In this document: positions 1-64,000 of the stretch, piece after piece
Position numbering within the stretch: position 1 is the first letter of the stretch
Layout: every line of letters starts with the position of its first letter
Assembly (NCBI GenBank): GCA_963924565.1
Contig: OZ004609.1
Coordinates: 26,846,001 to 26,910,000 of the forward strand
Direction: 5' to 3'
DNA length: 64,000 bases
Origin: Ascidiella aspersa
Lineage: Eukaryota
Translations under genes and position numbers: made by a program
Notes under the pieces: model-generated
What the model saw: the letters and a program-made list of their open reading frames with translations, nothing else
The model's database searches: none
Told to the model about the DNA's origin: nothing

Positions 1-424
1 TGTGCAGTTTGCAGCTTGCACGCATGATTGCACGCCGGCGACAAGTTTAAAAGTGCCTTGTTTCTATGGGAATCTAATTGCACACAATTGTTGCGGTTCC
101 AAGTCGCTAGCTCTATTGTGACGAGAAAATTGTTGAAAAGATTTCGCCTTTCGAAGCAAAATTTTGAGCGTATCAGGTGCACAGGTTAGACATTTGCACG
201 AATTTTGACGGCGACGTGCACCCAACTCATCTTTATTCAAATAAAGGGTGTTAATTATTGAGTGTGTTAGAAAATGAAAATATGGCAAAATGTTGAGCTG
301 CACGGAAATTGGCTTAGTGTCATTACCGTGTACGTAAGTGTCCCTCGCATATAAAAGTCCCGGGTTCGTTTAACTGTTCCCCCGCATATGAAAGTGGTTC
401 GCTCCTTTTGTAATCCTGATAAAC

Positions 425-730
425 AGAAAAATTCGAAATGTTTTTACGATGTTAATCCGATCACATGACGTTCTTGTTTGACTCCAAGGTATGCAAAGGT
501 GGTTGTTCTATTGAGTATAGCCCCTCTGGCGCGAACGTACTGTTGAACCAGCCTCGTAAAAAACACCGCATTTGTTTACCACTAGAAAAATTCGAAATGT
601 TTCAAGGTTTTTAATCCGATCACATGGCGTTGTTGTTCCCGTGATGTGCGTTTGACTCCCAGGTATGCAAAGGCGGTTCTTCCAATTGAGTATAGGTCGC
701 CTGGCGAAAATACACCGCATTATTTAACGC
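425..730. repeat. Degenerate direct duplication, period about 160 bp
   Basis: agaaaaattcgaaatgttt...ttaatccgatcacatg...tttgactcc.aggtatgcaaagg...attgagtatag occurs at about 425-520 and about 585-695. Confidence 0.8.
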
Positions 731-1128
731 TCCAAAGCCAGAAAAAGCGGGGGCGGTACAACTTTATTTTGTTCGATGCTAGGGCAACGTATTTGGCATC
801 TCTGCAATTCGGAATGCGTTTACCTCAATGCGATTCATTACGCTCTGTATTCAGTCTTGCCAGTTGTCGGTTTATTTTTGCGTTAAGTTGTGGTCGAACT
901 CATTGTTTTAGAAAACTGGGTTGCCAAAGAACTTCGCAGATGGCGCTTATTCTGCGGATTAAATTTGTCAAAAAACCTAATTTTTTAAGATCCAATTTTA
1001 CACATCCTCAAGATAACTCTCTGTGGTATTTCACAACAGTTTTTAACCTTCTGATTGTAAAACAGCAAACAAACATTAGCCAAAGAAAAAAAATATCAAA
1101 CTTTTATCTCGGTCATAAAGATCAAAAC

Positions 1129-1319
1129 GGCGCTGATCTAGAATCCTACCACAGCGTTAAAACATTTAATAAAGCAACACGCAATATTTGGGTTAGGGTG
1201 TCGGTTGGTGTTTGGAGAGGGTGGATCAAGTATTAATATTTAATAATATTGCTTAACCTACCCAAACGCTAACCCTAACCCAAATAATGTTCGTTGTGGT
1301 AGGATTCTAGCCATGCGCC
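1129..1319. mobile_element. Palindromic MITE-like element with inward GGGTTAGGG/CCCTAACCC motifs (copy 1)
   Basis: Arms CTAGAATCCTACCACA (1138-1153) and TGTGGTAGGATTCTAG (1295-1310) with outer GGCGC/GCGCC. The core caaacgctaaccctaacccaaa is shared with the copy at 39812-40078. Confidence 0.7.
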
Positions 1320-4300
1320 AAAAAGACTAAGGAGTTTTAACAAGTCTCGAAAGTTTTCCCGACATAGGACTTCCGCTATTGCGGGGCCCTTTCTTTACGA
1401 CCTTTCGCGCGCTTTTTAAATATCCGAGTGGGTAGGCAAATGGCACCGAAAACAAAATCGCTTTTAAAGTCTACATTTTTCGAGTATTGTCCTTGTAGGC
1501 GTGTAGTATATGTGTCTCGCGCCCGCTTAGCTTTCACCGCGTTGGTCCCATCATCCTAACTTGTGTATAAGGTCACAGAGCGCGTCCCAGGCATACACAT
1601 CTGGATGGCATTTACACCCGTCTTTCCCCCGCTCTAGCACCTGGCCAGGTCGAGTGGCCCTATCACTTCTTCCCTGGTAGTAGGTCTGGGGCGTGTTCAG
1701 TCTATGGGCCCTTATAGAATTTGTTCTCATTCCTGGTGGGCGGTTCTGCCAAATTGCATTGCGTGTTACCGTTCGAGTGTCTCCGCTATCTCTAACCTTT
1801 TAATTGTTCGAGTATTTGTAAACCTTGATTTCGTTTTGGGCTTAAAGTCGTCGTCATATTTGTAATAAGCACTGCGACAAAATCTCCGCAGTGCATTGCA
1901 TTTCCGCAGCGAGTTGTGTCAGTTTTTATAACTCATTTCCAAGTCGTCGATTTTTTGTCAAACAGGTGCGCAGTTGATAATATTGCTCAAAATATCGGTG
2001 TAAAATTTTCCCACAAGTTATATTCGGGGCGCCTAAGCTTATAAAACCAGTATGTATGACGCGAAGGGTTGCTGCCAGAATTCCACAATACATAAAAATA
2101 AACGCAAACTTAAATAAACATACACATCAATTCGGTGTCGCACTTGTTTTCTCTAAACAAGGACTTTCGTTGCTTTGTATAGACGTGCGCATAGGAAACG
2201 CCTACGAGCCTGGGCTTGCGGCAAAGGTTAAAGCTAATGTGCGTTGGTCCACAGCGACATCGAAACCCAAGGTTAACGTCGAACTTGTGACGTAAATCGC
2301 ATCGAACCCCACGCGTATAAAGGCAATTGGGGGTTAGCGACGTGAGCTATATTGTGAACGTTCGCTTCACGTTGATGTTTTCAAACCGCAAAGCTACCGA
2401 CCTTTACGTCGTTATAAACCACGCTTCTTTTCAGGTTAACAATGACTGTGTAGCGCTATTTATGAAACCTTGACGTTTTCGGACTTCATTTTTCGATTCT
2501 CGTCGGAATTTAATGCATTTACATTTGGCTGGCATTTCAGCAGGCGACCAATCAGGCTTAGCCATTGACACACGTAAAACACGTTGCAAAACTTGTCCCT
2601 ATTACGTCACGTAAAGCGCCAAGGATGCGTTTCGTCTGATAATGGAAAGTGCTGATTCAACGCAGTCCAAAGGCCACTTTCAGTTACGCAATATTTACTC
2701 TATTTAAGAATTCCGACTAATCAAATTATACCAAAAATATTGAAAAAATTCAAGACGACACACAAAGCAAACAAGATGAATTCTGCTGAATTTCCATATT
2801 CTACTTCATGACAATCCACCAATTAATGAAACTGCTGGCAACCTAATGCAGCGTTGCAATCCTGCTCGTTCGAGTTGTGGGTACATTCAGCCACGCGATA
2901 CAAGTTCCAGTTGCCTTAAGTTACATAAATAAGTACACATGACGTATTAAACACATATTTGTGCGTGTCTTTCATACACATGACGTACTAGGAGTTTCGA
3001 AATCTACAGGACCGTTGCCGAGCCGAGCCGAGCAAGAAAGGCGAAAAATTTCGAAATCCGCACTTTTTAATATTGCGCCGTGGTTCGCCTCTACAATGTA
3101 ATTGTGTGCAAAGGTCGCGCGAATATACCGGTCGCGTGTCGCAGCTATGTAAACCGCCGCTTCGTGACCCGGGCCTTGAAGAAACACATCGTATTGTTCA
3201 TCGCGAGGTTCGGGCGCCCTTTGTTCTGTCGCATCTCGAACCGCGCTTGTCAAGCCTGGTCCACGACACTTTCCCGGCACACTTTGTAGGTGGGACAACG
3301 TTCTCTTTGACTATTTCTTATGTAAAAAAGGTGACCTTTTGAGTTTTTTTTCGGAAGGACGAAAAAATGGAATCTTGTCAGTGGGTGATAAATGTGGCTT
3401 TTTCGTTTCGTTATTGAAAACTAGGGTTCTTGTTGCCATTATTTTCTTGTTTTTTTTATAAATTAAAGAAGGCCTGATGGGAAAGTTCATTTTCAATTCC
3501 CTTCCATCGTTAAACTATTTTTGTTAGACCGGTCCCTAGTAGTTACGTCGCTCGACTGACGGGTGAATTGCGAATTAAAAATGGATCGTAATTTCAAGTT
3601 TCAAAAGTTCGTAACTTGCTCTATAACATTCTGCGCACGGTCGCTGCATTGGATAACTTTCCTCCTTGCCACGGAAACGTTCTCATCGTTTTGTTTATTC
3701 ATATCAACGTGGATAGACTATATAGGTTGTGTTCGGGCGAAATAGCACGCGCAATGACAGCATTAAACCACCCTCAGTGTATTAAATCGCGATGACGCTG
3801 TCTACGCAACCTTTGCAATCGCTCTGTAATCTGCAAACGTATCGATTTCGCATTTGAAATGTACGGCCGCAATGTAAGCGATACCCTTAAATCGATTAAT
3901 TTGGTTATTTCCCGCGACATTGATAGCGTCCAAAGTGCGCCAAAAATCGCTTCGTTCCTGTCACAAAACCGTCATACGTACGCTTTTGACGTCATCGGTC
4001 ATTAATAAGTTATTTTTCGTTGTCTCGTTTTCATAATAATACGTTTCTACGTCGCAAAGGTAAACCCAAACCTGAATGTTTTGTGTGTAAAAACTGTTAC
4101 CGCAACCTAAGATAGCTTGTAATGTTTATTGTTATGTTTTCCTAATTAAATGCGATTTCAGACATATAGTTGTATCATAATTAATTAATGGTTTCTTTAA
4201 GCGACATTTGTTTAATTTTAAAATCACTCGCCTTTGGATTCTACGAAAGTAATATTATTCTGTCAACGCAGCAACCAAACGATTGGCTCCGTAAATAATT

Positions 4301-5836
4301 AACTATAGGTTTTTCGACGAACTTTTCTTTAAACGGCACTTGTTAAAAAGTACGTGGTACGTTGTCAGCATTGTTTAACTACCTTTTAAAATTCTGTTCC
4401 TAAGATGTGCAAAAATGAAAAATCAAACTGTTCAACAAATTTTACATGACACAGACACAGACAGCACGGTTTGCTCAGCATTTGTGTCAATACACTTGCA
4501 AAAAATGCACACGAAAGTTAGCAGCTTGTGATTTTATAATGCATTAAATGAACCAAGTATAACTTGTATAGTTTTTCCCAAACCTAAGTCAGCAAACTAA
4601 CTATCATACATTCTTTAGAATGAGAAAATTTGCTCATTGTGGTTGTGTTTTTGTACTATTAGTCCAACTTTTTAATACTGTAACAAATTGAATGTTACAA
4701 TAAAGTTGAAAGCCCAGTAGAAAAATTAATTCAAGTTAACTTCTCCTAGTTTCGTGTGTTTTGTAGAATGTAGCAAGTGAATTAAAATGTGTTCTAATCA
4801 ACTAGATATGAATGTCAATCGCGAACGTGGCGTCACTCGTAGAACTGTCGTGAAACTAATCCTGTTAGTGAACACATTGAAAATTCGAATAAAAAGGTAC
4901 CTACTTTTATTGCTGCATCCTATCTATGCAACCAACTATTACGTCTACAAAAGTGTGCTAAGATAAACTCAACTTTCAACTACTGCAAATGTGGGATATT
5001 GTGTTCTTCTCAATTTAAAATTTTACGAAATCCGTATGTTCAGCCTCCTGTGTTATTTACAGAATGTGGCAAATTACTTGAAGAAATTTATTTCGTAAAA
5101 ACTAGATAGGCTGCATTTTGAAAACGAATAAAAGGGAAAACGGAGACGAAGCAAGAAAGGTACAAAGCCTCACACGAGGCCCAACAGTTGTGCATTGAAA
5201 AGGGGAATGAACGAAAAAAACAAAAACAAGGATAAAGTTGAAGTAATCTAAAGCGTAAAGTTTCTTCTTTAAATATACCCTAGCGAAAGCGTGTTGTACA
5301 CGAACAGTCGGCCATGTGTTTTACCCACGAGAATGATGCGATAGTCATTTTCAGGAGAAAAAACGATAGCAAGAAATACTGCAAACATATTATGAAGGTT
5401 GTGCGCGAACAATATGGCAGCAAAGTGAGACGAAACACAAACGGTTGGCAGTGGTGCAATAAGTCAAATGCTGGTGCAAAAAGAAAAATAGAACGACAAA
5501 ACGCGCCGAAAGGACAAATTGCGGTAAATCAACCTTTTTGGGGGGTTTTAAAATCGATTTTCAGCCTAATTTTGCTGGATAAAAGCCAGATTCGAAGGCT
5601 CGCCGAAAAAATCTTAGCCAAAAAAACGGTTGTTAAAAAAACAGCAAACCCGGCAATAAATACGTGAGCAAACTTAAGCAACGGGACAGAGACCACACAC
5701 ACAAACGCAAACACGAAAATAAAGAAGTATGACAAATGAGTGCATCGCGGCGGCCGTATGTAGCCGCACGGAGAGTAAACAGTGTACACAACAACGGGGG
5801 GAGGGGGGCTTAAAGCCCGTGGGGGGCAACCGGCAG

Positions 5837-8455
5837 TTACGAGCTGTTGGCCGACAGTCTGCTGCGTGGCGTCGACGGCGCCGAGGCCTGTGTCGCCCGG
5901 TAAGCGCTGTCCACCGTCAGCGACGTCGCTTCGCTTTCCATGGCCAGCGCTACCTTGGGGCTCACGGCTGCTGAATTGTTGTTTTCCCGTCGCGGCGACT
6001 TGAGTCCGCCGTTGGTGGCGACTTGGCTGTTTTCGTACGGCCGGTATTCGCACTCGAGGTCGTCAAGATTGCCACCACCCGTCTTGCTGCCGCCTTTGAG
6101 GTAGCGCACGTACAGCAGACCGACCACTACGAGACAGAGCATGAGGCAGCTGAGAACGCCGACCACAATAGTCAGGTTGCCGATCTCCTTTTCAGCGTTG
6201 GCCAGCTCCGAGCCGCCGACGCCGCCCATCGTGATGTCGGGGTCGAGTTCCTCGCAGCGCCGCCCGCGGAAGCCGGGTCGACACTCGCAGAAGGGGTTCT
6301 CCTCGTCGTCGACAAAGTGCCGGCAGGTGCCGCCGTTAAAGCAGAAGTTCTGGATGTTGCAGGACACATAGTGCGACTCGAGGCGCGGCCCGAGAACCGT
6401 GACTTGCGTGGTGCCGCGTGCTGTCGCGCCGTCGGCGTTGCGCACCTGGCACGAGTAGGCGCCGTTGTGGAAGTGGCTGGCCTCCATGATCATGACGAAG
6501 CTGTTCTCCATGTCTTTGGTGTTCACGTGCAGCCCGGTCATCATGCGGTACTCTGTCGTGTCGATGTTCGAGCCGTCCTTGGTCCAGGTCACCTGCGTTA
6601 CCGGCGAGCTGCTCTCGACGCGGCACTGCAGCAGCTTGATCGAACCGCGGTAGAAGATCGTCTTGCGCGGCATCGTCACCTTCATGGCGCAACTGGTCCG
6701 ATCGCCGCCGCTGGAGGCGCACAAGCGCTCCCATATCAGCTGCCGGTGATTGCGGCGCTTGGAAGACACCGGCGCCTCCATGGCCCTGAAACTGCGCTCC
6801 TCGTCCGACGCCAGTGGCTTGAGCATGAGGATGAAGTTGTCATCCATGCGAAGCGCGTCGAGGCACGCAGCGGTCGGCTTGCTGTCCCCGGCCACCACGC
6901 CCAACTCGTCCAGCGCCTTCAGGCCGCCGTTGTGCTGCTCCCAGATGTGGTCAACGAGAAATCTGCCAAAACAAATCAGAGTTTAGTAATTTTTATGAAA
7001 TTTCATGATGAAATATTTTTGTTCTATATTTGCTAGAACAGAAGCGAGATTGACGATTTATTTATTATGCGAAAAGGGCGACATAATGTTATTAATCTGC
7101 AGAAGCAGGAAAATACATGCTGTCAAAAACATTATTCGCAGTCCAGTTGGCGTAAATTGTTTTTAAAAAGGCGTAAGGAATCAAATCGACTTGTCAAAAA
7201 TCCCAGTCGCAGAATTTTGCAGGCCAGCATGTGCATGTACAGTTTGTGATACTCGGGCCTTAAAAAACTACTAATGATTAAAAAAAACTAATGATTAACA
7301 GCGGCGGCGCCGATGCCAGGACCCAGGTAAGCTTTGCATCGCACCGAGGTCTCGTGATGTTTATTGCGGTGTATGTGATTGTGCCTGGACGTGTCGGGCT
7401 CCCGTCAACCCGGGTGGCCTTCCAAACAAGGCAACTATATCGCTGTCAGGCGACTTCCGGCAAATCGCCTTGGTCCTATGTTTGCTCTGCCAAGTGCGGG
7501 CCTCCTTAAAATAGCCGAAATTACTGCGGCTGTGTTATGATAACTATAGCGCTGCAGGGGACCCAAGGCACCGCACTGCGACAGTAAAGCGTGTTTGCCC
7601 GCGGGGCCAACGACCCGGCCTCCAGGGACGCCCCCCCCCCCCCTATTATTTTCGGCTCCGTCACTCGTCGGCGCCACTCATGTGGCACAATCGCCCCCGA
7701 GCCGAGCGCGCCCGGTAATCCGGCTCTACTGTTGCTTTTATCGCTATCTATATAAATGTGCAGATCGGCGGTAAGACGACACCTCTTATCTCCGCTGGGT
7801 GATTGTGGCCTCGCTTTTAGCGCTGAGTGACGCAAGGCTCGTTAGCCCGGCTTTTGGTCGGCAAACAAACCTCTTTCGTCGCTACGTGCCTTTGTTGTTT
7901 AAACCATGACACTCGAAAATTCGGTTTCGCGGGGTGGGGCGATTCCGTATGATTATTGCCTTGATTTATGGAAGTCTGCACTTTAATTTTTTTCGATCGG
8001 GGTTTGTTATAAGCGAAGCTCCCCCTTGCAAAAGCGGCCACCCGTGGACTTTCCTTGATGTTAGATTTATTGCAAAGGTTAACTCCAATCCAAAATAACT
8101 TAATGTGCCAGGCGCGACGCAAATGCAAGTCACCACCCACTTTCCAGCCTCATTACCCGCCCCTCCCTCGCTAATGGCAATCACGTCGAATTAGCAAAGC
8201 GTAATTAGATTAGGCGTGGGTCCAAAAAAAAAAAAAAATTCTTAAGTTCTCCCCGTGTTTTATTTTATCTCACCTGTACTTTCCCTTGTATAAGCCGATG
8301 AACTTTGCCTGAACCACCACGTCGCTGTCTTGCAACCGGCCTAACCTCGCCACCTGATTCTTGCGGTTCAGTTTTGGGATCGGACAGTTCTGTGCCTCGA
8401 TGGCGGCCGGGCAAAGCGCCAGCGCCATAACAATGCTCGCGATTATCGTATACAT
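5837..8455 (-). CDS. NRG: Neuregulin-like (GGF2/NRG2-type) membrane-anchored EGF-family ligand, 2 coding exons, 435 aa
   Basis: Exon 1 is 8455..8274 (MYTIIASIVMALALCPAAIEA signal peptide; donor AG|GTGAGA, phase 2). Exon 2 is 6962..5837 (acceptor ttttggcag|A) and joins the 5837..6904 ORF in frame. It encodes an Ig domain (LQC..VTWTKDG..GAYSC), an EGF domain (HYVSCNIQNFCFNGGTC..CECRPGFRGRRC), a TM segment (LTIVVGVLSCLMLCLVVVGLLYV) and a Ser/Thr-rich tail. Codon usage is strongly GC3-rich. Confidence 0.88.
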
Positions 8456-9064
8456 ATTGTTCGATATTTTGCTTGTTCCAAAGGTATCCTCGCAGTTTCG
8501 GCACAGAATCCAATTTTTGTTTTCTTTTGGCAAATTGAAGCTGCGCGGCGAATAAAATTAACCGTTTTTGCTGCTTGCTCTTGTCGTTTTTGACACTAAT
8601 GTCCTCAACACCTGACGCTACGATTATATACCTGAGCACGGTCGGCAACCGCCGATTTTCGACACATTTTTTTGCCTTTTTTTCCACTCGTGCGTGGAGC
8701 CGCCGTCAGCCGCGTTTACTCTTGGCTGCTGAGGAAAAAAGGCGTGGAGCGGACGACGCTAAAGTATTCACAGCGTGTTCCGTCGAAATTCTGTTTGAAC
8801 GCTTGCCGTTTGTTTGTTGGTACAACTTGGTGATTGTGGCTAGAGCTCGTACATTGAACACTGGGTTGTGTTGTTTAACAGCACTTTATCGTCCGCAATA
8901 TGTGCATAGCAGCTGTTAACCTAACTTTGTCGTATACAAATAATTGTAAATCCAGAAGTCGTATAAAGACAAATTTATACAGTTTCTAAGCGTTCTCTAC
9001 CTTACAATCGTGATATCTTGTTACAAACGTAGGTCAAGTTCAAGTTGGCCATCAATGTTGAACA

Positions 9065-9365
9065 AGTGTGATTGGCCGTAACGATTTTACTGAGAGTCGT
9101 GTGCTACTAATGCTGATTTCTTCCCAGTGTGTTGTGCCCAACAACCTTCCGAAACTACGAGGCGTGACGTCACGTCTTCTCTGAACCACGTGGTTTTCGC
9201 GGCCGCCGTCTCCTAGCAACGGGGATTGCGATCTCTTATTCCACAGCTGCAGCGGCGTACGAGCTTGTTCCGGTTTATGTACAGCACGACAAGCGTCGCT
9301 CTTTGATTGCGATTTGCAATAGGTCGAGATTACTTGTAACTTGCGACCTCTTATGACGTCAGAAA
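9065..9365 (-). promoter_or_regulatory. Putative proximal promoter of the neuregulin-like gene
   Basis: CpG-rich block upstream of the ATG. It contains CCAAT on the - strand (attgg near 9071), CRE TGACGTCA at 9165-9172 and 9354-9361, E-box CCACGTGG at 9186-9193 and RFX X-box-like GTCTCCTAGCAAC at 9208-9220. Confidence 0.5.
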
Positions 9366-12300
9366 CGCTATCGCGTGTCGCTGTTTCTCTGCCAAGAACA
9401 AGCGAGCGGCATGCGCCCGCTCTTTCATTTCACGTTCGGCCGCTCCACTACAAAACCCTAGTTTTCCTTTTTTCCTTCCAGAAATAGCGTGTGTTTTGGC
9501 GACGTAACTCACAAATATGGAAAGAACTTTTTAATAGCAGCTGTTACGCGGTCGAATACGCAATTACTGGCGGAAATCAGAACTGCGTTTCCCGTAACTT
9601 ACTACAAAGTGTTACATCCCGATGTTTTGGTGGAAAGTTCTATGTTAAATCACTCGACACACGACGGTCCCGCGACCGCCGCTACTTGTGTTTGCGTGTA
9701 CCTTCGGTTTACCTCGGGCAAACATTCCGCTTTTCGAAATTCTCCCTATAACTTGATCCCGCTTGTGTTTGAACTTCCTTTCGACGACCGACGAGATTTG
9801 CGACGCTGTTTGAAAGAGTTTAAAATCGGCGCGAAATCCTCAATACATAAGCGTTCGTCGATTTTTCACCTCTTGAAAATTTTGGTGCGATGTCACCCTG
9901 ATGACGTGTGTAAGGGAGAAAGCGCCTGTGACGTAATACACGTCGGGTTGCTTAGACCCCTGCCGAGAACTTGTTAGGACCCTTTTTTTACATATGGTAT
10001 GATGTTTTCATACGGGAAATTTTCGATCGTTGTGCAATAACTTGACTCGCAGAGGAATCGGAACTGTTTGCTTTTGTACCTGAATCTGGAGATTAAATTC
10101 CCCAATCTTTCCCGATATAGCTAATGTGATCATATATTGACCAATTGCAGGAAGTGATTTTAAGTTAAGTGTTGACGTACGCTCTCGAGATTTCTAAGCT
10201 CTCGTGTTTTCCATGTATTATTCAGTGTTCTGCGGATTGTCGGGGTTCTATCTTTCTAAGAAACACGACTTTTTGCCCCAATCGTAATCGTTCCTTGTTA
10301 AAGCAACGGAAAAGTTTGTAACGCACTGTTTTCCGAAACGTTGTACGCGGAATGGTTATATTAAAAAACGAATACCAGGTACAAAGCGGAACGTTTGTTC
10401 GATGGCACGATGCAAAACCGTAAACACCGAACGACGAGTGACCTATACAAACGCAAAATTAATTCTAAACAGGTATACATGATTACTTATTTTCATCCGT
10501 CGACCTTTAAAACAACTTCTCCGAATTCCAGTGTCATCCGCTATTTTTCGTCGCGCACCCCGAATTTTTTACACGACAATATGTTTTTCCAAATATGCTC
10601 GACTTGTGTCGCGCCCGTGCCCTTTCAGGTCGCGGCCTAGCACGCGTGCCTTCCCACCGCCTACACGCACGATTGCAAGCATCCCCAAGCAAGATTCAAC
10701 GCCTGTACCCCTGGTTTTCACACCCCGGCCACCCAGTCGTCTGGGGGTGGCCCCCTTCTCCCTGTCTCCGGGTCGTGATGCGACGCAATGTGTTTGGATC
10801 GGTGACGTCACGCCGTCGTTTTGCCGTTGTCCGTTGCCTGGCTCACGCGATGTTGTTTTTTTTTGGCACGTGTTTTGCGCGTCCACCTGGGAAAACAACA
10901 AGGCCTCTTACTGTATAATAATAACTATATATATATATATATTTTTGCGTGTGTGATAGGTCGCGGCCACTTGCATTCCTTTGCCTGATCCAACGTAATG
11001 AACGCCCTGCCTATTTTAATGGCCGGCCGACGTTTTGGGGCGCACACTGAGGATCATCCCTTAGCCGCGTGGAATCGGACACCCGTAATAGCTTTACTCT
11101 TTCGCCGCTGGTCCCGGCTTACCTTGTGTAATGACGAGTTCCGTGTTGGGCGGGGCAATTTTGCCAGTCGTTTGAGTTTTTGTTTTTACATTGGTGGGAG
11201 GGGAGTGCAAGATAAATCGTGATTTGAGTTTTCGACAGAATTGGGTTGAAAGCCGTAGCCGTAACGCGTCACCGAAAGGTCGCGACTAAAATATTACCGA
11301 TATTCTGCGAATTCAAAGCGGCCTTGTGATGTTGTTTGGACGACTGGAATGTAGAAATGCGTCTTTTTACAGCCGAAAGTTCTAGTATCGTCTTTGTCTG
11401 TTTAGCTCGACGCGCTTAACCGCTCACGCACGGTGACTGGGCACTTTTTGCATGACCCGACAAATTGCTGTCAAATATTTGCTACCCCCAACTTGGTATC
11501 GAATTACGTTTGAGCGGCTAAACGTAACTATAACGTCGTGACGGATTTGGCATTTTTACCTAATTTTGTTGCGTTTCGACGAAAGAAGAGGGAATTTGTC
11601 AAATTTCAATTAAAACCTTACCTCGTTGGTATAAAAATGTCAAGTGTTGACGAGCCATCAAATTAACCGTTGCCTTTGTTTGAACAAACAATGCAAAGAT
11701 TTATCTTGGCTAAAATCAGGGATGTCCGAAATTATCGGATTAGTGCTGAATTCCGACTCCAAGTGTTATCAATATTGATCCGATACTCTGATACTGGCAT
11801 TTTAGAGTTATGGTTCGCAAACTAGCGCAAATGTTTTCTCAAGGTAGCTAAACTTGAAAACTAAAGGCAAATGCAAGTTTTGCTTCTCAACTTGCAAAAC
11901 GTTATATACTTGCGCGTTTTAATTTTATCCACTTTTCTTTTTGCTCATAGTGTTGTGTAATTTATGATTGGTTTCCTTTGTTTAATTTGCTATAATTAAG
12001 AAGGGGGGATGTTGTGTAATTTATTGTTGGTTTCCTTTGTTTCCTTTTCTTCGCTTTGCTTTACTGCTCTTTACTTCTCTTCTTACTTCGTTTCTTTCCG
12101 TTACACCTTTTCCGTTACACGACGTTTTCACTTGTAATCACTTATTGTTTTAGCTCTGAAGGGACATTCCTTAGTTTACAATGCAAACCGTTTTATAGCA
12201 CGAGGGCAGTCATGTTTAGTTGTGGTATGAGAGGGTCACTGTTTTAGGAGCAAGGGAGCTAGTGTGCGCGCTATAGCTTCATTCGCTAAAAAAGAGTTGG

Positions 12301-15300
12301 CGTTCGCGCCACGCGACCTTTCTCCAATAATAAAATTTTAGAGTACAGTTGGCCAGCGGCAGGCCGTTAAGCAAAAATATGGTATCGGAAATACCTATGT
12401 TAAAATGGAGCATTACGATTGGTAAATGGCGGAATGAACAAAAAATATTTTGTGTTTGGCCATTGCCGCCGCAGAAGAGGTCTACAAACTCTACGTCTAT
12501 ATGCATGACAGAATGCGCGGGAAAAAGTCTCACTCTGAGTCTATATGTTTTCACGCACGCCGTCACGTTTTCCACAAGGGTGACGCAACGCAGCGACGTC
12601 ACGCTCCCTCACCTTTGCCCCAAGCGTCGCGTGACGTGATGAACGGGGACCGGAAAGACTCCAACCGCACCCCGTTTAATTTTACCCCCGAAAGTTTCGG
12701 CGTCTGGCTCGGTCGTCCCGATTTAGGTCGAACCTTTTGCGTAGACGTCGTCAAAAATGCGCCGACGCTAAACTTTCGTCTGTTTGTTTTGACTGCATTC
12801 GACTGACAAAGGCAAATTCTCAGGGAAGGCTAATGCGGCGTCGCTTCGCGTATGTTGTTTAGGCTTTAATTGCTCATGATCCGTCAGCAATGCTTTAGAG
12901 ATTAAGGGCGAATCCGCCGTTGTTTGAAATCCGATTTTTTCTCACTCGTGTGTGGCGCGCTATTGGGCGGCGTCAAAGTCAACACCGTCGCGATTGTTCG
13001 CTGCAAGCCCGAATGAAAATGAAACGTTTATTTACGACACTGAAGATTACACATTTAAACCTGGTATTTTGAATTTCCTGGTATTTGTGGGATGATGAGC
13101 TTGGCAACGGCCTTATCTCCCTGGCTTTGTTTTTTTGCGGAAAAAAGTGGCACTTTAAAACGAATTTTCCGATGTGTTTAGATTTGTTTTAACATTATTA
13201 TCGTATTGTAAACATGTCTTTATACTACCGTTTTAGTTTAAAGTGTTTTACGGTATTTAGCGACGACTATATACTGCATCTACGAAACACCGTCAGACCT
13301 AACGCATTTTCAACACTTGCAAAGCGACAAGACAAAATGACACTCGCAAGTGCGTAGTCGGTGTCGCCTTACCAATAACGCAGTGAAAGATCGCTCAGTT
13401 CCATCGTAAACTAAATTGCCTTTGCCGGTATTTTGGGACTGGTTTTGTTGAGGATTTTCTCCCTTTATAGTTGGCGTTTCTCCTAAATCGTTGACCGCCG
13501 GCTGTATTTTTTCGTACCCTCATCGCTCACAAATTTCCGAGCCGCCTGTTTGCATTATGATCTCACGACGGAGTGTCGATTAAAGTGCCCATGTTTTGTT
13601 GCGTGCATGGGATCTTGCCAGGAATAGGCGTGCACATACGCTGTGGTTGGGCCAAACACGGGCGTCTACGTTTGACGCTAAAATTCGGTGCTTTTTTGGT
13701 CGGCGTCAAGTTTCCGCCAAGGGGCCATGACGAAAATCTCGATGTTCAAGTATCGCGGCAAACCAAAATAGTTCCATAACGAGCTTGTTCTACCCGCCGT
13801 TAATTTTCGCGGTACGGCGTAGCACGCAATCCCTTTTTCCCATTTATCGGTGATGTAAAGCACGAAGGTCCATTTTCGATTACACTTCAAAGCATATACT
13901 CTGCACACACGGAAGTCCATTGGCGCTAGCGCGTCAAATATAGAACAAATTGGGATTTTCGCGTGGCGATTGAAAGCTCACTTTCTCAAAAGCCCGACGC
14001 AATCGCGAAGTCCGCGCCCGGCGCATTTGCTATCGATAAGGCCACTTGACCTGAAAATATAGAATTGCCGAAGTTCAACGTCCCCGTTTATTAGTTCTCA
14101 AGCTGCAAACTGCCAACGAGGGGCATCGTTAGCGAGCGATATTGCGCATTTCTCACTCTGATAAGTGTCTTTGCCGCCATTAAAAATGAATGGTGGTTTT
14201 ATAAATTGCCCCTGGCGAATATCGTCCGTATATTTCTGATCCGTATCGCATCCCTTGCATAGGTGAATATTCGTTGATTTCAGATCTCGTGCAAGCGCTG
14301 TAAAGCTCGTTGGTCAAAGCATTCCAGAAATTCTCGACTTGAATACGGTGACCCATTTCCTTTGTGCAACAACTTGTCTGCACGCACTGCGGTCAACTTG
14401 CACCGTTTCAATTGCAAACGAAGCGCATATTCTACGCCTCGTCAAGCTCGAAGCTTTTGCATATAGATTTTTAAAACTACTACGGGGCCACGTCATGTTT
14501 CGAATGAACGTCGTCGTTTCGGAACACAACTATAGCTGCCGTGTTATACGCGCCAAAGCGCGGTTGCTTTGTAATTTTTATCAAATGTTTTCATCAGAAT
14601 GTTTGCACAGCTCGATATATCAGACGCCATGACCAAATTGGAAGGCACTGGAAAAGGCGCTAACTTCATGTGCTCGGAACGGGTTCAAGTTAAGGCCATA
14701 AAGCCCAATGCGTCATTCTTTACAAACAAAGTCAAGTTACCCCGGGTCGATGTCGTGCCATGTTGCTAGTCGGCCAATCCGCAAGGAGCAAATGTTTTAA
14801 CGGGATTAGGAGCCGCGCGTGGCAAATGGAAACGTAATTCGTCTGACCCCTGCTTGCATTTTTGCATTTTGCTAGATGCACTTTTAGCGCGTGCTGCAAC
14901 CATTACGATGAGATAGTGTTCCCGGTGGCTGCAAGATGACACATTAGGCACATGTAAATGTTAGTTTTTCGTAGTGGGATGATGGGACGAAGAATATAGA
15001 ACCAAACTGGCAGCAATCGGCGTAACTTTGGTAACAGACTTATTTTGCAACATATAGTGCGATTCATATACCGCGCATCACTTTTTCGTCGAATTCCTAT
15101 ACTCGTCCTTCATGACGACGGTGTGACATTACTAATACCGAGTTCAAAGTACTCTGGACCGTCTTTGTTATATAATTAGCATTTTAACAGGTAGCCTGGC
15201 AGTGTCATTTCAGCGAGCCACGTCGGTTTCCCATTCACAGCAGTCATTAACCTCCTTCCTGGATAGAAATTGCCCTTTCTTGGCGTCAAAAACAAGTTTT

Positions 15301-15999
15301 CAGGTTCGGCGACGAAAACAGCGGCCGACATACTCTCGTCCGCACGAATGGACAATCGCCCCAGACCTGCGCATTGTCGCTGGTTAAGCCTCGGAATTCA
15401 GTGTTGAATGCGCGACCATAGTCCGGCGCTTATGTAACGCCCACAGACAGTAAGCGACTGGCAACTTTGGCCGACTGGTAAGGCGGCGTCGTGAATTATT
15501 CATCGCCGGTCAGTTGGCGCAAAAATCGCCGAACGGTCGCGTCACCGCCAGGTTATGACGTCGAACTCGCATTATTATTGTTATTGGCTAAAATAGCGAC
15601 GCGGCGTAATGCGCAAAGCCGGCATAACTCGGCGGCAACACGATCCCCAATTCGATGCTTGTCGTTTTTTTTTTCGCGCGCTAAAGCCCTCGAACCGCTT
15701 TGATCCGTACATCGATATATAGCGGCAAACGTCTGACCTTTTAGCCGCTGTCTACGACCCTTCTTGCGAGCTGCCCTTTCTCCACAGAGCCTCTGAAAGC
15801 CGCCGGACTTGCAGCACTGTTCAATTGCCGTTCCCTCGACGTGATTCACATTTTTTCTCACAGCTTTAGTCCGTACGTCAAGGCACGACGCGATGTCGAT
15901 CGTCCGCATTGGATTACTTCTAAATCCGTTTTTTTTATCCTTGAAAAACTCGTTTTTAAAAAAGATCAAAAAATGCGTCATGGTTACGCCGACCTTTTC

Positions 16000-17010
16000 A
16001 CTAATGACTCGCACAACAGTCGACTCCTGACCCCAGCGTGTGACCTGGGAGTGTTATTGAGATTTATCACTATACAGTCTGCATTCCTCGACGTCGCACG
16101 AGTATTCTTGGAGAAACTTGTGTTTACCGGCCTGGTAACTTAACCACTAGTCAAGAAGTTGGTCGTCTTAACGGTATTCAGTCTACTACTCGACATCAAC
16201 GTGCGGCTTTCCGCTCTCTTCAGGAGTTTACGAGGGAACTAAATAGTTCCGATATTTAGTGAACTTAGGTTTACTGCTTTCTTACAACTAACCAAAACAA
16301 ACTCCTTTGTTTGCATGAGGATTTATTAGCTTCCCAGGGAGTTATTTATTCAAAAAATCAAAACTTTTGAAAAATGTTTCAAGGTACAATTTGACCAATC
16401 TAATGCTGTTGAGTTTCATTTTATGAATGGTTTCCAATCGACTGGTACAAATTTTTTTCGCTTTGTAAAAATGAGTGCATTTTCCATAAATTTATTTCTT
16501 CCCTGAAAAAATAAAACGTATATAGAACCTTTTTGCAGGGCCTTTCGTCCTTGAAACGTTTGTCGTTTATTAACTAATGACTCGCGCAAAACAGTCCACT
16601 CCTGACCCCAGCGTATGGCCTGGGATTGTTATTGAGATTTTTTCACTATACTCAACATGAATTTCTAAGGCGCCGGATGAGTTTAGGTGGCCAAACAATT
16701 TTACAATTTTTAGTGTGTTCTTTCATGAAGAAAAGCGGGCGTGAACTCAGCCGGAAAAAGAGGCTCGAACTTTGCGTTTACAGGCCTGGTGGCTGAACCA
16801 GTTCTTCATCAGTTGTTTTAATTGTCTCGACAATATTTAATCTATTGCTTGCCCAGAAACGTGTGGCTCTTAAAAATTATTTGATGAACTTAGTTTCACC
16901 GGGTTACGGCTTTTCTACTCTAATACTTAACCGAAACAACCTTCTATGGTTGCATGTGGATTTATTTAGCCTTCCTGAGTTATTCAATTGAACATTAGCA
17001 AAATATTAAA
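16000..17010. repeat. Diverged direct duplication, period about 570 bp
   Basis: actaatgactcgc..aacagtc.actcctgaccccagcgt.tg.cctggga.tgttattgagattt occurs at about 16000 and 16573. Similarity continues to ttgcatg.ggatttatt(t)agc at about 16310 and 16950. Confidence 0.8.
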
Positions 17011-19586
17011 AGAATGTTTTAGCGCACAAACTGTACCGACCTATTACTGTTCAGTGACGCCAGGATAATTTAATAATTGTAGGAAAGAAATTTATTTTTT
17101 TATTATAAAAATGTGTCGAATGATACAAAATTTATCGCTTTCAAAAAATGAATGCATTTTGTACAGATGTATCGCCCCTTCATTAAAAACCTGAAAGACG
17201 GAACCTTTTGATATGGCCGCCTGTCCTTTATCCGACCCGAAATAAGTAGAGTTAAGCGTCGATACGATCTTCCCCATGATACTGTCATAACGTGCCATAC
17301 ACTTTCTGTAAACAAGTCGCGTCAACGACGAAAGCAATCGAAATTCGGTAATCGCTTGTCGTACCCGTGCTATTTCGGTTACTTTCCTAAGCGGAAATGC
17401 CTGCCTTCTTTGTAGTGTACGACAACAGGCGCATTGATTATTTCATTTTCGTCCCGACGCATCTAAATCCCTGTTTGTGCCGGATTTTAAGTCCCTGAAT
17501 CCGGCGCAACTTCCCCGAAGCGTTTCAGCTGACGACAGTAACGCGTCGTTTCGGTTATGATTTATTGAAGCTCGCGCGTAAGCGATCGTCGGGTTTAGGA
17601 ATCGAGCGCTATTTAATTACAGCGATTGATGCCGACCATCGACCGGATATTGTCAAAAAAAGCGCGCGAGCGACGCTAATTCGACGATTTGTTTGTTTTT
17701 TTACGCGTGTCGGTAACCTTTACTTCCGCTCGGCTCCTCCGACCCCCATCGCAAACGTCATCTATAGCTACGTTAAAGCGTCTTTTCGCTCTTTGACCAC
17801 GAAAAGCGGTTGTGGTTACAGTCGTGACAATGACCGCAATTTCCGCCTGAAAGCCATAATTTATATATATTTTTTCTTAGTATCGAATTCCTGTAAAAGC
17901 CGCTTTGAATAACATGAGCGATTGAGCGTAAATTGTATTCAATATAGCTTACGTCCGAATTATAGGGCATTTCCAATTAGTTATTTTTTTTTAAATTTAC
18001 AATCGAGAATTAGGCAAAAAAGAGCTGAAAGTCTTTATTCGACTAAAAACGATATCTGTTCTTTTTGCACATATGTCATAACGGTAATAAATATACTAAC
18101 GTAAGTGTGCTTCTTTAAGTGGTAAACCAATGTGTTAAATACGATTTTTTTAATGTGAGATTGCACATCTTTCGCATAGTTGACCCCCTTTGTCACAACT
18201 GCATCAGTGGTTTATCAAGTATTGGGTAAAGAGTGCTTGCCTATTTTTGTGCTTTATTTTCGGCCTGCGAAAGTAACATATGCTTTCAGATATCTATATT
18301 TGGCGTCACTGGTTTTGAGACTATCATCTATATCGCAGGTATTAATAGCTTGTCAAAACATCGACGTCATTCGCGACACGTTTTTCGCGTTGTCACGCTT
18401 GTAACGCAACGTGACGCAATTTATCATTCGCTTTTTCTATGAAATGTGACCGAACGGGATTGTTTATTCTATATTATTTAATATCCTTCCGGCATTATTT
18501 TTATTATTTTGTTCAAGCTGCCTTCAATGACGTCACGCCTCGGATGACATGAATCGTGACGTAAAATGTCTGTGAACTTTGTCCGCTTGATGCCGTGCAA
18601 CATGTCACGTCCGATGGGAACGTTAGCGACAACTATGACACAATTAATTGCTTGAAAAATTGCCCCAGTGTCGTTTCTTGCACCGCAAACCAAGTTGCGT
18701 CAAAGCTGGTGCTTAAGTGTCTTCGTGATAAGATGTTTCTTATACCCATAAGTGTGAACTTCTGAACTCGGTTGCTTTCCTCTAAGTTGGCTTGGCGTTA
18801 TTTATAACCAAGATATCAAATGATACTTAACGTTGTTAACGGACTGTTGCTCGCTCCAGAGGCAGCGCTTTCCTGTAATTTACCGAGCTAAAAATGTTTG
18901 CGTTATTCGATCAAAGTAAAAAAGGTTTAAAAAGGAACCATATCCAAGTATACGTTGATTCAGAACAAAGGGGTCGGCTAAAAGTCTGCGGTCTATTTAT
19001 GTATGTGTATACCCTTTTTTTAGTTTCCTATGGATCGTCCTTTTCTATACCTAATCGCAATTATTAGACCAGCACTTTTACGAAAATTAAACCGAATCTT
19101 TTCGCAACGCGAGCGAATAGATTTTTGCAGCCCTGCACTGGACAAGCAAAGTGAATCAACAAAGCAGCCGAGTGAAATCACGACCTTGCCAGATCAGCAC
19201 GTTTCGGGTTCCTCGCCGCAAGGGAATTTGCGCGCAATTTACCGGCACTTTTGGTCGCGAAATGGCCGTAAATTGCCGGGGCCTGGGTTGAGTCAGCACC
19301 GATGCCCGGTCCACGTTTCCACTTGCGTTCTTTGCGCGTTAACATCGCTTTTCGGAATTCCGGCTTACCGCAAGTGTGCATTTTGGAAATTTAAGTTGAC
19401 GTCAAAATTGTAACGTGACGTTTAAAATTTAACGATGGCGGGCGATTTTGTTATTAAAGTTGACTACCATATGCGTAACAACACCTGTTACGATCTAAGT
19501 CGGATTTGATAATTTTTGTTTTAAAATACTAAAATAGGTTCAACCATTAAATCAAACTTTTTCTTACACCGCCTGCTATAGGTAAT

Positions 19587-19931
19587 AGGTATGTCCGATA
19601 ATATCGGTACACGTTCTATACTACGGTTGTATCGTGGCCGATCCGATACCAAATTAATAAAGGAAATTTCAGCCATTATTTGCCATCAAACTGCTACTTT
19701 GAAAGGTGAACTTATTGAAAAAAGTGCGCTAACATTAAACTTATTAACCCTAAAACAACTTAACTTATCATGAAAACCTGAAACAAATTACTTTTTAATG
19801 TTTGAAATTCACTTATTTGCCTATTTACGTATAGTAATGACGTCATTAGGTATTTGTTCAGATCGCGATATTCTTTGGCCTAAAATATCTGAAAAGGTAT
19901 CGGAATAAAATGTTCAATTTTGGACATCCCC
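19587..19931. mobile_element. MITE of the (T)AGGGATG/CCGATAC family
   Basis: Ends GGTATGTCCGA and TGGACATCCC with subterminal ccgatac/gtatcgg motifs, as in 31702-32048. A related end lies at about 11718. Confidence 0.55.
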
Positions 19932-22109
19932 ATCGCCTACAAATTCTGTGGAAATTTTGACCTATACTAGCTTGGTAAAAATATTGAACGTTCACGGTTT
20001 GGTTCGGCAACCATCGCTAAAACCCACATAGTAATATCACTAATAAAAATGATGTCAAGCGACAGTGAATTACCGAAATACCCATTTCACAACGAAAGGC
20101 TATGGAACAGTTACGACCCTATGAACGACTTCCGCGGAGGAATTGGGTTGTTTTACGGGTGGTGTTGATCTGATCGTCATTTCCCGATCTATTGTTGTTT
20201 CAGGTTCGAAGCAATAAGGATTAGTGGGATTATTTCTGTCTCGGAATGCGAAGGTCGGATGTTTGCCTTCCCTCCCGCTACGACCGTTTACGGGGCGAAC
20301 GTCGTAAATTAGTGCCCCCAGTAATGTCAGCAATAGAAATCGATTCAATGGGGTCAAGAATCCGTTGAGAAAAAGACCGTTTGGTTGCTACCAACTCGCG
20401 CTGTCAACAGTCCGAACGTCGGGTTTCCAGCTGCCAATAAAACTCCGGGTGATTATTGTTGCGTCGTTACGGTGAGCGTTGGCCGAATTTTCGGGACTAT
20501 ATCCGTAGCCAAATTTGGAATTCTATTGGCGAGTTTCGGATTCCGCGACGCGAACGGGTCGCCACTGTTTGACCGGCAGCGCAGCCAGGCACCAGCAGTC
20601 ATATATTCGCTTCGTTTTGCAAGAATGACGCGCCCTTTTGGTGATGAGTATTTGCACTTCTCGCACGACAGGCTGGACAGTATTACACGCGTGATGTCAT
20701 CGTGAATACTATTGTTCGCCACCCAACGCGTTTGCGCAGCCAAGACGCCCTTACTATCGTGTTTTCGAGCAATGTATTGTAACTGTATACCCGCCCCAAA
20801 TACCGTCGGTTGCCTTTCCTTTTACCTTTCCCAAGAGCTACGTAAGCGTCATTTTTACGCGATTGTTTTTCTACGTTGCTTGGGAGAACGTAAAGGCGGC
20901 GCTCCTTTTTTACAATCTAAAATCGCCCTTTAATCGAAATCGGATAGCGTACGTAACCTTACGTAAGTCGTAACGGCGCGGAAAGCACGTCCGGAATTCG
21001 GGAACATGTTGGTTTAAGGTTTCGTCGAACTCAGTGCAAACGATTGTGTCCCTCCAAACACGCTGGCGCGGTCGTTAAGGGATTAGTTTGTCGTTCGTGG
21101 TGACCGCCCCTGTCCTGTTTGTGGCGTCATAAACCGGCAACAATGGCCGCTGATGTAACAGCTCGCTTGCTGAACTCGGCCGCGGTGTGATGGGGGTACG
21201 TGTGTTTTTGCACAAGCCCCCGTAAAACACCTAGACGCGATTCCAGTATAGAGTGCTTGAACTTTGACGCGTAATGGCTGTTGGGAATTAGGATTCGCTA
21301 AAAGGATTGTTCCAACGTTAAACATAGCTTGTTTTGGGGACCATACAACATATTTTTTTTTTTTTCGGTGGCCAAAACAACATTTCAACATACAATGACG
21401 AAATTCCGCCAGTTTCTGTATCTTAGTACATTTGTCAGATGAACGTTAAAAATTAATGGTTTAACAGTTTTCACTGATCGAGGTGCAAAATTGAACATTT
21501 GCAACGCTAAATGGACAATATAAAATAATAGACTCATAGGTTTATAATTTGTGCAAATTCATGTACTGGTCGTACCCTGTTGTTTTTAATAACCCTGGTT
21601 TGCAGAAACTTTAGAATTTAATAACTAATTTTCCATCAAAAGAAAAACATATACCCGCTGCTTTTGTAGCTCGATTTAGTTTAATTTAAATATTTGCTTC
21701 GACAGTTCGCCCGAGTCCTTCATGTTACATTCCTGGCTAAAAGTAAACAAGCGCCGGACAGAAGTAAATAACGTGCACTTGTCGCGTTCGATTTCTATTC
21801 CGTTGAACCCGCTTGATCTAGCCCACAAACACACATCACTTCCGCAATCCCGCTTTGTTGGGCCACGTTCCACACAAGGGATCAAAATTTCTAAGGGTTG
21901 TCGATTAAAAAAACGGCTGCACGTACAGCCATTCACCTGTAGAGCAAGAGCTGCGTTTGACCGTTAAATGTCGCTTAAATTTGCCACTATATCGCAGCAA
22001 TACTACCACATATCCTTGCCAAAGTAACGTGGCCGCAAACGCTTTCGTCGGACAATAAGTCGTAACTAAAAAACTTTCAACTATTGTGAAAGTTTCATTA
22101 TCTGCAAGT

Positions 22110-22137
22110 GTTTTTTTTTTTTTTTTTTTTTTTTTTT
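22110..22137. repeat. Poly(T) tract
   Basis: About 28 consecutive T. Confidence 0.95.
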
Positions 22138-24864
22138 GTAAACAACTATTTTAAGCTTGCACAAAAACTAAGTAGAAATGTTCTCAGCATCACCCGATGT
22201 TTTTAATTTTTTAACAAAATATTATAGTTGAGCTGCTTATGTGCCTTTGTGTCAAATTGTTGCTTGACAATTTCACCTGCCATAAAAAGAAAGGCAAAAG
22301 AATGGCGATGTCAGTTTCCGTTTGCAAAGTTCTGCGGGCAACTTCAAGCTTGGCAGTTTTGTTGACTTATCATTTTCGTATTTGCGGCAGTGGTTCGCGC
22401 AATTACTTGTTTTGCGGTTTAATTTCCATCCTCAGGTTCATTGACGCAAAAGTCAACAAGGCTCTAATAAGGTTGACAAGATCTGCGGCTGTGCGCGCTC
22501 AGCACAGCACGTACAAATTCACCAGCTTTTCAACTGATTTGCGGTTGGCTGAGAGATTAATCTTTGTGCATTTCTTCATTCTTGCCTTTCTGATTTTTTT
22601 TACCACGCTCCAAACACGTGTAATGATACAAAGGGTAGCACGGTAATTTCGTTCATTTTGAACGATAAGGATCTTACCACCGATTTCGTCATCCATTGAA
22701 GCCCGGCCTCAGTCAAATAATGACTAGAGAAAACTGTCACATGACTGTTTATATAGAGCGTACGTTTTGTCCGGTCGTCGCCGTTTTGTTTGTTTTAACC
22801 GAATATAGCTTCGTTTTTGTCCAAAGTTCATATGTTTTTTTCAATATTTTTTAATTCAATTACCCTACATAAGTACAACCCACGTCACTGTGGTTACTTC
22901 GAAGAAGGTCCTCGTTTTTGGTGGAAATTGCTGGGTAGGGGTTAAACTTCCTGTTATCAACTTGCTTTGCAGTTTTCTCAAAACTGTAATGAAGCACGAC
23001 TGACCAAAATCGTTTTCCCCGGTTGTAGACGCCAACATTGAACATTGTTGTGTAAAACAACGCACCCTTTAAACTCGTCTTTTTCGTGTTTTTCCCATTC
23101 ACTGCGCCGCAAACAACGCAGTCCGCAGTCTAAAACAACCAATGCTGTCATCGAGTGCTCTTTTGCCAAGTTAACGAGTGTCGATAGGAATAGGAATGTT
23201 TTCTTAGATTTAAAAAATGTACTTGGACTGGTTTGCGTGCGATTTATTTGCGATAGCCGCATTTTTTCTTTACCTTGTTTCATAGTACTTATTGCGGAAT
23301 TCACCATCACACTTTGTAATTTTATCATCCCAAAAATTAGTCGGAAATTTTGGTTGTAATTTTTGTCTTTAGCTTTCGCTGCTTATTTACACCTAAAATA
23401 ATTATTGAGGGGCTTTAAGAAGCTTTAAAAATTTGAATCTTTTTGAGTGGTCTGATCTGCTTCCTACGTAAAAAAGTGATGCGACTTTCTTTCTCTACTA
23501 TGTTTCTTAGGTTAGTTGTCAATGATACCTGGTGCACTGGAGATAAAGTTTATTAAACATAAAATCATGTTTAATGTTAGCGTTTCGTCTTTTCTGACAA
23601 CCAATGCCTTTATTTGCTTACATGGCCATTATTTTTCGGTTCATGTTTCGCGAGGCCATGAAAGTGGCCAAACTACTTCCGAAAAGCGACCTTTGGACCC
23701 TACAGACTTGCCTCTTTTCAGTTTCGACGATCACGCCTAAAAACATTCCCCAAACTCTACAGGCTGGCGTGCGAATGGTCGTTTCACATGTTCCAGTCAT
23801 TGTCACCCCTTAACCGCCAACAGGGATCCACGTCACAGGTGAAGGTCGCGACCTCCTGCCATAAAAAAACACCCCGATTCGCTCCGAGGTCTTTTTCTCC
23901 CAAGGCGCCTGACGCCCGTTGCCTAATCTCGGGAAAGCGCATGCAGGCCGCCGACTGTTTAAATATGTATCCCGTCCATTTGCGGTCGTGTCGGGTGACG
24001 GCTGTGTCTTATCTTAATACAGGCCGGAGAAAGTTTGCCCAGTCACAGGTTTCTCCGCGCCTCATTTCGACTGGCTTTTCTGTGTAAGGTGACGGGCGCA
24101 TAACTTCGACCGTAGACGAACGTCACGTGTAGAAGCTCGCGTGTGCAAACGATCCAAATGTCCTGGCGTTTCCGTCGAACTTGTTCTGTCGCGAATTTGG
24201 TCAAAACCGTGAAGTTTTACGGCCAACCTTTGACGTCGTTTACCCAGCAATGTCTCGCTGTGTATTTTTGTGTAATTACCTGGCCGCACAATTTATTGCC
24301 GTGATATCAGTTTACAAGCTTTTCCAAGTGACGTTCTTTATGACAGTCTTTAAGAAAAAGACGTATAGGAGGAATATCAAAGCCCATATAGAAGTGGATA
24401 ACATTTTGAACGTTTCGAAAATATCTTTATTTATTTTTAACATGGGAGTGGGGGAACGGGTTGATATTCCTACTACGTCCAACTCAAATCGCAAACAATT
24501 ATGCTCCAAAAAAATTCAAGAAATGTTGGCTAACGGTTTCCCTCTGTTGTGTACAACTCCTTGTCTTGGTAATTTGGTGTGTAATTCCTAGTTTAGAGTG
24601 AAAACCAATTATATTGTATGTTCAGCAATACATAGCACACTACAAAACTATCCTGTTTCTGGTTGTTTGTGTTTGTCTGGTAAAATGTATTAAACAGATT
24701 TCTTTCAATAGGACATTCCATTTTAAGTTTTTGTGGGACATGTTGCCGATAAAAGTAGCCAGGAAGGGCATTTATATCCTTTCCATTCGTATTAAACGTG
24801 TACAACGTAATATCAACGTTTACGCCAGCCACTGTTCGCTAACCACCGACTTTTTGATTGACAG

Positions 24865-27800
24865 ATTGAGGAGCTGACGTCGCTGCAGCAGACGGCCGAG
24901 AAGTCGTCCTTAGAGCAGATGGACGCTTACATGGCGGAGAGCGACAACCAGTTCGAGCAGCTCAAGTCTCATCTGCAGGAGAAGAGCGACCAGCTGAGGG
25001 CGGCACAAAGCGAAAAGGAAGGACTTGAGAAAGAGGTTCGATTTTACCATGCAGTGGATTTGTGATTTTTTGTATTGTGATTTTTTGAAATATTAAGACC
25101 CATGAATAATATTACTATATGTTGTAGAATAATAAATAACGGGTATGTTATTATTTTTTGTTCTATTCACCCGTAATGTATTTTTTAAGTTCTGGTGTTT
25201 TTAGCTTTATAAGATCTGTTGTTACTATTACTATATGTTGTCGAATATAATAAATAACGGCGATGTTATTATTTTTGTTCTATCCACACTTTACAATAAT
25301 GTGGTAAAGTTTAAATCGACATTTGTTTCTCCGTTTTATCGTGATTTACAGTCACAGCCCACAAAAACATTGTCAAAATGTTAAATTTCGCTCCAAATTT
25401 TGTCATTTTTTTTCGTTACGCAATATGGTATGATTTCGAAAACCTTATATTATAAAAACGCCCGCGTTCTTACAGCTAGCTTTATACATAAAAAAATCTA
25501 TAGATAAAAAACATTTTAAGATTGTCTCAGTGGCTATCTTTAACATAGGCATTAGTTGATTTTAGAAAAATAACGCCGTACTCTTTGGCGAACGGCAACA
25601 CTTGCCCTCCAGTGAGCCGAAAACCGTGACGTCACAGTCAATGAGGGGCGCCTTGCACACGCCCCATGTTTGAGCCACGCACGAGGGCCGCCCCTGATTG
25701 CCTCCGTCGGGCGCTTTGAAGGATAAACATGGGGCTGAATCAGGCGGCCCGAAAATCCCTAAACCGCGGGGAAACCGTCGAATTTTGAGGCCGGTTGCAA
25801 ACCGATTTGTGCCAATTTGCTGCCGCTGCCTTGTGATTACGGCTGTTTGCGTCAAACGGCTTTGTTCCTTGTGTCTAGCCGTGCGTGATGGCGGTATAGG
25901 CCGCGTTGGAGCGGACTCACGTTCCCGCGTCAATCCGCCGTTTTTGCGAATGTCGACGCTACCGTGAAATTTACCAGCCTTTGTGCGTCTCGCCCGCCGA
26001 GAGTTACGCAAAAATATCAATTTTACCGGATTTTCTTTGGAATTTGTAGTTATAGGAAGCTCGTATCGCTGTGAAAATAGATTTTGTCACGTTTTTCGCA
26101 CACGTTCGCGGTTATTTTCAGTGAAGTAAAAGTAGCGGTTGGTGCACTGTTTCTTAAACTCGTTCACCTGCCGGCCTATCTTTTGCTTTTTTATCCTGTT
26201 TAAAACACAAAAATGTGTATAAACAATTCACCGTAAATTAATTACTACAATATTAAAAATAGTACTCACTAAACAAAGGTTGCCCCGTAATTTATTATCA
26301 TAATCAGAATATCAAATGAAATGATAAGTTTAAAAAAAAAAGAACCAAAAAATGATTTCCCGGTCAAATAAATTTCAAATATATTGCGCCGACCTCTTCG
26401 AAACCTCCTCACGGATACCAGTTTTTGGTAACCACTTGATCAGAGTGAAACCGTTGACATTGCAACTTTTGTTTCTTTGTATAATTATTTTTAGGTGATT
26501 TCATTCTCATCATATCAAGCTCTTTCGCTTTACACTCTATAGTTGCAACATTATTTCCCTAAAGAAGATTGCCCGGCCCGAATAGGTGGTCGAAACGTTG
26601 GCACTTTAATAAATATTGAAAACTAATGGATTCGATGATTTGATACTGAAGTTGTTATTAGTGTGCAGAAGTTGATTAATAGCACTACAAAACAACCTTT
26701 ATAAATGGCCGTATTTGTCTAATTCTAAATGGTGTAATCAGGTGGCACTATATAAAGACAAATTGTATTGAGTTTTCGACAAGCTTTCGCACAACCGTGC
26801 TTCATCAAGTCAAAGTAAAACGCAAGCATTTAAAATGCACGAAATAAAATTAAAATGCTCGTGCATCTTAAATGCTTTAATTTCTCCTTTGACCTGGTGA
26901 AGTACGGTTGTGCAAAAGCTTGTCGTTAATTTAATACAGTTTGTCTTTATATGATGCCAGCTGATTACCCTACTACAAAACAATGTTATTTAAACAGAAA
27001 AACAATGCCTGGTAGCAACAGCATATTTATACCAATATCCTTCACCAACTAACATTTTCGTCTTCACCCAGCTGGAAGCTCTTACCGTGGATCTGGAGCG
27101 CGCCACCTCGGACGCACAGAGGACGCGCTCCTCGCACCAGGAGGAGCAGAGGAGGCTGGAGGAGGTGGAGAAACTCCTAGAGGAGCTCGGGGATCGCTTA
27201 AAGGCCGAACAGCGGGAAAACGACGCTTTGCGGGAAGAGGTTAGTAGACCAGTGCTTCTTTAACTTTTTAAGTTTTGTTCACCCCTAGCATTTATCTCCA
27301 GATTTCATTCACCGTTGTCTAATAATATGTGTTCAGTGAACAGGTTGAACACCCGGAATATCCGTCCTGCTCGCATGCTATCATCCATTTCTGACGGTTT
27401 CACCCTTTTGGTTGGTTCACCCCTGCAAAAGTTTTATTCACCCTGGGGTGAACCGTTCATCTGATTAAGAAACCCTGGAGTAGACTATATGATAGCGTAT
27501 ATAGAGTAGAGTAGACTACATAAACAAATTTGAGAATCCCAGGGATATACTCTCTTCTTTATTTTTGTTGTTTAAATCATTGTGTTGTTTCACACTTTCA
27601 TAGTGCAGAAAATTACAAATTATTTAAAAATAAACAAATGTGAAATTCCACTTTTTTGGTTTTAACGTGTTATGTAAAGTGAATGACCTGATCAAACGAA
27701 TTGTTGTGTTAAGTTAAGGATCTTGACCCTGGTCAAGTTTTCAGTAAACGTTGGGTGGCACTATTAAAAAAATATTTGTTGGCCTTTTGGTTGTTTTACA

Positions 27801-30800
27801 CTTAAAAATAACAAATTGGACGTTTCTAAAGTTAATATTCGGTTAATCGTCAATACTTTTGTTGTTATAATGTACGACGTAAACAATTTTCTACTAAAGC
27901 AAAGACCTCATTTGACAAAATTTTTAGTTTTGTACTATTTATGAATTTTTTTTGGCAGAAAATGTTAAGAGAATATTTATTATGACATGTGAAAAAGAAA
28001 AACATGTAATTTTTAGGTATAGTTAACGAAAATCGCATTTCTCAAAAAGCGACTTTTCTGTGCGCAGTTGTCGGGCCTCAAGCGAAAAACGAGTGAATCC
28101 TCCTCGGATGCAGAAGCCAAGGAAGAGGTGGAGGAGCTGGAAGCCAAGCTCCATGAGGCGGAAGAAGAAAAGGAAGACGCCCTCCACAAGTTGACAGTCC
28201 TCATCGTGAGTCCGACTAGTGCTCGTGTCTTCGTGGTCCCAATGTTGGTGTTTTTTCGGCATATCTGTAAAACCATATGTAAAACCTCCACGTATAGGAT
28301 ATATTTTCCTTCGTTGCTGATTTTAATTCAGCTCAAGTCTAAATTCAATTCATTTGCAAAACAACCTTTAAAAAAACAAATCGAAAGTCTTAGTTTATGT
28401 CCATCCTATGGCTTTAAGTCAGTTGCTCGGCATAAAAAATCATTAACTACTGAATCGGTATATTTTTTCGATTTCAAGAAAAATCTCGCCGCACACACTG
28501 AAGTCGAAGTAAGGTATTTGTATAAACGACTAAGGGTAGAAATGACCGTATTAAGTGAAGCTTTGATAAAGATATTTCAATTAGCATTTTAAAAACGGTA
28601 AACTTTTAACTTATATTATATAATTCGTCGCACCTTATCACAGGACCAAGTTGGTCAGCTGCACAACGAACTCGAAATGGAGAAGAGCCAAGTCTCCATC
28701 TTACAGGACGAATCGAACAAGCAAAAGCATGAGGTAAGTTTATTTGCTCCCAATTACGTATGATCTCGGTATCTATGTAAAATACTGTCGTTTGAACCGA
28801 AAATTGATTCTACATTATTAATCACTGGCTTTAATCCGGGTCGTTGGACCTTTAACGTCGCCAACAGCAGCAGAAATGGTTCTTTTAAACCGCGGATGAT
28901 TGTACCGTGCCATAAAGGTTAAAATCGTTGGACATCTGCAAGAAACGTGTGAAAATTTAGTCCCTATAAACGAAACAATTACAACTTACTCGCAATGACA
29001 TACAAAAGAAGAGATGATTCTTGTTAGGCCACATATAATTGTACTGTACTAGGTTAAAATGGTTGGATAGATGTTATGGAAGTATTCCTTATAAACGGAA
29101 GAATTACAGTTTACTCGCATTGGGTCCGCTATTCTTCTCGACGGGGCATATTTCTAAAGTTGTTTACCCGGACTGTGTTCTGCTCTCATTTGTTCTCTAT
29201 TAGCGTGAAAGCCGCCCGCATTAAGTGGCTTCCGTTCGGTGTGAAATCTGGTCACGGACTTAACTATTTAAACAGTTATCTCACCTTTCATGGCTATATA
29301 AAAGTTACAAATAACCTAAATGAGTAATACCATGTGTATGGTATGTCTGCATCCAGTGGAGATATTTTTATATTTGAGAAACGTCGTTGACACAACAGCT
29401 TACTAAAAAGATATATATTTGGGAAATTTTGTCCCAACCACAAATCGCGTATTTTGTTACGTCACACCGTACACCCAATCGTCTCGTTTAATTTTATGGC
29501 AAGCAGTAGTGGAGAAAGTTAATTTCACGCGGTTGTGACTTACGCAAATACACCGCAATTCGGTCGAATCTGTTTTTTAGTCTTATAAATCGGGCGATTA
29601 TTTTGACGTAAAAACATGAAATTTCGACATATTCTAACCTAAAAAATTTTTTTGACAAAAAATTGGACCTATCAGAAAAACAACTCATTTTTGTTTAAAG
29701 TACTGGATTAGTGTTGAGGCGTCGTTGGTCACATGATTTTGATTTTTACTGACGACCAGCAGAACCCAATTCAGTTTTCGGGTATATGCAAAACTCTTGC
29801 AAAAACAAAACCAACAAATATAAAAGGTCAAACAAAACAGGACGTTGCTTATTTTATAAAATTGTTAACAAAAGAGTGGTTGCAATATGAGGTAAAGAGA
29901 TTTGCAAAAATTAGAAGACCAAGCATATTTATCGAAATAAAATTTGCACCGAAAAATAACACAAATACCGTTCAATACATTTTTCGAAATCAGATATACA
30001 CAACTATGTAATGCAAAAACGAAGTTCGAGCTGAACCTAATGCGATGAACTAGGCCTGCGTGGTTAATTTCTGCTCGCGTATACCATACATTCCTCAATT
30101 TAAGATATAATACAGCTAAAATGTTTTTGGATGTAATTCAAAAGTAGATTTAATAACTAATAAACCTAATGACCATTTTAAATAGCTCATTACAATATGT
30201 TAATTTTCCAAACGATGGTTGTGCATTTTTTTAAAACGATTTTGACTTGAAATAATTTTGATAAATTTTGACCTCACGTGTAAAGTTTGACCTAATTTTG
30301 ACTTTTTTAACAAGTCAAAAAATATTCGCCCGACTTATAATATTTGCAATCGTCAAAGGCACAGCCGCGAAGCAATTCTTTTTGTTGCTGCGCGATAAAC
30401 AAATACATCCTGTCAACGCAAATTTTAACGGTTGCGTTTTAATTCTTTGCGAAAACCTTTCACCCAGATTTGCGGCCGCTCGCGTCCTTGCGGTCCTTGA
30501 ACTGTGTAAGTGTGTAAACCATAACGTGGGGCGATATATTAAGCCGCCGTGGCCTTATCAAGCCCAATGTAAACATGCATTTCGTTGGTCGCTTTGTAAT
30601 TTAGTCATTTTAAATTCGCTACATCCCGTCTCTGTATGTTTAACGGTTAAACCTTGCTGCAACAAAAGACACATTTTCTTATGGTTGTAAACCTTTCAAA
30701 GGGCGCGTTTAGGCTCAAATTAAAGTAATTTACTTATTTTGTTCAATAGAAATATACATTGACTGTATAGTTGAGTATAGCCTTTGCCACTGCCTTCAGG

Positions 30801-33800
30801 GTACAGTCACTTCGGTATAGTTTACAAGTTAAGAGAGACTAGGCCTTTGAGCGGACCTATGTTTTACCTAAAGAAACTCCCACTGTGAACAGTGTGATAA
30901 CCATTTGCCAGTGCCGTGTACGAAAAATCGCCCATAGTCGCCACCCTGTATATTTGGCACGCAACTTGCACACTAAGACGCTATTTTCTGCGCGACGCCA
31001 AAGCTTCGGCTATTGGGTGGGGTCCAATAAAGAAGGTCGCGACGATGGCACTTGGAGCAATTGGGGCGTCGTCAGCGCGTTAAGTGCACCTCGTGGCCGG
31101 CTCGATCTGGAAATTTCGATATCGCGTATCTGACGCTTATCGCAAATTCGCTCCTCGTGCTTGTTTTGATAGGTATTTGTGCGCGTGTCGCCGTTTGCAG
31201 CCCCGTCCGTTGGCTCGGGCCGTTTCAAAAAGGAGATCTTACGCGCACAGATCGAAGTGAGATGCTTTCGAATCGTCTAAATTTAGCGCTATTGCCTTTG
31301 TGTTGACCCCGTGGCACCGCGATGACCGTGGCAGTTCTGTAAACAGTTGCGAATGTTGATAGTTTTTTCGAGGTATTTTCTCGCTTCAAACGCTGTTTTT
31401 CGCGTAATTGGGTGATTCACTCTATGACGCGTAAAGTTTATAGAGCGTGTGTAAACTTCAAAAATGTTTCTTTATTAATTTCGTCAACATTCTCGTATGA
31501 TGATTTTTTTCCGGCAATAATACTGCCCAACATTAATACAGCAAGGGCACGCGAAACAAAAATTATTGTCGCCTTACAAGAAACTATTGTAACGAGGTTA
31601 CCTTACTAAAAACAACCGTATTAGGATTGGTGATGAAGCCGTTAGCTCATCCAGTGGGCGATGATGTTTTTGACGACTTGATATCGAATTGGGTTGGTGA
31701 TTAGGGATGACCGATACTTGGAATTTTATTCCGATACCCAGTATTTCGAATAAAAAGTAAAGCGATCCGATGCTGTACGAAATTACCTCATTACTTTGTT
31801 TAAACAGATAAAATAGATGAAATGGCAACGTTCGCAGGTACTTTTTTCTGTTTAAAAGGCCAAATTTTTGTTAAGCTTTAGCAAGTTTGGTTGCCTCAAC
31901 TTGCAAAGTTATTTTGAAAATTATAATCGAAGTACTTGACGACAATCATGCTAAAATTCCTATTTTAATCTGGTATCGAATCGGCACCGATACGACCCAA
32001 GTACGTCATGGGGTATCGGCTCTTATCCGATATTGTAGGACATTCCTAGTGGTGATATAATTTGCACTAAAGGTAGGAAAACGTTGCAATATTAACGTTC
32101 GTTTAGTTGTTTCTCAAATATTATTCACGGCACACACGTTCAGCGCGCATTTTGTACAGCGACGTGCAAACCTCCAAGGTTGATATTCTAATTATAGCTA
32201 ATTTAGCATATTTCACGTACACACCAACATACGCCTTTTCAAAACGCGTATAAATCGCATTTCGGTTTCTCGAAAAGGGCGCGCTGTAATCCCACGTCGA
32301 ACAGGATTCACCGGCAAATTGAGAAAATCCTGCCTTACGGGTGGCCCGAGGTCCATATAGCAACGGTCGCCGAAATCGAAAAAGCTGATCGGGCAAAATC
32401 ACTCGCTAACCGCAGCTTACGCGTCGATTCTACTACGAACATGGAAACGTCGCATTCGAACGCAGACGGGGTTGTCTGGCAAGCGTTCACACCCGCGCGG
32501 CACCCGACTTACTTCGCCGCAAACGCGTCCAACTGCGCCTTTGAAGAGCACAGTACAACGCAGGCGAGTTTCTCCCGCTTTTGAAGCACTCCTGCCTTCG
32601 GTTAGTCACCTGGGTTGTTGACCCGTCGACCGGCAGCTCAACTCGATTCACGCACATCGATGGCGTTTTGCGCACGCCGCCGCGTCAGTGCCTTTGTCGC
32701 TATGGGTGTTACTGCGTCTCGTTCGGTTAAGGTGAACAAACCCACAGAGGCACACTGGAAAGGCTTCGTTGGTGGAGTTTTAACAGTTTTATTCCATATG
32801 ACAGTTTTTCAGAACTGGAGTGCCGTTTTTTTCTCTTAAAAGGTGCCAAGAGATATGTTTTGGTTGATATATATTTTTTCTTTGGGTGGTTTTACATTCC
32901 TAATTTTTTTATCCATTGGAAAGCTTTGGGTTAAAATTGTTAGTCTACTTCTAGGGTGTAATAACTTTAAAAATGTTTTCCTAAACGTTGCGTACATAAT
33001 GCGTGTTGTTATAATGTAGATTATTGTCCATTTCGTACAGCAAACCACTGTGCGATATTGCTAGAAACGGTGCCGCAATCTTTTATCTTTTCTCGTGTGC
33101 CGCAACCTAAAAAGATTTGGGGAGCCATTGCCTTTTTCTATTGGACTGATTTTATTAGGTGCTGTTACGCACGATTCTTACTAAATGGGTCCGTAAAAAA
33201 ATTGCGACCTCACGTAAACGGCCACAGCCATGGATCCACAATCCACACCCATGGATTGTTCCTGAAACTTACTCCCGCGACTAATGTTGCGTGTGAACTT
33301 AAACTCGCTCGTGCAAACGATTTACGGTCGTTCGACTCTCCCCACTCTAGTCTACTGCTCACTATGTAAACTGGCGTTTCCGCGCTGGGCACGCAACTAG
33401 TTTTACTCTGTCGCGAATTCCGTTCGTGTCTGAAAACTTCTATAAAGTAAAAGCTTCTATAAAGTAAAAGTGACCTTCGTGGTGACATTTGCGCAGCCAA
33501 TGGGCGACGCCATCTTCTCGGAATTCTGTCTGCTTTGCTGTTTGACCTGTTTCCACCTGTCGGCGGTTGATTGACGCCCCTCGTCGGCCCGCCCATGTCA
33601 AATAACAATAACAGACCATTATCTGCAAGGTCTGTGCATTCCACTAATCGTTCCTTGTGTGTCAGTCTTCACGTTTTCTATATGGAAAGCGCCCGATTAT
33701 TTCGAGTGTAGGCGTTGTGCGTCTGTTCAAACACTGGACTCAAGGCCATTGGTTCTTAATCTGAGAGGTACTTCCGGAGAAGAGACATATATCATTTTTT

Positions 33801-36713
33801 CGTGCAAAATGTTGTTGGGCTATTTTTTTCATTTACTTTTTCAAAACTTTTATGCACCAAAAGTTTTAGCAAAGAAAATGATGCTGGATGATATGTTGTT
33901 TTACTCCTAAACTACGCAAAACGTAGTGATCACATTTTGCTGTTATATTTCTATTTCGAATAAAACTTCGGTATTCAGTTTTAAAGGAGTTCTTAGTAGG
34001 GTTTGGTGGAAAGTAATTTGTAAGTCTGTATTAGGTAATATCCAACAGTGTTAATATGCGATGACTAGTGTTTATGCATGCACATTTTAGTTTTCCACGC
34101 ACTGCAAGTCACAGCTCCTATAGTAAATCTGCTGCTCTACAAGGGTTACCTATTCTGATAACATTTTTTTTGTCTCGATTCCTTCTTTAGATTGCAGTAG
34201 TCCCTATAAACGACAGCATTAAAGTGATTTTTGGCTTCGTGGCCAAAATATATGATAAAACATATCACACAATGGCGGCATATAAAACTCCCAAGTCAAC
34301 ACATTACGCTTTTTAATATTACGATTCATGCAGTTATTTTAGTGTAACAATACAGTGAGTCTTTAGGGCGTTTGTAGCTAACCGCAATGCCACCTAACGG
34401 TCGCTTTATTCGCAGATCGAGCGCCTCAATGACGCGCTAGATGGCGCCAACACGCAGCAGCAGGTCTACGGGGCCGATGGCGAGCTTCAAGCCGCTATGG
34501 AGGAAAAGATCGCGAGCCTTGAAGAAAAGCTGCAGCAAGAAGCAAGGTGCGATTGTTTAGCGACGCGCTAACTGCCGAAATAGTACTGAGTACTTGATTT
34601 TTACGATATTTGGGTTGTTACTTGTAGACAAGGCATTTTCATCTATTTTTTTTTTTAATGCAATGAAATATATGACAAGAGCGCTAAAATTTTTAGATTG
34701 TCGCACTTTTTTATACAAAAGTCATCAATGAATAATGCACTAAAAAGCAACATTTACTGAACTGCACACCAAAATAATAAACTCGTTTAAGTTAAAAAAA
34801 AAACAATTAAACGTGTCCGTTTAAAGTTTCTCATTTGTTTTGTTGCACAATGATGTCAAGAAGAGCCATTTAATTATTGGGCAGCTGTACGTTATAAAGG
34901 TTTAAACGCACATACCAGTGTAAAATTTAAAGAAACAGATACATCCGTTGCAGTCAATGTTGACTAACTTTTTTAATTCTATTTCACGTATTTCGTGCAG
35001 CGAGCTGAACGCGATCGACACGCACCACCGCAAAACCGAGATGAAGTTGAGGGAAGTTTTGAAGCAAGCCGAGATTGAAACCGACAAGGCAAACAGCGAA
35101 AAGGAAATGGTAAGCACGTTTAATTACACGTGCGACTGTTGGCAGAAGAAAGATTGTTCAAATTTTTATTGCTTTTCGACCCGGTCTGATATTAAGGTAT
35201 GTGATAAAGAATATTTAGCAATCGCTAGCTCCTCAAACATTTTTTTGTCAACGGCCTACAGTTATATTACTGTTAGGCCAAGGCGCAATCTTAAAAAAAT
35301 CCCTACACAAAAAACACGGTTGTTTCGGCCAAAGAATTCAATTGTTTTGCATATTCCTTATGTAACTTGTATCGCAGTTCTCTTATACTTTTGCGTATCT
35401 GTTTCGAAAAAATGATTTTTTCAAGGTGGCCGAACTTTTATTTTTTATCGTAGGAGAGCGGTTGATCTGGTCAAATTAAAAACAGTAATTCTATTTTACT
35501 CCGAAAAACATCAAGTAAACGGTTCGATTTTAGGGTTGATGAAACGCGGTAGCCCTGTGCGCCGTTAACCATAAGCCAATTTGATAAAAGCCAAAAAAAA
35601 CGCGTTCAAGTTAATGCATCCGCAGATGAGCATCCTCGCTTGGTATCGAATCATATCGGTATACTTTTTATCCAACATATTCTGTATCGCAATACAAATG
35701 TGCGGACGTCGCTATTCGTAAGCCGCCTTTTTATTTTCCTTTTCGCGACAAAAACTTCAATACTGTGCACTGTGCAGACATCGCTATGCCCTTATTAAAT
35801 TCAAACCATTGGTTGTATTTGTGAAAACGTTTGCGACAGGTAGCCCCTATTCGCCTTTAATCGCAAGCCGAATTGATGAAAGCCTAAAAAGCGCGTTGTA
35901 AATTGTTCACTCACAGATGAGCATCCGCGCCATGTCGCTCAAGCAGCAACTAAACGAGATGGAATCGAAGCTTGCCACTGCCGAGGAGGAGCGACACACC
36001 CTGGAGGAAATGCTCCAAGAGGAGAAAGAGGCCAACTTCGAGCTGAGGAAGACAATCCATTTGAGGTGGGAGGCGAATTTATTGTGAAATTCATGTAACA
36101 ATTTTTTTAGCAATTTTAGCTAAGATTTGCGTTTTCAACGCAGCGATATTTACTTTAAAATGAAATTTCGTTACAAAATTATTACTTTACAACTAAAGCT
36201 AAACGATAAAGCATAGCCTTGCTAATAACCTCGAAAATAGCTTTAGTTATGACATCATTTGGTATTGGAATAAAATGCAGGATTTAACCTATTGCCTTTA
36301 TTTTAACACTACATTAGAAGCATTCGATTTTGGAATATTCGAAACCACTCGGGCATTAAGAACATTTGTTTCGCAGTACGACGTTGGCTGTCAGAACCAA
36401 AAAATAATAGAAACATAAAAGCAAAATGTTACACAAAAAGTTGAAAAAAAACATTGTTGGACTTGAGGCCACACAAACAACAGTTGCTCGCATAATGTTG
36501 GCCCCAAAAGTGTGGCTTATCAAGCTACAGACTCTTGTGAATTCGTTTGCGACAATGATTATTCATTTGTGACCTCTAAAAAGTCACCGATTCCCTATAT
36601 CTATTGTGTGCATTATTAAAAAACCCTACGCCCTTTTTTTCAGGATGCCAAATTCGAATTCGAAACCCCCGGCTGCTGCAGCGCCGAGCGGAAATCTTTT
36701 CACGTCCGTCTAA
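24865..36713 (+). CDS. Long coiled-coil protein, 3' part only (8 exons, 341 aa visible), C-terminus ...GNLFTSV
   Basis: Exons: 24865-25035, 27072-27239, 28068-28205, 28644-28733, 34416-34546, 35001-35109, 35917-36065 and 36644-36713 (TAA). All have AG/GT boundaries with compatible phases (0,0,0,0,2,0,2). The translation is E/K/L/Q-rich with heptad character (e.g. IEELTSLQQTAEKSSLEQMD, EEVEELEAKLHEAEEEKED). Candidate polyA signal AATAAA at 37784. Confidence 0.85.
26734..26968. mobile_element. Inverted repeat with degenerate minimal hammerhead motifs (Penelope-like remnant)
   Basis: Arms of about 105 bp. Their consensus reads TTTGAC CTGATGA A GCAC GGTT GTGC GAAA GC TT GTCGAA, but each arm has core mutations. 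Confidence 0.65.
27250..27477. mobile_element. hAT-type MITE
   Basis: TIRs CAGTGCTTCTTTAAC and GATTAAGAAACCCTG, flanks tagtagac/gagtagac (8 bp, one mismatch), internal ttcaccc repeats. Confidence 0.7.
31702..32048. mobile_element. hAT-type MITE (TAGGGATG family)
   Basis: TIRs TAGGGATGACC and GGACATTCCTA, flanks ttggtgat/gtggtgat, subterminal ccgatac/gtatcg repeats. Confidence 0.75.
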
Positions 36714-38364
36714 TCTAATCTGACCAATGCAAGGAAAAACGTCGCCGCCGTGTACTCGCCTGCCGTCGTATTTTTTTTGTAAAATTGCACTTTATTTACG
36801 TGGTAACAACCGCGGTTGTCTTTACTAACGTTTGTCGGCTTCTGTTTAATGTATACACCGAGTTTTACTTTAAATGTGCAAGTTTGTCAACTTATTCATC
36901 GGCGGCTCTGTTTTGCTTTGAAACCACGCTGACAATCGATTGTTAGTTGAACTCAAATTTCCAGCCTGTAAACAACTTCGCCGAAATGGTGTTTCCTTCG
37001 TCACCCGATCTCGAGCCAGTGTTTTCTCCCAGTTTTTTATGCACGCAAGTTCGGTGGGAATTTCCCGTTTGGCACTTTGCAATCCTTGAGAATCTAACTC
37101 GTCCTCCGGTATTATCAGCCTAATGCAGTAAAACGTAGGTGCTCACCTCACAGCTTTTTACCAACAATGCGTAATGTAATACATTATAGATAGCAAGTGT
37201 ACTGTACATACTAGGGCTTGTTGTATAAAATGGATTATCAAGCCGGTACTGCCATTTTTTCCCGTGCAAGTCACGTATGTTGCGCTGCAAGCCATTTTAA
37301 CGTTCATATTTTATCGCGAATAGTTTTTCGAATCAGTTCATTCGCTTTTTACTCTCCCATCATGCCTGTTTGTTTTGTAAATATAGCTTCGCCCAAATGT
37401 TATTATCAACCACTAACCGTTCTCGAAGGTGTTTCATTTGCTTTGTACAGCTTTTTAAGGTTTGTATGCACTCAATGATTTAATTTTCACTTGTCTGCCA
37501 CAAGGACTGAAAATTATATTTGATGCAAGGTTATGACCGCCGGAGACAGTAGTGTTTCTTATTGGTCTGAAGCCCGATTTTTCATGAATATTATGAAATC
37601 CGGTGCTACGTTTGCGTGTATTTGCAGTATTGCGATTAATTTGATTGTTTGTACACACTGCTATTTTGTTTTTATATTACACTCGCTATGTAATATTTTT
37701 ATGTTGTTAATCATCAAGGAGTTGTGCGCGAATCGATTTTATTTAATCACGGTGCGATCTTATTGTTTTACTAACAAGACCACAATAAAAATCTACGAGT
37801 GATGATTTTTGAAAATCACAACTAATAAAGAAACAAGAAAATATATCTGGTTAACAAAAAAAATTTAGTTTTTTGTTTGATAAACAACAATAAATGCACA
37901 GGGTTTTGTGTAAACTGATTGTATTTTTCACAGACTAACAAACCTAAATATTTGGAGGAAGAAAAATACAATAAAAACATAATTGAAAAAGTGCGGCAGT
38001 GTTTTCACTCATTACCCTTTTTGTCAGCATAGTGGACAAATGATGATGTTTCTGCCAGTCGAATGTTGTTGCATTACTGTTTAATAGCTGTCTTCCGGAG
38101 ACATTTTAGGATTGTCAACATCAAGTATCAAAATTGGGATTTTGTGTTTGTAGTCGTTTGTTTATGTCCGACAAGATGACGCTTGTAACATAGGCCTGCT
38201 CCTTGGATTCATGGACCTGTTCTCCAAGACCGCTTTCATTCTGTATATTGGCATTTAATTTGCTAGTTTATGTAATTACTTTTGTCAAGATTTAATTGAA
38301 AAAATAGTATTTTATTATAGGATTTAACTTTTATTACTTCATGGTTGGTGGTTGTAGTACTAGG

Positions 38365-38449
38365 TAATAAGAATATCAAAGCCCTAAAAAAATATTTCAA
38401 ACGGTCAAAATGATACCTACTTCTGTATGGGCTTTGATATTCTTATTAA
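38365..38449. repeat. Short inverted repeat
   Basis: TAATAAGAATATCAAAGCCC and GGGCTTTGATATTCTTATTA form perfect 20-bp arms. Confidence 0.8.
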
Positions 38450-39811
38450 ACTTTTATTACATTGTTAAAATATTCAACTTGTAAATAAATTGTACAATAA
38501 TTTCATACAATGGTTTTAGTGGATTCTTCTTGCTGGTGTGAATTTTTCCGTGTTTCACCTAATAAAATAATTTCAAATTGCATACATAAGAATGAGACAT
38601 ATCAATTTAAACATTAAAATATGCAAATTAGTTAATGAATTTCATACCAGCAAACCTAATATTGTATTGAAAAATAAACTTTGTTAAAAAAATGCATGCT
38701 TTTTAATTATAGTCAGGTGATAGAAGCAAATGTCACTATAGCAAACTCTCAAGTTTTGAAAAAATGAGCTATTTTTGTTGAAAGTACGGTACTTATGTTT
38801 TTAACACATACATGTTTTACTTTAAATAATCATCATTATGCATAAATAAAACATTTTTTAGTGGAAATTTTACTTAGATTTTTTAAATCTTAGTTTAATG
38901 GGTTTCATGATGTTGAATAACTATTTTTTAAATAGCTTTTTTATATTTTACAGGTTGTCTGTTAGGCATACAATCACAAGTGTGGTACCTGTAGCTATAG
39001 TTAAGCTTGTTTAAAATTTGGCTTCAAGATCTGCAAGTAAAACTGCCTTATTGCAGAGTTGATTTGACCAAGCAAATATATTTTGTGGGTTATGGAGGTT
39101 TAAATATTCTTCATGGACAACAACACACCATTTTTTTTAATAAAGCATTTACTAATCAATTACCATATTTGTTGCTTAAATGTTGAACATTTGAATTCAC
39201 TTCTTTTCCACTCTAAACATACATTATGTTAATTAATAAACTTCATATTTAGTAAAGGCAAATGTTACCCCACAAAATACCTTTTTGTCCATTGTTTTAT
39301 GTATGGTAAGAGAAGTTTCCCCCAAAAAATTGATCTCTTTGACTTGTCAAGTTATCAATAAAATTCAACTTCTACTTACAAACCATGTTGTTGTAATTCT
39401 AGGGAAAAAAACATGTTATTTTAAATCTTAAAAATATGAACATGTTTTAAATTAAAATTGCTGAGTAAAACACAGCATTGTTATTCAAACGGATATTTAT
39501 TTGAAATAAACTATTCACCAGGACACCAAAGTAGTTCAGAGTGCAAGCGTTAAAGAGCGATTCAGTCAAATGGCCTATAGGCACTTGCTATTTACCAAAA
39601 TCAATTTCTGATAAAATCATTAAAATTATTGACTTCACTTAAGTCTTTTGGGCCAAATGACTTGACTTCACTTAAGTCATGTTTTTACAAATGATTTGGG
39701 TTAAAATAAAGAGTTTTTATTAAGCAATTACTTATAAAATTGGGGTATTTATCTTAATTTTTGCTTATGAAATAATTTGCTGGCTCTATGTTGCGTTTAT
39801 GTTATTTTTAG

Positions 39812-40078
39812 GGCGCTCTTTCACTATTGTACGTGAAAAGTTATGCAAAAAACAAAACAAAATAATACCGCATACCACAACGCATATTGTTAGGGTTAGG
39901 CTGCGGGTTAGCGTTTAAGTGAGGGTGGGTGAAGTAATATTATGTTTATTATTAATAATAACTTGACCCACCCTCAACCAAACGCTAACCCTAACCCAAA
40001 CAATATCCGTTGTGGTATGCGGTATTTGAAGAAAGTTTTTTTTTTATTAATTTTCACGTACATAAGTAAAAGAGCGCC
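39812..40078. mobile_element. Palindromic GGGTTAGG MITE-like element (copy 2), inside an older GACTTGACTT-type element spanning about 39600-40250
   Basis: Arms ggcgctcttt..tgtacgtgaaaa..aataccgcataccacaacg and cgttgtggtatgcggtatt..ttttcacgtaca..aaagagcgcc. The flanks resemble 62872-63333 in reverse orientation. Confidence 0.75.
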
Positions 40079-40905
40079 ATTTTTAGTTGCTAATAATCGG
40101 ACGAGTTTACAAATTTTAATGGTTTATTAATATTTTGGTTTTTGATCAGTGAATTGACTTGCTTTAATTATGACTTGACTTGGTATTTATTCGAAAAGAC
40201 TTGACTTTGTAACACATAAAGCATAACGTCATACTTCATCCAAGTATTTTCTTTATTTACAAATTACAACCAAACGAAAAATTATATTGGGACTTTCCCT
40301 AAGTGAAACCAATAGTCGAATTATTTTCTTTGGATTTCGGTGAAGTTTTGTATCACTTTGTTTTTGATTTATCTACTATGTTACAGAAAAAAATCACTTC
40401 GTCTATCTGATTTTATTGTCTTATATGATTCAAGACAAGACAACGTTCGTTATAATGTATTTTATTTATTTCAATAAAAAAATATTTAATTTAGTATCTT
40501 CGGGATAACCATTATGCAATATGCCTACCCCAATTTCATTTGCCTTGTTAATTTACGTTGCCTTGCCTTTGACGGTGTTTGTGTGAAACGCCTACCCAAA
40601 ACCACGCCAGTGACCAGTGACGTCGTTTGGCGTGAAATATTGTGGTGTTACAACAAAAAAACGGAATTCTGCCTAATTTTTCGCAGAATTTTAGCATATG
40701 ATTTTGACGAGGATCTTTTGCGGCCACAAACTGTGGAATGTAGTCGATGTCCTGATGAATTTCACGGCTGCGTAGGTTGTAATTTTGTCATTCAAATATA
40801 CTTGATTCTACAATAATATGTAGGCCTATCATTTTTGTGATCCATGTTAATTCATTCTAGAGATTTTTATTTTCATGAGGTTTCAAGTATTGACAGCGTG
40901 TAAAC

Positions 40906-41185
40906 AACAGTAAAATAATCTAGCAAAGCTAGCAATTCAGGTCAGACACATTAACCAGATCTTAAAAAGATATATATATATTTCGCCAACTAAGGCATCG
41001 TCAGTATATCTGAATAAAAACAAACGCAACAGTATAAGAATGAGTCAGAAAACATTAAAGTTAAAATATGTTTTTATTCAGATATACTGACGATGCCTTA
41101 GTTGGCGAAATATATACATATCTTTTTAAGATCTGGTTAATGTGTCTGACCTGAATTGCTAGCTTTGCTAGATTATTTTGCTGTT
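40906..41185. mobile_element. Near-perfect 117-bp inverted repeat carrying minimal hammerhead ribozymes (Penelope-like)
   Basis: Arms 40906-41022 and 41069-41185 with two mismatches and a 46-bp spacer. Confidence 0.8.
40968..41011 (-). ncRNA. Minimal type I hammerhead ribozyme motif
   Basis: Reads AGAUAUA-CUGACGA-U-GCC-uuaguu-GGC-GAAA-UAUA-UA^UAUAUCU. It has an intact core, a 7-bp stem I, a 3-bp stem II and a palindromic stem-III loop. The mirror copy on + at 41080-41123 has one stem I mismatch. Confidence 0.65.
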
Positions 41186-42347
41186 ACTGATCAGGAATTA
41201 AGGTCGACATTTATCTTGCAAGGGTCAAGGTGATTTCTATTATTCACATATTCAGTGCAACAGCGTCTAAACAAGTCATTTTTTAATGTTTTTGTCACAG
41301 CATATCAAGTCATTCTCAACAAATAAGAAGTCAATTCCAGGTCTTTGTTTACCCAAGCCAAGTCATGCAAGTAATTGCTATAGCAAGTTGTTCGTGTAGT
41401 AAAGTACGTATAGCGTCAAAATCAAATATTTTAAATTTCCAGCTTAATCACTATTTTACCTCCACTAAAACCAAAAAGGAGAAGCAAACTGTTCAAAGGA
41501 AAAATGCGACGAATGTAGCCCAATTTTCCAAATAAATATTCAAATGAAACACATTTTTAAATAAAAAATAGCCTTTGTACAAAAAGTCATGTCATTTAAA
41601 AACAATAAAAGTTGATTGAACTAAAAGTCTTAAAAACACTGTCATTCGCGACTGAGTTTCTGTGACTGAACTGACGTAGAGGTTCTTCACAGCATTTTCA
41701 AGGTGTTGAACGCAATGGTCTACCTTCAAGCCAATGTTTTGTGCCTTCACAGTGTGGACATAAATATATCATCTCACGTGCGTAACCTTTAGGTTTTGAA
41801 GAGGACCTTAGTTACCTTCATATAAACATGAAACACTAAAAACACAAGAAAAGAGCTTTTAATCGTGTCTAGCACCATATGTCAATGTGAACTTTGGGGT
41901 TCCACCGTCAAATAGTTACAGTATTATTAGGTAATGTTATAACGTAATTTTAGATTTTTCGTAAATGGTATTACTATAAATTACAGTACGGCTGAAGTTG
42001 CCTTGTCAAAGAATTTTTATAACATTATAATTAAGTTATAAGCGATTGGGCACTGCGACACAAACGTGTAGATTTAAGCCAGTCATTTAAATTAAATTAT
42101 GGAGTAAGCTAAACGGTACGTTTGGACTATCAATTAGGTCATGTAAATGCTTAATTTAGATCGGTTGAATGTCATCTCTGGTAGGACTGCGTCTTACTTT
42201 AATTGCTGGTGGAATACAAAATGGAGATGTCTAATCATGAGAAACTAAACTAAAGCACAAAATGTTCGGCGCTATGGTATACATAGCCCTGGAGTCTGGT
42301 TGTACAATATCATTACACAGTTGGGGTCGGCAAATGTGTTTTTAGGA

Positions 42348-42410
42348 ATAACTTCGCAAGTGCAAAACTTAATTGAAATTAATAATAAGTTTTGCACTTG
42401 CGAAGTAATT
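42348..42410. repeat. Short inverted repeat
   Basis: ACTTCGCAAGTGCAAAACTTA and TAAGTTTTGCACTTGCGAAGT. Confidence 0.8.
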
Positions 42411-43216
42411 GAATTAACCCGGACGTTGGTGCATAGTGTAGCTGCATTAACTATTTTTCTCTTTAAATCGAATTGCCATTTGCCTATCCAGTGGTTCTCA
42501 AACTGGGGTCCGCGGTCCATTTGGGGTCGCGGACAAAAAATTGCTAGGGGACCGTTGCGTAAATTTTTAGAAAAAGTTTGACAATCACTGGCATATACGA
42601 TAATAATAAGAAACACAGATTAGAACAGTTTAAAACTTAAAAAATAGTTTAAAAAAAAAAGAATACATGTTAATCCTTAACTAAACATTTTTTTATCTGT
42701 TTCATCATCCAGTTGAAAAACATAGACCTACTTTATGATTTATATAAATATAAGTTTATATTTTTTTGGTAAATACCATACGTTGGTTTTTTTTGGAGAA
42801 CATCTGGTTTTGTAAGACAGCCTTCGCAATGTATAGGCGAATAATCACGACTAGCGAATCAAGTTAACATGTTACAGCTACACGGTTTACGGAATGAAAT
42901 ACCTCAGGAGCGCATTGTGTTGTTTATAAAGCAATACTTTTCAAAATATATCGAAGCAAGTTTTTTTGGCATTTCGTTTAAGCGCCATAAATCCGGTCAC
43001 CTCGCGTCGACCCATCAAAATCGAATTACCAGCTTTCCGGGTGTCCGTCGTGCAGCCATCTGCACGGATTCTGCATCGGTTCGTGTTGGCAGCACGTGCG
43101 GCGCGCAGAAATACCGGTTCCGCCTGCGGCAATCAAAAAAGTCTCGGCTCAAATAATTGGCCTTTCTTCCGGAGAAGTTGCCGCACTTCTTTCTTGTTTA
43201 TGTCGTAGCCTTCGCA

Positions 43217-43223
43217 TATAAAA
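43217..43223 (+). promoter_or_regulatory. TATA box of the TIL-repeat gene
   Basis: TATAAAA in a GC-rich context 58 nt upstream of the ATG at 43275. Confidence 0.65.
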
Positions 43224-43274
43224 CGGGCGGTCAGCCTTTGGCCAACTCAATCGCTATCGGAAGAAGGCAAGAAA

Positions 43275-46200
43275 ATGAAGCTCGTCGTCAGTTTGTGTCT
43301 GACCTTTGCTCTCATATCAATCGTTCTGGCCGGAGGACCCTACCCACCACCCCCGCCGCCCATCCCACAAGGTAACTCACTTGTAAAACAGGTGCGCCAC
43401 TTTGGCCGCACTACGGTTTTCTTAATGGTTTATGTCGTCCGTAAGGAAACTTTGCTAAACCACACCAAATGCGCGCAATATCGCACGCTAAACGTGGAAG
43501 CTATTAAAACTGAGATGCCGCTTCATTTTAACTTCGTACTTTTGAAATAATTATTGAATATATGATGTGAATGGTTTAATAAAACCGAAAGTTATTTATC
43601 TGTTTTATTATTATATTTTGGTTTTAATTGTTTTTCAACCTCTGTATTTCATCCCCTTCTAATATTTTGAAGTCCCCTTCTAATATTTTGAAAATTCTCG
43701 AACCGATATTTCAACTCAATCGTATCGACGTAAATAACTTTTAAGGGCATTACGCGATAACGACATTTTGATTTATTCATTGAACCAACAACGCATATTT
43801 AAGATTCTGTGAGTTTAAAATATTTTTTTTTAAATGAAGTAAAAAACTTTATTTACGAAAACGAATGTTAAGACTTTGTTTAACTTTTATATCGCATGCA
43901 AATAAAACTATCTTTTAAAGTTGCATCTGGGTGTTTGGTGCTTAAATTTGCCATAATTGGTTGTTATACGTTTTGCAGTTTACATTCTGCTATTTTTATG
44001 ACATAAGGACGACATTTTATTGCACTTTAACATAACGTTTTTTTTTAATTAAGTACCTGAAAACACGTTGACGACAGAAGGTAGTTGTATTTATTAACTG
44101 TGTAATAGACAGGTACATTTTAAAATTCTTATACATTAATTGTCTTCAAAATGTGTTACGTATTCTGACTGCAATAAAACGATCGACGAATGTTAAACTG
44201 TTACAAATACACTCGCTTAGCCTTTACCGCCCACGATACGTTACACCAGTGGTCGGCAAACTTCTTTTGTCGCGGCCCAAAGCACTATTCAGATATTTGT
44301 TTCAACGAAAAATATTATACGGCGCCTCGATGCCCAAAACACTGTCATGCCATAACGTAAAACATACTATGAAAAGAAGAATATACGCCCGAAGCGCGAA
44401 AAAATTTGCGTTTACATATAAAGTTGACAAAAAATGTAGTTCGACAGGCTCTCAGGACCACATTTGGCAAGAGGGTCTGAACAACACTGAGATCATATAA
44501 ACAATTCTTAGACACACGAACAAAAAAGTGCAATAAATGTACGGCTATCACGCGGTCCACAACTACATCATAACACTAATCTATTCAAAATTGACCCGCG
44601 GCCAACTAAAAATGGCTCTGCGGCCAAACTGTTTGCCGACCACTGCGTTGCACAGTGGTACACAGAAAATGGAGATAAATATATTATACGTATGAACAAA
44701 ACTATAAGTTTCGCCCAGCAAGAATCTATGTACACCTATTGACGTCGACCCGATTGGTTACTTCGCAATCAATAAAACGAATTTATTATGACAGAAAAGT
44801 TGCCATATGTAAAAACCTACGATTGGGAACCTTGTAGGCGCACTCATATAATAACGCCCAATAGAACTTTAGGTCATCTGCTGCCGTGTCAAAATAGATC
44901 ATGGCGTGACATTGCAGATTTTCGCTTATGTTTCTGTATACATCGGCTAGAATTAGCGCTATTTAGTGGCGATTAAGTGTGTTTAGTTTGGCAATAAATG
45001 CGAATTGCGGGAGTTTTCCGCAATCAATAGTTAACTTAAAGCTTTTTTTTCAAAAGGACAGAAATGACTATGGTACACAAACAAAGTCATTGCTTCAGGC
45101 GAATTAACTTCTCAGCACTACGCGACTTAACTCAACTCATAGCATTAGCAAGAAATCGGACGTTAATAGCCAGGAATGAACGTCACGCTCTACCTGTTTA
45201 CAACTAGCTGTATTATTTAATTAGAAATTCGGCTTCCCAAACTAAAAACTTCGTGCCCCAGGCTTATTTGTTCCATTGAAAATGGTTACTATTTTTGTTC
45301 GATTCTCTTAACTCTACAATTGGTGAGGTGACTCACGTCGATGACCTTAGTTGACATGGTTTTCTAATTTAAAAAACAAATTCTAACACCTATGTTTAAA
45401 TTTCGTATAATTTCTAGTGTACAACAAACGTAGAGACAAAAATAAATAAGACCAAACATACAGAAACCAAATTGACTGTGTCCAAAATAAAGTTTAATAA
45501 GTCCTTATTCGTTTTCAACAATGAAAGATGTATGTTCATATTAAAGACCTACAGGCTAGACCTTTTTAACTCCTTACTCGCTTACTGTGTTAATCAATTC
45601 CTAACAAACGTTTTATTTGGAGAAGTGTCCTTTATTGTGTACCGTAAAATACAAATAAGCCCTTTGAATTGAACATTTGCACTCAGCGATAGCAGTTATG
45701 TTCATGTTTAAAGTACTTTGATTCGTACACGATTTCTTAACAGCCGTGTGCCAATCGTGCACAAAATAAAGCGAAAACATTGAGTTGTAAAGTCGTTTTT
45801 AACAACTACAGTTTATGTTAAAAATAACTTAACTTTTCCAGCCAACATGCTCTTAGATTATAGAGAATCCCAAATGACGGAACGCTTACGATTTTTCAGG
45901 AGACTGTCCAACCGATCGTCCACCCCAGGTATGCCCCGTGCCGCCGTGTGCTGACAAAAAGTGTCCAAGCTTTCCCGGTTTTCGCTGCGTCAATGACCAA
46001 TGTGGAGGTTGCTTTGCCAAGCTGTACGATGGCCCTGTACCACTGGACGAGAAACAGTGCAACAGTAGGTCTTGTTGCTGCTGTTTTTTGTTGTCCAAGA
46101 GACACTTTAACGATTACTTCAATTGGCGATGTCGTATATAACTAAATTGTTTCCCTTTGGTATTTCCTAAACTGTACCTACTCCACCTTAAATCAAAATA

Positions 46201-49200
46201 ATCATGTAGCGATACTAACAATGTTCCAAATTCGCCCCACCTGACTGACATACAAGATTCTACATATAGGCCTACATCGTATTCCAATTGCTTAAGGATA
46301 GCATATATTTGTAACGGCTGATGTGTCCCGTGTCTAAGTTTATCTATTAAACATTATTTCCAATGCTGTTACAATATATTATGTCGTTACGAATACAAAC
46401 AGACTAATTGTCAATTTGGCTTATCTGCAGGGTGCCCGTCAAACCAGGTCTACTATCAAAGTTTCAGGCCCTGTCTGAAGAGGTGTTATGGTGTGCCGAG
46501 CCATTGTCCTGACGGTTGTTTTCCGAATGCTGGATGCTCTTGTCTCCCAGGCCTATATTGGAACGGGAGAGAATGTGTGGCAAACTGTGGTTAGTGGCCA
46601 CTCTTTATTGTTTTAAATTATTGTTTATTTAAAATATATATGGGACAACTTAAAAGCCTAGTTCTACAAACCATGATGTGTTCGGCCTTAAATAGTTAGG
46701 ACTAATTTAAATTTTCTTTATAGTTTGCAAGCGAAGGATAAAATACATGCAACCAAAATCACTGAGGGACCTTATTATGTAGATGAAGACAAAATATGTT
46801 TTAAAAGTTTATACACTTTTAAAAAAATTTGTACTCAGGCTTTTGTTTTTGCTTTAATGAGTTGCAGGAATTATACTAATATTTTCTTTCTAAAAACAAT
46901 AAAGTCGAATTGCAAACCCAACACGTGTATTTTTGGTCAGGCCCACATAAAAGCTGTTAACGTATCCCGTTAAACAGAAGTTCTCCTGACCTTTCGCGAT
47001 AATTAAATTCAAAAACTGAGTTCAGAAGGTCGTTAGTCGTTGTGCCGGGACAGACGGAAATTTTCTGTTGACACCAAGATATTTTTAACCTAATTGATCT
47101 CCTGGAACCCAGTAATGCGCTACGGAAACGTCCAAATCTTAATATCCCGAAAGTCGGAGACGACTGGTATTTTTACCACGACTAATTGTCACGTTGTCTA
47201 GCTTCGGGTCTCTGAAAGCTCTTTGCAGCGATGAACGTATGCAGCTGCAATCGTCACTGACCTTTAACACAAACCATTTATTAATTGTGTATTGCCATGT
47301 ACGTGCTTCACGGTGTAGGATAATATACACATGCGTCGCCTAACGAAAGTAGACCGCGTTGATATAATAGGCGCTCACTGATACTGAACTTTAATTGAAG
47401 GTCCTTGTCCGCCCGGAGTTGCTCTGGCTAAGTGCACTGCCGACCCGTGTACGAACGCGGTATGTCCCGCGTTTTCCGACGCCATTTGTAACAGCGATTT
47501 CTGCGGAGGCTGCAATGCAATTTTTACCTTGGGAGGCAACAAGTTGACCAACTTTGATTGTAACCCAAGTAAGTGAGAATTTAGTAACTGCTAATAAACA
47601 AGTTACTGGGCAAGTTCGTGTATGTGCCAAAATGACATGACTTATTAAAAAACGAAGGCGTGGTTTTATTATGGGTCTAACAGAAATCCCAAATTGATTA
47701 AAAGAAAACTGCTTTGTTTGTTACGGCATTTGTTCGCTATTGCTACAGGAAAAATATGTTGACAAATGACAACCCGATTAATTCTAAACATATCGAAATT
47801 AAATAGCCTTTCGAATTTCTAATGGTTTTGTTAAAAACAGATGTTTCCCTTTTCGTGACAAATATCAACCCTGATATTCCTAACGCAGTTACTTTAAGTG
47901 ATAAACATATCTAGAACAGTTTCTCGCATCATTCTCTATTTTCCTTAGGTAGCTTTCGTTTTGGGGAACATAAGACGAATATAGGAGACAAACATTTTTT
48001 CGTATTTTTTACAAAAAAGTTTCAATCATGCTTTTAGCGAACTGTCCTCCCGGCTCGACCGTCGTCAATTGCCTGGTGAACCCCTGCGACGGCCACCACT
48101 GCCCGCAGGTGCCTGGCGCCAAGTGCGTGGCCAACTTTTGCGGTGGCTGCAACGCCGTGTTCTACGACAACGGTAGAAAGCTGAAGGCCGCCGAGTGTGT
48201 GACCAGTAAGTTTATCGTTATCTTCCTTATCTAAGGAATTTAATTTGTTCGATTGCAAACCCCTTCGAACTAAACGAGCTTAAGTCGTTGTAGACGCCAA
48301 TGTCTCGCAATCCTTTGGGCGTGTAGGACGTTTCGCTCAAGAAATGTGTAGGACGGGATGTTTCATAGTGAACCAGCTATAGACTTATTTTTAAGCGTAT
48401 TAAGTGTAGCTTTGCTAACTATTTTGGTGTAACATTTTAGTAGCTGAAAGGAGCCTACTCCCACACAGCAGTATATGCTAAATCTAGACAAAACTTTATT
48501 CCACATTATTCATATCGCACGGGATTTAAAAACCTTTAGGCTGCGATTTATAAGTAAAGTCTTAAATGAAATAATACAAGGTATCGAGTTTACACCTTAT
48601 TTATGCAAGCTGCTTTGCGAACGGCATCAAACTATAAAAGACATCAACGTAATTAAAAACTGACAAGCCAAACATCGACTCAAACTGTCAAAATCCATCC
48701 AACGCAATTCTTCGAATTATACGCCAAACGACATCGTATCTTTTCAGAATGTCCAGGCGGGAAGACCTATCATCGCTGCAAGCCTTGCGAGAGCGATTGC
48801 CTCCCGGGTCTCCCGCGTCCCGAGCTCGGGTGCGTTCCCGGCTGTGCGTGCCCCAAAGGAACCTTCTGGAGCAAGAATTGGAAGCACTGCGTCAAGCGCG
48901 AACACTGCAGTGAGTAAAGTGTTTTTTTCACGACCGCTTTGTTACGATCATTTTTACAATCGTTGTATTTTTAAGTGTATTAGTTCTTATAACCCATTGT
49001 TGTATTAGTCGATGATTAGATTGCCCAGGTAACTCGAAATTGGATGCTAAAAAAGCCTAAGCTCTTTATTCTGTAAAAAAGTATTTACGATATTTTAAAA
49101 CTTTATTCGGGTGCGCTTCTATGTTTCTCTCAAACCAACAGCGTCAAGGTATTAGTTCGTTAAAATAATTTCATCATAGAACTTAAGCATGATAAACGCT

Positions 49201-52200
49201 TATTTTAACTAAAGAATGCAAAATTCTTCCTAAGTGCTTCATGAGCTAGTGTTTAAAAAAATCCTAATACTTGACGCATAATGGGGCTTTAAGAAATACC
49301 ATTTTTAAAAGCATATGTTTGGCAGGCTGTCCAAAGCACCAGATCTACCATGCGTGCAAGCCGTGTGGTAACGACTGCAAGTACGCCAACGACCCCCTCA
49401 CATGCATTGCCCAGTGCCAACCCGGGTGTGCTTGTCCGCGCGGAACCTACTGGAACGAGGCGACCAAAAACTGCGTTCAAAAAGCCCAATGTGGACAAGG
49501 TTGGCGTTTTACGACAGCTAATTGGTATTAGTAAATAGGTAGTTAGTCGCTCGTCGGTCCTACTGTTGTTCTGTGCAAAAAGCAAACTCTTGCAGTCGTT
49601 TTGCTGTTACGACGCAGAGGTTGAGCGACGGTCTCAGTATGGCCAAGGTTGTGAGTTTGAAAATGATAGTAGGATAGGTTTTTCTAGCCTTGTCTTGTTG
49701 CATTTTTATCGTGAAATGGATAACTGGTCGAATTTTGACAACAGCACAAAACCACAATACTAACTGGTATGACACAGGGATAATACAACACTATATATTA
49801 TAGTGATCTAGGCAAAAGCTCTGGTATTAAGAGGTTACCGCTAGACAACGTCTTACACTTTGTTTACTAATTTAAATTTGGTGCATGATTCAGAAAATAC
49901 CGCTTTATTTACAACGGTTATTGCTTATATGAGAACAGTAGTTAGATAACCGGAACAACGCAAGTATGTCAAGTTGCAAACTTTGTCATACCGAGTTGAC
50001 TTCGTATTCAAATTTAAAAACATCAAATTTAACCTTCAGGTTCCAGGGACATCGTTGGGTAGTTTGTCTTAGCACTTTATATGTATATCACTGTGGTATG
50101 ACAACGTATACTTGTCCCTCGCGCACATGCAGAACTCTTCCTTCAGTTCAACTAGCATCCTTTCTGGGAAACATTCTATTATACAACTATTATGACAATT
50201 TAATTGATGTTTTTACTCATCTTTGGTACAACCAAATGCGCTTTTCATTTCATCCACACACATAGAACGAAAAGTCAATAAACTAGGCTGTAATATGAAT
50301 AACGATATATTAGTTTAATTTGGGTTTGAAATAAAGAAAAATGTTATATTAACAAATTACTATTCATAAAACACACAATAAAAGGTTATGTAATTAAGCC
50401 AAGTTAACGTTTGCGCTTATTTGTGAAACTAATAACACCCCTTTAAACTAAAGTGTTGCAAATTAACGCGTATCCATTGTTTAGCAGTCGTTTGAATTAT
50501 CTACATTGCCTATATTTTTCTTTGCAGTATGTATTTCCAACCAAGTTTACTTCCCAAAATGCAAGCCTTGTTTGAACGAATGTGACAAAAAGTTGCAAGT
50601 CTGTCCTGCCATCTGTCAATCTGGTTGTTCGTGCCCCCGAACTATGAAATGGGACGGCGAGAACTGTGTGCCCGCCTGTCCTAGACAGTGTAAGTTAACG
50701 TGACATGGAAAATCCAAAATCTAAAAATGAGTTTCTTGTTATGTATATTGCTTTCACATCCGTAAGTTTTCGAAATGAGTTTTACGCGATTGCTCTATCG
50801 CGTGATTTTCGGTTCTTTGAAACGCTACCAAATTATGTGTCTCAAAATTGTTTGATAAAAAATTCACAATTGGTAAGATATGGTATATATTTCTGTGCTT
50901 GTTGTCAAACAATTCGTGCGTGAAATCATTTGCCTGGTTACGTCAAATAAACCCTTGCGCTATAGAGCAGGGGAGTGTAAAGTGCTACCCGCAAAGAGAT
51001 AATATGTGGCCCGCAAGGGGCTTTAGTAATGGCCAGGCGACAGAAATACTAATGGAGAGTATAGTTTTGCAGCCAGAAAAACTTACAGCTAAATAAGTTG
51101 GGTTTCGCCCAGTCAATTTGTCAAGTTTTTAATGCAAATCCATCGAGAAAAATTAATAGCACCTATTCTGGGTAAGATGTTGTCGGTTAACGAGTATTGC
51201 TTCAGTATATATGACCTGGCTTGGCATTTCCTAAACGTTACACGTAAGCAATGGGCATATTTTCCAGCACGGAATCACTTCAAAACTGACGCTAATGAAC
51301 ACTTATCAACTTTATTGAAAGCATTTTAGATAAATGGGACTGGATCAATGACAAATGCCTTTTACCCGCGCTCCAATTTGCACACACACTTTGGCCTGTT
51401 AAACTGACCCATGGGACTTGGTCTTTAAGGTGGCAATAACTAATAAAGGTATTTGCTTGTTCACAAAGTGCGATTTTGTGTTGGCACGTGGATAATCCGC
51501 GTTTTTTGGCCCGCCAGCAACGGGTACTTGCGACATTTCGCATTTCGCCGAAACGCTGTGACATATAAAATACGTCTAGGATCGGGATTCGCGATTTCCT
51601 GCACGTTCGTTTCTGTTTTTGTCATTGTTTGGCAGCATTGTAACATTTCCTTTTGTTTAGTGTGTCAAAAGAAAGGACAAGTGCTGCATAAGTGCAAGCC
51701 GTGTGGTCGAGAGTGCAAGTACGCCTACAAACCTGTAGCATGTACCTTGGAATGCAAGCCGGGCTGTGCCTGCCGCAAGGACTACTACTGGCACCCATCT
51801 AAAAATGAATGCGTCCGAAAGTTACAGTGTCTACCATCACCAACTGGTAAGATTTTTTTAAGGCAAAAGATTTTCAAGTTATAAAATGACACCAAATTAC
51901 CAACTGCGGTAAGAACATTCTCTGAACGCAAAAAAGAAAACGCGTCTTAATGTTTAACAGAAATGCGTTAACGCGTTACTTATATTGCTTCACATGCGCG
52001 AATAAAGGCCTGCGTCGTTATTGCAATCCCTGCACTCGTTTTGTCTGCAAACAATTTACAGCCTTTGAAACTCGAAGTTCATAAATTGTTCTTCTTTTGG
52101 ATTTTGTGCCGTGTTTTAAAACTTGTTTGTTTAATTTTATACCCTTAATCAATACCTTTAAACATCCTACAGCTTCCGAAAGCCTACGCGCAAAAAAGGC

Positions 52201-55200
52201 GTTGTTTAATGTGGCGAACTTACTGTAAGTTGACGAGATTAAACCTAAATGCTATCGCATTTACCAAAAATATTTCAGAATAAATATAATAATTTTCACC
52301 GGAAATATGTTGCAAAACTCGGTGTTCGGACTTATCCGTGAATTTCGTTTTATGCGAAATGCTACCTAGTTTTAATAGGTCGTAAACAAATGTTTACGTC
52401 GCAACTTGCTTTGCAGTTTGCCTCAGAAAAGGCCAAGTGCCGCATGTGTGCAAGCCATGCGACCGCGACTGTAGGTTCGCATACAACCCAATCGCCTGCC
52501 GCCAGCCGTGCAAACCGGGCTGCGCGTGCCGCAAAGACTTCTACTGGAACTCGAAGAAAAACATGTGCGTAAGAAAGAACCAGTGTCCACGCCCAGCAGG
52601 TAAGTGATATCAAGATTTCTAAGAAAAAAATAATAAAAAGAAAAAGTCTAATCTTCGCACTCCTCGACAAAAGTACAGTTATAGTTAGCGTATATAAATT
52701 AAACAGTAAACACTGTTACTAAACGCCGTTACTGTTTAATTTAAACAAGGCTTAATGCGCCACTTGTTCAGGGTGCCCAAACGGACAAATACCGCATCGG
52801 TGTAAGCCTTGTGGCCGAGATTGCAAGGACGCTCTCAAACCAACCAAGGTCTGCACTTTGGCCTGCAAGCCTGGATGTGCGTGTAGGAAAGACTTTTTCT
52901 GGCACCCCACTAGACGTACCTGTGTACGCAAGTCACAGTGTCCACGAAAACCTCCCTCACGTAAGTAGAAATACCATGTTAAAGATATTATTCCCCAGCA
53001 ATTCACAATAGCAATTACATCTTAGGATAAAACCAAAATAATAAAGTAATGGTTAGATATGCGTTATCTAAGGTTAAATGTGATTAATCATTAAAAGGAG
53101 GTTGTAGTTGAGATTCGAACAGTGTAGGTGCTGTTTTTGAGGTATTTATGAACCTAAATTAGAAATATTAGGCTATTTGAAATGTTTTCTGTACAGTTTC
53201 TTCTTGACCTGCTACGTTTTGTAAAAGAAAATAGCTTACAGCGTTCAGGTTCTACAGGCTGTAGAATACTAACTATTATTAACTGTAGGGCTGCACTTTT
53301 TAAGTTAAATTAGGGAAACACAACTACACAAAATTATGTTTCTCGAAATTTAGTTTTTTCAATTTTAAATCACTGTTCTAGGCAGCCTAGTATAAATTAA
53401 AATCGCCACTTGATTAGTTTGCCGCAACGGACAAGTGCTGCATCGATGTAAGCCTTGTGGCCGAGATTGTAAGGACGCCTTCAAACCAACCAAGATCTGC
53501 ACTTTGGCCTGCAAGCCTGGATGTGCGTGCAAGAAAGACTTCTTCTGGCACCCGATTAGGCGCACCTGTGTACGCAAATTACAGTGTCCACGAATACCTC
53601 CCTCACGTACGTAGAAATACCATGTTAAAGTGATTGTCGCCACAATAACTTACATCTTAGCATGAAACCAACAGATCAAATTCATTGTGTTGCTGTTGAA
53701 TATGCGCATTCTAAGGTAAAATGCGATTCATCCTTAAACAAAATAATAGTATATGTATTTGGAATTCGGACAGTTTAAGATTCTGTTTCAGGGTATTCAT
53801 CAAACTAAAAATTGGATTTTAAACTTGATTTATAATGGTGTTAGCACAGTTCCTGCTCGTCCTGCTAAACTTTGGGCGTAGAAAGCTCCCTGTAACAACA
53901 TACAAACAACACTAAATTTCCGAGAACCAACGCACTGTAAAATACGAAATTTGTAGAACAGAAATTAATTAATTTAATTCAGGAAGATAATATTACAAAA
54001 TTTTATTAGTTCTTCAAGTTGTTATTATATCAAAAAAAAAATTCCCGTCCCTAATAGGTTTAATGTCACTGTTCTAAATATTATAATATAACATTACCTT
54101 TTTCATCGCCACTTGTCCAGAGTGCCCCAGCGGACAAACGTTGTATCGGTGTAAGCCTTGTGGCCGAAATTGTAAGGACGCCCACAATCCGTTCAGTGTC
54201 TGCACTTTGGACTGTAAGCCTGGATGTGCGTGCAAGAATGACTTCTTCTGGCACCCGATTAGGCGTACCTGTGTACGCAAGTCACAGTGTCCAGGAAAAC
54301 CCCCTTCCAGTAAGTAGAGAAATGCCGTGTTAAATTAACTTGCCGCCAGCACTCCACGATAGCTTACATTTTAGCATGGAACCAAAATATTAAACTCACT
54401 GTGTTACTGGTTAGATATGCGTTATTCAAGCTTAAATGTGAATAATTATTTAATAAACAAGCAGTTATAGTTGTGATTTGTAGAATTTTAGATTTAGTTT
54501 CAGGGTATTGATCAAACAAAAAATTAAATTTTAAACTTGATTTGAAATGGTGTTAGCACATAGTTTCTGCTTATCCTGCTAAAATTTTCATTAACAACAG
54601 ACAAACAACGCTAAGTTTCCGAGGACCCTACCACTGTAAGACGAAAGTTATTTGTAGAACAGAAACATATTTATTTAACTTAGGAAAATATTATTACAAA
54701 AGCTTGGTATTTCCTCAAGTTGTTATTATTCCAAAGCTTTCCTCCCGACTCTAATAGGTTGAATGTCACTGATTTCAAAAATTATAAAGAAAAAAATCTC
54801 ATCGCGACTTGTTCAGGCTGCCCCAGCGGACAAGTGCTGCATCGGTGTAAGCCTTGTGGTCGAGATTGTAAGGACGCCCACAATCCGTTCAGTGTCTGCA
54901 CTTTGGGCTGCAAGCCTGGATGTGCGTGCAAGAGAGACTTCTTCTGGCACCCGATTAGGCGTACCTGTGTACGCAAGTCGCAGTGTCCACGAAAAATCCC
55001 CTCCGGTAAGTATAGAAATGCCATGTTAAACTAATGTGTCCCCGACACTCCATAATCTCTTACATCTCAGCTTGAAACCAAAATATTATATTCATTGTGT
55101 TACTGTTAAATATGCGTTTTCTAAGGTAAGTTTCGTTTCATCCTTAAAAAAAAGCAGTTATTCATGTAGGGATTTGAACAGTGTAGTATAGATGCTGTTT

Positions 55201-56119
55201 TTATTTTATAACCTAAATTGTGGATTTCGAGCTAAATCTAAATTTTGTCCGCCGCGCGGTGAGTGAAAAACGAATCCTAAATATTCTCGAGACTGTACCC
55301 TATGTGCCACCAAACAAATCATATGTTGCATTGTTGGAAATTGTTTATTCCTCCGTTTCTAAAAATCAGCTTAAAAAAAAAGATAATAACCTCTACACTT
55401 TGAAATAAATACATATATATGTACACTGTGCCTGTCACTTTATGGTTGTTAAAATATTTACGTCCGATAGTGCAGCAACCAGTTGTGTACTGTAGGTACA
55501 CTTACCTGATCAAAATGACCGGTGTAACCAACCCCCTAGCAAAATCTTGACTATAAGGCCGCCTAAGCGTCCACCCGCTACTATAAAATCTGTTTTGACA
55601 AGGCACTGCACAAACTCCTTTTTTGCAGCACCTTTTTTAACAGGCGCTATTTAACTATTCGCAGTCGTGCCAAAATGTCCCCCCACCCAAGTCTACTCCA
55701 GCAAATGCATTCGTTGCGTGCCAAAGTGTCCCGGCCCAGTGCCAACCATCACTCCTTGCACGAAGCCCTGCATTTCCAGGTGCACTTGTCCCCCTCGAAA
55801 GTTCCTCAACCCCATAAGTCAGCGGTGTGTTTCGTTGGCGAAATGCCCCCGGGTTATAGGTAAGTGTTTAAACTGCACGCTGCTCGAAAAGCTCATTTTA
55901 CTCCTGTAAATAATAAACAGAATCTATAAGAAGCACGACTTCCAGATAATTGGCTAATAAATGGTAGAGTTAATTGAACAAAATAGTTGCGCAATACTCG
56001 TTCCTTAGTCAGAATACTACTTTTGTTCTACGATACAAAGCAAACCTGATAGATAAACATTTTAATTCATAAGATACTTCGTGTTATCCAAGTTTAACTC
56101 GTTTCTGTTTTTAGGATAA
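43275..56119 (+). CDS. Secreted cysteine-rich multidomain protein: 11 TIL (trypsin-inhibitor-like) domains plus 3 CGGC modules, 16 exons, 859 aa
   Basis: Exons: 43275-43371 (signal MKLVVSLCLTFALISIVLA plus polyPro), 45900-46064, 46431-46589, 47401-47568, 48038-48205, 48748-48909, 49326-49499, 50528-50689, 51661-51846, 52417-52599, 52772-52960, 53418-53606, 54121-54309, 54817-55005, 55665-55859 and 56115-56119 (GA TAA). All introns are GT-AG phase 1 and all internal exon lengths are multiples of 3. TIL-type spacing is C-x8-C-x2-C-x3-C-x7/8-C-x3-C-x3-C-x-C-x12-C-x5-C. Confidence 0.9.
44247..44645. mobile_element. hAT-type MITE in intron 1 of the TIL gene
   Basis: Perfect 15-bp TIRs CAGTGGTCGGCAAAC/GTTTGCCGACCACTG, flanks cgttacac/cgttgcac. 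Confidence 0.85.
52750..55200 (+). repeat. Four tandem exon+intron units of about 650-700 bp
   Basis: Four 189-bp exons of high identity. Intron sequence is also alignable (gtaagtagaaataccatgttaaa...ttacatcttag...gaaacca...tatgcg...ctaagg). Confidence 0.9.
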
Positions 56120-56585
56120 TCGTCAACAAAGAAAATATCAAGCAGCTGTTTCGACTCCTTTCTGTGGATCCAACAGACGACGATGTTTATTCGTTACACA
56201 AATTTCACCATCAAATATACGTCACTCAAAGCATATGTAACATGTCTGTAATAACATAGTGTTTTGAAGCAACCGACCTTCCAGAGAAGCTTAGAAGCCT
56301 TAGATAAACGTTTCGTTTATTCAGTGAATGCTACAGCTTTAATATTGAAAGGAGGTTATTTGCATATAATAAAACATCGAAAGACGTTGAATTCACGAGG
56401 CTGCAATGGTAATAAACTTACGTTTAGAATAACGTACACCTCTGACAAGGCTTTGCGTCAATATATGTTCATACTGAGGACCTAATAAAAAATGCTACTC
56501 AAATTAAATTGCGAGAACGAAAGTACTCTTTTGGACTTTAAAACAGTCACAGAACCAAAAATCCAAGAAATCACTCGATATGATT

Positions 56586-59331
56586 TCACACCTTTCGGTA
56601 AACGTAGAGCTTCGTGGTCAGGTTGTCGATGTTTTTTAGATGGATGACCTCCTTCATTTCGGCCAGCTCAGCCTCCTTGTTGTTTATTAACTCGTTGGTG
56701 ACATCCTCGAGTTGCGCTAAGTAGGTTTCGACTCCGGCATGTCCTCTGTTCCTCAGGTTGAAAATGAGGTATCCGCCTCGCTTCACAAGCTTAAGCATGC
56801 CCTGTTGGTAAAAGCACGTAGTAGTTTTGACAAATGCAATGCGTCTCAAGGGCAGCAAACATCGACAAGTTTGTTGCTTTCCGAATAATGAACAACCCCA
56901 AAGTTAGACCACGAGGAAAATTAACGTAAGGCCTAATTACAAATTTAACAATTATATTAGACAGATGATCGTCAAGTAGGCCTATGTCTTTAGCTTGAAC
57001 GCTTGGTTAAAAATGTTATATTTTTGGAACGACGTTTGTCCAACTTTTTTCGCGGCGACCCATACATATACTAAGCGCTACTATAACAGCAAAGCCAACT
57101 ATCTTCACTAAATATTCTGTGGGCTTATAAAGTAAACAAACATAAATAGGACAGCAATAATAAATTAAATGTAATTAATATGAGCCATGACTTTTCCGTC
57201 CGCAATTGTCTCAAATTTTAGAGAAATCTCGCTGAGAACCAATCCTAATAAACCTAACCGTATATAACTAGTGCAGTTGACCCTCCAACCAAATTAAACG
57301 CCGGGCCAATTTTAGGTATCGGCCCATGGGTTAAGAAACAATGTTTTAGAACTTGAACCACAAAAAGTGTGGTTTGGAAATAAGCACTTCTAAGCTATGA
57401 ATTACGTTTTAAAAAATATTTTAAAACATAAATTAAGAAACAACATTTTGATAATATTTTGCAAATAAGTGTTTTCTATAGCCAAAATACACAGCATATA
57501 GAGCAAATTAAGTGCTATCAAAACGTTTGATTTTATTCGTTTAATACAGTGATACAGACCTTAATAGATTGCGGCGGCAAGTGATTAGGATATAACGATC
57601 CCACACATGTGACAGCGTCGTAGGAATCTTCAGGCAATGGGATGTTTTCTTCTACCATGTGGCAAATGATTAACCTAATAACGAATTAGTCGTGATTAAT
57701 TAGGTAAACCATTTCTAAGTTTTAAGTCCATTTCCCCCCTTTATAAATCCTTTTATGATTTTAGTGATAAGGTTAAAAGGTACAATAAAACGACAGGCAG
57801 ACATGATAAATGTAAACGTTCTAGGTTATAATGTAATTTGCATAGGGGCGTTAAATTTTTCGAAGTTTCCTTTTTTAAGACCCAAATATTTCGCCGGCAT
57901 AAAATGCATCCAGATATACTAAGGCTAAGCCAAACCTTCATTATTGATAGTTGCAGGGTATAAGGCGCTTTTGAGAAAAAAAATGTATCAACGTAGTTAA
58001 AATACCCAGAAAAACATGGACTTTGCCTCGTGCTCAGTTTATAAAAAGAGGTGGCGGGTCTTATGATTTACACTCGCGAAATTTGTCGCCCCTGATCTAG
58101 TTTAACAAAGTGTTGCAGAAAAATCAGCTATTTTCCATTTATTTAAATTCAGTTTCCTTAAATTTGTTTTTTACGTAAATAGTAGATGCAGAGATGTTTC
58201 ACGATTAATAAAAAAATCTGTTTTCTTGTTTCGAGTTTTCAGCTTTTATGAAAAGTCTACAGCTAAAAAAAAACGTATTGAAAAACCTGTGAATTAAGAG
58301 ACTTAATATTGCTTTGAGGTCGCCTCATTTAAACCTTTGACCATGCACCAGTAAGTAACTAAATTGCGAGGTTTTTTAATTATAAGAAACGTCACCTTAA
58401 AGCTAATTCTCTTTTACTTGCAACGCAAAGCATTTCCATGTTGGCGTCCAAAATGTCGATAATCCCTTTATAATTTCCAGTCTTGCGCAAATGAAACGGT
58501 ACGATCCCAGTACCTTTTAAAACATAATATGTACCGGATGTGTTAAATATACTTAATTGTGATAAATGTTCTACGATACACTAATGCAGTGGTCGGCAAC
58601 TGTGGGCCGCGGCCCAAAAGTAGGCATTTAAGCTATTTTTAGTGGGCCACTGGCTTATTTTTTAATATTTTAGTTTTTTCATGCAGTTGGGGCCGCGTGA
58701 TAGCGGTACATTCACTATACTGTATTTTAAAAACAGGGTGCCTGAAAGTTTTTTTTCTTTTGCTTATAGTTGCATCACACCGTGCAATCAACGCCTATCT
58801 ATAAGATCTATAAGATAGGCGTTGGTGCTATGCACCCTCCAAAAAATGTCAATAGCTCTTGAAATAGACTTCAATAGCTCTTGAAAAAGCATTTTGGGCG
58901 ACAAATGCGTTTACCTACCACTGCACTAGTGTTTCAATTTTGAAATAGAAGGTTATGAAATGTAAATTGTTGGTGTATTTCAAATAAAAGTTCTGGTTTT
59001 GCTAAAGCCTAGGTAAAATTTTGTCTAGTAAAATCAAAATACGAACTTAAACAAGCTGCAAATCGCTACACAAAAACTTAAACAAAAAATGTCGCGTTCG
59101 TCTACCTCCCGCAACGTCTAGTACAGAGCTAGTCTTCGAATTGTCGATGTACTTCAAGCAGACCAGTGCAGCCTCGCGAGTAACAATCAAACCCTGGTCG
59201 ACAGATTGCTGGTCGTATAACTCCGCCCGTCTCGTGTAAGCAGCCTGCGACTCTTCAAATGACTTTACCGCCAATCCAGAATCAGCAGCTTTCTTTGCCT
59301 CCACTGCAGGGTCGTTGCTACCTTTCTCCAT
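56586..59331 (-). CDS. METTL27: METTL27/WBSCR27-like class I SAM-dependent methyltransferase, 4 exons, 224 aa
   Basis: Exons: 59331-59106, 58513-58396, 57674-57560 and 56801-56586, with phases 1, 2, 0. Motif I VLDVAG|GTG spans intron 1. Also present are the N-terminal AYTRRAELYDQ, IDILDANMEML, SYDAVTCVGSL..NH and LVKRGGYLIF motifs. The family assignment is from recalled motif similarity, not a search. Confidence 0.8.
58587..58923. mobile_element. hAT-type MITE in intron 1 of the METTL27-like gene
   Basis: TIRs CAGTGGTCGGCAAC and TTTACCTACCACTG, flanks cactaatg/cactagtg, internal hairpin caacgcctatct..agataggcgttg. Confidence 0.75.
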
Positions 59332-60359
59332 TTTTTTGTTTTTATAAAACTGAACTAAACACACTTAAACAAAAAATGGTACCGTTACGCAGTTTTGTTT
59401 TGTGTTAGAGATTGTAAATTGAGGTTTACCAACTTACAAAAATAACCTGTAACTTGAAGAAAACTTACAAGTTAAGAACTTACGACTGATCAAGGTTTCG
59501 ATTGACAATAAAGAACTTTTTATAACCAAAAGTGGAAGTAGATTATTTCAAACATTCTATATTAACATTTTCATTTGAAAAAATACCGATTCAAGTTTTG
59601 TAGAAATAAGTTGACTATATTTTCTGGCAAACTTCACACTAACTGCTCAATGCAAATTCAGCATTTTACTTCTTTCTATTGCAATTCTAGTGTAACAGGC
59701 ATCAAGCCCCATTCGCTAAGGCATGTCTGCCATTCAACCAGCCTCCATAGTTTTAAGCGTTAAAAACTGCTGTTTATACCACGAAAATTTAACATTTACT
59801 CTTTTGCCCCTGTGCAAACTAACCTATCTTGATTGTTTCTACTGGGCCTGATTAAATTTGATTTTATCGGTCTCACAGCAATGCAACAAACCGCTTAACC
59901 TGAACATTGCTTCACGCAAAATATTGTGCCAAACGATAGTTAAAAATATTTCGTTGAAATGGTGTGATGTCGGTAAAAAAGGTGCTTGGGCGCGTAAAGA
60001 ATGGCACGCACACACACACACACGTGTGCATACTGCAACCATTTCAAGTTAATCACGATTAAACACACACACGCGTGCGCGTTTGTTGATTTTTTTTGTC
60101 ACTGTTTAGCTGTAGTAGGGTGTCAAATTGGGTTCGCACTTACGTAACGTTACGTTACGTGCTGTGGCGTATGTGCAGAAAAATGCGAATGGCCGCTCTG
60201 AGAATAAGTATACTGTATTAACTGGACTGTAGTTTGCAAAATGTTAAATATTAGGTTGGCTAGCTTGGTATTTTAAATTGTGGCAAACCTAATTTACTAA
60301 AACAACAACGCTTTTTTCCGCTTGTCTAGAATTCTACAATTTATCCATGTACAGAAACG

Positions 60360-60554
60360 AAACCAGTTGTCATAATAATTATATTATACTTAAGTCGCCC
60401 GAACCCAAACGCTAACACGCACCCTAACCGAAATAATGGGCGTTGATTTAACAACTACATTCGTTTAGTTTACTGTTCGGGTTCGTGTTTGGTGGGTCAA
60501 GTAATTTTGTATTTATTCTCCTAGTTTGCAATTTTTAATTTGACAACTGGTTTT
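60360..60554. mobile_element. Palindromic CCCTAACC-type MITE-like element (copy 3, diverged)
   Basis: Arms AAAACCAGTTGTCA/TGACAACTGGTTTT with internal cccaaacgctaac..accctaacc. Confidence 0.55.
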
Positions 60555-61089
60555 GTTACTGCAACCAAAAACAAATCGATTCGATTTATACCAGCGACCG
60601 CTTTTTTGGATTAAGAGTAAAACAACATATTTGTTTAGTCCTACTGTTTTCTTACAGTTTCTCTAGCCTGGGGTGGTTAAAGCATTTCGGAAAACAAAGT
60701 AATTTGCTAATATAGTTTACGAGCCACACAAACTAAACTAGTTGTGTCAATAGAAAACGTAAGCGGCTTAGTTAAGAGTTTAACACGTAATTAAACAATT
60801 TATACTTATTTGCTGTTTATGTATAGCTTAACTTGGTTAAAAAAGTCTATAATGGTACTTATATAAAAACGTTGGAAAATCACTGAATTGAACAATTTTA
60901 CGCAAACACGAAGAAAGATGCGCGAACCACATGTGGCCGAAAGCCTGGATTTGGATAACCCTCCTCTAGGTAACTATAGAACCTTGGTTAGTAGCGTCTT
61001 AATCAGTGGTTCTCAAACTTTTTCATCACCAATTCCTCTCCAGCAAAAAAACATTATTTCTGGTCAAACTGGGAAACTCACGACAAGCC

Positions 61090-61545
61090 GAAACAAACTA
61101 AGATACGACTCAAGGACACACTAATCAGCGTTGCGCTTATCGGCTGTGAAACATGGACATTAACGTATCACAAAAAATAAAATATTACTAGTTGTTTTGA
61201 GATAGACATCTGCTTGAATGCGAAATTGCAATACCATACCACCAAACATCAATCGATTGAAGTTAGGGCAAAAACCAAAAGCCTAATAAATAGGATTTTA
61301 CAGTAAGAACATGCATACTTCGGTCATGTTACTCGACGAAACAGTCGGAGAAACAGTGCATGTAAATAAGGACGTGTTGCTGATCGCGGTGGCATGGGAT
61401 ATCGAAGGGAAGAGGAATGATAACATTAGAATCTAGAAGGTAATTGCAATGAAAGTCTTCACGATTTGACTATAATGCTGTTAAGGACAGAGTCATGTGT
61501 AACTATTTCTCATTTAGAATCGCCAAAGGACGACTGAAGAAGGAT
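61090..61545 (+). mobile_element. Degenerate 3' fragment of an RTE-like non-LTR retrotransposon ORF
   Basis: Translation from 61097 gives TKIRLKDTLISVALIGCETWTLT, and YFGHVTRR follows at about 61317. Both motifs are typical of the region C-terminal to RT in RTE-clade LINEs. Stops and frameshifts are present. Confidence 0.7.
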
Positions 61546-61954
61546 GAAACCTCGCAGTTGCGCTTCGTTTTTTGATACCTGAAGTCCATGTGTTAATCCC
61601 CAGTTCACGAACCCCTGTTGTATTCGTAGAAATCTACAGGTGGGTATAGTTTGGATGCGCTAATCGTCCTTTTAAATAACTTTTGTTACCCACTTTTTTT
61701 TCTTTTATTTTTCCACTTTTCTAACTGTTATCGCTAAAATCTCAACTGAGATAAATTCTGTTGTACCTTTAACGAATGTTTTTTAACTTCAAAAAGGCTT
61801 GACCTTATCATCACATCAGTAAACTTGAAATATAAACTGTTTGGTTTTTATTTAGCCTCTTAGGGGCGAAATACATGGACTAATAGACCATATATTTAAA
61901 AACTATCACATATCCAAAAATGTTCATAATCACCGGATTCTTAACAGCTTTAAA

Positions 61955-62162
61955 TAAACGTAGAGCCTTGTTGTCAGGTTGTCAATGTTTTTTAGATAGA
62001 TGACCTCCTTTATTTGTTGCCAGGTTTGCCTCCTTGTTGTTTATTAACTCGTTGGTAACATCCTCGAGTGCGCGCCAAGTAGGTTTCGACTCCGGCGTGT
62101 CCTCTGTTCCTTAGGTTGAAGATGAGATATCCGCCGAGCATTACAAACTTAAGCATGCCCCG
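61955..62162 (-). pseudogene. Degenerate duplicate of the last exon of the METTL27-like gene
   Basis: Aligns to 56598-56804 (GMLKFVMLGGYLIFNLRNRGHAGVETYLA...). The acceptor CAG is changed to CGG at 62161 and there are two +1 indels, near 62070 and 62015. Confidence 0.8.
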
Positions 62163-62871
62163 TGCGTGAAAACGTATGAGGATCTAAACACAAATCTTTC
62201 GTCTTTAAAAGGAAGACATGGACACGGGTTGTGTCCTCATAAGCATCGTCATCCGGCCCGCGACTAATTGGACTTTTTTAAGGTTTTTATCTTGATTTTA
62301 AAACATTTATGCAATAAAATACATTTGTAAGGCAACCTCGCTTTTTCGTACACTATACAAGCAGATTATAATAGCAACGCATATTAATCACCACTTTGTT
62401 TCAGTTCCTCTTTATATTCCGATCCGCTTAAATATATTTTGTGCCCACAGTTTAAAACAATTGCCCACCCTTGCTATAAGGCAAAGGTTTTTACGTAAAG
62501 TGTGGTGCGTCATTCTGATGAGTAGTTTCAAAAAAACGTCGCACACTAACTGCGTCAATAAAATGCTTGCAAATATATTATTATCTCTGACTTGTAGATT
62601 TTTTCGAAATTATTCTTACAAAACCTACAGCTATTTTGATATTCTCTTACCAATAAACCAAAAAATAACACCAATAAAAAGTTCGTATCGGTGGGTGCAT
62701 CAAACTTTTCCAAAGAACAAAACTAGAACTACGCTACTGCTTTAAGGTAAGGCATCAAAACAACGTTAATGATAAACGATATAGTCTAAAGATATACGTG
62801 CCTTAAGGTAACTAATGCATTTACCAGTTGTTATAAAATCGTAGCCCATTGTATATGTTTTCAGTATTATT

Positions 62872-63333
62872 CAGTGTTGTAAACATGTTCTTTCGAAATG
62901 ACGTAAGTCCCAGCCAAGTCATTCGTAAAATACCTGAAGTCCAAGTAAAGTCTTTCTTTTTTAACTAAATAAATAAGTCCCGGTCGAAGTTATCGTTTGT
63001 ACAAGTCAAGTCCCAGTCAAGTCATAATTAGAGCAAGTCAATTTTATGTCAAGTTCTTGTTATAAAAAGAAAACGCTAAACTTATGAAACTGGTGAAATC
63101 CTCCGATTGTGAGCATTTACTGAAGTAAAACAAAGATAAACGCAATAAACAGCAAGCAAATTGTTTTATGTTCAAATCAGGACGAATAAGCCAATTTTAT
63201 AAAAAATAAATGCCTAATAAAAACACTTCTTTTTAATCCAAGGCTTTGGTCCGAAAGACTTAAGTCAAGTCAAGTCATTTAAAAATAGTGACTAAGTGCA
63301 CTGTCAAGTCAGTGACATGTCATCACAACACTG
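62872..63333. mobile_element. hAT-type MITE with AAGTCAAGTC subterminal repeats
   Basis: TIRs CAGTGTTGT/ACAACACTG, flanks gtattatt/gtattaat. Confidence 0.75.
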
Positions 63334-64000
63334 GTATTAATAGTAGGCCTATACCTTATTTAAGCAGTGACTTTAAAATAAGCGCAACTAGAAAATATTT
63401 TTACACAAGCACTTTATTAAGGAACTCTAGATTTAATAATCTTAGGCCTGTATTGTGAAACGCCAGACAAAAAGGTTAACAGACACATTTTGCCGAGCGG
63501 TCTTGGTTAAATACCTAACCTCGCGTGAAGGGATAGTCCGTCTTTCAGGTAGGCTATTCTTTGTATTCCTGCAAAAAAACGGGACATAACTTAGGCGTGC
63601 GTTACGATGCTTTTCGTAAACAAATTACCTTACAGATGAACTGCTTTAGGCCTATAAATTAATATTTTTAGCGAAAACTGTTTCCAACAATTGTTACATA
63701 CCAAAATAGCACGCCATCACGAATAACGTACCGTACGAAAATACTTTTTATAGCTACAGTTACAGTTCTAACTTAATCACACAATATACACCACGTCCAC
63801 CACTAAATAAATTTCCTCATCCGCAATTTACCCAAATAGTATCCCAGCAAACAATTTACCGTTGCGAAAACGTTTTTTATTGGACTATTTGAACTACCAA
63901 TAGCGTTGTTCCCGACCGTTGTTTTGCCGTAAAGTGTAGACTCCCAGCATCGTTTTTAAAACGACATATATTACGTCAATCTGACTTTCCTATAACGTTG

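Follow-up and report, generated by a model that had tools for sequence, protein, structure and literature searches.

What does a run of short cysteine-rich exons in the ascidian Ascidiella aspersa encode, and what might its product do? The question is raised by a gene lying within a 64,000-nucleotide stretch of contig OZ004609.1, referred to here as the window, for which a preliminary description proposed a secreted chain of 14 one-exon cassettes, built from TIL modules and a second cysteine-rich module called CGGC after its motif, and acting as a protease inhibitor or defence protein.

Gene architecture and expression

The 16 exons (Table 1) are separated by 15 introns, all of the GT..AG type, and the splice model translates into a single open frame of 859 amino acids with no internal stop. 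The TATA association and the module order of the preliminary description were both recovered: signal, poly-Pro spacer, CGGC, TIL, CGGC, CGGC, and ten TIL, i.e., three CGGC and 11 TIL modules. The symmetry noted there also holds, with one module in each of the 14 module exons, all of length 3n and phase 1-1. The predicted protein has a mass of 92.5 kDa and contains 15.7% Cys, 13.1% Pro, 4.0% Ser, and 3.9% Thr. Signal exon and modules together account for all of the frame, with no Ser/Thr-rich mucin tract, and no N-glycosylation sequon occurs in the 859 residues.

Table 1. Features of the candidate gene, in window coordinates.
Feature	Position	Strand	Basis and remarks
TATA box, TATAAAA	43217..43223	+	Sequence; 52 nt upstream of ATG; putative function
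Exon 1, coding part: signal-peptide-like hydrophobic 19 aa, poly-Pro spacer, phase-1 donor	43275..43371	+	No RNA read; presumed link to exon 2
MITE-like high-copy insertion, intron 1	44246..44645		Terminal inverted repeats; 8-bp near-perfect target duplication; depth 100-250x flank in DNA contigs; we take it to be hAT-like
Exon 2: CGGC module 1, 8 Cys, net -1	45900..46064	+	Exon 3 junction in 4 RNA reads
Exon 3: TIL 1, 9 Cys (Cys2 lost), loop CPDGC	46431..46589	+	Pfam TIL, 26.2 bits
Exon 4: CGGC module 2	47401..47568	+	Model pLDDT 94.8
Exon 5: CGGC module 3	48038..48205	+	Model pLDDT 88.4
Exon 6: TIL 2, 9 Cys (Cys5 lost), closed C5-C6 loop absent	48748..48909	+	Pfam TIL, 32.6 bits
Exon 7: TIL 3, loop CIAQC (P1 Ala)	49326..49499	+	Pfam TIL, 38.9 bits
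Exon 8: TIL 4, loop CPAIC (P1 Ala)	50528..50689	+	Pfam TIL, 18.6 bits, below cut-off; 49% identity to Phallusia TIL
Exon 9: TIL 5, loop CTLEC (P1 Leu), net +9	51661..51846	+	Pfam TIL
Exon 10: TIL 6, loop CRQPC (P1 Gln, P1' Pro), net +11	52417..52599	+	Pfam TIL
Exon 11: TIL 7, loop CTLAC, net +12, recent duplicate	52772..52960	+	Pfam TIL
Exon 12: TIL 8, loop CTLAC, net +12, recent duplicate	53418..53606	+	Pfam TIL
Exon 13: TIL 9, loop CTLDC, net +8, recent duplicate	54121..54309	+	Exon 14 junction in 7 RNA reads
Exon 14: TIL 10, loop CTLGC, net +10, recent duplicate	54817..55005	+	Pfam TIL
Exon 15: terminal TIL 11, loop CTKPC (P1 Lys, P1' Pro), net +11	55665..55859	+	Exon 16 junction in 4 RNA reads; distinct terminal type common to paralogues and Phallusia
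Exon 16, coding part: final Gly codon, TAA stop	56115..56119	+	Sequence; RNA junction from exon 15
Three candidate polyadenylation signals, AATAAA, 3' UTR	56368..56489 (at 56368, 56411, 56484)	+	Sequence; putative use

The run of 14 modules exceeds chance, since a three-phase scan of the whole window for Cys-rich exons returned, besides this plus-strand run, just one unrelated 6-Cys stretch, and since three of the 15 junctions (2-3, 13-14, and 15-16) are confirmed by RNA and the duplicated exons 11-14 bear the mark of selection described below. The RNA came from one same-species run, with 33 of 7.8 million records on the locus; because the other 12 junctions, exon 1 to exon 2 included, have no reads, the single transcript is inferred, and exons 1-16 likely constitute one secreted ascidian protein.

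TIL heads: loops, charge, and selection

The Pfam TIL profile (PF01826, curated cut-off 24.5 bits) matches all 11 modules proposed to be TILs, ten of them above the cut-off and exon 8 below it with E 0.002. Nine carry all ten conserved cysteines, the exceptions being exons 3 and 6, whose losses can be added to the preliminary description; its eleven loop entries read as listed there. The closed CxxxC loop between Cys5 and Cys6, present in ten of the 11, has Leu at P1 five times, Ala twice, and Lys, Gln, and Asp once each. All five Leu loops fall inside one clade of internal duplicates in the tree, and the only Lys-P1 and Gln-P1 loops both carry Pro at P1'. Proline at P1' is generally unfavourable for serine-protease binding. 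Four of the 11 heads seem ill-suited to inhibit in the canonical way.

To compare these loops with structural ones, P1 residues were scored against the set L/M/F/Y/K/R/A, which was picked after the loops had been seen, so that all p values are post hoc; nor are the loops independent. Seven of nine distinct loops of the candidate gene fall in this set, whereas TILs linked to VWD/C8 in the same genome reach five of 29 (p 0.0017); the figure is four of six once the CTLxC duplicates are collapsed (p 0.027), and for all VWD-free genes together, a paralogue set that left out TILs with a two-residue Cys3-Cys4 gap, it is 19 of 42, again counting distinct loops (p 0.013). Thr at P2 alone gave no significant excess (11/42 in VWD-free versus 3/29 in VWD-linked TILs, p 0.087), and CTLDC also occurs in one VWD-linked TIL of this genome. 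Thus, of the broad-spectrum inhibitor array first proposed, the inhibitor-like loop bias relative to mucin-type TILs stands, while the breadth is weakened, given Leu from one clade in half of the loops, Pro after both Lys and Gln, one Asp, and one head lacking a loop. Searched against the PDB, the TIL profile found its best sequence matches in VWF and MUC5AC, whose TILs are structural (E 5e-9 to 7e-6), with the inhibitors LL-TIL, BSTI, and AMCI level with or behind them (E 7e-6 to 0.02).

The C-terminal half is cationic, as had been noted: exons 9-15 encode heads of ~60 residues with net charges of +8 to +12 and aromatic Phe/Trp/His patches, and the tree places them in a recent expansion. Exons 9-14 arose through internal exon-plus-intron duplication. 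Purifying selection acts on exons 11-14, with dN/dS of 0.22-0.53 in all six pairs, none of which gave a sign of positive selection; Leu at P1 and Thr at P2 are invariant in these four heads, and P1' varies (A, A, D, G).

Relatives of the chain and of its CGGC module

Seven other VWD-free TIL loci are present in the same genome, and by sequence the candidate gene is one member of an ascidian gene family. Word-index protein searches with single exons gave no matches and were superseded by a profile search, which found relatives. Among the proteins compared, the best match for all 11 TILs (42-50% identity) is the Phallusia mammillata 'zonadhesin' CAB3267843.1, an uncharacterised protein of 709 aa named only in the database. 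It has a signal, a Pro-rich spacer, CGGC modules set among TILs in the order TTGTTTGTGTTT, a similar terminal TIL, and no VWD or C8, and the loops CPAIC and CTLDC recur in it; module order and count differ, and of the two genes only ours has the cationic CTLxC expansion. Most CGGC and late TIL modules of the Phallusia protein are nearer to the G000 C3:35.78 Mb locus than to the window gene, which is therefore probably a paralogue. The terminal TIL is of a type conserved in the paralogues (support 94/88) and shared with Phallusia; in most modules of these relatives the charge is moderate or negative. A literature search with subscription journals largely outside its reach found no description of an ascidian multi-TIL protein or of the CGGC motif; CiVWFL1/2 are endostyle genes according to the available part of PMC8462739.

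TIL domains are shared with zonadhesin, gel-forming mucins, von Willebrand factor, and SCO-spondin, to which the chain does not belong, as it lacks VWD, C8, MAM, and PTS regions. Neither the 91 genome matches to VWD (PF00094; 150 of 157 candidates scored) nor the 68 to C8 (PF08742; 95 of 95 scored) include one in the window, and we reject a true zonadhesin or gel-forming mucin, as did the preliminary description.

Among characterised proteins, the nearest analogues are the modular zonadhesin-like proteins of silk and the multi-TIL inhibitors of Bombyx. The caddisfly and moth Zons (Plectrocnemia Zon1-3, 6, 8), in the portions available of PMC9432349 and PMC9745057, are likewise VWD-free, TIL-like, Cys-rich chains with many short repeated exons and frequent duplication, and Zon2 comes very close in make-up, with 16 exons, 92.4 kDa, and 17.4% Cys (PMC9432349, in part). 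They are insect silk-gland products, for which these portions report no CGGC module but propose inhibition or cross-linking, with PMC9432349 suggesting that they guard the fibre against microbial proteases. Zons surface only as more distant matches of the Phallusia relative; orthology is unlikely, and the likeness is probably a parallel expansion. BmSPI43 and BmSPI45-49, with three to six TILs, mix P1 residues in one chain and are predicted inhibitors (PMC3278429, available text). The single-TIL inhibitors BmSPI38/39, AMCI (1ccv), BSTI (1hx2), and LL-TIL (8hwu) share the TIL fold, the C5-C6 loop, and a mid-loop P1. The Bombyx and single-TIL inhibitors have fewer domains and no CGGC; in the sources, as far as available, activity is shown for single-domain inhibitors only. 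TIL inhibitors block enzymes such as subtilisin and elastase, and their specificity is set by P1 (PMC10004685, available part).

The eight-Cys CGGC module belongs to a family without a name that counts at least 1,321 clusters in the profile search. Named matches come from sponges, molluscs, rotifers, tardigrades, nematomorphs, echinoderms, hemichordates, amphioxus, and ascidians, and, outside animals, from foraminifera, a euglenid, and an FCB-group bacterium; in other proteins the module often adjoins Kunitz, Kazal, WAP, TIL, pacifastin, or thyroglobulin-1 domains. At E 1, none of the three modules matched a Pfam family, and the Atlas returned only an unnamed rotifer cluster for a homologue. 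A prokaryotic Pfam family named 'CGGC domain' exists. It was rejected, being absent from the Pfam matches of 16 module members at E 5, and our label is a motif name only.

Sequence profiles of CGGC gave nothing credible in the PDB (3-, 16-, and 32-sequence profiles did not retrieve NvCI at E 5-10), and it was predicted structure that pointed to NvCI, the Nerita versicolor carboxypeptidase inhibitor (4a94_C, 5mrv_C). It ranked first in five of five fold comparisons of two independent predicted models, by weak matches: Z 3.5-3.6, rmsd 2.9-3.1, and 27-30% identity over 43-44 residues (Foldseek, VIA-align), and, in Foldseek, E 0.57 and 1.6 with TM 0.41-0.46. No match above Z 3.6 was found, from which fold novelty does not follow. 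The models appear to have the two-stranded sheet of NvCI, and the sequences share with it the seven residues between the second and third core Cys, a gap most commonly of 12 before the last Cys, and an aromatic residue four after the fifth core Cys (NvCI side from PMC5511257, in part, where NpCI is the only close relative named). Unlike NvCI, CGGC has two additional N-terminal Cys and a two-residue turn in place of a 10-residue loop. Cysteine co-loss across 567 aligned domains gave no usable pairing signal, because terminal losses read as gaps; one domain lacking both Cys4 and Cys8 fits the Cys15-Cys51 pair of NvCI, a single case. We regard common descent of CGGC and NvCI as somewhat probable.

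NvCI inhibits through a free two-residue C-terminal tail, which the internal modules of the window gene lack; among 69 relatives ending in CGGC, exactly two tail residues occur in three, and none or one in 23. Inhibitory activity in members other than NvCI is rated below common descent. A fuller scenario is less likely than not: CGGC would be an ancient extracellular family and parent of the picomolar NvCI, its short-tailed chain-end members would amount to a large, still untapped stock of metallocarboxypeptidase inhibitors, and ascidian chains of TIL and CGGC could become shields against endo- and exopeptidases once cut behind a CGGC.

Candidate function and competing readings

The reading towards which we lean, from sequence, is that of an inhibitor with many heads, tethered to a surface and directed at serine proteases of the chymotrypsin, elastase, and subtilisin types. 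In each intact TIL the loop between Cys5 and Cys6 would be presented in canonical, substrate-like form, and about seven of the heads, five with Leu and two with Ala at P1, would bind proteases one-to-one. Heads 5-11, through surfaces rich in Lys/Arg, would keep the chain attached to polyanionic mucus, tunic, or microbial surfaces. The unpaired Cys left in exons 3 and 6, one in each, might bond to one another or fix the chain in place covalently, and the CGGC modules, since they lack the free tail, may be compact spacers or binding modules. Counted in favour were the TIL matches, the P1 bias, the fixed P1 and P2 of exons 11-14, the loops recurring in Phallusia, the precedents among TIL inhibitors, Bombyx, and Zons, and the domains neighbouring CGGC; counted against were the post hoc P1 set, the VWF/MUC5AC matches, the four poor-looking heads, the three of 15 junctions seen, the occurrence of Kunitz, Kazal, and WAP neighbours in matrix proteins too, and the fact that multi-TIL precedents, as whole proteins, are predicted rather than assayed in the available text of their sources.

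Unlikely, yet to be taken seriously, is a disulfide-rich cross-linking or adhesive component of the tunic, mucus net, or egg coat, with TIL and CGGC as rigid protease-resistant beads whose loops go unused. The unpaired Cys, the Cys and Pro contents, and the VWF/mucin TILs heading the PDB matches fit such a chain, in which the conserved terminal TIL type could serve assembly; adhesive and mucus proteins often contain TILs (PMC8621496, in part), and silk Zons bear disulfide-bonded peptides within fibres (PMC9432349, in part). The loop residues, however, differ from structural TILs of the same genome, reads were few in the RNA run, and VWD, C8, Ser/Thr-rich tract, and N-glycosylation sequon are all absent. 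We find it improbable that the heads of exons 9-15 act mainly on microbial surfaces, by binding or damaging them, and inhibit proteases only secondarily: their charge, aromatic patches, and recent expansion would suit this role, but there is no paired-basic furin-type site (RxK/RR) to release them, and most modules of the paralogues and Phallusia are not so charged.

Diversification by splicing, raised as a possibility in the preliminary description, fared poorly, and a cassette in which skipping of subsets of the 14 exons yields many isoforms of differing specificity is rated very improbable. The symmetry of all 14 exons would permit it, and the isoform names X1-X3 of related Styela and Clavelina proteins imply some alternative forms there; yet all 15 listed junction reads, at very low depth and hence with low power, connect adjacent exons and none skips one, and, with the same P1 in half of the heads, skipping would alter little. 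Exons for extracellular modules are usually of phase 1-1, as are those of the paralogues; exon duplication already predicts this symmetry, and the one-module-per-exon layout may rather record exon duplication and shuffling than a splicing switchboard. Least credible of all is a division of the exons among two or more neighbouring genes, to which the 12 junctions unseen in RNA might be thought to point: the locus has a single signal exon, TATA box, and stop exon, a search of its five longest introns gave no additional exon, and Phallusia carries both module types in one chain, and we reject it.

Taken alone, the gene is one more multi-TIL chain, of a design already known from insect silk. Its relevance lies in ascidian defence and in correcting the 'zonadhesin' and 'kielin/chordin-like' labels on a VWD-free ascidian family. 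What is new here is CGGC as a family of wide occurrence that has no name and is possibly linked to NvCI, and the wider value rests with this module, which occurs commonly in animals and protists, lacks a model in the Pfam copy searched, and has a predicted fold that points to NvCI. If the descent from a common ancestor is true, it would provide an origin for NvCI, a name for the missing domain, and many testable carboxypeptidase-inhibitor scaffolds.

Architecture, expression and duplication of the gene

The run of cysteine-rich exons in the preliminary description was borne out: the sequence at 42,000-58,000 and a three-phase scan of the whole window for AG..GT exons rich in Cys recovered it, giving a 16-exon model of the window gene with 15 introns, all GT..AG, a TATA box upstream, and three AATAAA sites downstream. 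Each of the 14 module exons is phase 1-1 and a multiple of three in length (159-195 nt); the five longest introns hold no extra exon candidates. The 859-aa open frame has no internal stop and lacks both an N-glycosylation sequon and an RxK/RR site, and the mature protein computes to ~92.5 kDa, with 15.7% Cys, 13.1% Pro, and a pI of 9.1. Pfam TIL matched 11/11 TIL-type exons (3 and 6-15), 10 of them above cut-off; a Pfam search of the three exons with the eight-Cys “CGGC” module (2, 4, and 5) gave no match. The TIL of exon 3 lacks Cys2 and that of exon 6 lacks Cys5, which leaves two cysteines without their usual partners. The Cys2-Cys6 pair is described in PMC10004685.

The gene is real and expressed. 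In ~6% of one same-species RNA run (7.8 million records), the stretch 44,700-56,550 collects 33 reads, and junctions 2-3 (4 reads), 13-14 (7), and 15-16 (4) are spliced on the expected strand; in another listing of reads, 13-14 is the sole junction and exon 1 has no reads. Exons 11-14 share 83-90% identity and their introns 61-75%, versus a background of 45-62%, with dN/dS of 0.22-0.53 in all six exon pairs. Among the exonic differences listed in DNA contigs (n = 8), five are synonymous, two change a residue, and the eighth, in a split codon, is synonymous by hand. Exons 9-14 form one clade (98/98) in a tree built on 44 hand-picked TIL modules (11 from the window, 24 from paralogous loci, nine from Phallusia; 58 columns), which, with the exon and intron identities, identifies the cationic heads with Leu at P1 (the middle residue of the Cys5-Cys6 loop) as an internal expansion by exon-plus-intron duplication. 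Exon 15 clusters with the terminal TILs of Phallusia and two paralogues (94/88, not starred).

Features in the window (bare positions) and TIL loci without VWD or C8 elsewhere in the genome (C3, C4)
Position	Strand	Feature
5837-6982	-	Long exon, Ig + EGF (Pfam Ig_3 and EGF) and hydrophobic membrane-like stretch; presumably neuregulin/vein-like
39812-40078		Nested hairpin with TTAGGG-like units; probably foldback/MITE
40906-41185		117-nt inverted repeat, 98% complementary, 46-nt spacer; probably foldback/MITE
44246-44645		High-copy MITE-like element in intron 1; terminal inverted repeats, 8-bp near-perfect target duplication
~58,575-58,935		Related end of the intron-1 element
56586-59364	-	Convergent neighbour of the window gene; motif we take to be methyltransferase-like; no Pfam match in two exons
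56,184-56,800	-	Reach of the neighbour's RNA reads, near or across the window gene's 3' UTR
C3:17.85 Mb		
C3:21.81 Mb		
C3:24.0 Mb (24,005,556-24,008,945)	-	Six phase 1-1 TIL-like exons, just 8 Cys each
C3:30.41 Mb (30,405,389-30,424,750)	-	~23 single-exon TIL modules; five near-identical copies at 3' end; 5-kb gap inside, may be two genes
C3:30.77 Mb (30,768,153-30,770,246)	+	4-module inverted duplicate of the ~23-TIL run's 3' end, 0.35 Mb off
C3:35.78 Mb		
C4:31.68 Mb (31,685,373-31,691,395)	-	TIL+CGGC gene

An ascidian family of TIL and CGGC modules

The 308.6 Mb genome holds at least 88 TIL matches (150 of 209 candidates scored), and seven further loci carry TIL runs with no VWD or C8 nearby. 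Three of them combine TIL and CGGC modules (20, 8, and 7 modules). Paralogue exons were sought in phase 1-1 only, with all phases tried on three loci, where complete modules are phase 1. Phallusia mammillata “zonadhesin” CAB3267843.1 has the same build as the window gene and is the best stored match for 11/11 of its TILs (42-50% identity); it is nearer to the C3:35.78 locus. Clavelina and Ciona “zonadhesins”, with TIL and thyroglobulin-1 domains, match other loci. Together, these protein matches point to an ascidian as the likely host. The window gene is a member of an uncharacterised ascidian family with TIL and CGGC modules, and a literature search of main texts found no published account of this family or of the CGGC module; term searches of PMC13079984, PMC9953650, and PMC10980280 gave nothing relevant. 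Adhesive-protein TILs are accompanied by VWD and C8 (PMC8621496). A zonadhesin or mucin identity is rejected for the window gene, on which no VWD (150 of 157 candidates scored) or C8 (95 of 95) match falls.

At C4:31.68, the CGGC exons stop short of the final cysteine, which moves the module border relative to the window gene. At C3:24.0, 5/6 exons have furin-like basic sites (RKKR, RERR, RRRR, RNRR) with His or Gln after them, in the stretch that holds the reactive loop of ordinary TILs; their sequence suggests possible processing-triggered opening or assembly.

Proposed inhibitor heads and competing readings

With moderate confidence, we read the product as a secreted and tethered array of heads, most of them with P1 Leu or Ala, that would inhibit serine proteases in the canonical way. 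The basic half would hold the chain on acidic surfaces. The data show the anatomy, the domain identities, part of the splicing, the selection, the history of duplication, and the family context; secretion, a single chain, loop use, targets, tethering, and tissue are what we infer. The gene would work like a multi-TIL inhibitor or a chain of the Zon type, the modular zonadhesin-like silk proteins of insects. Mixed P1 residues occur among the 3-6 TILs of Bombyx BmSPI43 and 45-49 (PMC3278429), and P1 swaps altered BmSPI38/39 specificity (PMC10004685). Silk Zons are close in layout (Plectrocnemia Zon2 has 16 exons, 92.4 kDa, and 17.4% Cys), and the two roles proposed for them, inhibition and cross-linking (PMC9432349, PMC9745057), are those considered here.

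A specificity-type P1 (L, M, F, Y, K, R, or A, a set picked after the loops were seen) occurs in 7/9 distinct window loops versus 5/29 loops, from 34 stretches, of VWD/C8-linked TILs in the same genome (p 0.0017). Against the same control, the count is 4/6 with CTLxC duplicates collapsed (p 0.027) and 19/42 distinct loops when all VWD-free genes are taken together (p 0.013), a set in which the loop pattern did not capture paralogue TILs whose Cys3-Cys4 gap is two residues. P2 Thr by itself is not significantly enriched over the VWD/C8-linked loops (p 0.087), and CTLDC occurs in one VWD-linked TIL as well. Well-known canonical inhibitors carry Thr-Leu-Glu/Asp at P2-P1-P1'. A structural chain of disulfide beads is a clearly less probable reading. 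Against PDB sequences, the best matches of the TIL profile are VWF and MUC5AC, followed by LL-TIL, BSTI, and AMCI, so the domain alone cannot decide between inhibitor and structure.

The preliminary description, confirmed as an observation, stands only in part as an interpretation: the inhibitor array is kept, and “broad-spectrum” is weakened, as half of the ten loops carry P1 Leu, P1' is Pro in the Lys and Gln loops, another loop has Asp, and one module lacks a closed loop. Net charge per module in exons 9-15 is +8 to +12, and a directly antimicrobial protein is an unlikely reading. Diversification of the cassettes by splicing is very unlikely, no exon skip appearing among the listed reads of the three junctions in one RNA run. 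With 3/15 junctions seen, a single transcript is therefore something we infer; exons split over several genes are hardly probable.

The CGGC module and its possible likeness to NvCI

Predicted models of exons 5 and 4 (pLDDT 88.4 and 94.8) have a two-stranded sheet and a short third strand. For both, the Nerita versicolor carboxypeptidase inhibitor (NvCI; NpCI is a close relative, PMC9966942) ranks first in Foldseek (E 0.57 and 1.6, weak) and in VIA-align (Z 3.5 and 3.6 among 48,161 chains; rmsd 2.9, 43 residues, 28-30% identity), with fold scores under the level that the tool calls reliable; the only other VIA-align row has Z 2.1-2.2. The alignments finish in register, model 55 opposite NvCI 53. 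NvCI has cysteines at 9, 15, 23, 27, 38, and 51 and a buried Trp42 (PMC5511257). Over 432 CGGC cores, the commonest Cys gaps are 4, 7, 4, 2, then 12, and 369 of them have an aromatic residue four past the fifth core Cys. NvCI agrees in the gaps of 7 and 12 and in the position of the aromatic residue, and differs in the other gaps (NvCI 5 versus 4, 3 versus 4, 10 versus 2). A short variant (59/432 cores) has Cys at the aromatic position and no terminal hairpin. Inhibition by NvCI relies on a C-terminal tail of two free residues (PMC6780499); all three window modules are internal, so they could not act in this way without a cut in the chain, and tails of 0 to 27 residues in 69 relatives ending in the module count against a conserved tail function across the family.

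Searched against 1.84 billion representatives, a profile of 16 sequences, all from this genome, found 1,321 clusters at E 0.001. The 30 named matches looked up include a nematomorph, bivalves, a rotifer, a tardigrade, a ribbon worm, a sponge, echinoderms, a hemichordate, amphioxus, ascidians, foraminifera, a euglenid, and an FCB-group bacterium, and database labels include kielin/chordin-like, papilin, and uncharacterised. Many of 68 scanned matches have no Pfam domain; others bear Kunitz, WAP, Kazal, TIL, pacifastin, thyroglobulin-1, Sushi, HYR, or EGF. CGGC and TIL share a protein in 5/150 relatives, and sequence searches of Pfam and PDB with CGGC returned nothing credible. On these models, the link to NvCI appears weak but repeated, and it is mostly in this link, and in the unnamed CGGC module itself, that the wider value of the gene lies.
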